In this document: positions 1 through 64,000 of the stretch, piece by piece
Position numbering within the stretch: the stretch's first letter is position 1
Layout of the letters: each line of letters opens with the position of its first letter
Assembly (NCBI GenBank): GCA_047967505.1
Contig: CM106538.1
DNA: 64,000 nt
Strand: one strand, 5' to 3'
Origin: Dipteris shenzhenensis
Lineage: Eukaryota
Made by a program: the position numbers and the translations under genes
Notes under the pieces: generated by a model
Seen by the model: only the letters and a program-made list of their open reading frames with translations
Databases searched by the model: none
What the model was told of the DNA's origin: nothing

Positions 1-57
1 CACATGCGCAATGCTATCTGCAAGAACCAACTAGGAGAGGTTGAAAATGAACTGAAG

Positions 58-611
58 TGGTTGACAGGACATCTCAGAGGGAGTGCAGGGAGGATCTTGC
101 AGATTGAGGCAGCCCTTCCAGAGGCTTGGATAGACACAGATGATATGCCACTCACTTCCTCCTCTTGGGCAGGTACTTTCTCGAGATGCCTCTGTGGATA
201 CTTCTTGGGAGATTCTAGTGAGCATAGCAGCCTGGCATATCTGGAGAGCCAGATGCATAGAGGCTATGGAGGGTACTCAGGTTCATCCCTCGCACACATT
301 GGCTAGTATCTGGACAGACATCGTACACACTCTGATGACCGTATGGACGGGTATGCAGGGGGACTCCCGTGCAGCCTCAGCTAGGAGGGCTTCTTTCTTC
401 AGGGAATGGAAGGATTCTCCTTTCTTCTCTGAATCTACTACAGGGTTGAGATGGCACTTTCAGCCTCAGCCTTGGCTTCTTTCCACCTCACTCTAAGGGG
501 TTTTTAAATTTATCCTCATGATTTCATGATGTATTCCGCTTTGAGCTTGCTCTCGCAGGTTTTTGTTCTTACTTAATAGAAGTCTTTTTCATGGAAAAAA
601 AAAAAAAAAAA
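58..611 (+). mobile_element. 5'-truncated, internally deleted young L1-clade LINE with poly(A) and 9-bp TSD
   Basis: Closely matches the 3' end of the LINE at 25543-26920. Poly(A) at 595-611. GAACTGAAG occurs on both sides (49-57 and 612-620). About 827 bp of the reference copy are missing at junction 186/187. Confidence 0.9.
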
Positions 612-1160
612 GAACTGAAGCAAGGATCTCGAGCTGGAGCTGGAGCTGGAGCAAAAGTCAAACCACCAAGTTGAATCCAGAGGTGGATATGCAAGCGGCA
701 ATCTAGAGAGGCAACAGGCAAGCGGGCAAGTGAAATGGAGAGGTGGAGAGGCAAACTGTACGAAAATCATTAAAAATCAGCAAAATGATATTGCTCGTAT
801 CTTCTAATCTGTTGCGAAGAAGGAAATTCTGATAGCACGAACAGCTCCAAAAGGGGGGTAAAACCTTAGTTCGATTGCTCAAGACTATTCCGGGCTGCCC
901 GACAGCTACACAACTTCCGATATCCGAAATTGCCTGAAAAAACTGCATGCGCGATGCAAAACGAAGTCGCCCGGCTGAGGAATGCTTCCTGGTGCAAAAT
1001 CTTGCAACCAAACTAAAGCTCAAGATCATGCGAATCTCATGGGATCTCAGGATAGACAAAAGAGAAGTCGACCAGCAAGAACTAACTTCTTCTTTGCAAT
1101 TGAAGTGCAACAGGAGCACGCGGGAGAGCGGGGAAGCAAGTGACAGAGCTGGAAGGACTA

Positions 1161-1374
1161 GCTCTGATACCACATGTACGAACAAGAATGGGGAAGAGTT
1201 GTGAACACAAGAGAACAAGAATTGAACACAAGTGAACTCCAATTGAAATGTTCAACCAAATGAAGTACATGTACTTGGTATATATAGTCCAAGTACTAGA
1301 ACACATAAAAACTCTAAAATAGACTAAGTCCAAGTCTATCCTACATCACTATATCATTGTATACACCACCAACA
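1161..1374 (-). mobile_element. LTR (~1175-1374) and tRNA-iMet PBS of a minus-strand LTR retrotransposon; its leader runs toward position 1
   Basis: GCTCTGATACCA at 1161-1172 is the reverse complement of TGGTATCAGAGC. It is followed by a TG...CA-bounded segment 1175-1374 containing TATATA; LINE sequence resumes at 1375. Confidence 0.7.
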
Positions 1375-2050
1375 TAGAGTTCAGGCTATACTTCTTGACC
1401 TTTCTAAGGGTAGGTGACCGGGTTCGGATGAACTTACTCCCTCCATTACTTTTTGGGATAAGATTGGGAATCACATTACTTCATCCCTACATGCATTTGG
1501 GACTCTAGTGAGATGCCTGACTCACTTACAAACGGTCTCATTCATCTTATTCCAAAATGAGATAGCAAAGATTTAGTGTCTCAATGGAGGCCTATTACTC
1601 TTTGGACACTTTGTACAAAATCATAACTAAAGCAATCTGCCTGTGTCTGCAGCCCCTACTTCTAGACCTTATCCATGATATGCAAACATGCTTTGTGCAT
1701 GGCACAAGTATTTTTTATAATATATTTTTATTTGGAAAGCTTCTGAGTGGGCTATGTAGAGTGGCCAGAGGTTGGCCATTCTACTCTTGGATTTTGAGAA
1801 AACTTATGGTAGGGTAGACTGGGGCTTTTTAGAGAGCACCCTTCTTCGCTTTGGATTTACAAATCAGCCCACAACTAGGTGCTTATTATCGGGGTCAAGG
1901 GAGAGAGGTTCCAATTTCTAGATTAGTCTGCCAGGGATGCCCTCTAACTCCTTTACTTTCTTTTTTTTTTTTGGATCAAGCTATGAGTATCTACATTGGA
2001 TCTCAAGCTGATATTTTTGGGCTGAGGATTCCCCTCAGATGGGAAGAAAT
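1375..2050 (+). pseudogene. Degenerate LINE ORF2 reverse-transcriptase fragment
   Basis: Homologous to ~23860-24570 (LQPLLLDLIHDMQTCFVHGTSIF; QGCPLTP), with frameshifts and an internal deletion. Confidence 0.8.
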
Positions 2051-2059
2051 TCTTTTGCA

Positions 2060-5000
2060 GTTCAGGCAGATATGGCGAAGTTTGAACAATCTATTTTTAC
2101 CCTCTACCTTTGGGGAGCAGGTGGTTCAAATCAACGCGGACAGAGCTTCCCCTTTTACAGGTGTGGTAATGCTTTTCCTAGTTGACTTCCCTCCTCTTGA
2201 TAGGAGGAATTTTTCCTAGGAGAGGGTTGTCTCCGCTACCAGGTCGAGTAAGGTTTTTCATCCGGCCTCTTCCTCTCGTCGATGAGGATTGTCAGTTGGA
2301 ACGTTCAGGGCCTAGGAGGTGTACCTCACCGCACCGTCGTAGGCAGCTGATGTGTAACCAACTTCATCCAGGTGTTACTAGGGGTCCCATTGATATTCTT
2401 ATGATTTAGGAACACAAACTGGATGCCAAGGATTGTGCCAATACTTTTTGGTCACTTGCCTTGGGTACCAGGGGAGGTACTTGCATTTCTGTTTCTTCTT
2501 CAATGCTCCCCTTGGTGATTGGACATGGGATCATAGTTCCCTCTAGAGCTCAATGGATCATTCTTTTGATTGGTGGGCGTAAGGTTGGTTTCTTAAATCT
2601 CTATGCCCCCAATTTAAGAGGAGACCGTGGCCTTCTATGGAAGGAGCTACTTTCTAGGTCATGCATTAGAGAGTCTTGGATCATTGGGGGTGATTTCAAC
2701 ATGGTTGAAATTCCCACATACAAAAGAGGAGGTAGGGAAGGTGGTATCCATTCCCTAGAGAGAGTAGCCTGGGATGCCATTCTTTTTCAGTACATTGGCA
2801 GAGATGCTTGACATGATGATTCTTTCCATACTCAGCTACAATCAGTCATGTTTTCTTGGTCGAACAGGAGATTACAGGTGCCTATCCATGCACAAATTGA
2901 TAGATTTTATGGGACAGTATGCATTACACATGGGGTGTCCACTTCAGATCATTTTTCAGTTGTTTCGGTAGTTTCAAATTCTCAGGTGAGGAGCCGCTCT
3001 GCCAGTATCAAGATTCCAGATGCCTTCAATGCAGAGTAGGACTTGGGTATCTCACATGCACGATGGGCAAATTTCCTCGTCAGATTTAGTTGCAGCCCTC
3101 TCAAAATATTGGTGACTTTTATTATTCAATTGCTTGTATCACGAGAGGTGTGATCCTCAGGCGAGAGAGAGGTATCCGCCAACGGTTGGCTGCTCTTCAG
3201 AGGAAAGAGTAGAAGAGGCCTATAGATGCTTCGGTTCAGGAGTGCCTTGCTGCAGCAAGGGCTCAGCAACAACAGGCACACTGTTAGATCAGAGAGCAGA
3301 GTATGACTTTCATGCCAGAGAGTCGTTTTGGACTCAGACGGGAGTTAGGGTCAACAAGTAGTTCTTCTCTCTACTCTTGGACCAAGACATAGTAAGGAGA
3401 GTGTTTCATTGCTTGTTGACTCAGACAGAGTTTTACACACACATCTAGATGCCGACTTGCAGGTAGCTAGAGATTTCTATGTGTCCCTTCTTACAGCAGA
3501 TACTGACACACAAGCCAGAGATGACGCTCAAGTTGTTATTTGGCAAGACTTACCTATGTTAGTGATTGGAGATATGATAGTCTTACTTGATGCACCTTTC
3601 ACTGACAAAGAGTTCAAGACATCTCTCTCTGCCCTTCACAAGGGCAAGTGCTCTAGCTCAGATGGACTTTTTTTCTTTGCACAAAAAGTAGTGCTAGTTA
3701 TATTGCTTGAAAACGAGAGTACAAGAGGGCCTAAAGGCCAGCGGGCTGTAATCACAAAACGGATACAGCCCGTGGTAACAAAATAATAATTACAAGCCTC
3801 TCAGGGCATAATCATCGGAGTGTGGACAAACAGCCACGGTGGGGGGGAGTAATGCCACTGAAGACTCTGAGCAGAGTGCTGGAAGAACAGCTCTTGATGG
3901 TCCCAGTCGTGAAGGAAGCGCCGTCTCTTCTCCTTCCCTGCCTGGGACTCCCCCTGAATCTGATCCCACTGACCCTTGAGCGTGTGAATGATCGTGCGCT
4001 CCAAATGTCCGCTAGGGTCTGGGTAGCAGAAGGAGCCTGATCTCCTAAGGTCTACGGGCATCTGGAAGTCCAAATATGCCAGCCTACAATACTCCCTATG
4101 ATCTCCCAAACTGGGTGCCGAGTCATCGCTCCTGCATCTGTCTCTGTAAGATGCCAAGGGGAGCTGTCCATGTATGCCCAGGTCGCCTGTGTGATGAAGA
4201 AAATTGGATCCTGCCTAGAGAACTCATAAGCCAAGTGATGTCCCATCTCGGTGCTGCACCAGCAAACGGCTCCCCAAGTGACCGGTCCTAGCTCGGGTGC
4301 AGCCCTCGCTAAGATCCCCATGACTCCCTTCCACACTGTCTGAGCATGCGAGCAGCTCCAAAGGCAGTGCTTCAGGGACTCCTCCTCCTGAAAATACATC
4401 TAACAGTGCCCATCCTGCCCCATCTGCCTCAGCCATCTGCCAACTGGTAGCCCCTTATGGGCCACCATCCAAAGAAAGTAAGAGATCTTCCTCGGCCGCC
4501 AGCTTGCCCAAAGAGTCTTCCAGAATATGCGAAGAAAAACCAGAGATATCCCTTGGGCATATCAACTATGTGCGTGTGTGGGTAGCCTGCGCTGGAGAGC
4601 CCCAAGAGCACGCCTACCAATATGCGCACTGTATGAGAAGAAGGGGGTAGGGTTCTCTGAGGTCTCCAGAGGTGGCCAGCGCCACTCCCCTGGGTCCCAC
4701 TCCGCCTCTATCAAGGAGCGGCCCTCCCAAATCCAGAGTCTCCAGTCCTGGTCCTGCATAATTAGGGGGTCTATATGCCACGTTTTCCTTTGCAGCCCTA
4801 TGATGCAAAGGCGCTGCCAGGGAAGTTGGGGGTCTCGATCACGGCCTCTCTGCTTTGGAGACCGCTACCATCGGCGACGGAGAAGAAGTGAATCGAGGAG
4901 TCCGAGAAAAGGTCTGCAACCACCAAAGGAATGCCACGGGGTGTGAACTGCCCTAGCCACCTCTCATCTCCCGGGAGGAGCTGTCTAGTGATCATGGGAA

Positions 5001-8000
5001 TCCTCCAACCTGTAGGAATGGCAGCATCGATCTTCACTCGCCAAGCCTGGATCCCACGTGCTGTACCTACCGCTGCTACCAGTTCGCCTGGGCTCAATTG
5101 GCTATAGACGTCCCTCCAAACCCAAAGCGAGTGCGCAGGCCCACGCGCCCAAAGCACCCATGGGATATGGGATCTCTCTCCAAGTTGGCGACCTGTATCA
5201 TCTATCACCTGGCTGCTCCAGATCAGGGGCTGTCTGTCTATCTCCTCTCGGCAGCTGGGGGGAACCTGAGAGAGGCTGTGCCGCAACTTCCTCCAGACCG
5301 AGACGAGGCCACGGAGGAAGGGGGAGTGGGGCTGAAGTGAAAATCCACCGGATAGATGGCTGCCAATCACCCCTTCTCTGGGGGATACACGCACTGAGAC
5401 CATGCTGAAGCAAGAGCTTCCACGTCTGCCCTCCTGGGGTCAGACCGCGGATGACTAACTTGCCAAGTAATGCCTGACTCTACAGTTCTGGATCTATGAT
5501 GCCAAGACCGCCCTCTGTCTGGGGGAGAATGACCGTCTGCCAGGTGACCCGGGCTCTGGTGGTGCCGGAACCATCTAAGCCAAACCAAAGAAAGTTCCGC
5601 ACTAGTCTCCTCAGTTGGGCTACACACGATCTCGAGAAACACTAGCAAGATGCCACGTACCAAGCGGTGGCAAGAAGGACCTGATTGACCACAAGGGCCC
5701 TGCCTGCCAAAGATAGCCGAGCCGTGCTCTAGAAGGCTAGCTTCCGTCGTATGGAGACTAGGACCTGTAAGAACTGCTGAGCCGGCGTGATATCCAGACC
5801 TACTTGGAATCCCAGGTAACGTGTCGAAAATACCCCACTGTGAGCTAGCTCCCGGATCCGTAAGAAAACCAACTAACTTATGCCAGTTGATTTTTGCCCC
5901 AGCGGCTAGGCAAAAAACCTCTAAAGATAGTCTCACTCGCTCCAATGACTCGATATCATCCTGCACATATAGGGCCGTGTCGTCTGCATACTCGGACTCC
6001 AGAAGTTCTGCATCGTCCCAAATAGGGAGGCGCATCCCTCGAAGACCAGTGGTACCGGCTCGTAGGAAGTGAGTCATGGCCTCCGCAAAAAATAGGAAGA
6101 GGTAGGGCGCAAGCGGGCAGCCCTGATGCACCGAGTGCTCGAGGGTGAATCTCTCCCCCATCCTGCCACTGATGATAACCCGACTGGAGGCCGATCTGTA
6201 GAGACTAGCAATACCTCTGATCCACTCGTCCGGGAAACCAAACCGAGAGAGTGTACCTTCCAAGAAGGACCAGCCTACCGTGTCGTACGCCTTCTCAAAG
6301 TCAAGGAGTATGGCAAGGTGCTGGCCACTGTGCTTGGCCCACTCCGTCGCCTCTGAGAATGTGAAAATGTTTCCAAAATGCTGTGATCTTGAAAATGTCG
6401 CCAAGTCCCTGACCTCGTCTGGATCTGTCCTGACACTACCATCCCCTGCACCCTAAGAGATCGGAGCTGTTCCCCTGCTGACCTCTGGCCATGAGTCCTG
6501 AAGAACTCTCTGCACATCTTGTCGCCTTTCCTAGCCCAAAAGGACTTGGAAGCGTGGAACGAGAACTCTAAGCGTCTCTAGGTGATCTCCTCTAACATGG
6601 CTCGGGCTCTAATCTCCTGTCGTCTGAGCTCCTCGAAGCCTGGGGAAGACTGATGCATCCGCTGTATCGAGGCAAGGTCTCTGAGGCCCCTCTCCTTCGC
6701 CCACCACTGCTGCCTGACCAGAGTCGCCTCCTGCTGACATATGAGGCTAGACTCGACGAGAACCTGAGCTACGTGAGCTGCCATATCCCCCAAGGGGTCC
6801 GAATCCTGCTCCCACAGGTCCACTATCCTACTGCAAACCGCTGCTCTAGAGTAGATGGAGTCTGGGATCCGGCATGAGCAGGGAGGTAAGGAATGAGAGG
6901 TTGAGTCCAGGACTAGGATGACTGGGGCATGGTCAGAGAGGGTCGTCCCTGGAACCACCCCTGACTCTCCACCTCTGCCTATTGCCCAATCGCTGACATA
7001 GAAACGGTCCAACCGCTCCAGAAGTCTGCCTCCCTCCCTCCTATAACCCCAAGAGAAGTCCAGACTCCTTGTCCATCTGCAAAAGGAAGGCTCCCTCCAA
7101 CTGTCCCGACCTCCCACAGTGAACAAGGAGTCCCAATCCGCCTGCTCCGCCTGAGCTATACCGAGGAGCTCTGGGCCCCGTCCCTGCTGATCCTCTAAAG
7201 TCTCAAGGTTATTGAAGTCCCCTCCTACAATCCAAGAATCCATCTCTAGCAATAAGTCTGTCAAAGAGCTCCAAAAAGCGGCTCTCCGTCTGAGGTCGGT
7301 CGGGGCATAGATATTGAGGATGCTGATGCGGGATCCCTCAATATTCAAGCCCACCCAAAGCACTCGTCCTGGGATCAAGGTGCCAAAACCACACACATGC
7401 TGAACTAGAGAAGCGTCGATGGAGGTACAGACACCCCCGCTCCTCCCCTGCTCACCAATCGAAGGTTCCCAGTAGGTGTGGGAGCATCCTATGAGGACCT
7501 TCCCACACTTACTGGTCTGAGAAGCCGAAAGCTTGTGTTCCTGCAATAGGAGCACATTTACCCTTCCCACCAAGGCTGGCTGGAGCTCCTGTTTGAGCAC
7601 CATCTTCCTGGGGCCGCGGGTTCCTAACTCAGATGGACTTATCCCTTCTTCTTTTTTTTTTTTGTGATCAGATTCGGGATCACATTACCTCAGCCCTACA
7701 GGGCGTTTGGGACTTGGGTGAGATGCCAGCCTCACTTACTGCCTCATTCACCTTATCCCAAAAGGGGGTTGTAGGAATTTAATGCCTCAATGGAGACCGA
7801 TCACTCTATTGGGTACTTTGTACAAAATCTTAGCAGAAGAAATCAGCCTACAATTGCAGCCCTTTCTTCCAGATCTTATACATGATACGCAGAGGAGATT
7901 TGTGCATGGCAGGAGCATCATTGATAACATCTTCTCATTTTGGGAGGCTTTTGACTTGGCCATGCAAAATGGAGGCTTGCCATTCTACTCCTAGACTTTG

Positions 8001-10268
8001 AGAAAGCTTATGATAGAGTAGACTAGGGCATTCTAGAGGATACCCTCGTTCGCTTTGGATTCACAGATGCATGGATCAAAGGGGTGTTACCTCTCTACAA
8101 ATCAGCCCATAGCCAGGTTCTTATCAGTGGAGTCAGGGGGGACAGGATTCAGATTACCAGATCATTCCATCAAGGATGCCCTCTAGCCCCCTCTCTCTTT
8201 TTATTTGTGGCCGAAGCTATAAACTATTACCTTAGAGCTCAAGATAATATTATAGGAATGAGGATTCCATTAAGGCAGGAGGATGAGCTCTTGGATAGTG
8301 AGTTGGCAGATGACACAGCTATGTTTTTAAATGCCATACCACAGACACTCGCCTCATTCAGGATAGCCTTGGATTTGTTTTGCACTAAAACAGGGGCTTA
8401 TATTAATTGGAACAAATACAATAGCACAGCAGTTTGCTCCCGTGTTAGAGAGCATCAGGAGGAAACTTGTTTTTTGGAGTTGTGCCAGACTTGACCTTGC
8501 ATCCAGAGTAGTGGTTGTGAACCATGTATTATTGGCTACTGTCTAGTTTGTTTGCTCATGTTGGTGCAGATCTAGAGGTTGTATATCTCAGCTCATGAGA
8601 CCTATTCCTATGCAGTGGGTTAGATGGCACCTCAGATGTTGTAGCCAGGGTGTCTTGGGAGACTCTTATTCTCCCCATAGGGAAATGATGTCTCAATATT
8701 ATTGATCAAAACTTGCAATGTATGGCCTTTCTTCGCAAGTTTGTAGTGAGAGGGTTGATGCCTGGACAGGAGCCTTGGAAGGACTTTTTCTTACACAGCA
8801 TTTAGTCTTGTACTCCATCTAATGGGGGAGATTGGATGGACAGATGGAGATGGATTTTTACTTCAGCCCATCTTAGATCTCCCTCTTCCCCTCTCATGGC
8901 TGCCATTCTGAAAGATTAGGACAGCTTAAGAGGCACTCTCCAGAGAGTTCTACCCTCCTCTTACTAAGAAATAGATAGGCATCCAGTCATGAGGAATGAC
9001 TCTATATTGGATGAGCATGGTAGATCACTGGGAGTGTCACATTATATGCAGTTGTCTAGATGGGAGAGTGGACCTGCATCCACAGTTGGTGCCTAGAAGG
9101 CTTTTAGGAAGCTTCCAAAGGATCAGAGACTCTTATCAGTTGGCCACCTCAGAGGGAGTGCAATCAAGATGCAACCATACTAGCAGAGTGGATAGATACA
9201 GATGACATGTTGATCACAGAGTCCACTTGGTTGGGAGCTTTCATGGGGACGGGTATTCCGGTTATTGCCTTGCGTGATGTACATGAGGAGACCCTTGTCT
9301 TTGATGTTCAATCGGGAGGCATACTTGTCAAATCTTCATATAATATTCTCTTGGAGGTTGCCTTCCAGCCTGCTAGGATTGCAGGTTACATGGAGTGGGG
9401 CATGGACTCACAGTGGTATCTTGATCCTAACCCTGTTCTCTTGGTACTTGGGTCTTGGAGACTCTAGTTATATGGTGGTTCCCCCATTAGGTTCTTGCAG
9501 TGGGACCCAAGGAAGTGGGATGGATTGATGAAGGGCACCGAGAGAAGAGCGTCCCCTTCTTTCGTTACATAGTCAGAAACACCACGAGATTTCAGCTTAG
9601 CAATATAGGTTGGAGGCTCTCCAGATCTCCTCATTGGGATAGTTTTCAGATTTTTGCAGATGTGCAAAAAAACTTTTGGAGGAGGCTCTGGAAATCCCTC
9701 AGGAATAGAAAGACCACTCTCTTCTTTTGGCTTTCTATTCATGGAGGGATTGCAATGAACCTGTGGAGATCCAAGTTCGGGGCTAACCCTAGTTCTCCTC
9801 GATGCCACGCAGCAGTTGAGTCAGTTCAACATTACCTCTGGGAGTGCAGACAGGCGAGGACGATTTGCAAGGGTGTTGTTAGGATATTTAGCAAATTTCA
9901 TAGAGCACCCTTCTTCATGACTTGGGGATCAGTGGCATGGTTATCTCTTATTGGCCCTCATGTGTTTTTCGAGGGACATGACTCAAACTCAGCCTTCATT
10001 ATACGATGATAGTCTGTGGAGTCATGTTCTCTCCAGGATGCTCCCTTCACTCCTTTCAGAGCTGCTAATGCCTCGGTAGATAGATCATAGGAGATTATGG
10101 CTAGCATTGCAGCTTGGCATATTTGGAGGGCTAGATGTATGGAGGCGATGGAGGGGTTCCAGGTTCACCCCTGCAAGGCATGATATACTCCCGCCTTAGA
10201 GCTTGCTCTTGCGGTTTTCATTCATACTTAATGAAATAATCTTTTTGGGAAAAAAAAAGAAAAAAAAA
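2060..10268 (+). mobile_element. Old, degenerate L1-clade LINE (ORF1 end, APE endonuclease, RT, zf-RVT, poly(A)), interrupted by a nested antisense LINE
   Basis: ORF2 start ATGAGGATTGTCAGTTGGAAC at 2282; NLYAP/GGDFN, QWRPITLL, QGCPLAP, LADD and (S)PRC..ESVQHYLWEC motifs; A-tract at 10250-10268; collinear with ~22230-26920. Confidence 0.88.
3670..7627 (-). mobile_element. Nested antisense L1-clade LINE of a second family (endonuclease, RT, C-terminal zinc finger) with 13-bp TSD
   Basis: ORF 6578-7603 (LQEHKL, NIYAP, GGDFN, RLDRF, SDHAPV); ORF 5367-6404 (LDFEKAYD, QGCPLAP, YADD); EESLKHCLWSC. TSD CTCAGATGGACTT at 3657-3669 and 7628-7640. Short T-tract at the 3' end. Confidence 0.92.
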
Positions 10269-10455
10269 TGTGGAATGCTCTGAGTGCAAGGCCAAAGGGG
10301 ACTTTGCGGTAGGTGAATGCGCGAAAGGTAGCTTCACAAGAGGTTCCAAAGCTTTTGGCGGGTATCTTGTTTTGTGTAGAAACATGTTTTGCTTTCTCTT
10401 GGAGATGGGTCACATGCAAGCAATGGTTGCTAGGCAAACGGCACATCTTGGTACA

Positions 10456-10683
10456 TGTTGGGTGTTGGAAGCAATGGAAGCACAATGGAGAAAAATGAGA
10501 TGCTGTAATAGATTGCTGCAAAACTGAAGTGTTAAGGCTCAAGGGAGAACCAACATTAAAAAACCCTAGGGCTAACTACCCTAACTGGACTAACTGCCCT
10601 AACTGAACTAAGTGCCCTAACTGACTATAACTAGGCCTACAAGGCTCATACCAAGGTATAAGTGGCATCTATGGATAGCCCAT
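10456..10683. repeat. Dispersed repeat with CCCTAACTG-type subrepeats; inverted homolog of 36214-36479
   Basis: ...CCTACAAGGCTCATACCAAGGTATAAGTGGCATCTATGGATAGCCCAT aligns to the reverse complement of the sequence starting at 36214. Confidence 0.7.
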
Positions 10684-11790
10684 GAGATACCATGTCTGCA
10701 GGCTCCTCTGTTTTGTTACATGAGAGAGACACTAATGTGAGACATGTATGAAACTTGTGCTACATCTTGTTTAAGTTTTCCTTTATCGCAATGGAAGTTG
10801 TTTCTTGTTTCAAATTTGCTTCAAACACTTATTTCATTAACTTTGGACTTGTCAATATACAAATTCATTTTAATAGATACTTTTGGACTAGTTTATGGAT
10901 AAAATTTAAGAAAAAACTCACGCTTCAAAACACAGATAAAAACATAAAAACAATGAATTTTTAAGAGTGTTTTGAAGGAAATAAAATCAAAATTATAAAA
11001 ATGTAACAAAGATAAGCTATACCAAAAGATAAGAAACAGTATCAAATAAAACTAAAATTATGAAAATTAATGTAACTTCTTAGATAGACTGGTGCACAAT
11101 CTCGATTCATTTTTGTACTTAAATTTCTATTGAAAAAATCTACTTTATGAAAATATCCTTCCAAAACCAAAAGATGACACTATCCTTTTGAAATAAAGAT
11201 TTTATTTACTTATACTATCATATTGTACTAATAATGCAAAAACTAAGAAATGTAATTCTTACATTGTTCTATATTGTAGAAATCCTAGTATAATTTTTTA
11301 TTTTAAAAGTTTAACTTTTTAATAACTTTAATAAATAAAAATCAAAATATTTGCACCCCCCCTCAATGATAAGTTCAGCGAGGTATGAAAGCTGAGATAA
11401 GACTCAGGAAGAGAATTCAGAGTGGTACAAATTCGATGTCTCTTCTTTTCGAAAGGAACATTTTGTTGTCTGTTGGTTATTATCCAAGCGTGTATAATTT
11501 CTTTTGCGTATGTTGTTTTTTTTCTAAACAATAAACGCTCACATGATAAACATTCATATTTTGGAGTGTCTCAAATTGAGGTAATATATTTTTCTACAAA
11601 CTTTGAAGTTGTTCCAAATGCTTTTGAGTATTTTTGTAATGTCATACATTCATCTATTATGCATGCTCGCTTACGTTTGTGTGTTGTCATTTTCAATTGT
11701 GAGTTTAAGGTTTGTTCTAGTACAAGTATTGTTGTTACCTCATTATGATATTGTAGCTAATTGTGCTGTTAAGTGTCTTGGTTAGTACAA

Positions 11791-14578
11791 TACTTTTCAG
11801 AAGAATTTTGTGAATATCTGAAAGAACAGGGAATTCAAAGGAAGTACTCATGCAGGTCTACCCCTCAGCAGAATGGGGTTGCAGAAAGGAAGAACAGGCA
11901 TATTGCAGAAGTAGGACGGGCGATCCTAAATGAGAAAAACATGCCTGATTATTTTTGGGCTGAAGCAGTAGCAACTGCTGTTTATATTATGAACAGAACC
12001 CCCACTGCAGCTGTCCATGGCATGACGCCTGAAGAAATGTATACAGGCCAAAAACCAGATATTTTTCACTTGAAGGTATTTGGTTGCATAGCTTATGTTC
12101 ATGTTCCTGATGAGAAGAGAACAAAGCTGGATCCAAAGGCAGAAAAATGCATCTTTATTGGATATGCTCTGCACCAGAAAGGGTATCGCTGTTATAACCC
12201 TTCCACCCGCAAAATGCAAGTGAGCAGAGATGTTGTTTTTGATGAAATGAGCAGCTGGTATGCACCAACTGTTATGGTAGGAGATGCAGATGCAGGAAAT
12301 GGGAATGCTGCAATAAATGCAGAGCAGCAATCTCAAGCCTTGAGTGGACCCAGAGAGTCCTCTACTAGTGGATCTAATGCATGGACAGGGAGATTGAGAT
12401 CTAGTGAATCGTCACATGGTAGCCCTGATAGTGTTGTGCAGGTATCACATAAGGGAAAAGAAAAAGTAGACCATGCTCCAGTGTTTGATGTGTCTGCTGG
12501 TAGCTCTCATGTTGATGGAGAGTCAAGCGGCTCTGAAATGAGCCTTGATGAGGAACTTGGGATTCCTTCTGTTGTTACACCTGGTGCAAGGAAAAGCAGG
12601 CATGATTTAAAGACTCCTGCAACTGATCCAGTTGTACGAAGGTCCACTCGTATTAAGTATCCAATTGACAGGCTGAGATATGATGGGTATACAGCACATC
12701 ACTATGCTTATATGGTGAAGGTTCTAGAGGAGCCAGAGCCCACATGTTTTGAGGATGCAGCAGGGCATAAAAATTGGGAAGCAGCTATGGATGAAGAGAT
12801 GGCTGCCTTGGATGCAAACCACACTTGGGATTTGATGCCTTTGCCTCATGATAAGAAGGCTATTGGCTGCAAGTGGGTTTACAAAGTAAAGCACAATGCT
12901 GATGGGTCTGTTAGCAGGTACAAGGCAAGATTGGTTGCCAAAGGTTTTGCGCAGACATATGGAATTGACTATGAGGAAACTTTCAGCCCAGTTGCAAGGA
13001 TGGCAACCGTGAGAGCAGTAATTGCTATGGCTGCTGCAAAGGGATGGTCTTTGCATCAGATGGATGTGAAAAATGCCTTCTTGCATGGTGATTTGTAGGA
13101 AGAGGTTTATATGATGCAGCTAGAAGGTTATGAGGATAATTCACACCCCGATTTTGTATGCAGGTTGCGCAAAGCCTTGTATGGCTTAAAACAGGCGCCG
13201 AGGGCATGGTCAGACAAGATAGGGTAATATCTTGTCACTATTGGATTTCAGATTTCCAATTCAGATTTTTTCACTTTATGTGAAAAGGACAAACAGAGGG
13301 ATTGTGCTTGTAGTCATCTATGTTGATGACTTGATTATTACAGGTGATAGTGATGCAGACATTAATGGAGTGAAGCTGCTGTTGAAGCAAAAATTTGAGA
13401 TGAAGGATTTGGGAGAGCTGTGTTACTTCTTGGGCATTGAGGTTATTAGATCCCCGAGTGGGATATGGCTGTTGCAAAGGCAATACGGTTTGGACATGCT
13501 GTCCAAATATGGGATGACAGGCTGTAAGCCTATCTCTGTTCCATTGGAGCAGAATGTGAAGCTCAATGCAGAGACAGGTGAGCTTCTTGAAGATATTACT
13601 ATGTACAGGCGCATAGTAGGTAGCTTGATTTACATGACTATAACCAGACCAGATTTGAGCTATGCTGTGGGGTTGGTGAGTCAGTTTATGCAGGCACCGA
13701 GGAAGTCACATTTGGATGCGGCTAGGCGCATACTGCGGTATGTGAAGTCCACATTGCATTATGGACTGTTTTATGAAGCTGGGTGTGCATTACAGGTACA
13801 TGGATACACAGATGCTGACTGGGCTGGTAGTGTCTTAGACAGGAGATCTACTAGCGGTTTTATGTTTTCCCTTGGGAGTGGTGCCATCAGTTGGAGCAGC
13901 AAGAAGCAGCCAACAGTTGCCTTGTCGAGCACAGAGGCTGAGTACAGGGGTGCAGCAATGGCTGCATGTGAGGTAGCTTGGTTACGGAAGCTACTTGCAG
14001 ATATGGGACAGTCAATTCATGCAGCAGTTGGCATTCATTGTGACAACATTAGCAGCATCATGCTTGCTAATAACCCAGTTTATCATGCTAGAACGAAGCA
14101 CATTGAGGTGCATTATCACTTTGTGAGAGAGAAGGTTCTAGCTGGTGAGATTGATCTTGTCTATGTCAGCACTGAGGAGCAGGTGGCTGATATTTTTACG
14201 AAGGCATTGGGTACCGAGAAGCTTCGCAGATTTAGGAGCTTGCTTGGTGTACGTGAGATGGATTTGAGCTTGAGGGGGAGTGTTGAGATATCAAGCTCTA
14301 CCCCCGATATATCTCCTGGATGACTATCATTTATGTCACCGCCTATGTTAGTTGTACTCGTGGTGTAGTTAGACTACCACGTATGTTTTTGGTTTGGGTT
14401 CACATATGAACCACGTATTCTAGGGTTTGACATATAGGGTATTTCCCTCTTCTATTGCATTGTTGTTGTGTGCAAAAGTGAAGAAAGGCTTCACCCTCCA
14501 ACCTTGTGTCCTCTCTCTTTTGTGTGTTGTGAAGAAAGCTGAACTTGAGTCTCCTATCTCTCTCCCTTATTCTTTACA
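11791..14578 (+). mobile_element. 5'-truncated Ty1/copia element (integrase C-part, RT, RNase H, PPT, 3' LTR 14281-14578); sibling of 57047-62533
   Basis: Near-identical to 59747-62533. [22 protein letters not shown] and [10 protein letters not shown] motifs; stops at 13096 and ~13225; +1 T frameshift near 13270; PPT TTGAGGGGGAG; LTR TGTTGAG...TTTACA. Confidence 0.95.
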
Positions 14579-14878
14579 GTGGAGATGAAGGGGGAGGGGG
14601 TGAGGTGGTGGTGGAGATGGAGGGGGAGGTGGAGATGAAGGGGGAGGGGGGAGGTGGTGGTGGAGATGGAGGGGGAGGGGGAGGGGGGGGGTGGAGATGA
14701 AGGTGGAGGGGGGGAGGTGGTGGTGGAGATGGAGGGGGAGGGGGGAGGGGGAGGTGGAGATGAAGGGGGAGGGGGGAGGTGGTGGTGGAGATGGAGGGGG
14801 AGGGGGGAGGGGGAGGTGGAGATGAAGGGGGGGGGGGGGGAAGGTGGTGGTGGAGATGGAGGGGGAGGGGGGAGGTGT
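14579..14878. repeat. G-rich minisatellite (GGTGGAGATG(A/G)AGGGGGAGGGGG-type units)
   Basis: Direct tandem repeats visible; the Pro/Gly-rich ORFs here are artefacts of the repeat. Confidence 0.85.
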
Positions 14879-15779
14879 AAAAAAGAGCAAAAAAAACTTG
14901 AAAGACGGAAATCGAAAAGCAAGGAGGAGTGGTCACCTGAACGCTCTCCAAGTCTTTCTCGATGTAACGGGATTGTTGCGGAACAATGGACGGTGGGTGG
15001 AAGGCTAGGTCATCGCTGCGAGAAGGGCTCGTTGTCACTTACATGGCGAGGATAGGAGTAAGGGGGTGGTCGATGGAGAGGGAGGAGTGTCTTGCGTGGG
15101 GCTCGGAATGAGGAAGAGAATGGAGGCAAAAAGTGAAAGATGAAGAATGAGAGGGGTGGAGTAGGTTTTTATAGGATTGGATTTTAGGTTTAGGGTTTAA
15201 CCCTAAACTCTTCCCGAGCCATAACTCTTTATGGAGAGCTCGGTTTGCTTTTCTGTAAAAAGGTAAAATGATCGAAATTGAAAGCTCTACGCATCCGTGT
15301 CACTACCTAGCCTGATTGTATATGATATGGCTTCTATTTAAGAAATTAAGAAAATTTCTTAAGGTAGTAACCCAAAGTGGATGTTTGGGGTTGATATGTT
15401 TGGCTAGAATTGGAAAAAAAATTTTACTCTCCTTGCCCTTGAGTGTTATGTTCGTGAAAGTTTGAAGTAGTGACTTGTTTTACACATACCTACGTATGTT
15501 TACTTACTACTTGAGACACTAGTCTCCCCGGCAACGGCGCCAAATGTTGGCTCTTTCCTACTGCTTTCGTAGGAAGAGCTGGGTATTCTGACGCTTTTTG
15601 TCACCTACAGATATATTGGGATTGTCGGTTGTAGTATATGTGTAGCTTAGGACCTCGAGTCGTGTTCCGGTGAGAGACGTAGGCTTAAGTGTGGTGAGCA
15701 AACAAAGTGCAAGCATGTGTAAAAAGCACGTAAACCATCTTTGTTGAGGTAATGAAGGCTTTCGCCTTCATTGGGGGTT

Positions 15780-15965
15780 GTAGGGTTTAGGAAGAGTTTA
15801 AGGGTTCAGAAGGAGGTTCCAGGGTTTAGAAAGAGTTTCAGGGTTTAGGAGGAGTTCCAGGGTTCAGAAGGAGGTTCCAGGGTTCAGAAAGAGTTCCAGG
15901 GTTTAGAAGGATGTTCCAAGGTTTAGAAGGGGTCCAGGGTTAGAAGGAGGATCCAAGGTTCAGAG
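15780..15965. repeat. ~20-21-bp tandem repeat (AGGGTTYAGAAGGAGGTTCC-like)
   Basis: About 9 degenerate units visible. Confidence 0.8.
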
Positions 15966-16413
15966 TAGAGTAGATGGTGGAGAGCTCGTCTCCCTCGTAG
16001 ATCATGGAGTTTAAGGGTTTAGGAAAGCATAGGAGTGGGAGAGGAAGAAGGTATAAGAGCATGGGTGAAAGAAGAGAGAGGGGGAAGGAGGAGGAGGGAA
16101 GAGGAGGAGGGAGGGGGAGGAGAGAGGAGGAGGAGGAGGAGGGAGGAGTAGGAGGAGGAGGAAGAGGGAGGAGGAGAAGAAGGCGGAAGGAGAAGGAGGG
16201 AGGAGGAGAGGGAGAGGGTGGGTTGCAAGGTTGGAGGAGAGGGGAGAAGGGTTGCAAGGTTAGGACATACTTTTGGACGTGCAGTGCAAGGAAGCATGGA
16301 CACTTGAGACAAATGATTGGAATACCAATGTAGACTCAACACAATGCCCCAAGAGTGTGGGCTTCATTCCATTATGGGGTATTTATACAAGTTGGAGAGC
16401 TTCTCTCTCTGCA

Positions 16414-16670
16414 TGTAACACAAAGTCGTATCACAAAGTTGTAACACAAAGTTGTTACACAAAGTTGTAACACATTCTCTCTCTTCATGTAGAAGTTGTA
16501 ACACAAAGTTGTAACATAAAGTTGTTACACAAAGTTGTAACACAAAGTTGTGTCACAAATTCTCTCTCTTCATGTAGACAAACTCGTAACACAAAGTTGT
16601 TACACAAAGTCGTAACACAAAGTTGTGTCTAGAAGTTGTAACACAAAGTTGTATCACAAAGTTGTATCAC
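16414..16670. repeat. 13-bp tandem repeat (TGTAACACAAAGT), interrupted by TTCTCTCTCTTCATGTAGA
   Basis: Direct inspection. Confidence 0.85.
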
Positions 16671-16779
16671 CTTCTCTTTCTTCATAAGTTCATGTTGGCA
16701 CAGAGTCAACAATCACCTTACGACAACTCTGTCAATTGTCTCCACATATCAAGCATCAGACTATTGCATTTTTGAATCC

Positions 16780-19700
16780 ATGCCAGGAGGGCGCCAAAGG
16801 GGATCTGTTCAGGGCGGGCCCACACTAGAGACAGTAACAGTTCAAGATGGAGTAACACTAGACAATTGCTCAGCCTATGCTGCCCTCACATGTGAACAAA
16901 GTCCCAAGCTCGCAGTGGAGATCAATGGGGTGGAGCTGAAAGATGTTTTCTTGGATGGTGGGGCAGTAGTAAACATCATGCCGAGAGGTACTCTTCAACA
17001 ACTGGGTTTGAAATTGACAACTGACGTACATTTTCAAGTACGCATGGCGGTTCAACGCAAGGTGAAGCCTATGGGGGCTGTCAAAGGTGTTCACATGAAG
17101 ATTGGGGGAGTTACATTCCTGTCCAATTTTATTGTACTTAATATGACGGAGGGTGAGCAGACTTATCCTCTACTTCTTGGTAGACCATGGTTACGCTCAG
17201 CAAAGGCCATTCAAGATTGGTCAAGTGATGAAGTTCGACTGCCTTTGGGATCCACATCCTTAGAAATAGACATGGTTACTGGAAGGGCCCGTCACCGACC
17301 TGTGAAACTTGGGGAAGAGGATTTTGAAGAAGAAGAAGGGGTGGAAGAGGAGCGATGGGCACTTGGGCATTGGCCCCTACAGAAAGAAGAGTTGGCCTAT
17401 GTGGAGGACTCACCCTTCCAAGGTGAAACCTATGTAACAGCAGCACAAGATGATGGTGAGAGCTTGACGTACTTGTTGGAACATGCTGGACCAGATGAGG
17501 AAGAAGCTGTCATCTTGGATTGGATGGGGGCCCTGGGATCCTTAGCCATCAACATGGTGGAGTTGTGTCCAGAAGAGGATCCTGAAGCCCATCTTGGTAC
17601 TTCACGGAATGCGCAAGAGGTGAGCCAGGAAGCCTCTTCACCACCTGGTTTGGCTGATCTCATGTATGAACGGATGCCTTTTGGTCTTCTTAATAATCCC
17701 CACATGTATCAGCGAATGATGTCCGCAAGTACCAAACCAAGTGGTGGGGAGGCCACCAGGGTGACTCAAAGACAAGACCATGAAGCAGCAATGGAAGCAC
17801 ACGACATGGATGCCTCACACCAAGAAAATGACCATGGGGTCACAACAAAGGAGGAAGAGGATGCTATGCAAGAAGATGATGAGCTGGCTGAGCATAATGA
17901 TGGTACTGAAGAGAACACTCATGAATCTATGGGAGAAGAAGATGACCACATAGATCATGGGCTGGCTGAGCACAATGATGGTATTGGAGAAGACACTCAT
18001 GGATCTGCAGAAGAAGAGGATGACCACCCACTTACTGATGTCATTCAAAGGTAGGCGGTGCCGGAAATGACTCTTGGAAGGGTTATTGAATCCATTGTGC
18101 AACCTGACCAACCTGGGAGGGGTCAAGAGACCGGACAACTTGAAGGAGCCGTCCACATTCACACTGGAGTCTGGAACTTCAGACCTTCAAGGCAAGCCCA
18201 CAGCATACAGGGAGAAGAAGATGTCGCGGACCTTGTTCTACTCGACTTATATATGTCAGAAGCTGACCCCCCAACGACACAGGAGGTTCCCGAAACTACA
18301 TACGAGGTGGTTGGACTACCATACAGAGGAATGCTCAAGCAAGCACAAAAAGGAAAGAAGAGAATGGGCCCAAGTGCTGCCTCTACATTTCAACCATTTC
18401 CAGAACACACCCAACTGTCCTATCCGAGCTCTTGGATGGAAGTAGTGGGGAATTTTTCTCTGGATGATTCTCCTGCGCACCCAGCAGTGGGAGTAGAAGA
18501 ACCAAACAACTCCACATCAGGAAGCATACCTCAGGTTGACCATGCCAGGGATTGGAGGTATCTTAACATTGGGACAGAAGACCAACCACGACATCTTAAG
18601 GTTGCCAGTTGGGTCTGGGTACATGACTATCTCCTTGCTGCATTGTCTGATTTTTTTCAAGAGTATGTTGATGTCTTTGCCTGGTCATATAAGGATTTAA
18701 AGGGAGTACCCACTGAGTTCATGGAACATCGCATCGATCTATATCCGGAAGCAGAGCCGGTGATTAGGGGACCATATTGCATGAATCCTAACTATGGCAA
18801 GGCTGTCCACGTTGATATTTAAAAGATGGAGCAAGCAGGGTTGATCTACCCTGTTGACTACTCCGAATGGCTTAGTGGCATCATAGTGGTGCCCAAAAGA
18901 GAGACTGGAAAACTACGAGTTTGTGTCGACTATAGGAGTTTGAATACCGCCACACATAGGGATAGGTTTCCTCTCCCCTTCACTGACAGGGTGCTAGAAA
19001 CTGTAGCTGGTCATGCTCTCTACTCCTTCATGGATGGATACAGTGGGTATAACCAGGTTCGGGTGCGAGAGCAAGATCAGTTAAAGACTACCTTCGTCAC
19101 CCAATGGGGAACTTATGCTTACCGGATGATGCCTTTTGGTCTATGCAATGCACCGGCCACGTTTCAACGTCTTGTCACCAAACTCTTCCAAGAGAACATC
19201 GGAAAGTTCCTTGAGGTATTCTTGGATGACTTCTCTGTGTTCAATGGTAAGAATGCTTCTCACCTCGAACCTGCTATTCAGACTGATCACATGAGTAAGT
19301 TGAGGTGGGTTTTTGATAAGTGAAGAGAAGCTAGGTTGTGCTTGAATCCGGACAAATGTTTCTTCCTCGCCTTGCGAGGGGTTCTCCTTGGCCACATCGT
19401 CTCGGCTGAGGGAATGACCACGGACCCAGCAAAGGTGGAAGTGTTATTGACCTTGCCTATTCCTCGCACACCCAGAGAAGTCAAGTCTTTTTTGGGACAT
19501 GTGGGTTATTATAGAAGATTCATCAGGTCCTATGCTGACATAGCGGTGGCGTTGACGGAACTCCTTCGGCAGGAGCAGTCCTTCAACTAGTCGGCACCTC
19601 AACAACTGGCATTTGACAACCTCAAGGATCGTCTAATAAAGGCACCCATCTTGTGGCAACCTCAATGGGATGTCATTTTTCATGTGCATGTAGATGCAAG

Positions 19701-20603
19701 TGGGCTGGCGATTGGGGCGATATTGGCCCAACCAGATGAAGAGCACAAACTCAACCTACCTATGTACTTCGCAAGTAGACAACTCAATGGAGCAGAAAGA
19801 AACTATAGCACCACTGAACACGAGGGCTTGGGCATGGTCTATGCCATGACAAAGTACCGGCACTATCTTTTGGGTAGTAAGTTTATCATCATTACTGATC
19901 ATCAAGCTCTCAAGTACTTACTGAACAAACCAACGCTTGGGGGGAGAGTGAGCAGGTGGATTCTTCTATTTCAAGAGTTTGACTTTGACATCCTAGTGTT
20001 AGCAGGCCGATTGCATCAACCAGCAGACCACTTGTCAAGAATCTCTTCAAGTGAAGCAGCCATAGGAGTTGATGATGACCTTCCAATGCGGGCCTCTTCC
20101 GTGTCAGTGCCACAGTACCAAAAGATGACTGCCTGTTTGCTGTGGATTGCTTTCCCCCATGGTATGCAAACATTGTAAACTTGTTGTCTACAGGGGAGTT
20201 CCCCAAAGGGTTAACTCTAGCACAAAAGCGGAGGCAGATTGTTCAGGCTGCTCCTTTCAAACTAATCGCGGGTCAGCTGTATGAGTTGGGGAAGGACCAC
20301 ATTTTGAGGAGGTGTGTGCTCCCTCATGAAACACAAGCCATTCTTCAGGAGGCTCACTCAGGAATGGGGGGAGGTCATATGGCACCAGAGGCCACTGCTA
20401 GAAAGATAATGCGCTCTGGGTTGTGGTGGTCAAAGCTATTCCAAGACTGCTATGCTTATGTGCGCCGCTGTGACTCATGTCAAAGAGGGGGGCCGAAGCC
20501 TATCTGACGGGAGTACCTTCCCCTTCAGCCATCCATCCGTGTACCACCCTTCTATAGATGGGGATTGGATTTTGTCAGACCCATCTCTCCTGCAACTCGA
20601 AGA
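16780..20603 (+). pseudogene. Ty3/gypsy (non-chromovirus-like) pol pseudogene: protease, acidic linker, RT, RNase H, integrase N-terminus
   Basis: LDGGA/LLGRPWL; RVCVDYR, DGYSGYNQ, MPFGLCNAPATFQ, FLDDF; DASG..NYSTTE..TDHQAL; HHCC; WGLDFV. Several stops and frameshifts. Confidence 0.93.
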
Positions 20604-21099
20604 GTCCCTCCCTTCCCCTCCTCCCCTTCAGCCCGCCCCCTTCCTGCTCGCTTACTCTCCTCTCAGCTTGCTCCCCCTCTCAGTTTGCTCCCCCGCCCCC
20701 TCCCCCTGCCTGCTCCCTCGCCCCCTCCCTGCTCCTCCGTCCCCTCCCTGCCTGCTCCCCTGCCCCCTCTCTGCCTCTCCGCCCCCTCCCTGCCTCTCAG
20801 CCTGCCCCTTGCTCCCCCGCCCCCTCCCTGCCTCTCCGCCCCTCCCTGCCTGCTGCTCCCCCGCCCCCTCCTTGCCTCTCAACCTGCCCCTGCTCCCCCG
20901 CCCCATCCCTGCCTCTTCGTCCCCTCCCTGCCTGCTCCCCCGCCCCCTCCCTGCCTCTCCGCCCCCTCTCTGCCTCTCAGCCCGCCCCCTCCTCTCCCTC
21001 TCCTCCCCCTTCCCTTCACTCCCCGCTCCCTCTCCTCCCCCTCTCAGCCTGCCTCGCCCTCTCCCTGCCCCTCCCTCTCCTTCCTCTCCCTCTCCCCCC

Positions 21100-22456
21100 A
21101 GACCTCACTCCACGTTTGTTAGATGTTCGTCTTCTGGAACGAGGTTTTTCCCAGGTTGTTTTTGACACTCCAGAGGCTGTGAGCACTGTGCTCAAGGCTG
21201 AGTTTTTACACCTGGGACACAGGAAGATCTTCTTTGAAGCCTTTCATATTGGTTTCGACCCAGTGGAGGCAAATAAGAAAATCTTCTCGCTCTTCATCAG
21301 ATTCCGCGAGCTTCCCCAGGTTTACCATCGACTTCTTTCTGTTATTGCGGAGCATTTTGGCGTAGTTGTTGAGATCCCACCTCTCCCTGGGTTGCCATTG
21401 ACTGCAGCAGAGGCAACCAAGGCTGATGGGGTACCTAGAGTTAGGGTCCTTTGCAAGGATCCTAACCTCAAGATGGATCATGTTATGATCCAGCGCCCGG
21501 ACGGTTCCTTTTTTCGCCAGAGAGTAGAGATTTCAGGCAGACAGGACCAGTGCAGGATTTGCGAGACCTCTGGACACTTTACCAGGGATTGCCCCAGGAA
21601 GAAGAAAAGGCCCAAGAAGCCCTCTGGTACAGCTACCACCCCATGGCCTCGACAGGGGGGACAGGGAGGTGTTATAGGTCCAGCACTTGCTCCTCGGCCT
21701 TGACAGAGGGGTGGTACAGGTCCAGCACCTGCTCCTCGACCTTCGCATGGTGGTCCTCCTCAATTTGGTGGTGGTACAGGTCTAGCACCTGCTCCTCGGC
21801 CTCGACAAGGGGGTGGTACAGGTCCTTCACCTGCTCCTCGACCCCCACCTACCTCAGGAGCACGCGACGCTCTCCAATGGGTTTCGGTACGTGTGCAGAT
21901 CCCTCCAGTTCACGAGGGTACCTTAGTGGACTCTGCTTCACCTCGAGCTGTCCCTCCAGTCTCACCTTGCACAGTTCGAGACGTTGAAGCTTCAACCTCC
22001 TCCCCCATTGCAGCTCCTTCCCTAGATCCAGCGATGCCAGATGCTCTTCTTGAGGCAGGAGAGGTCTCTGCGGCGGCTGGGCAGACACAGGATAGAGAGC
22101 ATTCCTCACTTCCTCCCTTGGATAGGGGGAAGGGGATAGCTTACACTATTGATCCTCTTCCCTCACAAGGGATCCTTCGCACTCCGGTGTCTGGCTTGCT
22201 CCACAGGAACTCGTTTTCAGCCTTGGAAGAGGGTTCAGATTTCCCAGAGGAGGAGTTTGTGCCCGCTACTTTTGGGGAGCCAGTGATTGGGTTTCCTGTT
22301 GACAGGGCTTCTTCTGCCAGGGTTCTTTCCCCTGTTGATTTTCCACCACTTGGTTCCATCCCTCCCTCCTCAAGCAGGAGGTCTTCCCTTGTCGAGGGGT
22401 TTGTTTCCGCCACTAGGTCGGGTAAGGTGTTCCACTCTACATCTTCCCGTCGATGA
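21100..22456 (+). pseudogene. LINE ORF1 (partial DUF4283/RRM-like region, zinc knuckle CRICETSGHFTRDC, Gly/Pro repeats)
   Basis: Translation of ORFs 20558-21703 and 21893-22456. The TGA at 21701 aligns with CGA in a neighbouring repeat unit. About 42-bp repeats encode GPAPAPRP at 21650-21845. Confidence 0.8.
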
Positions 22457-25400
22457 GGATTATTAGTTGGAACATACAGGGCCTAGGTGGCATCCCACAT
22501 CGCCGCCGTAGATAGCTGATCCGGGATTAGCTTCATCCAGGTGTTACTGGGGGTTCCATTGATATATTATTTATTCAAGAGCACAAGCTGGATTCTAGAG
22601 ATTGTGCCAAGTCAGGCAAGTTGCTTTCTGGCCATACTTTTTGGTCGCCTGCCTTGGGCACCAGGGGAGGCACTTCTATTTCAGTTTCGTAGTCGGTTCT
22701 CCCCTTAGTTGTTGGGCACGGAGTCATTATTCCCTCTAGAGCTCAGTGGATTATTCTTCTGATTGGAGGGCGTAAGGTTGGTTTCCTTAACCTGTATGCC
22801 TCCAATATTAGAGGGGAACGTGTCCTTATGTGGAAGACTTTGCTCTCCTGGGCCCCCATTGTGGATTCATGGGTGATTGGAGGTGACTTTAACATGGTCG
22901 AGTTACCGTCAGACAAAAAAGGGGGTAGAGAAGGCGGACTTCACTCTTTGGAGAGAGCAGCTTGGGATGCCTTCCTTTTTCACTTTTGTGGTAGAGATAC
23001 TTGGTGTGATGATGCCTTTCTTATTCAGCCACAGTCCCTCCTATTCTCTTGGTCGAACAGGAGGCAACAGATGCCTATTTATGCACGCATTGATAGATTC
23101 TATGTAGATGACTGGGCACTAGACAGAGGTGGATCGGTATGCATTGCTGCTGGGGTTTCCACTTCAGACCATTTTCCTGTTGTGCTGGCTATCTCAGAGC
23201 CTCACTTGAGAGGCCGGTCTGCAAGCATCAAGATTCCAGATGCCTTTTACACAGAGGAGGACCTTACAGAGGCAGCCCTGCAGATATGGGTTGCTCATGT
23301 CCAGGGTGGGCAGCCATATCCATCACATGTAGCTGCTGCCCTTTCTCGTATTAGCGATTTCTACCGCTCAGTTGCTTGTACCAGGAGACGAGATATTCTC
23401 AGACGTGACATTGGTGTTCGCCAGCATTTGGCAGCTTTGTAGAGGGAAGAGCAGAAACGGCCTTCAGATGCTTGGATTCAGGAGCGCCTTGCTGCAGCAA
23501 GGGCTCATCTGCAGTTATTGCTTGATCAGGAGCTTGATCAGAGAGCAGAGTATGCCTTTCATGCACGGGAGTCCTTTTGGATTCAGATGGGTGGTAGAGT
23601 CAATAAACACTTTTTCTCTACTCTTTGCCCTAGACATAGTAGAGAGAGTGTATCCCAGCTTATTGACTCACATGGGGTTTTACAGACAGAGCGTGATGAT
23701 GTCTTACGCATAGCTTCAGATTTCTATGCCACCCTTCTTACTGCTGATCCTGAGACACATGATAGAGAGGATGCTAGACAGGCTATTTGGTAGAGCATCC
23801 CTGTGTTGGTGAATCCGGGTATGCATGTTCTACTCGACGCACCTTTCACCAACACAAAGTTCAGGACTGCACTTTCAGCCCTTCACAAGGGCAAGTGCCC
23901 AGGTTCAGATGGCCTCACCCCGTCTTTTTTCATTGCATTTTGGGATATGATTGGAGACTATATTGCTTCAGCCCTGTAGGCCATTTGGGACTCTGGCGAG
24001 ATGCCTGGGTCACTTACAGAGGGTCTCATCCACCTTATCCCAAAAGGAGGTAGCAGAAATTTATTGTCCCAGTGGAGGCCTATCACACTTCTGGGGACTT
24101 GTTACAAGATTATGGCCAAGGCTATCAGCCTCCGATTGCAGCCACTTCTCCCTGATCTCATTCATGACACTCAAACGGGATTTGTGCATGGCAGAAGCAT
24201 TTTTGATAACATTTTTTCCTTCTGGGAAGCTTCAGAGTGGGCCATGCAGAGTGGCCAGAATCTTGCCATTCTACTTTTGGATTTTGAAAAAGCTTATGAC
24301 AGAGTAGATTGGGGTTTTTTGGAGGGCACCCTTCTACGCTTTGGCTTAAATGATGCTTGGATCAGAGGTGTTTCCTCTTTGTACAGATCAGCCCACAGCC
24401 AGGTACTTATTGGTGGGGTAAGGGGTGAGAGATTTCAGATTTCGAGATCAGTCCGTCAAGGATGCCCCCTTGCTCCTTTCCTTTTTTTATTCGTGGCCGA
24501 AGCTATGAGTATCTATGTTAGATCTCAAGCTGACATTTTTGGGCTGAGACTTCCCATCAGAAGGGAAGAGGAGCTACTTGACAGTGAGTTAGCTGATGAC
24601 ACAGCAGTTTACTTGGATGCCACTCCACAGACGCTCACTTCTTTCAGGACAGCATTGGATTTATTTTGCTTGGCGGTAGGGGCATAGATTAATTGGCATA
24701 AATCCAATGGCTTTTGGATCAGTGATGAGGACACTCTAGTTTGGGGGCTTGACATAGGATTCACTTGGGTTCAAAGGGGTGAGCCTATCAGGTATTTGGG
24801 CTGCCAGGTCAGCTTGGATATTTCTACCACGCAGCAGTTTGCTCCCGTTTTGGAGAGCATCAGAAGGAAGCTTCTTTTTTGGAGCTCAGCCAAGCTGGAT
24901 CTTGCCTCTAGAGTTGCGGTGGTCAACCAGGTCCTCTTGGCCACAGCCTGGTTTGTTTGTTCATGTTGGTGCCGTTCTAGGGACTGCATCATTCAGCTCA
25001 GAAGACCGATCATAAATTTTCTCTGGAGTGGGCTTGATGGCACAGCAGATGCCTTAGCCAAGGTGGCTTGGGAGACCCTCATCCTCCCTACACAGGAAAG
25101 GGGTCTCAATATTATTGATCTAGATTTACAGTGCAGAGCTTTACTTTGCAAGATGGTGGTGCGGGGACGTATGCCAAGGCAGGAACCGTGGAAGGACATA
25201 TTAGCAGCATACAGAGGTGCACACCTTCTTCAGGAGGAGACTGGATGAGCAGTGTTAGATGGATCTTCACCACGGCACACCTCAGGTCACCTTCGTCCCC
25301 TCTCATGGTTGCCATTCTGAAAGCATGGGCCAGTTTCAGAAGCACTCTTCGGAGGATTCCTCCTTCCTCTCGGGAAGAGATTGATAGGCAACCCATCATG

Positions 25401-26807
25401 TGGAATGACAGTATTTTAGATGATCATGGCAGACCACTGGGTGCCTCACTCTACATGCAGTGGTCCAGGTGGGAGAGGGGACCTACATCTTCTATGGGGT
25501 CTTGGAAAGCTTTCCACAGGCTTCCAAAGGAGACCAAATCAAGGTTGACAGGACATCTCAGAGGGAGTGCAGGGAGGATCTTGCAGATTGAGGCAGCCCT
25601 TCCAGAGGTTTGGATAGACACAGATGATATGCCACTCACTTCCTCCACTTGGGCAGGTACTTTTTCGAGAGGCGGGGTTCCGCTTCAGGTTTTGGCCTTT
25701 CGAGATGCACAGGAGGATGCTTTGGTTTTTAGTGTCCAGGATGGTGGCAGATTGCTCAGGTCCATAGAGGACATCTTGCTTGAGTCTGCTTTTCAGCCTA
25801 TCAGGGTTGTAGGTCTTTTGATGCAGGGATCAGATTCAGAGTGGTTCCTAGACCCAGACCCCCGGCTACTCTCCACCGGGTCTTGGAGGCTCTGGCTCTA
25901 TGGGGGAGTTCCCATCAGGTATTTGCAGTGGGACCCCGGAGAGTGGGAGTGGATTGACGTAGGGCATCGAGAGAAGAGCATCCCCTTCTTTCGTTACACG
26001 GTCAGTAATGCCAGGAGATATCAGCTCAGTAGTAGAGGTTGGAGACCCTCCAGAGTTCCTCATTGGGAGACTTTTGATATTACTGCGGATCTGCAGAGGT
26101 GCTTCTGGAGGAGACTCTGGAAATCCCACAAGAATAGAAAGATCACTATCTTCTTTTGGCTTTCTATCCATGGAGGGATTGCAGTGAACCTTTGGAGGTC
26201 TAGGTTTGGAGCCGACCCTACATGCCCTCGATGCCTTTCTGCTTCGGATTCTATTCAGCATTGCTTATGGGATTGCAGACAGGCGAGGATGATTTGGATG
26301 GGGGTAGCCAGGATTTTCAGTCACTTTGCCCATTCCGCATTTTTTATGACATGGGGCTCGGTGGCTTGGCTTTCTCTTACAGGACCTCAGGTTTTCTATG
26401 AGAGGGTTGACTCCTCTCGGGCCATTTCGGTTCGACGTCATCGGATTGAGTCTTGTTCATTGGATGTGGTACCACACCTTCCTTTTACAGCTGTACATGC
26501 CTCTGTGGATACTTCTTGGGAGATTCTAGCGAGCATAGCATCCTGGCATATCTGGAGAGCCACATGCACAGAGGCTTTGGAGGGTACTCGGGTTCATCCC
26601 TCGCACACATTAGCTAGTATCTGGACAGACATCGTACATACTTTGATGGCCGTATGGACGGGTATGCAGGGAGACTCCCGTGCAGCCTCAGCTAGGAGGG
26701 CTTCTTTCTTTAGGGAATGGAAGGATTCTCCTTTCTTCTCTGAAACTACTACATGGTTGAGGTGGCACTTTCAGCCTCAGCCTTGGTTGTTTTCCACCTC
26801 ACTCTGA
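22453..26807 (+). pseudogene. LINE ORF2: APE endonuclease, RT, Trp-rich region, zf-RVT-type CCHC
   Basis: SWN, QE, GGDFN, RIDRF, SDH; QWRPITLL, LDFEKAYDRV, RQGCPLAP, LADD; CPRC..DSIQHCLWDC. In-frame TAG stops and a frameshift near 25200. Confidence 0.93.
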
Positions 26808-26920
26808 GGGGGTTTTTTATTTATCCTCATGATTTCATGATGTATTCCGCTTTGAGCTTGCTCTGGCGGGTTTTTTCTCTTACTTAATAGAAGTCTTTTT
26901 CTTGAAAAAAAAAAAAAAAA

Positions 26921-27111
26921 GTTGGCAGCTTGGTCTTGTTATATTCCAGTAAGTTCCTGAAGCATAAACCCAAATTTGTCAGTGGCTGGACAGGGCCCTC
27001 TTTATCACAAGGATTATTCCCAGTGGAGGGGTTCATTTGGCCACCTTGGAGGGAAAGAAGTTACCAGCACCTGTAAATGGCTCACGGGTAAAGAAGTATC
27101 CTCCACATTGA
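26921..27111 (+). pseudogene. C-terminal GPY/F module of the gypsy integrase (continuation of 16780-20603)
   Basis: Translates as VGSLVLLYSSKFLKHKPKFVSGWTGP / FITRIIPSGGVHLATLEGKKLPAPVNGSRVKKYPPH* with one frameshift. Confidence 0.8.
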
Positions 27112-27294
27112 CTCTCTCTCTTTGGATAAGGATTTCCATTCCTATCAGTTGAATTTTTATTTATTCAAAAAAAAAAAAAACAACAATGTATTCCCTTTCC
27201 TAACCCTGTCAAGCTTCTACTCTCTGCCCAGTTGCACTCAAGACGGAAACAGCCCTTGCCTTCTCTGACACAGACTTCTCCTTAATCCCTCTTC

Positions 27295-30200
27295 ACCCCT
27301 GTCACTCAGGTTGAACCTCTGTTCACCCATGTTCACCTCCAGGTCACCCCTGTTCACTCCTAGGTCACCCATGTTCACTTCTAGGTCACCTCCCCATGTT
27401 CACCTCTTTGTCACCTATGTTCACTCCTAGGTCACCCCTGTTCACTCCTAGGTCACCCCTGTTCACCTCTCTGTCACCCATGTTCACCTCCAGGTCACCT
27501 CCCCATGTTCACCTCCAAGTCACCCATGTTCACCTCCGAGTCACCCCTGTTCATCCTAGGTCACCCCTGTTCACTTCTATGTCACCTCCCCATGTTCACC
27601 TCTCTGTCACCCATGTTCACCTCCAAGTCACCCCTGTTCACTCCTAGGTCACCCCTGTTCAATTCTAGGTCACCTCCCCATGTTCACCTCTCTGTCACCT
27701 ATGTTCACTCCTAGGTCACCCCTGTTCACTTCTATGTCACCTCCCCATGTTCACCTCTCTGTCACCCATGTTCACCTCCAAGTCACCTCTCTTCACTCCT
27801 AGGTCACCCCTGTTCACTTCTAGAACACCTCCCCATGTTCACCTCTCTGTCACCTATGTTCACTCCTAGGTCACCCCTGTTCACTCCTAGGTCACCCCTG
27901 TTCACTTCTATGTCACCTCCCCATGTTCACCTCTGTTCACTCCTAGGTCACCCCTGTTCACTCCTAGGTCACCCCTGTTCACTCCTAGGTCACCCCTGTT
28001 CACTTCTATGTCACCTCCCCAGGTTCACCTCTCTGTCACCTATGTTCACCTCCAGGTCACCCCTGTTCACTCCTAGGTCATCCCTGTTCACTCCTATGTC
28101 ACCTCCCCATGTTCACCTGTCTGTCACCCCTATTCACTCCTAGGTCACCCCTGTTCACTCCTAGGTCACCCCTGTTCACCTCCCCTGTTCACCTCTCTGT
28201 CACCCATGTTCACCTCCAGGTCACCTCCCCATGTTCATCTCCAGGTCACCCATGTTCACCTCCAAGTCACCCCTGTTCACTACTGTCACCTATGCTCACC
28301 TCCAGGTCACCCCTGTTCACCCCTAGGTCACCCCTGTTCACTTCAATGTCACCTCCCCATGTTCACCTCTCTGTCACCCATGTTCACCTCCAAGTCACCC
28401 CTGTTCACTCCTAGGTCACCCCTGTTCACTCCTAGGTCACCCCTCTTCACTTCTATGTCACCTCCCCATGTTCACCTCTCTGTCACCCATGTTCACCTCC
28501 AGGTCACCCCTGTTGACTCCTAGGTCACCCATGTTCACTTCTATGTCACCTCCCCATGTTCACCTCTCTGTCACCCATGTTCACTCCTAGGTCACCCCTG
28601 TTCACTCCCAGGTCACCTCTGTTCACTTCAATGGCACCTCCCCATGTTCACCTCCAAGTCACCCCTGTTCACTCCTAGGTCACCCCTGTTCACTTCTATG
28701 TCACCTCCACATGTTCACCTCCAGGTCACTCCTGCTCACTCCTAGGTCATCCCTCTTCACTTCTATGTCACCTCCCCATGTTCACCTCCAGGTCACCCAT
28801 GTTCACCTCCAAGTCACCCCTGTTCACTCCTAGGTCACCCCTGTTCACTTCTATGTCACCTCCCCATGTTCACCTCTCTGTCACCTATGTTCACCTCCAG
28901 GTCACCCATGTTCACCTCCAAGTCACCCCGTTCACTCCTAGGTCACCCCTGTTCACTTCTAGGTCACCGCCCCCTGTTCACCTCTTTGTCACCCCTGTTC
29001 ACTCCTAGGTCACCCCTGTTCACTCCTAGGTCAGGTAAACCATATTCACCTCCAAGTCACCCCTGTTCACTCCTAGGTCACCCCTGTTCACTTCTAGGTC
29101 ACCTCCCCATGTTCACCTCTCTGTCACCTATGTTCACCTACAGGTCACCCATGTTCATCTCCAAGTCACCCCTGTTCACTCCTAGGTCACCCCTATTCAC
29201 TCCTAGGTCACCTCCCCATGTTCACCTCTCTGTCACCCCTGTTCACTCCTAGGTCACCCCTGTTCACTCCTAGGTCACCTCTGTTCACTTCTAGGTCACC
29301 TCCCCATGTTCACCTCTCTGTCACCTATGTTCACTCCTAGGTCACCCCTGTTCACTTCTATGTGACCTCCCCATGTTCACCTCTCTGTCACCCATGTTCA
29401 CCTCCAAGTCACCTCTGTTCACTCCTAGGTCACCCCTGTTTACATCTAGGTCACCTCCCCATGTTCACCTCCAAGTCACCTCTATTCACTCCTAGGTCAC
29501 CCCTGTTCACTTCTAGGTCACCTCCCCATGTTCACCTCTCTGTCACCTATGTTCACTCCTAGGTCACCCCTATTCACTCCTAGGTCACCCCTGTTCACTC
29601 CTATGTCACCTCCCCATGTTCACCACTCTGTCACCCATGTTCACTCCCAGGTCACCCTTGTTCACTCCTAGGTCACCCCTGTTCACTCCTAGCTCACCCT
29701 TGTTCACCTCCCTTGTTCACCTCTTTGTCACCCATGTTCACCTCCAGGTCACCTCCCCATGTTCACCTGCAGGTCACCCATGTTCACCTCCAAGTCACCC
29801 TTGTTCACTCCTAGGTCACCCCCGTTCACTTCTAGGTCACCTCTCCATGTTCACCACTCTGTCACCTTTGTTCACCTCCAGGTCACCCCTGTTCACTTCT
29901 ATGTCACCTCCCCATGTTCACCTCTCTGTCACTCATGTTCACCTCCAAGTCACCCCTGTTCACTCCTAGGTCACCCCTGTTCACTTCTATGTCACCTCCC
30001 CATGTTCACCTCTCTGTCACCCATGTTCACCTCCAGGTCACCCCTGTTGACTCCTAGGTCACCCATGTTCACTTCTATGTCACCTCCCCATGTTCACCTC
30101 TCTGTCACCCATGTTCACTCCTAGGTCACCCCTGTTCACTCCTAGGTCACCCCTGTTCACTTCTATGTCACCTCCCCATGTTCACCTCTCTGTCACCTAT

Positions 30201-33200
30201 GTTCACCTCTAGGTCACCCCTGTTCACTCCTAGGTCATCCCTGTTCACTCCTATGTCACCTCCCCATGCTCACCTCTCTATCACCCTTGTTCACTCCTAG
30301 GTCACTCCTAGGTCACCCCTGTTCACTTCTATGTCACCTCCCTAGGTTCACCTCTCTGTCACCTATGTTCACCTGCAGGTCACCCCTGTTCACTCCTAGG
30401 TCATCCCTGTTCATTCCTATGTCACCTCCCCATGTTCACCTCTCTGTCACCCCTGTTCACTCCTAGGTCACCCCTGTTCACTTCTATGTCACCTCCCCAG
30501 GTTCACCTCTCTGTCACCTATGTTCACCTCCAGGTCACCCCTGTTCACTCCTAGGTCATCCCTGTTCACTCCTATGTCACCTCCCCATGTTCACCTGTCT
30601 GTCACCCCTATTCACTCCTAGGTCACCCCTGTTCACTCCTAGGTCACCCCTGTTCACCTCCCCTGTTCACCTCTCTGTCACCCATGTTCACCTCCAGGTC
30701 ACCTCCCCATGTTCATCTCCAGGTCACCCATGTTCACCTCCAAGTCACCCCTGTTCACTACTGTCACCTATGCTCACCTCCAGGTCACCCCTGTTCACCC
30801 CTAGGTCACCCCTGTTCACTTCAATGTCACCTCCCCATGTTCACCTCTCTGTCACCCCTGTTCACCTCCAAGTCACCCCTGTTCACTCCTAGGTCACCCC
30901 TGTTCACTCCTAGTGTTCACTCCTAGGTCACCCCTCTTCACTTCTATGTCACCTCCCCATGTTCACCTCTCTGTCACCCATGTTCACCTCCAGGTCACCC
31001 CTGTTGACTCCTAGGTCACCCATGTTCACTTCTATGTCACCTCCCCATGTTCACCTCTCTGTCACCCATGTTCACTCCTAGGTCACCCCTGTTCACTCCC
31101 AGGTCACCTCTGTTCACTTCAATGGCACCTCCCCATGTTCACCTCCAAGTCACCCCTGTTCACTCCTAGGTCACCCCTGTTCACTTCTATGTCACCTCCA
31201 CATGTTCACCTCCAGGTCACTCCTGCTCACTCCTAGGTCACCCCTCTTCACTTCTATGTCACCTCCCCATGTTCACCTCCAGGTCACCCATGTTCACCTC
31301 CAAGTCACCCCTGTTCACTCCTAGGTCACCCCTGTTCACTTCTATGTCACCTCCCCATGTTCACCTCTCTGTCACCTATGTTCACCTCCAGGTCACCCAT
31401 GTTCACCTCCAAGTCACCCCGTTCACTCCTAGGTCACCCCTGTTCACTTCTAGGTCACCGCCCCCTGTTCACCTCTTTGTCACCCCTGTTCACTCCTAGG
31501 TCACCCCTGTTCACTCCTAGGTCAGGTAAACCATATTCACCTCCAAGTCACCCCTGTTCACTCCTAGGTCACCCCTGTTCACTTCTAGGTCACCTCCCCA
31601 TGTTCACCTCTCTGTCACCTATGTTCAGCTACAGGTCACCCATGTTCATCTCCAAGTCACCCCTGTTCACTCCTAGGTCACCCCTATTCACTCCTAGGTC
31701 ACCTCCCCATGTTCACCTCTCTGTCACCCCTGTTCACTCCTAGGTCACCCCTGTTCACTCCTAGGTCACCTCTGTTCACTTCTAGGTCACCTCCCCATGT
31801 TCACCTCTCTGTCACCTATGTTCACTCCTAGGTCACCCCCGTTCACTTCTATGTGACCTCCCCATGTTCACCTCTCTGTCACCCATGTTCACCTCCAAGT
31901 CACCTCTGTTCACTCCTAGGTCACCCCTGTTTACATCTAGGTCACCTCCCCATGTTCACCTCCAAGTCACCTCTATTCACTCTTAGGTCACCCCTGTTCA
32001 CTTCTAGGTCACCTCCCCATGTTCACCTCTCTGTCACCTATGTTCACTCCTAGGTCACCCCTATTCACTCCTAGGTCACCCCTGTTCACTCCTATGTCAC
32101 CTCCCCATGTTCACCACTCTGTCACCCATGTTCACTCCCAGGTCACCCCTGTTCACTCCTAGGTCACCCCTGTTCACTCCTAGGTCACCCTTGTTCACCT
32201 CCCTTGTTCACCTCTTTGTCACCCAATGTCACCTCCAGGTCACCTCCCCATGTTCACCTCCAGGTCACCCATGTTCACCTCCAAGTCACCCTTGTTCACT
32301 CCTAGGTCACCCCCGTTCACTTCTAGGTCACCTCTCCATGTTCACCACTCTGTCACCTTTGTTCACCTCCAGGTCACCCCTGTTCACCCCTGTTCACTTC
32401 TATGTCACCTCCCCATGTTCACCTCTCTGTCACTCATGTTCACCTCCAAGTCACCCCTGTTCACTCCTAGGTCACCCCTGTTCACTTCTATGTCACCTCC
32501 CCATGTTCACCTCTCTGTCACCCATGTTCACCTCCAGGTCACCCCTGTTGACTCCTAGGTCACCCATGTTCCTTTCTATGTCACCTCCCCATGTTCACCT
32601 CTCTGTCACCCATGTTCACTCCTAGGTCACCCCTGTTCACTCCTAGGTCACCCCTGTTCACTTCTATGTCACCTCCCCATGTTCACCTCTCTGTCACGTA
32701 TGTTCACCTCTAGGTCACCCCTGTTCACTCCTAGGTCATCCCTGTTCACTCCTATGTCACCTCCCCATGCTCACCTCTCTATCACCCTTGTTCACTCCTA
32801 GGTCACTCCTAGGTCACCCCTGTTCACTTCTCTGTCACCTCCCTAGGTTCACCTCTCTGTCACCTATGTTCACCTGCAGGTCACCCCTGTTCACTCCTAG
32901 GTCATCCCTGTTCATTCGTATGTCACCTCCCCATGTTCACCTCTCTGTCACCCCTGTTCACTCCTAGGTCACCCCTGTTCACTTCTATGTCACCTCCCCA
33001 TGTTCATCTCTCTGTCACCCACGTTCACTCCTAGGTCACCCATGTTCACTCCTAGGTCACCCATGTTCACTCCTATGTCACCTCCCCATGTTCACCTCCA
33101 AGTCACCCCTGTTCACTCCTAGGTCACCCCTGTTCACTTCTATGTCACCTCCCCATGTTCACCTCCAGGTCACTCCTGTTCACTCCTAGGTCACCCCTGT

Positions 33201-33830
33201 TCACTTCTATGTCACCTCCCCATGTTCACCTCCAGGTCACCCATGTTCACCTCCAAGTCACCCCTGTTCACTCCTAGGTCACCCCTGTTCACTTCTATGT
33301 CACCTCCCCATGTTCACCTCCAAGTCACCCCTGTTCACTCCTAAGTCACCCCTGTTCACTTCTATGTCACCTTCCCAGGTTCACCTCTCTGCCACCTATG
33401 TGCACTTCCAGGTGACCGCTGTTCACTCCTAGGTCATCCCTGTTCACTCCTATGTCACCTCCCCATGTTCACCTCTCTGTCACCCATGTTCACCTCCAGG
33501 TCACCCCTGTTCACTCCTAGGTCACCCTTGTTCACTCCTATTTCATCTCCCCATGTTCACCTCTCTGTCACCCATGTTCACCTCCAGGTCACCCCTGTTT
33601 ACTCCTAGTTCACCCTTGTTCATTCCTATGTCACCTCCCCAAGTTCACTCTCTGTCACCCATGCTCCTCCCTATGTCACCCCTTGTTCCTCCCCTGTTCA
33701 CCCTAAATCACTCCTTGCCGCTCCTTGTTCACCCCTCAGTCACCCATGGGCACACCAATGTCACCCCTTGTTCGTCCTTGGTTCACCCTTGGTTCATCCC
33801 TCCTTCAGCCTCATTCACCCCTATGACACC
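27295..33830. repeat. ~6.5-kb C/T-rich satellite of 21-bp (TGTTCACTCCTAGGTCACCCC and variants) and 25-bp (TGTTCACTTCTATGTCACCTCCCCA) monomers, with a ~2.49-kb higher-order duplication
   Basis: Monomers are directly visible. Rare variants recur at about +2.48-2.50 kb (e.g. TCAGGTAAACCATATTC at 29031 and 31522). Confidence 0.97.
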
Positions 33831-34164
33831 CTCGTCCACTGGCCTATACAGGAGAAAATAAAATTCAAATTCAGATTTTCCCACCGTTTTCATTCAAATA
33901 TTTCCTCTTGCCCACACCGCTTTTTCTCTCACCTACCACCTCCCACCAGGGCTATATTTAGCCACCAAATTCAGCTTAGGTCCTTCATCTCACCTCCCAA
34001 TCCCGACCAGTGCTATATTTAGCATTTGGCTAAACTCAGCGTGGATCCTTGGGATCAGCTCATCCATCGCATCTTACAGCCCACTCATGCTATTTTTGGC
34101 TTACCTTCCTAAATTTGGCTCTCTTTGGTTGTGTATTTGTGACTGTCCCCCCCTCCAACGAAAC

Positions 34165-36010
34165 CAAATGCAGCTCCCTCCCCTCCATCAGCGAATTCCC
34201 CTGCAGCCCCCTTCCATCAACGGTAGCAGCCCCCTCCCCTCCATCAGCTGCAGCCCCCTCCCCTCCATCAGCTGCAGCCCCCTTCCATCAACGATAGCAG
34301 CCCCCTCTCCCTTCATCAGCGAATCCTGCAGCCCCCTTCCATCAACGATAGCAGCCCCCCCTCCCCTCCATCAGCGAATTCTCTTGCAGCCCCCCTCCAT
34401 CAACGATAGCAGCCCTCCCTCCATCAACGAATTTTCCTGCAGCAGCTCCCTCCATCAACAAAATCTCTGCAGCGCAATCTCCTTGCAGCCCATCTCGCAC
34501 CCTCTTCTTGGATCGCATCACTCCCAGTAGCACATTTCTTTGATCGCATCTCTCCCGGCAGCCCTTCTTCCAGTTGCGCCTCACTTTCTCTGGCAGCGTG
34601 CAGCAAATCGCCTCTTCCTCGTGGGCAGCCTGGGAGGGTCCTTGGAGCGCTTCTCCCTCTTGGACAGCCTGCTGCAAATTGCCACCTTGCTGTCCTCTCG
34701 AACTCAGCTCCTTCTTCTGATCTGCCCTTCTCTGCTCTACTCCGTGCTTCTCCATCAGCTCCCCTTCTCATCGCCATCAGCTCCCCCTCTTGTTATCACC
34801 CGCCCCACTCTCTCGTTATCTCTCAGCAGGCCTTGCCAACAGCTCACCTACCTCGTCATCAGCTCACCTTCCTACATCATCTCACCTTCTACTTCGTCAT
34901 CAGCTCCCCCTTCCTTTCCTGCTTCCTTTCTAGCCTCGTCATCAGCTCACCTCCTGCTTCGACATCAGCTCCCCTTCCTTTCCTGCTTCCCTTCTTGCCT
35001 CGTCATCAGTGCCCCTTCCTTTCCTTTTCTTCTTGCCTCGTCATCAGCTCCCCTTCCCTTCCTGCTTCCTTTCTTGCCTTGTCATCACTCACATTCCTGC
35101 TTCATCATCAGCTCCCCTTCCCTTCCTGCTTCCTTTCTTGCCTTGTCATCACTCACCTTCCTGCTTCGTCATCAGCTCCCCTTCCTGCTTCGTCATCAGC
35201 TTCTACTTCACCTCTTGTTTCTTCTTCATGCTCGAGAAGAAGCCCAAGTATAAGCCACGGTTGCCTAGAGATAAGCTCTTCACCCCTTTCTATACCGCCA
35301 TGACGTCTCAGGCAGCCTCTGCAGTGCACATGACCTCACCCATGCCTACAGCCTCTACAGCAGGGCCGACTACATCAGCTAGGCAGACTTCATCAGCAGA
35401 GCTAACTTCATCAGCAAGGCCAACTTCATCGGTAGGGCCGACTTCATTAGCAGGGCCGACTTCATCAGTGATGCATCCCCATCTTGGTCCGGACATCACT
35501 ATCATCTCGGATGGAGAGCCACCGCAATCAAGACAGCAGCGGGGGGTTCTTTTCCACTCTCAAAGCTCCAATGCCTCTTCTTCCGACCATGGGGGCTCAG
35601 ATTACACCCCCTCTACACGGAGACCACATTCAGAAGGGTCGGGTTGGAGGCAGCATGCGGGGGAGGAGGCAGCGCGCAAGGGAAGGCTGCAGCAGCATGG
35701 GGGGGGCTACAGCAGCGAGGGAGGGGAGCTGGGGGGGGAGGCGGGGGGTAGGGGGGAGGGGAGGGAGGAGAAGCAAGGAGGGGAGGGAGGAGGCGAGGGA
35801 GCAGCAGGTAGGAGGGAGGGAAGGGGAGAGGCTACGCGTGGGGGGGAGGAGGCAGCGCGCAGGGGGGGCTGCAGCAGTGAGGGAGGGGAGTCGGGGGAGG
35901 AGGCGGGGGGAGTAGCAGGTAGGAGGGAGGGGAGGGAAGAGGCTGCACACAGGGGGGGAGGAGGCAGCGCGCAAGGGGGGCTGCAGCAGCGCGGGGGGGC
36001 TGTAACAGCG
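34165..36010. repeat. Series of distinct low-complexity tandem repeats (CAGCCCCCTCCCTCCATCA; CTCGTCATCAGCTCCCCTTCC; 18-bp GGGCCGACTTCATCAGCA; G-rich GGAGGCAGCGCGCA units)
   Basis: Direct inspection. Confidence 0.75.
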
Positions 36011-36213
36011 AGGCAATGGACACGTGGTAGACTACGTAATCCACTCACCTAACTCACCTAACCTAGGACACTAACTTGACCTAGACTACTAACTTGAGGC
36101 TTGTCCCAACATTTTTATGCTCACATGACCACTTTTCACCACATAGGTAACATAGACTCTCCTTATTTCTGTCCTCAATGATGGCCTTAAAGAATTTTTT
36201 TGTAGGCCATTCT

Positions 36214-36479
36214 ATGGGCTATCCATAAGTGCCACTTGTTCCTTGGTATGTGCCTTGTAGGACTAGTTACAGTTAGTTAGGACTATTGGTACAATTAGTT
36301 CATGTACCATCTAGTTCCGTTAGGACACTTAGTCTAGTTAGGGCATTTAGCCCTAGGGTTTTGTCATATTGGCTCCCTCTTGAGCCTCCATTCATTGTAG
36401 CAGCATTTTCAATACAGCAGCTCGTTTTTTGCTTTCTCCCACTCATTTCTGAGCTTCCATTGCCTGCCATAGCCAACAA
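36214..36479. repeat. Dispersed repeat; inverted homolog of 10456-10683
   Basis: Reverse-complement alignment by eye. Confidence 0.7.
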
Positions 36480-36631
36480 TGGTATGAGAGCAGGTTAGGG
36501 TCTATCTTCTAGCCATTTCCAGCTTCCCCAAGCTGTTGGTGATTTGTTCCAGCCTCATTACGGCTCATTCCAATACTGGTCGGCACATTTCCCAAGACAA
36601 TGGTCCTTGCTGCAGCTACCCGGGCAGTTTT

Positions 36632-37891
36632 TGTTAGAATATGAAGTCAAAGTGAGTGTATTTGTCTATCCTAGGTCCTTAGGGCTTATTTTATAGTCTA
36701 GTGAGTCCTAGACAGTGCCACGTGTCATATGGGAGATTATCCCATATGCATTGTGACTTTCTAGAGTCTAGAGGCTCACACTATATAGTCTTGTACTAGT
36801 CTTGAGTCTTTTCACAACATCAAGCTTTCTATCATGTGATTACTTTGGTTATCATTGCTTTGCACTTGTATCTTCATTTTAGTCTTTCCATTTCTGTTCA
36901 TTCCGTGCCATGTACCTTCATGTGGTATCAGAGCCATGTTCCTAGTCCTACTCTCTCTTTCCCTTTCCCTTCCAAGAGGTTGAGGTGAGGGAGGCCAATG
37001 AAGCTACTCTCCCTTCTCCTCCTTGGAAGGCTTTCCTCTTCTCTCCTTTCTTGAGCTCTCTTCTCCTCCTACCCAAGCCTCATCAATGGGAGCTGACTTG
37101 GAGTTGATTTACCTCGCCAGCAACTACCCCTTCTTCAGAGGGACACTTCTTTTGCATCGCCATCAACTGCCTTAGTAGCCTTGCCTCCAACTGCTCCAGC
37201 TGCTGCAAACAAGCCGTGCGGACTGTACGGACTGATCCGCACTGCATCAAGGCCGTACAGCCTGCCATACAGTTCATACTATACGGACTGTTCCATACAG
37301 TACGGACAGTTTCAGCCTGCCCGTACAGATGTGACATGCCCGCCTTTCCTACCAAGTCCTGTTATAAAGCCAGGGGGGGATGTATTGTGGGAGTCTTTCT
37401 ATTAGCTTTGATGGGTCTCTCTATCAGGCCTGGCCGAGTTCCAGGATGTCGGTGCATTTCCTAGACCAATGTGTTTTAGGTAGCCATGCTTCATTTGAGC
37501 CTCTGAGCTACTTGGGGTGCACAGAGCAGTAGACTCCATCATTGTCATGTTCTGTCTTGGCTTCATTTCAGTAGTCCCTCACTGTTCCTTCATGGGGGGA
37601 TGTTGGAATATGAAATCAAAGTGAGTGTATTTGTGTATCCTAGGTCCCTAGGACTTATTTTAGAGTCTAGTGAGTCCTAGATAGTGCCATGTGTCATATG
37701 GGAGATTATCCCATATGCATTGTGACTTTCTAGAGTCTAGAGGCTCACACTATATAGTCTTGTACTAGTCTTGAGTCTTTTTACATCAATCAACATCAAG
37801 CTTTCTATCATGTGAGTACTTTGGTTTGATTTGCACTTGTATCTTCATTTTAGTCTTTTCATTTCCGTTCATTTTGTGCTATGTACCTTCA
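36632..37891 (+). mobile_element. TRIM-like non-autonomous LTR retrotransposon (LTRs 36632-36920 and 37601-37891)
   Basis: Both LTRs run TGTT...CCTTCA. PBS TGGTATCAGAGCC at 36923-36935; PPT GGGGGGA before 37601; TSD GTTTT/GTTTC; ~680-bp interior without recognisable gag/pol. Confidence 0.88.
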
Positions 37892-38043
37892 GTTTCCAGC
37901 CCTTTCATCGCAAGAAAACACTTTCTTGGAGTTGCTGTTGCATTTTTTGGCTCATTTGCTGCTCTATTGGCCTCATTGAAGACTGTACGGACTGCAGGTG
38001 GTATCACACGTGTGAGACGTACAAGCTCATTAATTGTTGTACA

Positions 38044-38715
38044 GTTTTCATATTTCTACAGAGGTGCAGAAAAACTTTTGGAGGAGGCTTTGGAAATCCC
38101 TCAGAAATAGAAAGATCACTCTCTTCTTTGGCTTTCTATTCATTGAGGGATTACAATGAGCCTGTGGAGTTTCAGGTTTGGGGCTAATCCTACTTGTCCT
38201 CGATGCCACGCAGCAGTTGAGTCAATTCAACATTGCCTTTGGGAGTGCAGATAGGCGATATCAGGAAGGGTGTTGCCAGGATTCTTTGCATATTTCATAA
38301 AACACCCTTCTTTATGACCTGGGGTTGAGTGGCATGGTTATCTCTTACTGGCCCTCATGTGTTTTTCGAGGGACATGACTCAGACTCATCCTTCATTATA
38401 TGATGACACTCTGTGGAGTCATGCTCTCTCTAGGATGTTCCTTTCACTCCTTTCAGAGCTGCTCATGCCTCGATAGATATAGCTTGGAAGATTCTGGCTA
38501 GCATTGCAGCTTGGTATATGTGGAGGGCCAGATGTACGGAGGCGATGAAGGGTTCACAAATTCACCCTTCCCAATCTATGGCCAGTATATGGACTGATAC
38601 TAAACACGCGTTCATGGCGATCTGGGCAAGCATGCAGGGATCCTCCAGAGAACTACAACCAGGAGAGAGATTTTTTTCCAGAGTTTAAAGAGGATCTCCG
38701 TTCTTCTCTGAGTCT
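38044..38715 (+). pseudogene. 3' fragment of old-subfamily LINE ORF2 (zf-RVT region)
   Basis: Collinear with ~9640-10170 and ~26070-26745 (CPRCHAAVESIQHCLWEC). Confidence 0.85.
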
Positions 38716-38734
38716 GGGCTATTATCCCTAGCCC

Positions 38735-39650
38735 TTTTAGTGTAGAAACAGTAACAATCTCACTTCTTCTGAAACCCTGGGACCGAATGAAAGCATAACA
38801 CTTCTGATACCATTCTCTAGGCACTTGCTTAAGGCCATAGAGACTCTTTTTCAGCTTGCAAACCAAATGCTCTTTGCCCTTTTCTTCTTCAAATCCTTCC
38901 GACTGTACCATGTAAATTTTCTCATGCAAATCCCCATGCAAGAAAGTTGTTTTGACATCCATCTACATAAGCTCCATATCCTCTGCTCCCACAAGTCCAA
39001 GTACACATCTAAGTGTGGTCATCTTCACAACCGGAGAGAAGATCTCATCAAAGTCCACACCCTTCTCTTGCTTGAACCCTTAAGCAACCAAACGAGCCTT
39101 GTACTTAGGCAGATCATCACTTGTGACCTTCATCTTGTAGATCCATTTACATGGCAATGCTTTCTTTCCATGTGGCAAAGAAACCAAGTCCCAAGTCTTA
39201 TTCTTTATGAGTGAACTCATCTCTAATTGCATAGCATACTCCCACTTGCGCTGATCCTTGTGCATCATAGCCTCTCTGTAGCAAGAAGGCTCCCCACTCA
39301 GTAAGCATCACATAGTGTACCCTTGGAACAATCTCAAGCAGTCTTGACACTCTAGATGTTCTTCTCAAGGGCATTTCAGCTTGTTGTCTCGCCTGCATTA
39401 TTAGTCACATTTGGCTCATCATTGCCACTAATAGATGATCCATCATCTACCCTTGATTGTGTACCTGTGGGAGTACTTGGTGGCACCATTTCTTGCACAT
39501 TTGGTGCATGGACAGCTTGCTGTCTATCAACATATGCGGGTGGATTTAGATCTTGGAAAGTGATTCTCCTCATTTCCACATCCCTCATGGGTGTCTTATG
39601 CATCTTCTTCTCATTGAAGACCACATCATTGCTTCGTATGATTTTCTTTG
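38735..39650 (-). pseudogene. Degenerate Ty1/copia fragment (integrase-RT linker and RT) of a different family
   Basis: KNKTWDLV, KYKARLVA, MDVKTTFLHGDL, LKKSLYGLKQ. Confidence 0.88.
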
Positions 39651-40386
39651 CTTATGGATCAAGGGAAGAAAGGGGAGAACATAAGATTCACTGTTTGGAC
39701 CATTGTTTATGTCATTCTTATAACACTATGTAGGATAACTGTTTGTGATTTAGAAACACTTTCTAAATCACTGTTTGGAAAACACAGTCTGAATGGAATG
39801 ATGCCGATTACCAGGGATAGAAATTTCACTATCCACGTGGCAGATGCATAGTTTGCACAATTGTACAATTGGCTGAATTAGGGATCGACTCTCAATGAAC
39901 GATCAAAATTAGGTATAAATAAGATAGAATAAAGAAGGAATTGCAATTGAGGATGGGAAGCCCCAAATTTTGAGGTCTGAATGTAGACAGTGACAGATGA
40001 TAGCAAAATGTGCCTCATGTGAAGTGATTTTGATGCAGAAAAAGGGAAAAATGAGCTATGATAGTTCCCAAACCTAGCTGGGGTGAATCCAAAATTGCAA
40101 TCAAATCATTATTTGGTGAAATAAACCTCCAGGTTGCTTGCAAAAAAAAAGAAATGCATTTGTCACTCACTGCTGATATGTGGACAATTCTGGCCCACAT
40201 ATGGAAAATTTGCAGTAGAAGCTTGTACGATAAGGAGATTAGACTGGTCACAATGAGTAATTAAGGGGATAACATGTGTCATTTGGTGATTGAAACACCT
40301 GACAATGAGGCCCAAGGCTCAAGAGTCCATGCTCCAAGTTTTAGAATGAAATGACAAGAATTTATCCACCAAGTCCCATGAAAAGA

Positions 40387-40810
40387 GCTCTGATACCAAC
40401 GTAGCTAAGCCAGCTGACAGCCTGCTAACTAAGCCCTAATTCCACAGCCGACTAGCCTAGACTAGCAAAATAGAAGTAGAGGGATAGAACAACAAGTAAT
40501 CATAAGAATCCATGTTTATAATCATCAAAAAGTACCTGGATACTGTGAAGAGATCCATGGCCTATGAGGGGATGCACAAGCAAGAGTCTAGGATGTAGAT
40601 CCTAGTCTCGGAGAAGACAACTTTGAGCAAAACAGGGCTCAGCTGTAATTGGATGTTCATTAGAGTGCATTCAAAGCTATTAGTACAATGTAGACCAAGG
40701 CCCCCTTTTATAGGAATAGACTTGGGTACAAATTACCACCACTATTCTTATGGGATGGTTGCCCTAGGATGCCACGTGGCAACATTAGGTCATCGTACTA
40801 AAAGTACTAC
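40387..40810 (-). mobile_element. tRNA-iMet PBS and probable LTR remnant on the minus strand (right boundary uncertain)
   Basis: GCTCTGATACCA at 40387-40398; a minus-strand TATAAAAGGGGG box near 40700-40712. Confidence 0.5.
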
Positions 40811-41084
40811 TATTACAAAACCATTTAAAGCCCAATGGGCATGAAACTATGCACACACATTAAACCAATATATGTTGAGATGTGTGCAAAGTATCATGCC
40901 CATCAGATATGATTTGGATGGTCAAAGTGGCCACAAACCTCGTTCTTCACCAAGTGTTATGCACAACTAGCAGAAAATAGTATCTTAGGTGTGTTATTTG
41001 AACGTGCACATACCCGATGGAATGATACTAATCACGTAAGTGAATCCCAGATATTTTAATGTGCGATCAAAGTATCGTGCCCAT

Positions 41085-41086
<2 letters not shown>

Positions 41087-41133
<47 letters not shown>
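41087..41133. repeat. (GA)n microsatellite
   Basis: Direct. Confidence 0.95.
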
Positions 41134-41136
<3 letters not shown>

Positions 41137-42734
41137 CCATGAGAAAGCAAAGGTATAGATCTAACTCACACAACAATCATAACGTAAGCACTCGACCTGT
41201 TCTACTACCACAACAATGTGTACATACAAAAACCAACGCAAAAGGTATTAAGTAATTCACATGCCAATTGTAATGCATTACATTAACTCTCGACAATCAT
41301 TACAAAAATAAAAGCAAAAGAATTATGTAATCAACACAACAATCATTGCTATGATACGATGAAAGAGAAAATCAAATTGTACGTACAAATACATAGAACA
41401 TGCACAACACAATTTCTTTAGAAAAAATTAAAATTTGCACACACATGCTAACATAATTTCCAAATAGATAATTATAGCGTGGACCCTACAAGCAATAGCA
41501 TGGCTCTTACAAGTGATCGAGGTGCATGTAGAATGTAGGTGAGCTGTAATTGTTCCAAGAACCCTATCGAAGGAGGATAGGCTATAAAAGATGAAACAAG
41601 AAAACATATAACAACAATCACGATTCAACGAACCAAGATGATCTAGATCAGCGATTGTGTGATCACACATCTTGAGCTGGTTGAGAAGGTCTTCATCGAG
41701 ATATACCCAACCGTCCAAAGTGAGCTATCATCTGGACAATAACCGGCTCTATTGACATCTATATACAATATATATGACTATATGATACTAGACCAAAGCG
41801 AGGTGAATCTAGCCTACCAAAGTGAGCCATCATCCGGCTTTGATCATGATACTACCTAATAGAATGTCACTCAAGGTGAGATGAATCCAATCGGCCGAAG
41901 TGAGTCATCATCTGGCCCCAAGTGATAGACATCATACATGCACACACACATAAGCAAGCAAACATAAACATCACACATTTTCCTGTCTTGCTTGCCCTCT
42001 CTCTCTTTCCGTCTCTTAGCTGGGGTGAGGTGAATCTAGCCTACCGAAGTGAGCCATCACCCAGTCCTGACTATAAAAAAAACAAGGCTAGAAGCTCACT
42101 AGAATGGGACGATGGGAAACTGCTGAAAACTATGGGAAATTGTGAGATACAGCGGGAAATTGTGGGAAAAGTGATAAAAAATGACAGGATCCCCAACTTT
42201 TATAGACCTCGACTGAACACACCACATTGACTGGTGTATTCAGCCAATGCATGCTCGCCACATGCCTTGACTAAATACACCAGCTAGTGTAATTAGCCAA
42301 TGCATGAGCACCATGTGTCTCGATTGCATACACTGATCAGTGTAATGGTACACCAATCGGTGTATTCTAGCGCACCACGTGCGTGAACTGAAGATCTATG
42401 ATACCTCGCGGTATTGGTCTTGTACCGCACGGTATATTCCTATGATACCGCATGGCAAACATCTTCACTATTTTTTGTATTTTGAACGTCCAAATGTGTT
42501 TTAAAATTAAAAAAAACATTCTTATCTTTAAAAAAATTCCATATATATTGATTGAAGGCAAATCATGATTATTAAGAGATGATTCCTTTGAAATATGAAG
42601 AGCTTCAAGGCGTATCAGTGACATTTTGATAAAGAAAATTTTGATGTGGGCCATGCGTGCTTTCTAGGATACGGAGAGTGCTCGGGTACGTGCTTGTAGG
42701 TTTGACACAGAAAACTTTGTGGTGTGATCTATGC

Positions 42735-42905
42735 ATGCCTAATGACCTTTTTATGCATGTAGGCCTTCAAAAAAGTGGGTACTTTGCTAGCCCTATTTTG
42801 GGTGATTGTTTGGAGGCCTATATGCCTAATGACCTTTTCATGAATGTAGGCCTTGAAACAACTGGGTACTTTGTTAGCCCTACTTGTGGTGATTGTTTGG
42901 AGGCA
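42735..42905. repeat. 87-bp two-copy tandem duplication
   Basis: ATGCCTAATGACC at 42735 and 42822; both copies end GGTGATTGTTTGGAGGC. Confidence 0.85.
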
Positions 42906-43259
42906 CAACTCTCCAAACATATGAAGAAATCCATTTATGAAGTTCATACTCAATACCTTCCATGTGACCAACCTACGTGTCAAGGGATCATTGGTCCTAA
43001 ACCACCTTCTTTAAAGGAAACTTATTAGAGGAGAGAAAATGGAGAGCATCCTCAAAGAGGCTATCAATCTTTCATGAGCTTCCTTATTGGTCTTACTCAT
43101 CTCTTGGATCCACATTTGGTTGGTGAGAAGGCTTAAGAGAAATGGATAGGACATCTGAGTTGTGGCCCCGAACCCATGGTGGTAGAGTTATTCTCCCAAA
43201 AGCAACATGGATGTTTTCCAAAGAGAGAGGTAGAACCAATCAAGAAGGACATTGCCTCT

Positions 43260-46200
43260 TGTTATGGGCTAAACTTTCCTAGAATAGAAATATGCATAAG
43301 CAATGCAAAGACAACAAGAAATTGAAGAAACAGAAGCTAGTCGGACAGAAGTCAGATTATATTATGAGCTCAAAATGTATCCTTCAAGGCAAAAGTAGAT
43401 ACAACAAAGAAAGATAGATGCAAAGCCTTTCCTCTTCCAACAACACACAGCTAGGAGCATGGAGTATTGTGCATGGGTAGCATTCGATCAACATCCAGCT
43501 TGCCAAAAGTGGAATACATGGTTTGAAAATCCTAGTCAGGCAACAATTTGACTGCCATACATCAAGATACCATTATCCAAAAGGAGTTATCCCCTCATGG
43601 TCCTTGGTAACTACCACTCATTTATATGACTTGTGACCTTCTAACTTCCACATGACTTGTGACCTTCCAACTTCCACATGGGTCTACTTAGCCTAGGTAC
43701 CTAAATACCCCTCAACACTTGGCACTTCTGGTGGGCCACTCTTTTTGGAACAAAAAAGCATAGACGTGAACCCTTCTTAACCTCCATGGTGTAAGTTCTA
43801 CTGATTACAATTGTATGATTTCATGGCTACATACCAGGGTTGGTAACCCATGAAATATAATGTCATCCATGCTAGTTCATACAAATGAATAAGTAGAACC
43901 ATGCATGAATCAGCATGTTCACATTCCACTAGCACGGAATGGATACATCGCAAAAAAAAACAATATGTCAATGAAGCTCCAACATTCGTAACATAAGCCA
44001 GTGTAAAGTCATCAAAGACATCCTTCATTTGTGTTTGAAAAATCTGCATTTGACATTGATTAAACATCACAAATTATGAATTCTGAATCAACTTTAGTCC
44101 CTTGGCTAAATTTTGATTTCTGGCTAGAATCTGCCATAGCCGGACTATTAGAACTAGTTGGACTATCATCAGATTGCTTTGTCCATATTATGCCAACTAT
44201 CCGATAATCATTTGCTGGATAAAATATCACAACAAACACCTTCAATCAGAACTTTCTTTCATACTAAAAATCCATCTTCTGGATAGTTTTGAACCTTTGA
44301 AATGCATTCGGCTTCCATCATTGGACATCCTGAAACTTGCTCGGACTGCTTTCTATCAGATATATTGTCGAACTGTTTGTTGAATTTTTGTTTTCTTTTT
44401 ATCATGCTTGCAAGCTTTCAATTGTCGACCTTGATCGATCATTTGTGGTATGAAGTAGAGGTGATTAGGGGACTCGTTCAAGTTGTTTCGACTCCATTTT
44501 GGGCTCTTCTGGCTCCGGGTTAAGCTCCTCCCTTTCCCTTCATCTTTCATGCTTATCATTTCATGCACATCAGCATCATCTTGTTTGCAATTTGTTTCTG
44601 AATTTTCAATTTGTACTTTTTCACTCAAGTCCTGCCAAACAATTGGATCTTTGTTGCCAACAAGGGGACCTTAATATAAACTAAAATATGATTGCATAGC
44701 ATCATTATTTGAATCAAAATAATAATGCTCAAACTCAGTACAAGTATCAAAAAACATTTTGGACATATCGTCTTTCAATGTTTTGGGAGGCTTGTATTCT
44801 CAACCATGCTTGTATTCTCAATGTTGAGAATTGATTCTTGATTATCTAGAATAACTTCTTGATTGTGTAGGACTAATGTCAGACTATTTACATTGTGTAG
44901 GACTAATGTTAGACTATTTGCATTGATTATTTGAACAAATTGACTATCCAATATAGCATGCTCATCCTTGATGAACAATAGGAATTGCTTAATGATAGTA
45001 TCTTCCTCACATACATATTTGTCAACTTTAATATCAACATAAAAAACATTGTGAGCTAAAATAGCATCATCATCATTGGCATCAATATTTTGATTCATTT
45101 CAAGCTTTGGTTGTATTGGATCCATCGGTTCATCGCAAATAGGAAAAATATTGACATATGAGCTAACTGCATACTCCTCAAGGTCATCCTCATCAACATG
45201 CATGAAAGATGCAATAATTGCATAATCAATAGCCACAGATGGTGCATAGATATAAGAAACATCATTCACTCTATTACTTTGATATGCTTTAGAATGATTG
45301 ACTTGAATCAGATAAAAAATATTTCTTTATTGTAAGGGCTTCTATAGTCAAGCTCATTAAATATTGCATTTGGATGGATTCTCTCTTGCTTCCACATCAT
45401 ATTAATGGCAAAAGATGGTGCAAAGTCATAGCATGCACACTCAGCATATGACTCTTTTGAATTTTGATCATCTTTGAGCAAAAAGTAATCCTCTTTATCA
45501 TCATTTGTTGATCCAAGTTCTTCTTGCTCCATTTGTGGATGAAGAAACTTAGAACTGATTGGCATTGTATATACAATCATTGTGCAGGTGAGAATGAAGG
45601 AGATGGGAATGTATCTGCTTGTGTAGATAGATTGTGCATTTGTGGTGCAGGCGAGTGTGCGGGAGATGGAAATTGGTCTGTGCGTGCGGTAGGAGGCACA
45701 AATGGAGAAGCAAAAGATGTGGCGAAATGTGATCGTGCATGTGGTGGGAGATGTGGACCACGAGGAGAAACTTCTTATTGGTATGGAAGATCTTGGAAAA
45801 AAGGGATACGGGAAAAGACATGTTGTGGTCGATGGACTAGTGCATACGCATGGTGTGGCTATAGTTGTGCTTGTGCTACATTGGGTGGAATGCGGCATGT
45901 GATTGGGGACGTGGGTGCATTGGTGCTTGTGGTTGCGGTGGATGCAATGCGACATCTGACTGGGGGCATGAGTGCTATTAACTAGAAAATAATTCAATGC
46001 ATGAGGCTAGACACTAGGCATGGCCTCGGCATGGCGACGCTCGAGGGCCATGGAGGAAAAGGGAACGTGAGGGAAGAAGCATTAACATAGGTGGGGAAAA
46101 AAGATTATGAGGGGTGGGAATGAAGAGGGGGCCTATGGCACAAGGGGGAAGGAAGAGGGGGAAGAGGAGCATGTACATGATGGGAGGTGGAATGTAGAGA

Positions 46201-46981
46201 TGGAGACATCAAGGAAAGAGAGTCATGCTTTATTGGAAGGATGGGTGGAAATCAAAGTACTAGCTAGGTGGCTTTACAAGAATGAGCATGCTCCATCAAG
46301 GAATAGCCCCCTCCTTTTATAGCCAAGAGAGGGGGTCTCTCCCAATAGATGCATCCTCCCACATGCATGGTGTGTGTGGAAGAGTGTCCCATGTGGGCTA
46401 GGCAGTTACGCACTCTCAATTGTGTGCGACAATCCTTTGCCTCATTTTCCCACATACATCAACCCCCATATCCCAAGTCTAAGATACTCCCTTGGCCTCT
46501 TCCCAATTTTATAATACGTTCAAACATCTAGGAGGACAAGTGGAGGGTTGGCACAAGGAATCTTGCCACCTCATCCTACTTTCCCATTATTTAACTTGCA
46601 TTCTTGGACTTTCTACACCCCCCCACATGGGCCTATCCTACATGGAGGGAATAATCCAATATAATATCCATCTCCACCTATTTTATATTACTTCTCCCAT
46701 GGTCCTTGGGCCATATCTCACTAAATGCAGGCGTGGGGACTACCTAGGTGGAGGGGTGGTGTATGGAGGACCCATGCCACCTTATCATTTTATATTATTA
46801 CTACCATGGATTATGTACAACACACCTCATGGGTCCTCTTACATGGAAGGGTGGCACATGGTCATGCCCTGCCACCTCATCCTTGGGCCTTATGCACACC
46901 ATATTTTATTATACTATTGCCACACATACAAGCACACACACATATTTATGCCTTTTACTTTCGTCAAATTTATCCATAACA
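43260..46981 (-). mobile_element. Putative ~3.7-kb 3' LTR of the minus-strand gypsy element
   Basis: Minus-strand PPT AGGGGGGAAC at 46982-46991 is directly followed by TGTTATGG. An 8-bp terminal inverted repeat TGTTATGG (43260) / CCATAACA (46974-46981) bounds it. TATA box GGCTATAAAAGGAGG on the minus strand near 46310-46324. Confidence 0.6.
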
Positions 46982-49900
46982 GTTCCCCCCTAGGTAGGGA
47001 ATGCATAGCATTTCCATGCTGGGACCATCACGCACAGAGAAGGGCTTGAGACAATGCTTGTTGATCACCTTCTTGCCATATGGCTCATGCAGCTCCTGAA
47101 CTTGTACAGACCCATTGCTACATTCCTTGATGACTTTGTATGGACCAGTCCACAGTGGCAGGAACTTCTTATCCATTTGGTGGTCCAATCTGTTATCAAA
47201 GCATAGCACAACATCCCCCTCAACAAAGTGTCTTTCCCATCCCTTGCGAATTTTAGCATTCAAGCAGGCCTTTTGTCGATTCTTTTGGATCTCTGTTTGA
47301 TGTAGTGCAAGGCATCAAGTTTCATCTAACTTCTCAAGTTGTACCAACCTGGCCTCTACATGTTCATCTTCTATCATCCTCTGTTCTCGTGCCAATCTTA
47401 AGGCCGGAATCTCTATCTCTAGTGGTAAAACTGCCTCAGTACTGTACACCAACTCAAAAGGAGTGTGACCTATAGATGTTTTATGAGTGATGTTGTAAGC
47501 CCACACGGCTTCAGTGACCTTCTAATCCCACTGGATCCTATTCTCTGTGGCCATTTTTCCCATGGATTTATAAAGGAGGCCATTGGTCCGCTCCGTTTGT
47601 CCCATGGATGCTGGATGATAATGCTAGAAGTGCGGTGATCAATACCCATGCGATCCATGAGCAACTCCACTGCTTCATTTAAGAATGGACTCCCATGGTT
47701 AGATACTATTTCCATGGGTGTCCCAAACCTTGTGCAGATACGTTCAAATATGAAATTTGAAATTGCCTTACCATTTGTAGCGGGGAGGGCGATAGCTTCA
47801 GCCCACTTAGTGACATATTGAGTGGCTACCAAAAGATACTTCTTTTTGTAGGCAGTCATGGGTAGGGGCCCAACAAAATCTATTCCCCACTTCTGAAACG
47901 GATGGATGGACATCACTGGGTGATGTTGCCCGGGACACAAATCCTTCCTACCAAAGAATTGGCATGGTTCACAAGTTTTGCAATACATAGTGACATCCTT
48001 GAACAAGGTCGACCAATAGTACCTAGCATGTAAAATCTTCTTAGTTGTATAGTCACCGGCATAGTGGCCTCCACAAAATCCATCATGATAATGCTTCAAT
48101 ACCTTAGGTACTTCATTTGCATCAATGGCCCGTCTTAGTATCCCATCCAGGCCTTGACGGTATAACACCCCATCAAAGAGAATGTAGTGCCTACTATCTC
48201 TATGGATTTTCTTTCTCTCATAGCTAGTACTTTTTGGAGGAAAGGAGAAAGCGGTCAAAAACCTGTAGATACCACCATACTATGGATCCCCAACTTCTAT
48301 GGCCGCTACAAGGGTTACATCGAGGCACTCCTCTAAATCAATCAAAGCATTCTTCAAGTTGGAACAACCCCCTTTTACAATTTTGAAAGAAAAATCATAT
48401 TCTTGTAAAACTGCCAACCATTTGGCCAACCGACCCATGGGATTTGGTGATTGAAGAACCTGCTTTGCAAGACCATTGCTACAGATTATAATGAAGGACT
48501 TTCCAGCAACATAATGCTTAAATTTCTCAATGCAGAACACCAAAGACAAAGCATGCTTGTCAGCCTCAGAGTAGCATCGTTCAGTTTCGAGCAATTGTTG
48601 AGAAGCAAATCGAACGAGATACATGAACCGATCCTCCCCTTGCTGGAGAAGAATACCTGCCAGAGTGTGCTCACCAAACCTAGGATTGATATAGAAAGTC
48701 TTTGACCACCAATTAGGATTGCGTAGAGTGGGTTCTGAAGCCAGAGCACTCTTGATTTGTACAAACCCATGATCACAATCCTCATCCCAAGAGAAATCAA
48801 CTCCATCTTTTAATAGCATAGTCATGGGTCGTGTCAAAGCACAATATTGAATAATGAAGCAATGATAGTATCCTACTAGATTGAAAAATGAGCATACCTG
48901 ACGTTTGGTTGTTGGCGGGGAGAGCTTGAGGATAGCTTCTACCTTCTCGGGGTCAAGCTTGACGCCCTTAAATGAGACAATATGTCCTAGTAACCTCCCT
49001 TGAGTGGCTCCAATGGTACATTTATCAGGGTTGAGGCTGCCATTCGCATCATTGACCCTTTGGAAGGCCAACCTAACCTTGATGACGTGCTCCTTACATG
49101 CCAAGAATATATAGAAATCATCTAAAAACACCTCCAAGAAAACCCCCAAATAAGGAGAAAACACCATCTACATAAATCTTTGAAAGGTAGCAGGAGCATT
49201 GGTGAGGCGAAATGGCATTACTTTGAATGCAAATGTCCCCCAAGGTGTGGCAAATGTGGTTTTAAGCACATCCTCCTCAGCAATTCTGATTTGATAAAAC
49301 TCGGAGTAACCATCACAGAAAGTATACATCTCATGACCACTTACCTTCTCAAGAATGAGGTCTTGAAAGGGAAGAGGATGATGGTCCCTCTTGGTGGTTG
49401 CATTGAGTTTCTTATAGTCGATGCAGACCAACCACTTGCTGTTTTTCTTTGCGGTGACTACCACTGGTGAAACCCATTCAGTATTGTGAACCGGAACAAC
49501 AAACCCAGCTTCTACAAGTTTCTGCAACTCTGAGCGCAAAGCATCGGTCTAATCTCCAATACTTCTGAGCCACAGACTTCACATCAGGTTTCAACTCTAT
49601 CTTGTGCTCTATGGTAGTCACATGGCGAAGGTGGCGGTAGCTAGTTGCGAAGAGGTCAGGAAAATATTTGAACATTTCTAGGAACTCGTCTTTCTCACTT
49701 GGAGTGAGGTCTGGGGAAAGCATAGATTCAAGCTGTTGAGGACTAGCTATTACCTTTTCTGTAGGTGGTGGGGTCGGAGACACCCCCATCATGTAAACTT
49801 CCTCCTCTGAGAACTCCTTCCCCCCGTTTGATTCTTCCATTGATTCAGACACCGAGGATGAGAGAGTTTTCTAAAAACCCCATAATATCCCATACACAAA

Positions 49901-51261
49901 TAACTCTCAACCCATACCTAGGTATTTATCATTCATACACATGGTATTTACAATGATCCATTCCACTCATCCTCTCAACCCCATACATATCTTAGAAAAT
50001 GGAAATAAGTGGGAGCCATTAGACTACCAAGTGATACACTCTTATTAAACATAGAAAATAGAAACAGCAATGCCAAATAAAATCTATCAATTTTTGGCAT
50101 CACAATGCCATTCTCCACAATCCATGTGATGAATGGCACTGGTGTCATTCTCCACATAATCATATGGTGGTGTCCATAAGGGCACTGATGCCAATCTTCA
50201 ACCATGATCTATGACAACCTTGGAACCTAGAGAATGACATATCACTGTCTTGCTCCTCTTCTTCTTCTGGTTTAGTGGCACCTGGTTGCACTGGGATCTT
50301 CTCCTTAGAAGCACCAAAAGACATGTGTCCTGTCTTCCAATAGCTGACTACATCACTCTTTCTCAACCATAGTCTCCCGAGTATGGCTAGGTAACTCCTG
50401 CCTGTATCTTCGATGTCCACTACATAGAAATTGACGGTGGTGGTCAACCCATTGACAGTGATGGGCAAATCCTCAATGACTCCCAAGGTGGCGAGTCATC
50501 GACCATCTGCTACCTTGATTCGAGTGGAGGAATGCCTTGTGTATTTCAAATTCAATTTCTTCATGATTTGGGGCACCATGATATTACATGCAGACACTTT
50601 TGACAGGGCAATTTACCTTTCCCTTTTTCTTGCTCCTCCTTGTTGAGAGCCCTTGCTACAACTCACGTCTCACCTTAGGGCTTAATGCTATTAGTTGAGG
50701 GAGCATGATGCTCAAAGACCAATGAGCAAGGTCCTAAACGATCGAATAGTCTTCTTGCCCCGAGCCGATGGGAAAATCCGAGGGTGACCACTTACTCCTG
50801 CGAGATCTTTTAGTCTTCTCTATTGGTGGGTCTGCCATCTCAGCATCTGAGGCCTCTGAGAAGGACACCTTCTTCTTGGGGTGGCCTGGTCCATGGTTTG
50901 GAGAGGGGTTTGAGGTGGTACGACTTCTTTTCCTGAGGTCAAGGATCTCTGCGTCAAAATCCTCGGTGCCTGATTTACTTAGAAGATTCACCCTTGGAAT
51001 ATTGGGACATTCCGTGCGATAATGACCCTTCTGGTGGCACTTGTAGCACACAACATTGGCACGTTCTCTTAGAGGGTGATTGGCTTGATTTCTGATGCCC
51101 ACCATCTCAAGCCGAAGATCATTCAGGGCCTTGGCTAGGTCATTGACCTTGTGGTTGCGACTGTGCTTAGGGGCGTGGGTGCATTGATGGAAGGGAGATT
51201 GAGGCAGCTCCTTTGCCTTCGTAACCTCGCCACCCATTCTTGATGTACGTGACCCTGGCAT
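46982..51261 (-). pseudogene. Degenerate Ty3/gypsy (non-chromovirus-like) gag-pol: gag zinc knuckle, protease, RT, RNase H, integrase with GPY/F
   Basis: CYKCHQKGHYRTEC; ILGRLWL; VCIDYKKLN, MPFRLTNAPATFQ, FLDDF; HHCC, WGIDFVGP, WTGPY. The integrase frame runs into the PPT/LTR; no chromodomain seen. Confidence 0.92.
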
Positions 51262-51848
51262 CTATAGCAAGACCCTCCCACTTTGTATCACATGAGTTTA
51301 TGTCTCGATCTATTTGACCGAGGCATCATCAACCCTCCATCGCTAAGTGGTACAAACACTGGTCTATAGAGTCTACTGTGAAAACATCTGGGGATCGGCC
51401 ATGCAAGCCCTCCCTCCATGCTTTGCCATTGTCCTCATCAAATTCTGTACACTGCTTTCACCATTTTGGAAAGCTGTCTCAATGATGTCCTGATCGACAT
51501 TCATTAAGAAGTGTACATTCTCGTTTTTCAGCACCTTCCTCTAAAACTTAGTGAGACTAGGTTGGTGACACTTCCTCTTCTCACCTGCGTGAGCCATCTC
51601 ATATGCAGTAAGCTGCAACATAGAATTCAAAAAAGAATTCAGTGCCAAGTGCAATAAGAAACTCATCAAGCCATAACAATTAACAATGCAAGCAGTCTAA
51701 GAGATTACCTAGATATAACCTCTCAACTCAAGCTCACATCATGTAAGAGACTACAGAAAATCAAAACATAAAAAATTCTTGTAACCTGCACAAAAAATGA
51801 CCTAGGTATATCCTAATCGTGGACTTCACCATCTAACACTAGGCTTCA

Positions 51849-52600
51849 ACTACAACACACAACTATCAAGGGACAATTGAGTGCTAGACTAAGTGTCTAA
51901 GAGCACATCGTATGATATCTAACTTAGACTACAACACAACTATCAAGGGATAGTTGAGTGCCAGACTAACTGTCTAAGAGCACATCGCATGATATCTAAC
52001 TTAGGTTGCAAAACACAACTATCAAGGGATAGTTGAGTGCCAGACTAAGTGTCTTAGAGCATGTCGCATGATATCTAACTTAGACTGCAACACACAACTA
52101 TCAAGGGATAGTTGAGTGCCAGACTAAGTGCTTGAAAACATATCTAAACTGAGACTATAACACACAACTCTCAAGGGAGACATGAGTGCTAGAATAAGCA
52201 TCTATGAAAACATCACTAAGCTTGGACTGCAACACACAACTCTCTTAAGAGAGATGAGTGTCAACCCAAGAGTTCCTACAAACAAAATTTTTTATACAAA
52301 TTGAGATTGCAACACACAACTCTCTTAAGAGAGATGAGTGCTAGCCTCAGGTAAAAAACAATTATTTATATTATAATCAAAATTGCAAGACATGACAAAA
52401 ACAGATTGCAACACACAACTCTCACAAGAGAGATGAGTGTTAGCCTACTGTCTACACACTTAAATACAATACAAAATAAATATTAAACAATTAAAAAAGA
52501 CTGCAACACACAACTCTCCTAAGAGAGATGAGTGCCAGTCCTAAACAAAAAAAAACAAAAGAAACATTAATTACTGTAACGAAAGACTGCAACACAAACA
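51849..52600. repeat. Array of ~9-10 ~38-bp hairpin repeats (ACTGCAACACACAACT(A/C)TC-N4-GA(T/G)AG(T/A)TGAGTGCYAG) with ~30-60-bp spacers
   Basis: Repeat starts near 51849, 51928, 52005, 52084, 52154, 52226, 52306, 52405, 52500 and a partial copy at 52586. Confidence 0.9.
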
Positions 52601-52728
52601 AGGGTGCAATAAGGTACCTATGATGAGAGCTAGTAGGTATGGAAGCAAGCAGGAGGTAGCAGGTAGGCAAGCAGGAGGTGGCAGGGCTGGAAAGCAAGTG
52701 GTTGAGGTGGCAAGGAAGACAGGTGGAT

Positions 52729-52870
52729 GTATTCGTACGAATACCAAAACTGGCAGTGGCTGCAAGTTTATACTATGTATATTCATATGAATAAACTGAT
52801 CTATTCATATGAATAACTTTATTCGTATGAATAGTTGTTTATTCATACGAATAGGTTATTTATACAAATA
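52729..52870. repeat. Cluster of 14-bp palindromes TATTCRTAYGAATA
   Basis: Copies at 52730, 52780, 52802, 52820, 52840 and a degenerate one at 52857. Confidence 0.85.
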
Positions 52871-54398
52871 AAATATCAAAAAACGTTTGAAACATTTTAA
52901 AGCGCCAAAATCGCGTATTTGGGCGTTTTATTTGAATAAAAAAAAAACGCCCGAATTAATGCAACTTAGGTAGAGATTGATATGGCTAGAAATTCTACGA
53001 TGCCTCACTGCACATAGGCAATGCACAATACCTCCTTTCACATTATTAAGTGGAGTTGGTGCAAAATAGCTCGTAATAGATAATTTTTACTAAGGCAAGT
53101 TTAGTCTTGGATGCTTGAAAAGATAGTTGGATCTATGTTTGAGTAAGCAAGACACTCAAGATAGCATTCAAAGTAGAAAATATTGCACACGTACAACTTA
53201 GCCTCTGATTTGTGCTAACTAAGCATTTTCTAAGAGGTAGGAATAGCTCGAGAGCTTCTTAAACTATGTAAACAGTTATGTAAGTAGAAGGACTCCGATT
53301 CATGACGGGAGTACCTGTAGCAAACTTATCTTTTCCTCTTTTTTTAAAGGGAGATATCAGTAAGGTCGAGGATTGATCTTAAAAAGATACGGATTTTTAA
53401 AGGGATGAATACTATTGAGACTTCATAAGACAAATCTATTCTATGGCTCTGGTGTATATGTTGACAAAATTATGTTTGTTGTGATCACAGGGACTAACAT
53501 TGGTAGATATTTATAATAGTATTTTTTATTGTAAGTCATTTTAATGGTAGAATGGAGATATGGTGGCAGTAGGTAGCCACATCCCTTATGATCTCTAAGG
53601 CCTCTGCTCAAGAGAAAGGAATATTTTCTGAATGACCCTCAATAACTTTAAGATCACAAAGGAAGGATCCTCGGTGCTTTATTGAAAATCATCACTGTCA
53701 GTGTCTTTGTTCCAAATAGTTGAGGCTGACAAGGATAACAACTGTGGCTTGGCTATGAAGCCTGTAGTCCCACAATGCATTGTGTTCATGTCCTGACATG
53801 TTGTGCTTGTGGATGGATGTAGGTGAGTCCAGCTACTTACCTTGACTTTTTGGTGAAAAGGGAAAGACAGTGAGATGATATATACGGGTGGATCTGACCA
53901 TTTGAAAATTGTCCTTAGTCCGAGAGCACCTACTAATGAGGAACCCCTTGGAGTACCCCAATGGCAACTCGACACATTTTGATGCCCATTTGGAGGTCCC
54001 ATGAAAGCAACATCTATCCAGCTACCAAGCTGTCCACTATGACCTGGTTTCTACACAAGAAAAACTATATTAATAGAGGATTTTGATAAATCCATACATT
54101 GGATAGACAAAGAGATCTATGGAATAGACAATATCTGAATTCTGCTTTATATTTATGTTTGATATAAATATATTTCCATAATTTTGACTTTACAAGATTC
54201 TTGGTCATGTCTGTCCAATGGAATTGTATATAAGCATCATCCCTAAGTGTGGGATACACTACTCTAATTGCATATGATGCAGGATGAAATACAATAGGAG
54301 CATGGGAATGGCAATGCATGCACTATAAAGGGCATTCTTTACATGAAAACCAAGGATGTGTAGTAGGGAAGAATTAGAGTATACTGTTTTAGTAGGTA

Positions 54399-54447
54399 AC
54401 ACACACACACACACACACACACATTAATGGTGCTTAAAAAATTCTCA

Positions 54448-54479
<32 letters not shown>

Positions 54480-54726
54480 TTATAATACACAATCATTTAA
54501 TTTTCCCCCCCTTCCTTATGCAGTGCCTAATAATTTGGTTCCCCCCCCTCCCTTTTGCACTGCCTAACAAATTATTAAGTATTTTTTCCTCCCCCCCTTC
54601 GCTCTTTTAATTTTTACACTTATTTTATTTTCTTTTGCCCACTTTTTATATTATATTCTTCTTTTAATTGGTTAAATTTTTTTTAATGGTTTGCACACAC
54701 ACACACACACACACATGTGCGCGTGT

Positions 54727-54765
<39 letters not shown>
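54399..54765. repeat. Cluster of (CA)n microsatellites
   Basis: Four (CA)n tracts. Confidence 0.9.
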
Positions 54766-54768
<3 letters not shown>

Positions 54769-55805
54769 TTTTAATACTTTCTACCACACTTGTACGCTCC
54801 TTATACTCATTCACACACACTTAGGCTCCTTACATTTTCACTTACTCACACACCTAACCTCCCCTCTCTCTACACCAAAGTTTTTTCTCACTTCTTCTTA
54901 TTTTTAATGCTCAAAATAGGCTTTTTTTACATTTTATGCTTAACTTAGGCTTTAATATAACACACTTTCACTTATTTGCTTCCACACAACCCCTCCTTAA
55001 CCCCCCTCCTCTCTTTTCATGTCCCATGGGCTTTATTAGCATTCAAGCAGATCCATTGAGATGACTTTAACCCCCCCTAACCTAACAACCCTACCACCTA
55101 ATGCATAACCACACCCACTACTTTCCACTTTACTCCCACCGCCATGCAGTTCTGATCTTACCACCTAACCCCCCTTGCCCAACTTACTACCACCCTTGAA
55201 ATATTATCTCCTCTACTTCCCCTTGACCAGTTCCACCACCACCTTAACATGGCCTCGTTGTTAACAGGTTCTTGCTTGTAACTTGATCCTTCTCTTGCTA
55301 GCTCACGACACATTGATCTGATGGTTTTGACTTTATAATCTTACCTCGTCCGTGTTTCTTTATAAGAGACTCTGTATTTGAGCCGCCCTTCTGCTACAAG
55401 CTCTCCCCTTCCCGTAAGCTCTTCCTTTGCCTTTCTTGCTGGCTCTCCTCTTGGCTCTGACCCTTCTCTCAGCCACCTCTACGTCGACTTCTCCTCTACA
55501 TTGTCCTCTGCAACCTTCCAATTTTAACCACCTTTTGTTCCATCGTTTGTATGGTGGTTGCTCTGTTCATTGCTAGCATTTTTATGTGGTTCGCCTCTTT
55601 TTGATGACTTGAGGTACTCTGATGTTGCTCTCCTCCCCTTACAAGGTTTAGCTACTATTGCCCTTGGCCTGTCTTCAATTGATAAGGCATGTGCCATCAA
55701 GAGGTACTAGAAAAAACCCATGCTTGATGAGGAGTCATAAAGGAATAAATATTGAAGTTTGTAAGGAGAATCATAAGCCAAACACCCATTTTATTAATTG
55801 GGTAG

Positions 55806-55838
<33 letters not shown>

Positions 55839-57046
55839 GCCTTACCAAGACTATTGGCTATTGCATAGCCCTTTTGCAAAACTATTGTAGCCCAAAAATA
55901 TTCGTGCACTAATGCAGTATCGAAAGCAAGAGAATGAGAGCAACAAATTTCATATCATAACAAAAGAGAGATGAAGACTTGAGAGTGTTTGTAGGTACAT
56001 CTTGAACATCAAGTCATCTCCTAGATTCGAAGTTTTTAGTCTATCATCACCATGACATCATCGTATAGGCCAAGCTAGGAAAATACAAAAAGGGACTGAT
56101 ATGAAAAAGGTGTACAAAACTCTATTTCAGGCCATACACCCTTTGCGTGCAAGCTCTTGCCTGGACTTCCAAAGTTAAACGTCACTGGCTTCATGGTTTG
56201 TGCACTGCTCCTAGATCCTACTTATTATGATGCGGCTCATACCACCTCTACAATATTGCTTGTAAGCATAGATTTTACTGGCTTCTACTGACCAACATTT
56301 TTTATCAGGCGTTGGGCTAGCTCTCGATGTCTTCTTACATTTGTTCTCTATTGCTTTCTATCTCTACAAAGTGTAGCATTTCCAATTTTTGCCACCTTTG
56401 CTATTCAATGATGTAGTACTCTGATTTGATTATGTCTTTCATCCCTGACTCAGTGGATGTGCTACTACCTCTCAAGCTGAATCTGCCATCACTTGTCAGT
56501 CATCTAGAATTGCAGGTGATCTTCTACATGTTTGCACCTTTATGCCTTGCACTCTTGCTCTGCACTTTCTGGCACTCTACGAAGCTATCATGATTAGTGA
56601 GCTCATTTCTCTCTTGACAACCGCTCTCATCTTTGATTCCTTCTAAACACTTCATTGTCTCGGTTGCACCAAAGGCTATGCATGAAGATCTGTTTTGGCT
56701 TCTCCGTCCTCTCATGTTTATCGCCTCTTGCTGTCACTATATATCTTTAGCTAGTTTTATAGCTTTTTCAAATCTAGATTCTACCATTTATGTTGCATGG
56801 TGTTTGTTACAATATGTGTCGAGGGATGACATTAAAACTTGCTACGACCTTCACCATGGTCTATGATGTAGATGAGTGTGTAGTTTTAAGATGCATCCTC
56901 AATTGCTTAGCTACTTTGCCAACTTAGGATACACACACACACACACACAATTTCTACACTCTTTCACATATTTATACAATTACTAACATCTAGAAATTCA
57001 CATTATCCCCATCCCCCCCCCCCCCCCCTTTTTTTTCCCCCCTCCT

Positions 57047-60000
57047 TGTTGAGATATCAAGCTCTACCCCCGATATATCTCCTGGATGACTATCATTTAT
57101 GTCACCGCCTATGTTAGTTGTACTCGTGGTGTAGTTAGACTACCACGTATGTTTTTGGTTTGGGTTCACATATGAACCACGTATTCTAGGTTTTGACATA
57201 TAGGGTATTTCCCTCTTCTATTGTATTGTTGTTGTGTGCAAAAGTAAAGAAAGGCTTCACCCTCCAACCTTGTGTCCTCTCTCTTTTGTGTGTTGTGAAG
57301 AAAGCTGAACTTGAGTCTCCTATCTCTCTCCCTTATTCTTTACATGGTATCAGAGCCTTGTTCGTGGTAAGGAGCTCAAGAAAGCAAGCCAAGTTCGTGG
57401 TGTCCTGGTAAGAGGACCAGTGTTGCTTTCCTATTTCGAGTTTGGGAGCAAATCTCTGCAGGTAGCACAGCCAGAAGTGCAGGAGTGCACTGTTTGAGAT
57501 TGAGAGGCCCTTCGCGGTGTGACGAGAGCGCAGTATATGCTACGGGAAAGGGCAAAGCCCTTGGTGACTATTTTTTTGATTTGAGGCCGTTTCGGGGCCC
57601 GTTTTGAAGGCGCAAGTTCTTCGCAGGCACTCAGAAAAAGGCCCTGTTTTTCACTGTGCGACCACTGCGCGGCTAGTCTCGGTGGAAAGGTGCCACAGAA
57701 ATTGCATCATATGCCTGTGTGTAGAGATATTGGGAGTTGCAGATTCATGCCTGTTGCCTGTTGATGCAAAATCGTCACTAGGAAGTGACTGTGTGGTGAA
57801 ATACCACTTTCGTCAGTGTTGCGGATCTGCCCCTGTGAGGCTGTTTGCAAAAGTTTTGCTATTTGCCCTTGTGAGGCATTTGCTGTGTTTACAGGTTGCT
57901 GTTGCAATTCGTGATTTGTAAAATGTCTGAGAATCTGTCTACCATTGTCAGTGAGAAGCTTGACAAGAACAACTTCCAAGCATGGAAGTTCAGGATGACA
58001 AACTTCCTTATGGGAAAGCGAGTTTGGGAGTACATCAGTGGTGAAACTGCAGAACCAGTGTTGGGTGCTGCTCCCACTCCTGCTGAATTGAAGGCCTTTA
58101 AAGAATGGCATGAAAAAGCCAGAAAATGCTTGTATTGGCTGTCTGTTAGCATTTCAGATTCTATGATTGTGCATATACAGGATGTAGAGACACCTAAGGA
58201 GGCATGGGATACATTGGTGAAGCTGTATAGCACAAATACCAAAGCACGAAAGATGCAGCTAAAGCAGGAGTTGCACAATGTGCAAAGGAAAAATATGAAT
58301 ATAAATGAGTATTCCTTGAAGGTGAAAGGCCTTGCAGATTCTCTTGCCTCCATTGGAGCACCTGTTGATGATGAGGACTTAGTGTCTATGACCTTGAATG
58401 GTCTTGGGAAAGATTATGCACAGTTTCGGACATCCATTGGAGTCCGTGAAACATTTCCTGATTTTCAGGAACTTATTGCTCTCTTGCTGAGTGAAGAGCA
58501 AAGGAATGGTGGTTCAGCCACCTCAACTTCTCAAGAGACTACTTTCTACTCGAATACAGGTAGAGGCAGGGGTAGAGGAAGAGGCCGTTTTGGTGGCCGT
58601 GCAGGAAATCAGAACCAACAGCAACAACAGGAAAACCAGTCCTATGGAGGAGGACGTGGTAGTTCTAGAGGCAGGGGGAGCCAAAGAGGCCGTGGTTCAT
58701 GGCAAAGGAACCAGCAAGTAAATAGCAGCACAGAATGCTATTATTGTGGAAAGCCTGAACACAAGGAGAATACATGCTATAAAAAGTAGAATGACATCAA
58801 AAGTGGGAAGTTGCAGCAAAGCAACTATGCATCATCAAGTGGGCATGGTGACGACAGAAATGAGCACCTTTTTGTGATGCAGCATATGGTTAACTCCATG
58901 TCAGGAGATGCTGCAGCTTGCAATGATGTTTGGTATGTTGATTCAGGTGCCTCTAACCACATGACCAGTCATGGTGAGTGGTTTCATGATGTTAGAAATT
59001 TGGATAAGCCAGGTTATGTTGAAACAAGTGATGATACTGCGCACCCAATTACGCAAGTTGTTAAAGTGCCATTGGCTATGCAGGATGGCAAAACGAAGTA
59101 CTTGGCAGATGTACTTCATGTTCCAAAAATCACTAAGAACCTGGTTTCAGTTGGCCAGATGGTTGAGCAAGGTCTGCAGGTTATATTTAATCCTGATGGA
59201 TGCTTTGTTGAGGACTTGAAAAATAAGTGCCGCTTGGTTGCGAAAGGCAACAAAAATGGCAGAATGTTCACCTTGGATGTTGATATGCCTGAGGTGAAAG
59301 CTGCTATGTTTGCGCATGGGAGAGGTGTCATTGCAGATATTGAGATATGGCACAAGCGCATTGGGCATGTGAATATACAAAGGCTGAAATCTATGCAAAC
59401 GAAAAACATTGTTGCAGGTTTGCCTAAATTCAGAGTTGAGGGAATGCAAAAGGTATGTGAAGCATGCCAAATGGGTAAGCAGGCTAGACATGCATTTCCC
59501 AAAAATGCTAAGGTGAGCAGAAGACCTTTGGAAGTGATCCATTCAGATGTTTGGACAACCAAAGCTGCTTCTATTGGTGGATGCCATTATTATGTGACGT
59601 TTATTGATGACTACACTAGGAAGGTGTGGATTTATTTTATGAAGCACAAAAGTGAAGTGTTCAGCCATTTCAAGGCTTTTAAGGCCATGGTTGAAAAAGA
59701 GAAAGGTGTGCATATTAAAGTGCTAAGATCTGATGGAGGGGGAGAGTACTTTTCAGAAGAATTTTGTGAATATCTGAAAGAACAGGGAATTCAAAGGAAG
59801 TACTCATGCAGGTCTACTCCTCAGTAGAATGGGGTTGCAGAAAGGAAGAAAAGACATATTGCAGAAGTAGGACGGGCGATCCTAAATGAGAAAAACATGC
59901 CTGATTATTTTTGGGCTGAAGCAGTAGCAACTGCTGTTTATATTATGAACAGAACCCCCACTGCAGCTGTCCATGGCATGACGCCTGAAGAAATGTATAC

Positions 60001-62533
60001 AGGCCAAAAACCAGATATTTCTCACTTGAAGGTATTTGGTTGCATAGCTTATGTTCATGTTCCTGATGAGAAGAGAACAAAGCTGGATCCAAAGGAAGAA
60101 AAATGCATCTTTATTGGATATGCTCTGCACCAGAAAGGGTATCGCTGTTATAACCCTTCCACCCGCAAAATGCAAGTGAGCAGAGATGTTGTTTTTGATG
60201 AAATGAGCAGCTGGTATGCACCAACTGTTATGGTACGAGATGCAGATGCAGGAAATGGGAATGCTGCAATAAATGCAGAGCAGCAATCTCAAGCCTTGAG
60301 TGGACCCAGAGAGTCCTCTACTAGTGGATCTAATGCATGGACAGGGAGATTGAGATCTAGTGAATCGTCACATGGTAGCCCTGATAGTGTTGTGCAGGTA
60401 TCACATAAGGGAAAAGAAAAAGTAGACCATGCTCCAGTGTTTGATGTGTCTGCTGGTAGCTCTCATGTTGATGGAGAGTCAAGCGGCTCTGAAATGAGCC
60501 TTGATGAGGAACTTGGGATTCCTTCTGTTGTTACACCTGGTGCAAGGAAAAGCAGGCATGATTTAAAGACTCCTGCAACTGATCCAGTTGTACGGAGGTC
60601 CACTCGTATTAAGTATCCAGTTGACAGGCTGAGATATGATGGGTATACAGCACATCACTATGCTTATATGGTCAAGGTTCTAGAGGAGCCAGAGCCCACA
60701 TGTTTTGAGGATGCAGCAGGGAATAAAAATTGGGAAGCAGCTATGGATGAAGAGATGGCTGCCTTGGATGCAAACCACACTTGGGATTTGATGCCTTTGC
60801 CTCATGATAAGAAGGCTATTGGCTGCAAGTGGGTTTACAAAGTAAAACACAATGCTGATGGGTCTGTTAGCAAGTACAAGGCAAGATTGGTTGCCAAAGG
60901 TTTTGCGCAGACATATGGAATTGACTATGAGGAAACTTTCAGCCCAGTTGCAAGGATGACAACCGTGAGAGCAGTAATTGCTATGGCTACTGCAAAGGGA
61001 TGGTCTTTGCATCAGATGGATGTGAAAAATGCCTTCTTGCATGGTGATTTGCAAGAAGAGGTTTATATGATGCAGCCAGAAGGTTATGAGGATAATTCAC
61101 ACCCCGATTTTGTATGCAGGTTGCGCAAAGCCTTGTATGGCTTAAAACAGGCGCCGAGGGCATGGTCAAACAAGATAGGGAAATATCTTGTCACTATTGG
61201 ATTTCATATTTCCAATTCAGATTTTTCACTTTATGTGAAAAGGACAAACAGAGGGATTGTGCTTATAGTCATCTATGTTGATGACTTGATTATTACAGGT
61301 GATAGTGATGCAGACATTAATGAAGTGAAGCTGCTGTTGAAGCAGAAATTTGAGATGAAGGATTTGGGAGAGCTGTGTTACTTCTTGGGCATTGAGGTTA
61401 TTAGATCCCCGAGTGGGATATGGCTATTGCAAAGGCAATACGGTTTGGACATGCTGTCCAAATATGGGATGACAGGCTGTAAGCCTATCTCTGTTCCATT
61501 GGAGCAGAATGTGAAGCTCAATGCAGAGACAGGTGAGCTTCTTGATGATATTACTATGTACAGGCGCATAGTAGGTAGCTTGATTTACATGACTATAACC
61601 AGACCAGATTTGAGCTATGCTGTGGGGCTGGTGAGTCAGTTTATGCAGGCACCGAGGAAGCCACATTTGGATGCGGCTAGGCGCATACTGCGGTATGTGA
61701 AGTCCACATTGCATTATGGACTATTTTATGAAGCTGGGTGTGCATTATAGGTACATGGATACACAGATGCTGACTGGGCTGGTAGTGTCTCAGACAAGAG
61801 ATCTACTAGTGGTTTTATGTTTTCCCTTGGGAGTGGTGCCATCAGTTGGAGCAGCAAGAAGCAGCCAACAGTTGCCTTGTCGAGCACAGAGGCTGAGTAC
61901 AGGGGTGCAGCAATGGCTGCATGTGAGGTAGCTTGGTTACGGAAGCTACTTGCAGATATGGGACAGACAATTCATGCAGCAGTTGTCATTCATTGTGACA
62001 ACATTAGCAGCATCATGCTTGCTAATAACCCAGTTTATCATGCTAGAACAAAGCACATTGAGGTGCATTATCACTTTGTGAGAGAGAAGGTTCTAGCTGG
62101 TGAGATTGATCTTGTCTATGTCAGCACTGAGGAGCAGGTGGCTGATATTTTTACAAAGGCATTGGGTACCGAGAAGCTTCGCAGATTTAGGAGCTTGCTT
62201 GGTGTACGTGAGATGGATTTGAGCTTGAGGGGGAGTGTTGAGATATCAAGCTCTACCCCCGATATATCTCCTGGATGACTATCATTTATGTCACCGCCTA
62301 TGTTAGTTGTACTCGTGGTGTAGTTAGACTACCACGTATGTTTTTGGTTTGGGTTCACATATGAACCACGTATTCTAGGTTTTGACATATAGGGTATTTC
62401 CCTCTTCTATTGTATTGTTGTTGTGTGCAAAAGTGAAGAAAGGCTTCACCCTCCAACCTTGTGTCCTCTCTCTTTTGTGTGTTGTGAAGAAAGCTGAACT
62501 TGAGTCTCCTATCTCTCTCCCTTATTCTTTACA
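57047..62533 (+). mobile_element. Structurally complete, recently inserted Ty1/copia LTR retrotransposon (5487 bp)
   Basis: 298-bp LTRs at 57047-57344 and 62236-62533 (one difference seen, 57246 A vs G); TSD CTCCT at 57042-57046 and 62534-62538; PBS TGGTATCAGAGC at 57345-57356; PPT TTGAGGGGGAG. Confidence 0.98.
57923..62278 (+). pseudogene. copia gag-pol polyprotein (gag, zinc knuckle, protease, integrase, RT, RNase H), single frame with three TAG stops
   Basis: MSENLSTIVSEKLDKNNFQAWKF; CYYCGKPEHKENTC; WYVDSGASNHM; WHKRIGH..CEAC; RSDGGGEY; YVDD; TKHIEV. TAG at 58787, 59825 and 61748. Confidence 0.95.
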
Positions 62534-62648
62534 CTCCTCTTACTTCTCTTGGCTCTGCAAACCCCCCAATTAATTTCTACCCTAACTTATCCAGATCTAT
62601 TTTCCTTCTTAATATATATATAGATGTGTGTATTTATACATATATTAA

Positions 62649-62654
<6 letters not shown>

Positions 62655-62698
<44 letters not shown>
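62655..62698. repeat. (CT)n microsatellite
   Basis: Direct. Confidence 0.9.
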
Positions 62699-62700
<2 letters not shown>

Positions 62701-63719
62701 AATGAAAACTCAAATTAAAACCCTCTTTTTTCTCTTTTTGTCCTTCTTTACCCCTTTTAAAAAATGTATTTCCTATTCAAAACACCCTTGTTTTCAAATT
62801 TTCCTATATTAATTTTTTAAATTAGTTATTTTGTCCTAATTTATCATTCCTTTACTCCCCCCTTCTTATTAGATACAGGGTACCTTTACTTTGATGGACA
62901 AATGAGACTAGGTGCCTGCTTTAATGATATTTGGCGGAATGGTAAAAGATGACTAGCATGACCAAGTATTTGGTTGGGGTAATCTTGTAGCTTTGATGGC
63001 TAATTATTCCATATCATAATGCTTTGCAATATATGGTAGTAACTCGGGGGTTGAGCATGAACATAATGTCGCTAAGATTGAAAGACCTTAGAGAATGTGT
63101 AATCTTAATACTTGGGTTTAGACAATATCATCTTCTTCTATGCTACTCTTTAATTATCTTCTAAACCCCCATCGTATATAAATTTAGACCATATAGTTAT
63201 GTTTTATTTCTTTTAACTCTTGCAAATTTTGTTAACCCCTGCAGTATATTTTGATTATAATGTGGTTATAAAAAGAAACTACTAATGGGTTATAAAGTTT
63301 AAAAATTTGGCCTCAAGGCTGCCTAAGGTTCAAATGGATAAGAACGTTAGTCAAAGAGATAACATACACTTATGAAGAAGCTCATGCATACCTAGGCATT
63401 AGGGGAGAATTGTGGTCTCCAAAGGGCCCCCAATTAGTGTTTCCTAATTTCAAGGGATTACTGAGGTATTTGAGGTGTACCAATGGGAGTGCTCCTTTTT
63501 GTGGGGCAATGCCATGTTGAGGTGGAGGGTGGGCAGACCTACAAACAACCCCTATTGGCTACTCCTCTTACATTGGGGACCACTCAAACCATCCCCCCCC
63601 CCTCAACCCATGCTTGACCCTTCTCCCATATGTACCTCCCCCAAACAAACCTACAAGTCATTCAAGAGGCAGTGGACCCTTCTAGGTGAATTTTCCCCCC
63701 CTCTCAGCTTGTTACAGGC

Positions 63720-64000
63720 TTGCCCCCTCCTCTTCTCTAGTCCAGCTCCATTCTCCCTCCATTTTTCAAATGTGGGAACTCATTTGGCATCTTCTTTGCC
63801 CCCTCCTACTCTAGTCCACTGTGTTTCTCCCTCTCCAACACCTCCTATAGCAGCTACTCATTCTCTCTCCATTGCTAGCTACCCCACCTCCTACAGCAGC
63901 AGCTGCTCATCCCCCTTTGCTCTTTCTTCCTCCATTCCTAGCTATAGTACCTCTTGTAGTGGATGCTCATCCCCCTCTACTCTTTCTCCCTCCATTCCTA
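63720..64000. repeat. Degenerate C/T-rich tandem repeat (CCCCCTC..CTCTAGTCCA / CTCCCTCCATTCCTA units) running off the window
   Basis: Recurring CTCCCTCCATT and GCTCATCCCCCT motifs. Confidence 0.55.

Follow-up and report, generated by a model that had tools for sequence, protein, structure and literature searches.

The stretch analysed here, a window of 64 kb, carries nine well-kept hairpin units at positions 51847-52540, arranged as an array next to a gypsy gag. With about even confidence, we read this feature as the tandem sub-repeat leader, of a known class, of a decayed plant-type Ty3/gypsy element on the minus strand, and the core of its units as a multimerised cis-element. Each unit is built of a core of about 43 nt (an imperfect 12-bp palindrome with a 4-nt loop and asymmetric flanks) and a spacer of 27-56 nt. 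When both strands of the 64 kb were searched with a degenerate hairpin pattern, allowing at most 3 mismatches, and compared with 100 shuffles, nine sites were obtained on the plus strand (51856, 51933, 52012, 52091, 52161, 52233, 52313, 52412 and 52507), seven of which were matched on the minus strand as well because they are palindromic, giving 16 matches in total against 0.00 expected. The hairpin repeat array with the look of a CRISPR that the first-pass annotation described is thus real (nine sites against 0 expected), and the pattern had no match in the window outside it. The repeat period is 77-99 nt according to TRF and a repeat finder, and 70-99 nt when the positions of all units are considered as well. 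In the window, the covariance model R1 recovered the nine units at 59-70 bits, together with a degenerate unit at each end that is oriented alike, with no further matches below E 4. The array is head-to-tail and consists of short monomers, nine good and two degenerate, which vary in both length and sequence.

All units lie on the minus strand. The one nearest to gag, unit 0 (51610-51650), is diverged (R1 18.5 bits; E 0.003 for the whole window and 2.4e-5 locally): its flanks are the same as in the other units (UGGCAC...UGUUGCAG on the sense strand), its inner hairpin is different (GAAUUC-U6-GAAUUC), and its sense-strand fold has -11.7 kcal/mol with a z of -3.18. Between unit 0 and unit 1 there is an A-rich interval (51651-51846, minus strand; U-rich in the sense direction) with faint unit remnants only, such as UGUAGUCU near 51749-51756. 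A weak R1 match (4.3 bits) falls at 51748-51786, and the AT skew of the interval is the same as that of the array. An extension of the array into this interval by plain alignment was rejected, as the local alignments were no better than the best shuffles. The core of unit 1 (51847-51889) is found by the pattern, the unit alignment, the fold and R1 (60 bits), and two transitions in one of its arms give A.C and C.A mismatches on the plus strand and G.U pairs on the sense strand. It is followed by the cores of unit 2 (51926-51966; 59.4 bits), with a 2-nt deletion in the 5' flank, unit 3 (52003-52045; 63.2 bits) and unit 4 (52082-52124; 69.9 bits), which is the best palindrome with 11 of 12 pairs. 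Unit 5 (core 52152-52194; 61.8 bits) combines CTCTC/GAGAC with an AAGG loop and bridges the two unit subfamilies. The cores of units 6 (52224-52266; 61.7 bits) and 7 (52304-52346; 66.8 bits) both have the loop TTAA, that of unit 8 (52403-52445; 65.7 bits) has ACAA and that of unit 9 (52498-52540; 66.6 bits) has CTAA. Unit 9 is the most stable of all (-20.4 kcal/mol on the sense strand), owing to an outer 5-bp GACTG/CAGTC stem. In unit 10 (52584-52635; R1 18 bits, E 0.005) the flanks are kept and the inner stem is lost, and its fold is not better than that of shuffled sequences (z -0.66). A tenth unit had been annotated as partial; it is present, but as a degenerate full unit. Directly distal to the array there is a sense-pyrimidine-rich tract on the minus strand with 22-nt sub-repeats (52640-52725; families D5 and D6), with a GC skew of +0.54 on the plus strand, and at 52730-52853 there are five 14-bp palindromes TATTCRTAYGAATA (5 matches against 0.02 expected).

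The gypsy copy beside the array is decayed. Its gag remnant (50734-51597, minus strand) has a probable start codon at 51595-51597 and a CCHC zinc knuckle in the ORF at 50734-51261 (zf-CCHC, Pfam E 1.9e-4), and read-through translation gives seven in-frame stops and at least one frameshift between the start and the CCHC ORF. A 55-aa protein, P0115, aligns to 51597-51436 with 55% identity (E 1.6e-12), both starting with M; among the protein-representative matches it alone is informative for the gag start, most of the others being zinc-knuckle matches. No gag capsid domain was found by Pfam in five short ORFs, and a profile of nine plant gag N-termini searched against the six frames gave a best i-Evalue of 0.85. 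The pol remnant (47027-50609, minus strand), delimited by tblastn with plant gypsy polyproteins, Pfam and read-through translation, comprises a protease at about 50609-50295 and RT/RNase H/integrase at 49545-47027, with frame changes between the segments and two in-frame stops in the 641 codons of RT-RNase H-integrase. Two ORFs after the integrase had no match in Pfam or the ESM Atlas. The named relatives are plant polyproteins, and unnamed relatives are 55-69% identical. Over 34 ORFs, the Pfam domains at or above cut-off were RVT_1, RVT_2, rve, RNase H, zf-CCHC, gag, Exo_endo_phos and zf-RVT only, all of which are retrotransposon or LINE domains. One methyltransferase match was seen below the Pfam cut-off.

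Reading the sequence further, we place the start of a probable 3' LTR at 46312-46991 (minus strand), where a purine run AGGGGGGAA (46983-46991) precedes TG (46980-46981), about four degenerate sub-repeats of 95-116 nt (46500-46925) and a TATA-like box CTATAAAAGG at about 46312-46322. A second copy of this stretch was not found in the window by BLAST or sensitive BLAST, nor was an LTR pair by ungapped repeats, BLAST or sensitive BLAST. With a motif that we take to be that of an iMet-type PBS, no site was found on the minus strand at 51598-57046; the motif has a perfect match right after a copia 5' LTR at 57345. No tRNA genes were found. Since 5' LTR and PBS were not found in the window, the copy appears to be truncated or interrupted upstream.

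In agreement with the first-pass annotation, the array is situated upstream of the minus-strand gypsy gag, and it runs right up to it, the end of unit 0 being 13 nt from the probable ATG. The distance of about 600 bp given earlier is correct for the CCHC ORF, but gag probably starts at 51597, which is 250 nt from unit 1. The AT skew changes sign, from -0.23 to +0.39, precisely at 51599/51600 and remains positive to 52699, and there is no LTR-like break between gag and array. The hairpin motif is absent from the probable 3' LTR by both the pattern and R1, and the array is therefore probably internal sequence; its interpretation as LTR sequence was rejected on the same ground. That the array belongs to the gypsy element we infer from adjacency. 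Its proposed position in the 5' leader agrees with this adjacency, with unit 0 by the ATG and with the base composition, but the 5' LTR and PBS that would frame such a leader were not found in the window.

Cores and spacers differ in how well they are kept. All cores are 70-93% identical and those of U6-U9 86-93%, while the spacers of U6-U9 compare at shuffled level (z -1.4 to 1.6). In U1-U3 the spacers are 89-94% identical and as conserved as their cores, so this young part is uninformative on constraint. The near-identical gag-proximal spacers reported before are hence confirmed and read as recent whole-unit duplications, and the accompanying view that the hairpin is conserved and the spacers are not applies to U6-U9 but not to U1-U3. 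Because the cores of the older units are alike while their spacers are unrelated, the core was probably selected. The spacers contain 64-83% A+T (76-83% in U6-U9), with an A content of 41-63% on the plus strand in U4-U9, which makes them U-rich on the sense strand. Variable columns amount to 5 of 24 in the stem versus 16 of 19 in loop and flank (Fisher p 5e-5, calculated over units that are not independent). At two CWG sites, 11 of 36 cells have undergone C>T or G>A; most of the flank variation is in-situ decay, and the cores would therefore have been even more uniform at insertion. Cytosines in a CG or CHG context are absent from both strands of the stems, so part of the low stem variability in this dead copy reflects low mutability and not selection.

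The hairpin is not the clean 12-bp stem of the first description. On the plus strand it has 9 (U1, U5), 10 (U2, U3, U6-U9) or 11 (U4) standard pairs of 12, and pair 13/34 is A.A in all nine units. Of the cells, 85% are paired as compared to 24-43% with partners slid, for nine related units from one copy. The division into CTATC/GATAG in U2-U4 and CTCTC/GAGAG in U5-U9 is as noted before, with the exception that U1 reads CTATC/GACAA; the loop, said to vary freely, does so among U6-U9 (TTAA twice, ACAA, CTAA) but is AAGG throughout U1-U5. The hairpins had also been called covarying, a description that does not stand. Both sides have changed in 2 of 15 pairs against a shuffled expectation of 2.1 (437 of 500 shuffles reach 2), and the covariation score, which 10 of 500 shuffles reached, is one that related sequences can reach without any structure. 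The apparent covariation of the outer pair 6/39 is explained by C>T decay at two hypermutable CHG sites, and outer-helix covariation was rejected accordingly. The inner pair 19/28 switches from A-T to C-G between the unit subfamilies, changing a GATA-like inner motif to a GAGA-like one with symmetry kept. This switch is a single event, on a branch that breaks pair 16/31 too, the same subfamily split leaving A-U there in four units and A.A in five. A minimum of seven changes is needed in the stem columns, only two of which make up a compensated pair, and the chance of a compensated pair among three random substitutions is 0.016-0.059. A change in one arm can also be transferred to the other by a template switch at a quasipalindrome, with no need for selection. 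Taken together, covariation is weak and not significant.

For eight of the nine units, the gypsy sense strand gives the more stable fold (mean -14.9 versus -10.8 kcal/mol). The z values of the unit folds are -2.1 to -5.1 on this strand and +0.1 to -4.5 on the other, and those of the whole array -8.45 and -5.77, respectively. These predictions make the hairpins credible on thermodynamic grounds, particularly on the sense strand. Being a palindrome, however, the sequence can fold on either strand, and a DNA-binding protein that acts as a dimer would read it alike from both. Evidence for an action of the hairpins themselves is suggestive but weak.

In the explanation that we favour, about 1 kb of untranslated sequence, running up to the gag start codon, would be made of units of core and A/T-rich spacer. 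The array would have grown by whole-unit tandem duplication, recently in units 1-3, spacers included, whereas in older units the cores would have stayed alike and the spacers become unrelated. Selection in the active lineage probably kept the core as a multimerised cis-acting module; both this selection and any function of the core are what we infer. Each core would then form a stem-loop in the sense-strand genomic RNA, and the repeated stem-loops would together act as a leader signal to which Gag/nucleocapsid binds for genome packaging or dimerisation. This RNA stem-loop mechanism is the one we prefer, tentatively and at a probability clearly below even. It is tempting to go further and regard the whole 5' leader as about twelve copies of a single RNA stem-loop under selection, with U-rich spacers free to vary between them, and as a high-avidity platform for the element's own CCHC nucleocapsid, whose UGUUGCAG ends might let spliced, translated RNA shed the hairpins, but we consider this extended version improbable.

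Almost as likely as the RNA stem-loop mechanism, and hence a possibility to be taken seriously, is that the cores act as double-stranded DNA, forming about ten sites for a dimeric or multi-finger host protein and working as an enhancer, a silencer or an insulator within the transcribed leader, in the way the 12 Su(Hw) sites do in Drosophila gypsy. The high A+T content of the U6-U9 spacers (76-83%) is in line with this, as is the joint change of the half-sites at 19/28, which a dimer site would require. The sub-repeats in the probable 3' LTR and the five adjacent 14-bp palindromes point in the same direction, since the surrounding sequence would therefore multimerise short motifs at the DNA level. 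However, 43 conserved nucleotides are a lot for a single site, the flanks lack symmetry, the half-sites differ always at 13/34 and in five of nine units at 16/31, and the change from GATA-like to GAGA-like means that the protein would have to tolerate two motifs. Better folding on one strand is not predicted for such an array either. The Su(Hw) consensus YRYTGCATAYYY, with one mismatch allowed, has 14 matches in the window, which is chance level, and none of the 14 is in the array (51600-52650).

We give similar weight, again that of a serious minority reading, to neutral hypervariable repeat DNA of the Tat/Ogre 3' UTR kind, made by template switching of the reverse transcriptase or by unequal recombination, in which the hairpin is functionless. 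The core would then be conserved because it has no methylation-prone sites, because template switching needs homology and because palindromes are self-correcting. Hypervariable tandem repeats in UTRs are common in plant gypsy elements and are thought to be born in replication, according to the available text of PMC7004042. The plain recent duplications of U1-U3, with spacers 89-94% identical, fit this model, as do the stems free of CG and CHG sites, an outer-helix covariation that is fully explained by CHG decay, and an overall covariation not above that of shuffles. On the other hand, a few percent of in-situ decay is not enough to render the U6-U9 spacers unrelated with cores still 86-93% alike, and the core/spacer contrast must therefore predate insertion. 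Duplication by template switching copies the spacers too, and would not alone produce unique ones. In addition, unit 0 keeps the flanks together with a hairpin of different stem sequence, which also speaks against this reading.

It is improbable that the array is foreign to the gypsy element, i.e. flanking DNA or a piece of another element joined by a rearrangement that removed the 5' LTR. The missing 5' LTR and PBS imply a breakpoint somewhere upstream of gag, and a plus-strand purine-rich tract follows the array (GC skew +0.54). One candidate would be the 3' UTR repeats of a plus-strand element with a PPT at 52640-52725 and an LTR starting with TG at 52726. Tat/Ogre repeats take that same place relative to the PPT, as far as the text available for PMC7004042 goes. 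Against this origin, there is the diverged unit 13 nt away from the gag ATG, oriented like the others, and the compositional domain has its boundary exactly where gag starts. Moreover, there is no plus-strand coding remnant upstream of the array, the putative plus-strand LTR (52726 onward) has no second copy in the window by BLAST, and a purine tract of 90 nt is far longer than a PPT.

Still less probable is that the units end in plant-like 3' splice sites, each a U-rich spacer followed by UGUUGCAG, so that the leader would contain an intron with alternative acceptors, unit 0 being the last. YAG is the sense-strand end of 7 of 10 units, and in unit 0 UGUUGCAG stands 13 nt ahead of the ATG. The spacers are rich in U in the sense direction (plus-strand A content 41-63% in U4-U9), and a donor-like AG|GUACCU was seen by eye in unit 10. 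Yet the AG is lost through CHG-type transitions in 3 of 10 units, and an acceptor would need far less conserved sequence than the block contains. Retrotransposon leaders with tandem acceptors are not known to us. Such acceptors could exist alongside a packaging function, provided that the hairpins are retained in unspliced RNA only. Small-RNA precursors (miRNA-like or hairpin siRNA), an idea of the first-pass annotation, are very unlikely: neighbouring units can pair into a longer duplex and there is weak similarity to plant MIRNA families in Rfam (52230-52343, minus strand), but these best matches reach 25 bits against gathering scores of 69 and 113, nothing in Rfam is at gathering level, and single-unit stems of 12-17 bp are shorter than a 21-nt duplex.

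The array resembles CRISPR arrays in its repeat-spacer look and in a partly palindromic repeat of CRISPR-like length, while it differs in its eukaryotic transposon context, the duplicate spacers of U1-U3, spacers of 27-56 nt and repeats that are specific to subfamilies. A CRISPR identity was rejected, as the U1-U3 spacers are mutual duplicates, the cores are 70-93% identical, the spacers have 27-56 nt and the hairpin motif has 0 matches in prokaryote genomes; the earlier statement that this is not a true CRISPR is supported by the plant-type transposon DNA and by the 34 ORFs, which have only retroelement domains above cut-off. Viral contigs gave 0 matches by the hairpin pattern and 0 by pol protein. 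Scanning metagenomes with the hairpin pattern yielded one locus (L001), a single non-palindromic site with mixed CTCTC/GATAG arms and no array; by a rough estimate about one such match is expected, which places it at chance level. In the literature, the 13-nt core string was found in unrelated primer lists only.

To our knowledge, it is largely unknown how plant LTR retrotransposons mark genomic RNA for packaging, and equally why their UTRs so often carry tandem repeats. An array with a kept hairpin core and free spacers would be a natural experiment on these questions, and it could be a handle for tracking or silencing a family. If true, the stem-loop platform, unusual in its repeat-spacer build, would give plant LTR retrotransposons their first defined packaging element. 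The array itself belongs to a kind of repeat region that has been described before and is represented by a single decayed copy; its value is that of a lead for a genome-wide check, not of a discovery.

Retroviral and retrotransposon leaders carry packaging stem-loops (Psi) and dimerisation initiation hairpins (DIS), which lie on the sense RNA shortly before gag. The present hairpins can be compared to these leader signals in that they would likewise be sense stem-loops upstream of gag, in an element that encodes a nucleocapsid-type CCHC zinc knuckle. The known signals are, however, sets of different hairpins and not about ten copies of one, and here no PBS was found to anchor the position. Dimerisation by kissing loops needs a self-complementary loop, whereas only two of nine loops are self-complementary (TTAA), the others being AAGG (five units), ACAA and CTAA. 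The insulator of the Drosophila gypsy element consists of 12 Su(Hw) sites in the 5' UTR. Our array resembles it in probably lying in a gypsy-type 5' UTR and in having a repeated core with variable AT-rich spacers, but the insulator belongs to an insect element and not a plant-type one, and a Su(Hw) site is non-palindromic with 12-20 nt, in contrast to the palindromic core of 43 nt found here.

The closest likeness is to the UTR sub-repeats of plant elements. In the available parts of the sources, tandem repeats are described in UTRs beside gag of plant gypsy elements, including Athila (10.1101/2021.07.15.452536), and in non-coding regions of plant LTR retrotransposons generally (PMC6317226, PMC7004042). 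As far as these texts describe the sub-repeats of Tat/Ogre and Athila, they share with the present array a head-to-tail arrangement of monomers of tens of nt, a place (here a probable one) in the non-coding internal region of Ty3/gypsy, a variable monomer length and sequence, and young whole-unit duplications. That class is defined by hypervariability between copies, while the array here is known from one truncated copy. What sets the array apart is a sharply conserved palindromic core beside an unrelated spacer, a feature absent from the descriptions in the available text.

The array was read directly over 51600-52900, where Tandem Repeats Finder gives an array of period 79 at 51849-52130 (3.6 copies, 89% matches) and one of period 70 at 52071-52244, and a repeat finder detects eight in-register copies of 58 nt, spaced by 156, 79, 70, 72, 80, 99 and 95 nt. 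A degenerate hairpin pattern (up to 3 mismatches) matched nine sites on the + strand, seven of which, being palindromic, are hit on the - strand too (16 matches in total versus 0.00 expected from 100 shuffles), and zero sites in the 64-kb window outside the array. The coordinates and unit count of the first-pass annotation are therefore correct, and what it observed is real and was described accurately. In the alignment the conserved block covers about 43 nt and consists of AGACTGCAAC, a 12-nt arm, a 4-nt loop, a second 12-nt arm and CYAGMC.

Run over the window, a covariance model trained on units 1-9 scores them at 59-70 bits and reveals two further weak matches in the same orientation: the "partial" tenth unit at 52584-52635 (unit 10; 18 bits, E 0.005) and a new, diverged unit nearest gag at 51610-51650 (unit 0; 18.5 bits, with an E of 0.003 over the whole window and of 2.4e-5 locally). 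The best match beyond units 0-10 has an E of 4.2 for the whole window. Unit 0 keeps both flanks (UGGCAC ... UGUUGCAG on the sense strand, i.e. the minus strand) and folds at -11.7 kcal/mol (z -3.18), and its inner hairpin, GAAUUC-U6-GAAUUC, differs from that of the other units. Since GAATTC is its own reverse complement, this hairpin could equally be explained as a small direct duplication, and unit 0 was left out of the covariation count.

The window is rich in transposons of plant type. The decayed Ty3/gypsy copy on the minus strand comprises a CCHC ORF (50734-51261), a protease (about 50609-50295) and RT, RNase H and integrase (49545-47027); frame changes separate its coding segments, and the RT-RNase H-integrase segment (49545-47623) carries two in-frame stops in 641 codons. 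A capsid domain was not detected upstream of the CCHC ORF. The 55-residue database protein P0115 aligns with 51597-51436 (55% identity, E 1.6e-12) and its initial Met coincides exactly with a Met in the window, which makes 51597 the probable gag start. Unit 1 lies 250 nt, and unit 0 just 13 nt, upstream of this position. The AT skew of the + strand changes sign at 51599/51600, from -0.23 to +0.39, and is positive as far as 52699, so that a single compositional domain extends from the gag ATG across the entire array, consistent with the array adjoining the gag start at 51597. In a read-through of the gag frame (50734-51864, minus strand), 12 of the 15 stops are TAG, a pattern that is consistent with decay of CAG to TAG where CHG sites are methylated.

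Downstream of the integrase follow, in order on the minus strand, a purine run then TG (about 46981), about four degenerate sub-repeats of 95-116 nt (46500-46925), each with a GGTGGCA...TGCCACC-like inverted motif, and a CTATAAAAGG box near 46312-46322. This stretch is probably the 3' LTR, with the sub-repeats in its U3. It resembles nothing else in the window, and the minus strand from the array to the copia element has no initiator-tRNA-type PBS; hence the gypsy copy is either missing its 5' LTR and PBS or no longer contiguous with them. Since the probable 3' LTR does not contain the hairpin motif, the array is taken to be internal and not LTR sequence. The query motif, which we take to be the initiator-tRNA type, matches perfectly directly after the copia 5' LTR (57345), and three more perfect matches, at 40387-40398 (minus), 36923 (+) and 1161 (minus), suggest additional LTR elements.

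The copia element (57047-62533) is young, its 298-bp LTRs differing at about 1 of 298 positions, and four successive ORFs in one frame, with stops between them, together carry its gag, integrase and RT domains; a second, partial copy at 11773-14578 lies 48 kb away (98-99% identity). For the gypsy integrase and the copia RT, the relatives that carry a name are polyproteins of land plants (28-41% and 32-55% identity, respectively); among nameless proteins from metagenomes and assemblies, identity rises to 46% and 65%. The window further contains LINE-like RT and endonuclease ORFs and a large satellite (27184 to about 34000) in which periods of 21, 46, 67 and 88 nt interleave; it comprises over 130 overlapping copies of 300 nt and is extremely strand-biased (GC skew -0.57, AT skew -0.31). 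A second, unrelated gypsy remnant at 16642-20178 (+) encodes protease, RT and RNase H. A sub-threshold Methyltransf_23 match (E 3.9e-4, 20.6 bits versus a cut-off of 27) lies in its first ORF, and the covariance-model search of the window found no hairpin array beside it.

Units 1-3 have spacers that share 89-94% identity, and are thus plain recent duplications. In units 6-9 the spacers (37-56 nt, 76-83% A+T) show similarity at the shuffled level (z -1.4 to 1.6) while the cores are 86-93% identical, in line with the earlier claim that the hairpin is kept where the distal spacers differ. CHG decay in situ accounts for most differences between the cores, which were therefore still more uniform at insertion, and the contrast between core and spacer is older than the insertion and a property of the active lineage. 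Variable columns amount to 5 of 24 in the stem, all 4 in the loop and 12 of 15 in the flanks (Fisher p 5e-5, on units that are not independent). The stems hold zero CG or CHG cytosines on either strand, and part of this difference is therefore owed to lower mutability.

Covariation, which the first-pass annotation also claimed, is a weak argument. On the + strand each unit has between 9 and 11 of the 12 postulated pairs, and over 15 pairs 85% of the cells are paired, versus 24-43% with partners slid by 1-3 columns. Pair 19/28 (core alignment columns) does switch from A-U in units 2-4 to C-G in units 5-9, with A.C in unit 1; pair 16/31 goes from A-U (units 1-4) to A.A (units 5-9), and 13/34 is A.A in all nine. 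Changes on both sides, at 2 of 15 pairs, are not above the shuffles (2.1; 437 of 500 reach the observed count), and the covariation score of 0.135, equalled in 10 of 500 shuffles, is one that kinship of the sequences alone can yield without structure. Pair 6/39 (G-C four times, A-U and G-U twice each) was rejected as a mutational artefact because both partners lie in CWG sites (CTG, columns 4-6; CAG, columns 39-41), where decay of methylated CHG would bring about transitions: C>T or G>A occurs at 11 of 36 cells of the four CWG positions, and the figure for CHH cytosines in the stems is about 1%. What remains is one compensated transversion pair, on a branch where a second pair is lost; for three random substitutions, the probability of obtaining a compensated pair is 0.016-0.059 (a post hoc calculation). 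It is nominally interesting, but a dimeric DNA site would predict it just as well, as would a quasipalindrome template switch, a mechanism that can give rise to compensated changes.

The same decay signature is seen in the gag-frame TAG stops and in five neighbouring 14-bp palindromes, TATTCRTAYGAATA, at 52730-52853 (spaced 18-50 nt; 5 matches versus 0.02 expected). Their four sequence variants are all CpG-deamination derivatives of TATTCGTACGAATA, and illustrate how methylation decay can imitate covariation inside a palindrome. Rfam gave only weak miRNA-like matches here (27-32 bits versus gathering scores of 83-100). About 70 nt past the cluster, at 52921-52952, lies a G+C-ended hairpin, GGGCG-T10-ATTCAAATAAAA-CGCCC (minus-strand reading).

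All our results derive from one truncated copy of the gypsy element. The kept core and free spacers, in about a dozen copies in a probable 5' untranslated region, lead us to think that the core is a multimerised cis-element. We slightly favour that it would act as an RNA stem-loop in the genomic transcript, where the stem-loops might form a nucleocapsid-binding platform, e.g. for packaging or dimerisation. This lean comes from the position adjoining gag, from the symmetry kept as the inner motif changes from GATA-like to GAGA-like, and from folding, which is better on the sense strand in 8 of 9 units (mean -14.9 versus -10.8 kcal/mol; unit z -2.1 to -5.1 versus +0.1 to -4.5; whole array z -8.45 versus -5.77). 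The strand bias is modest and due to G.U pairs in a strand rich in G+U; in unit 1, two substitutions leave G.U pairs on the sense strand, where the opposite strand has mismatches. Nearly as likely is a predicted array of DNA binding sites. A neutral origin of the array is less favoured yet plausible. Putative splice acceptors on the sense strand, as the first-pass annotation had alternatively proposed, are a less probable reading; YAG ends 7 of 10 units after U-rich spacers, and UGUUGCAG of unit 0 stands 13 nt ahead of the ATG.

The likeness to CRISPR is superficial. In the search for further copies, prokaryote and viral scans gave zero matches, and a metagenome scan with the hairpin pattern gave one, at chance level. 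The core has no sequence relation to the Su(Hw) sites of the Drosophila gypsy insulator. In the portion of the literature searched we found no description of a leader with hairpin core and unique spacers, which is not to claim that none has been published. Arrays of tandem repeats have already been published for non-coding parts of plant gypsy elements, and the 3' UTRs of Tat/Ogre elements are hypervariable tandem-repeat regions thought to originate during replication (PMC7004042). The array thus belongs to a known class of retrotransposon tandem-repeat regions, within which its hairpin core is mildly unusual and possibly functional; what sets it apart is the build, about a dozen copies of a sharply kept core between free spacers rich in A/T, in the probable 5' untranslated region of a gypsy-type element.
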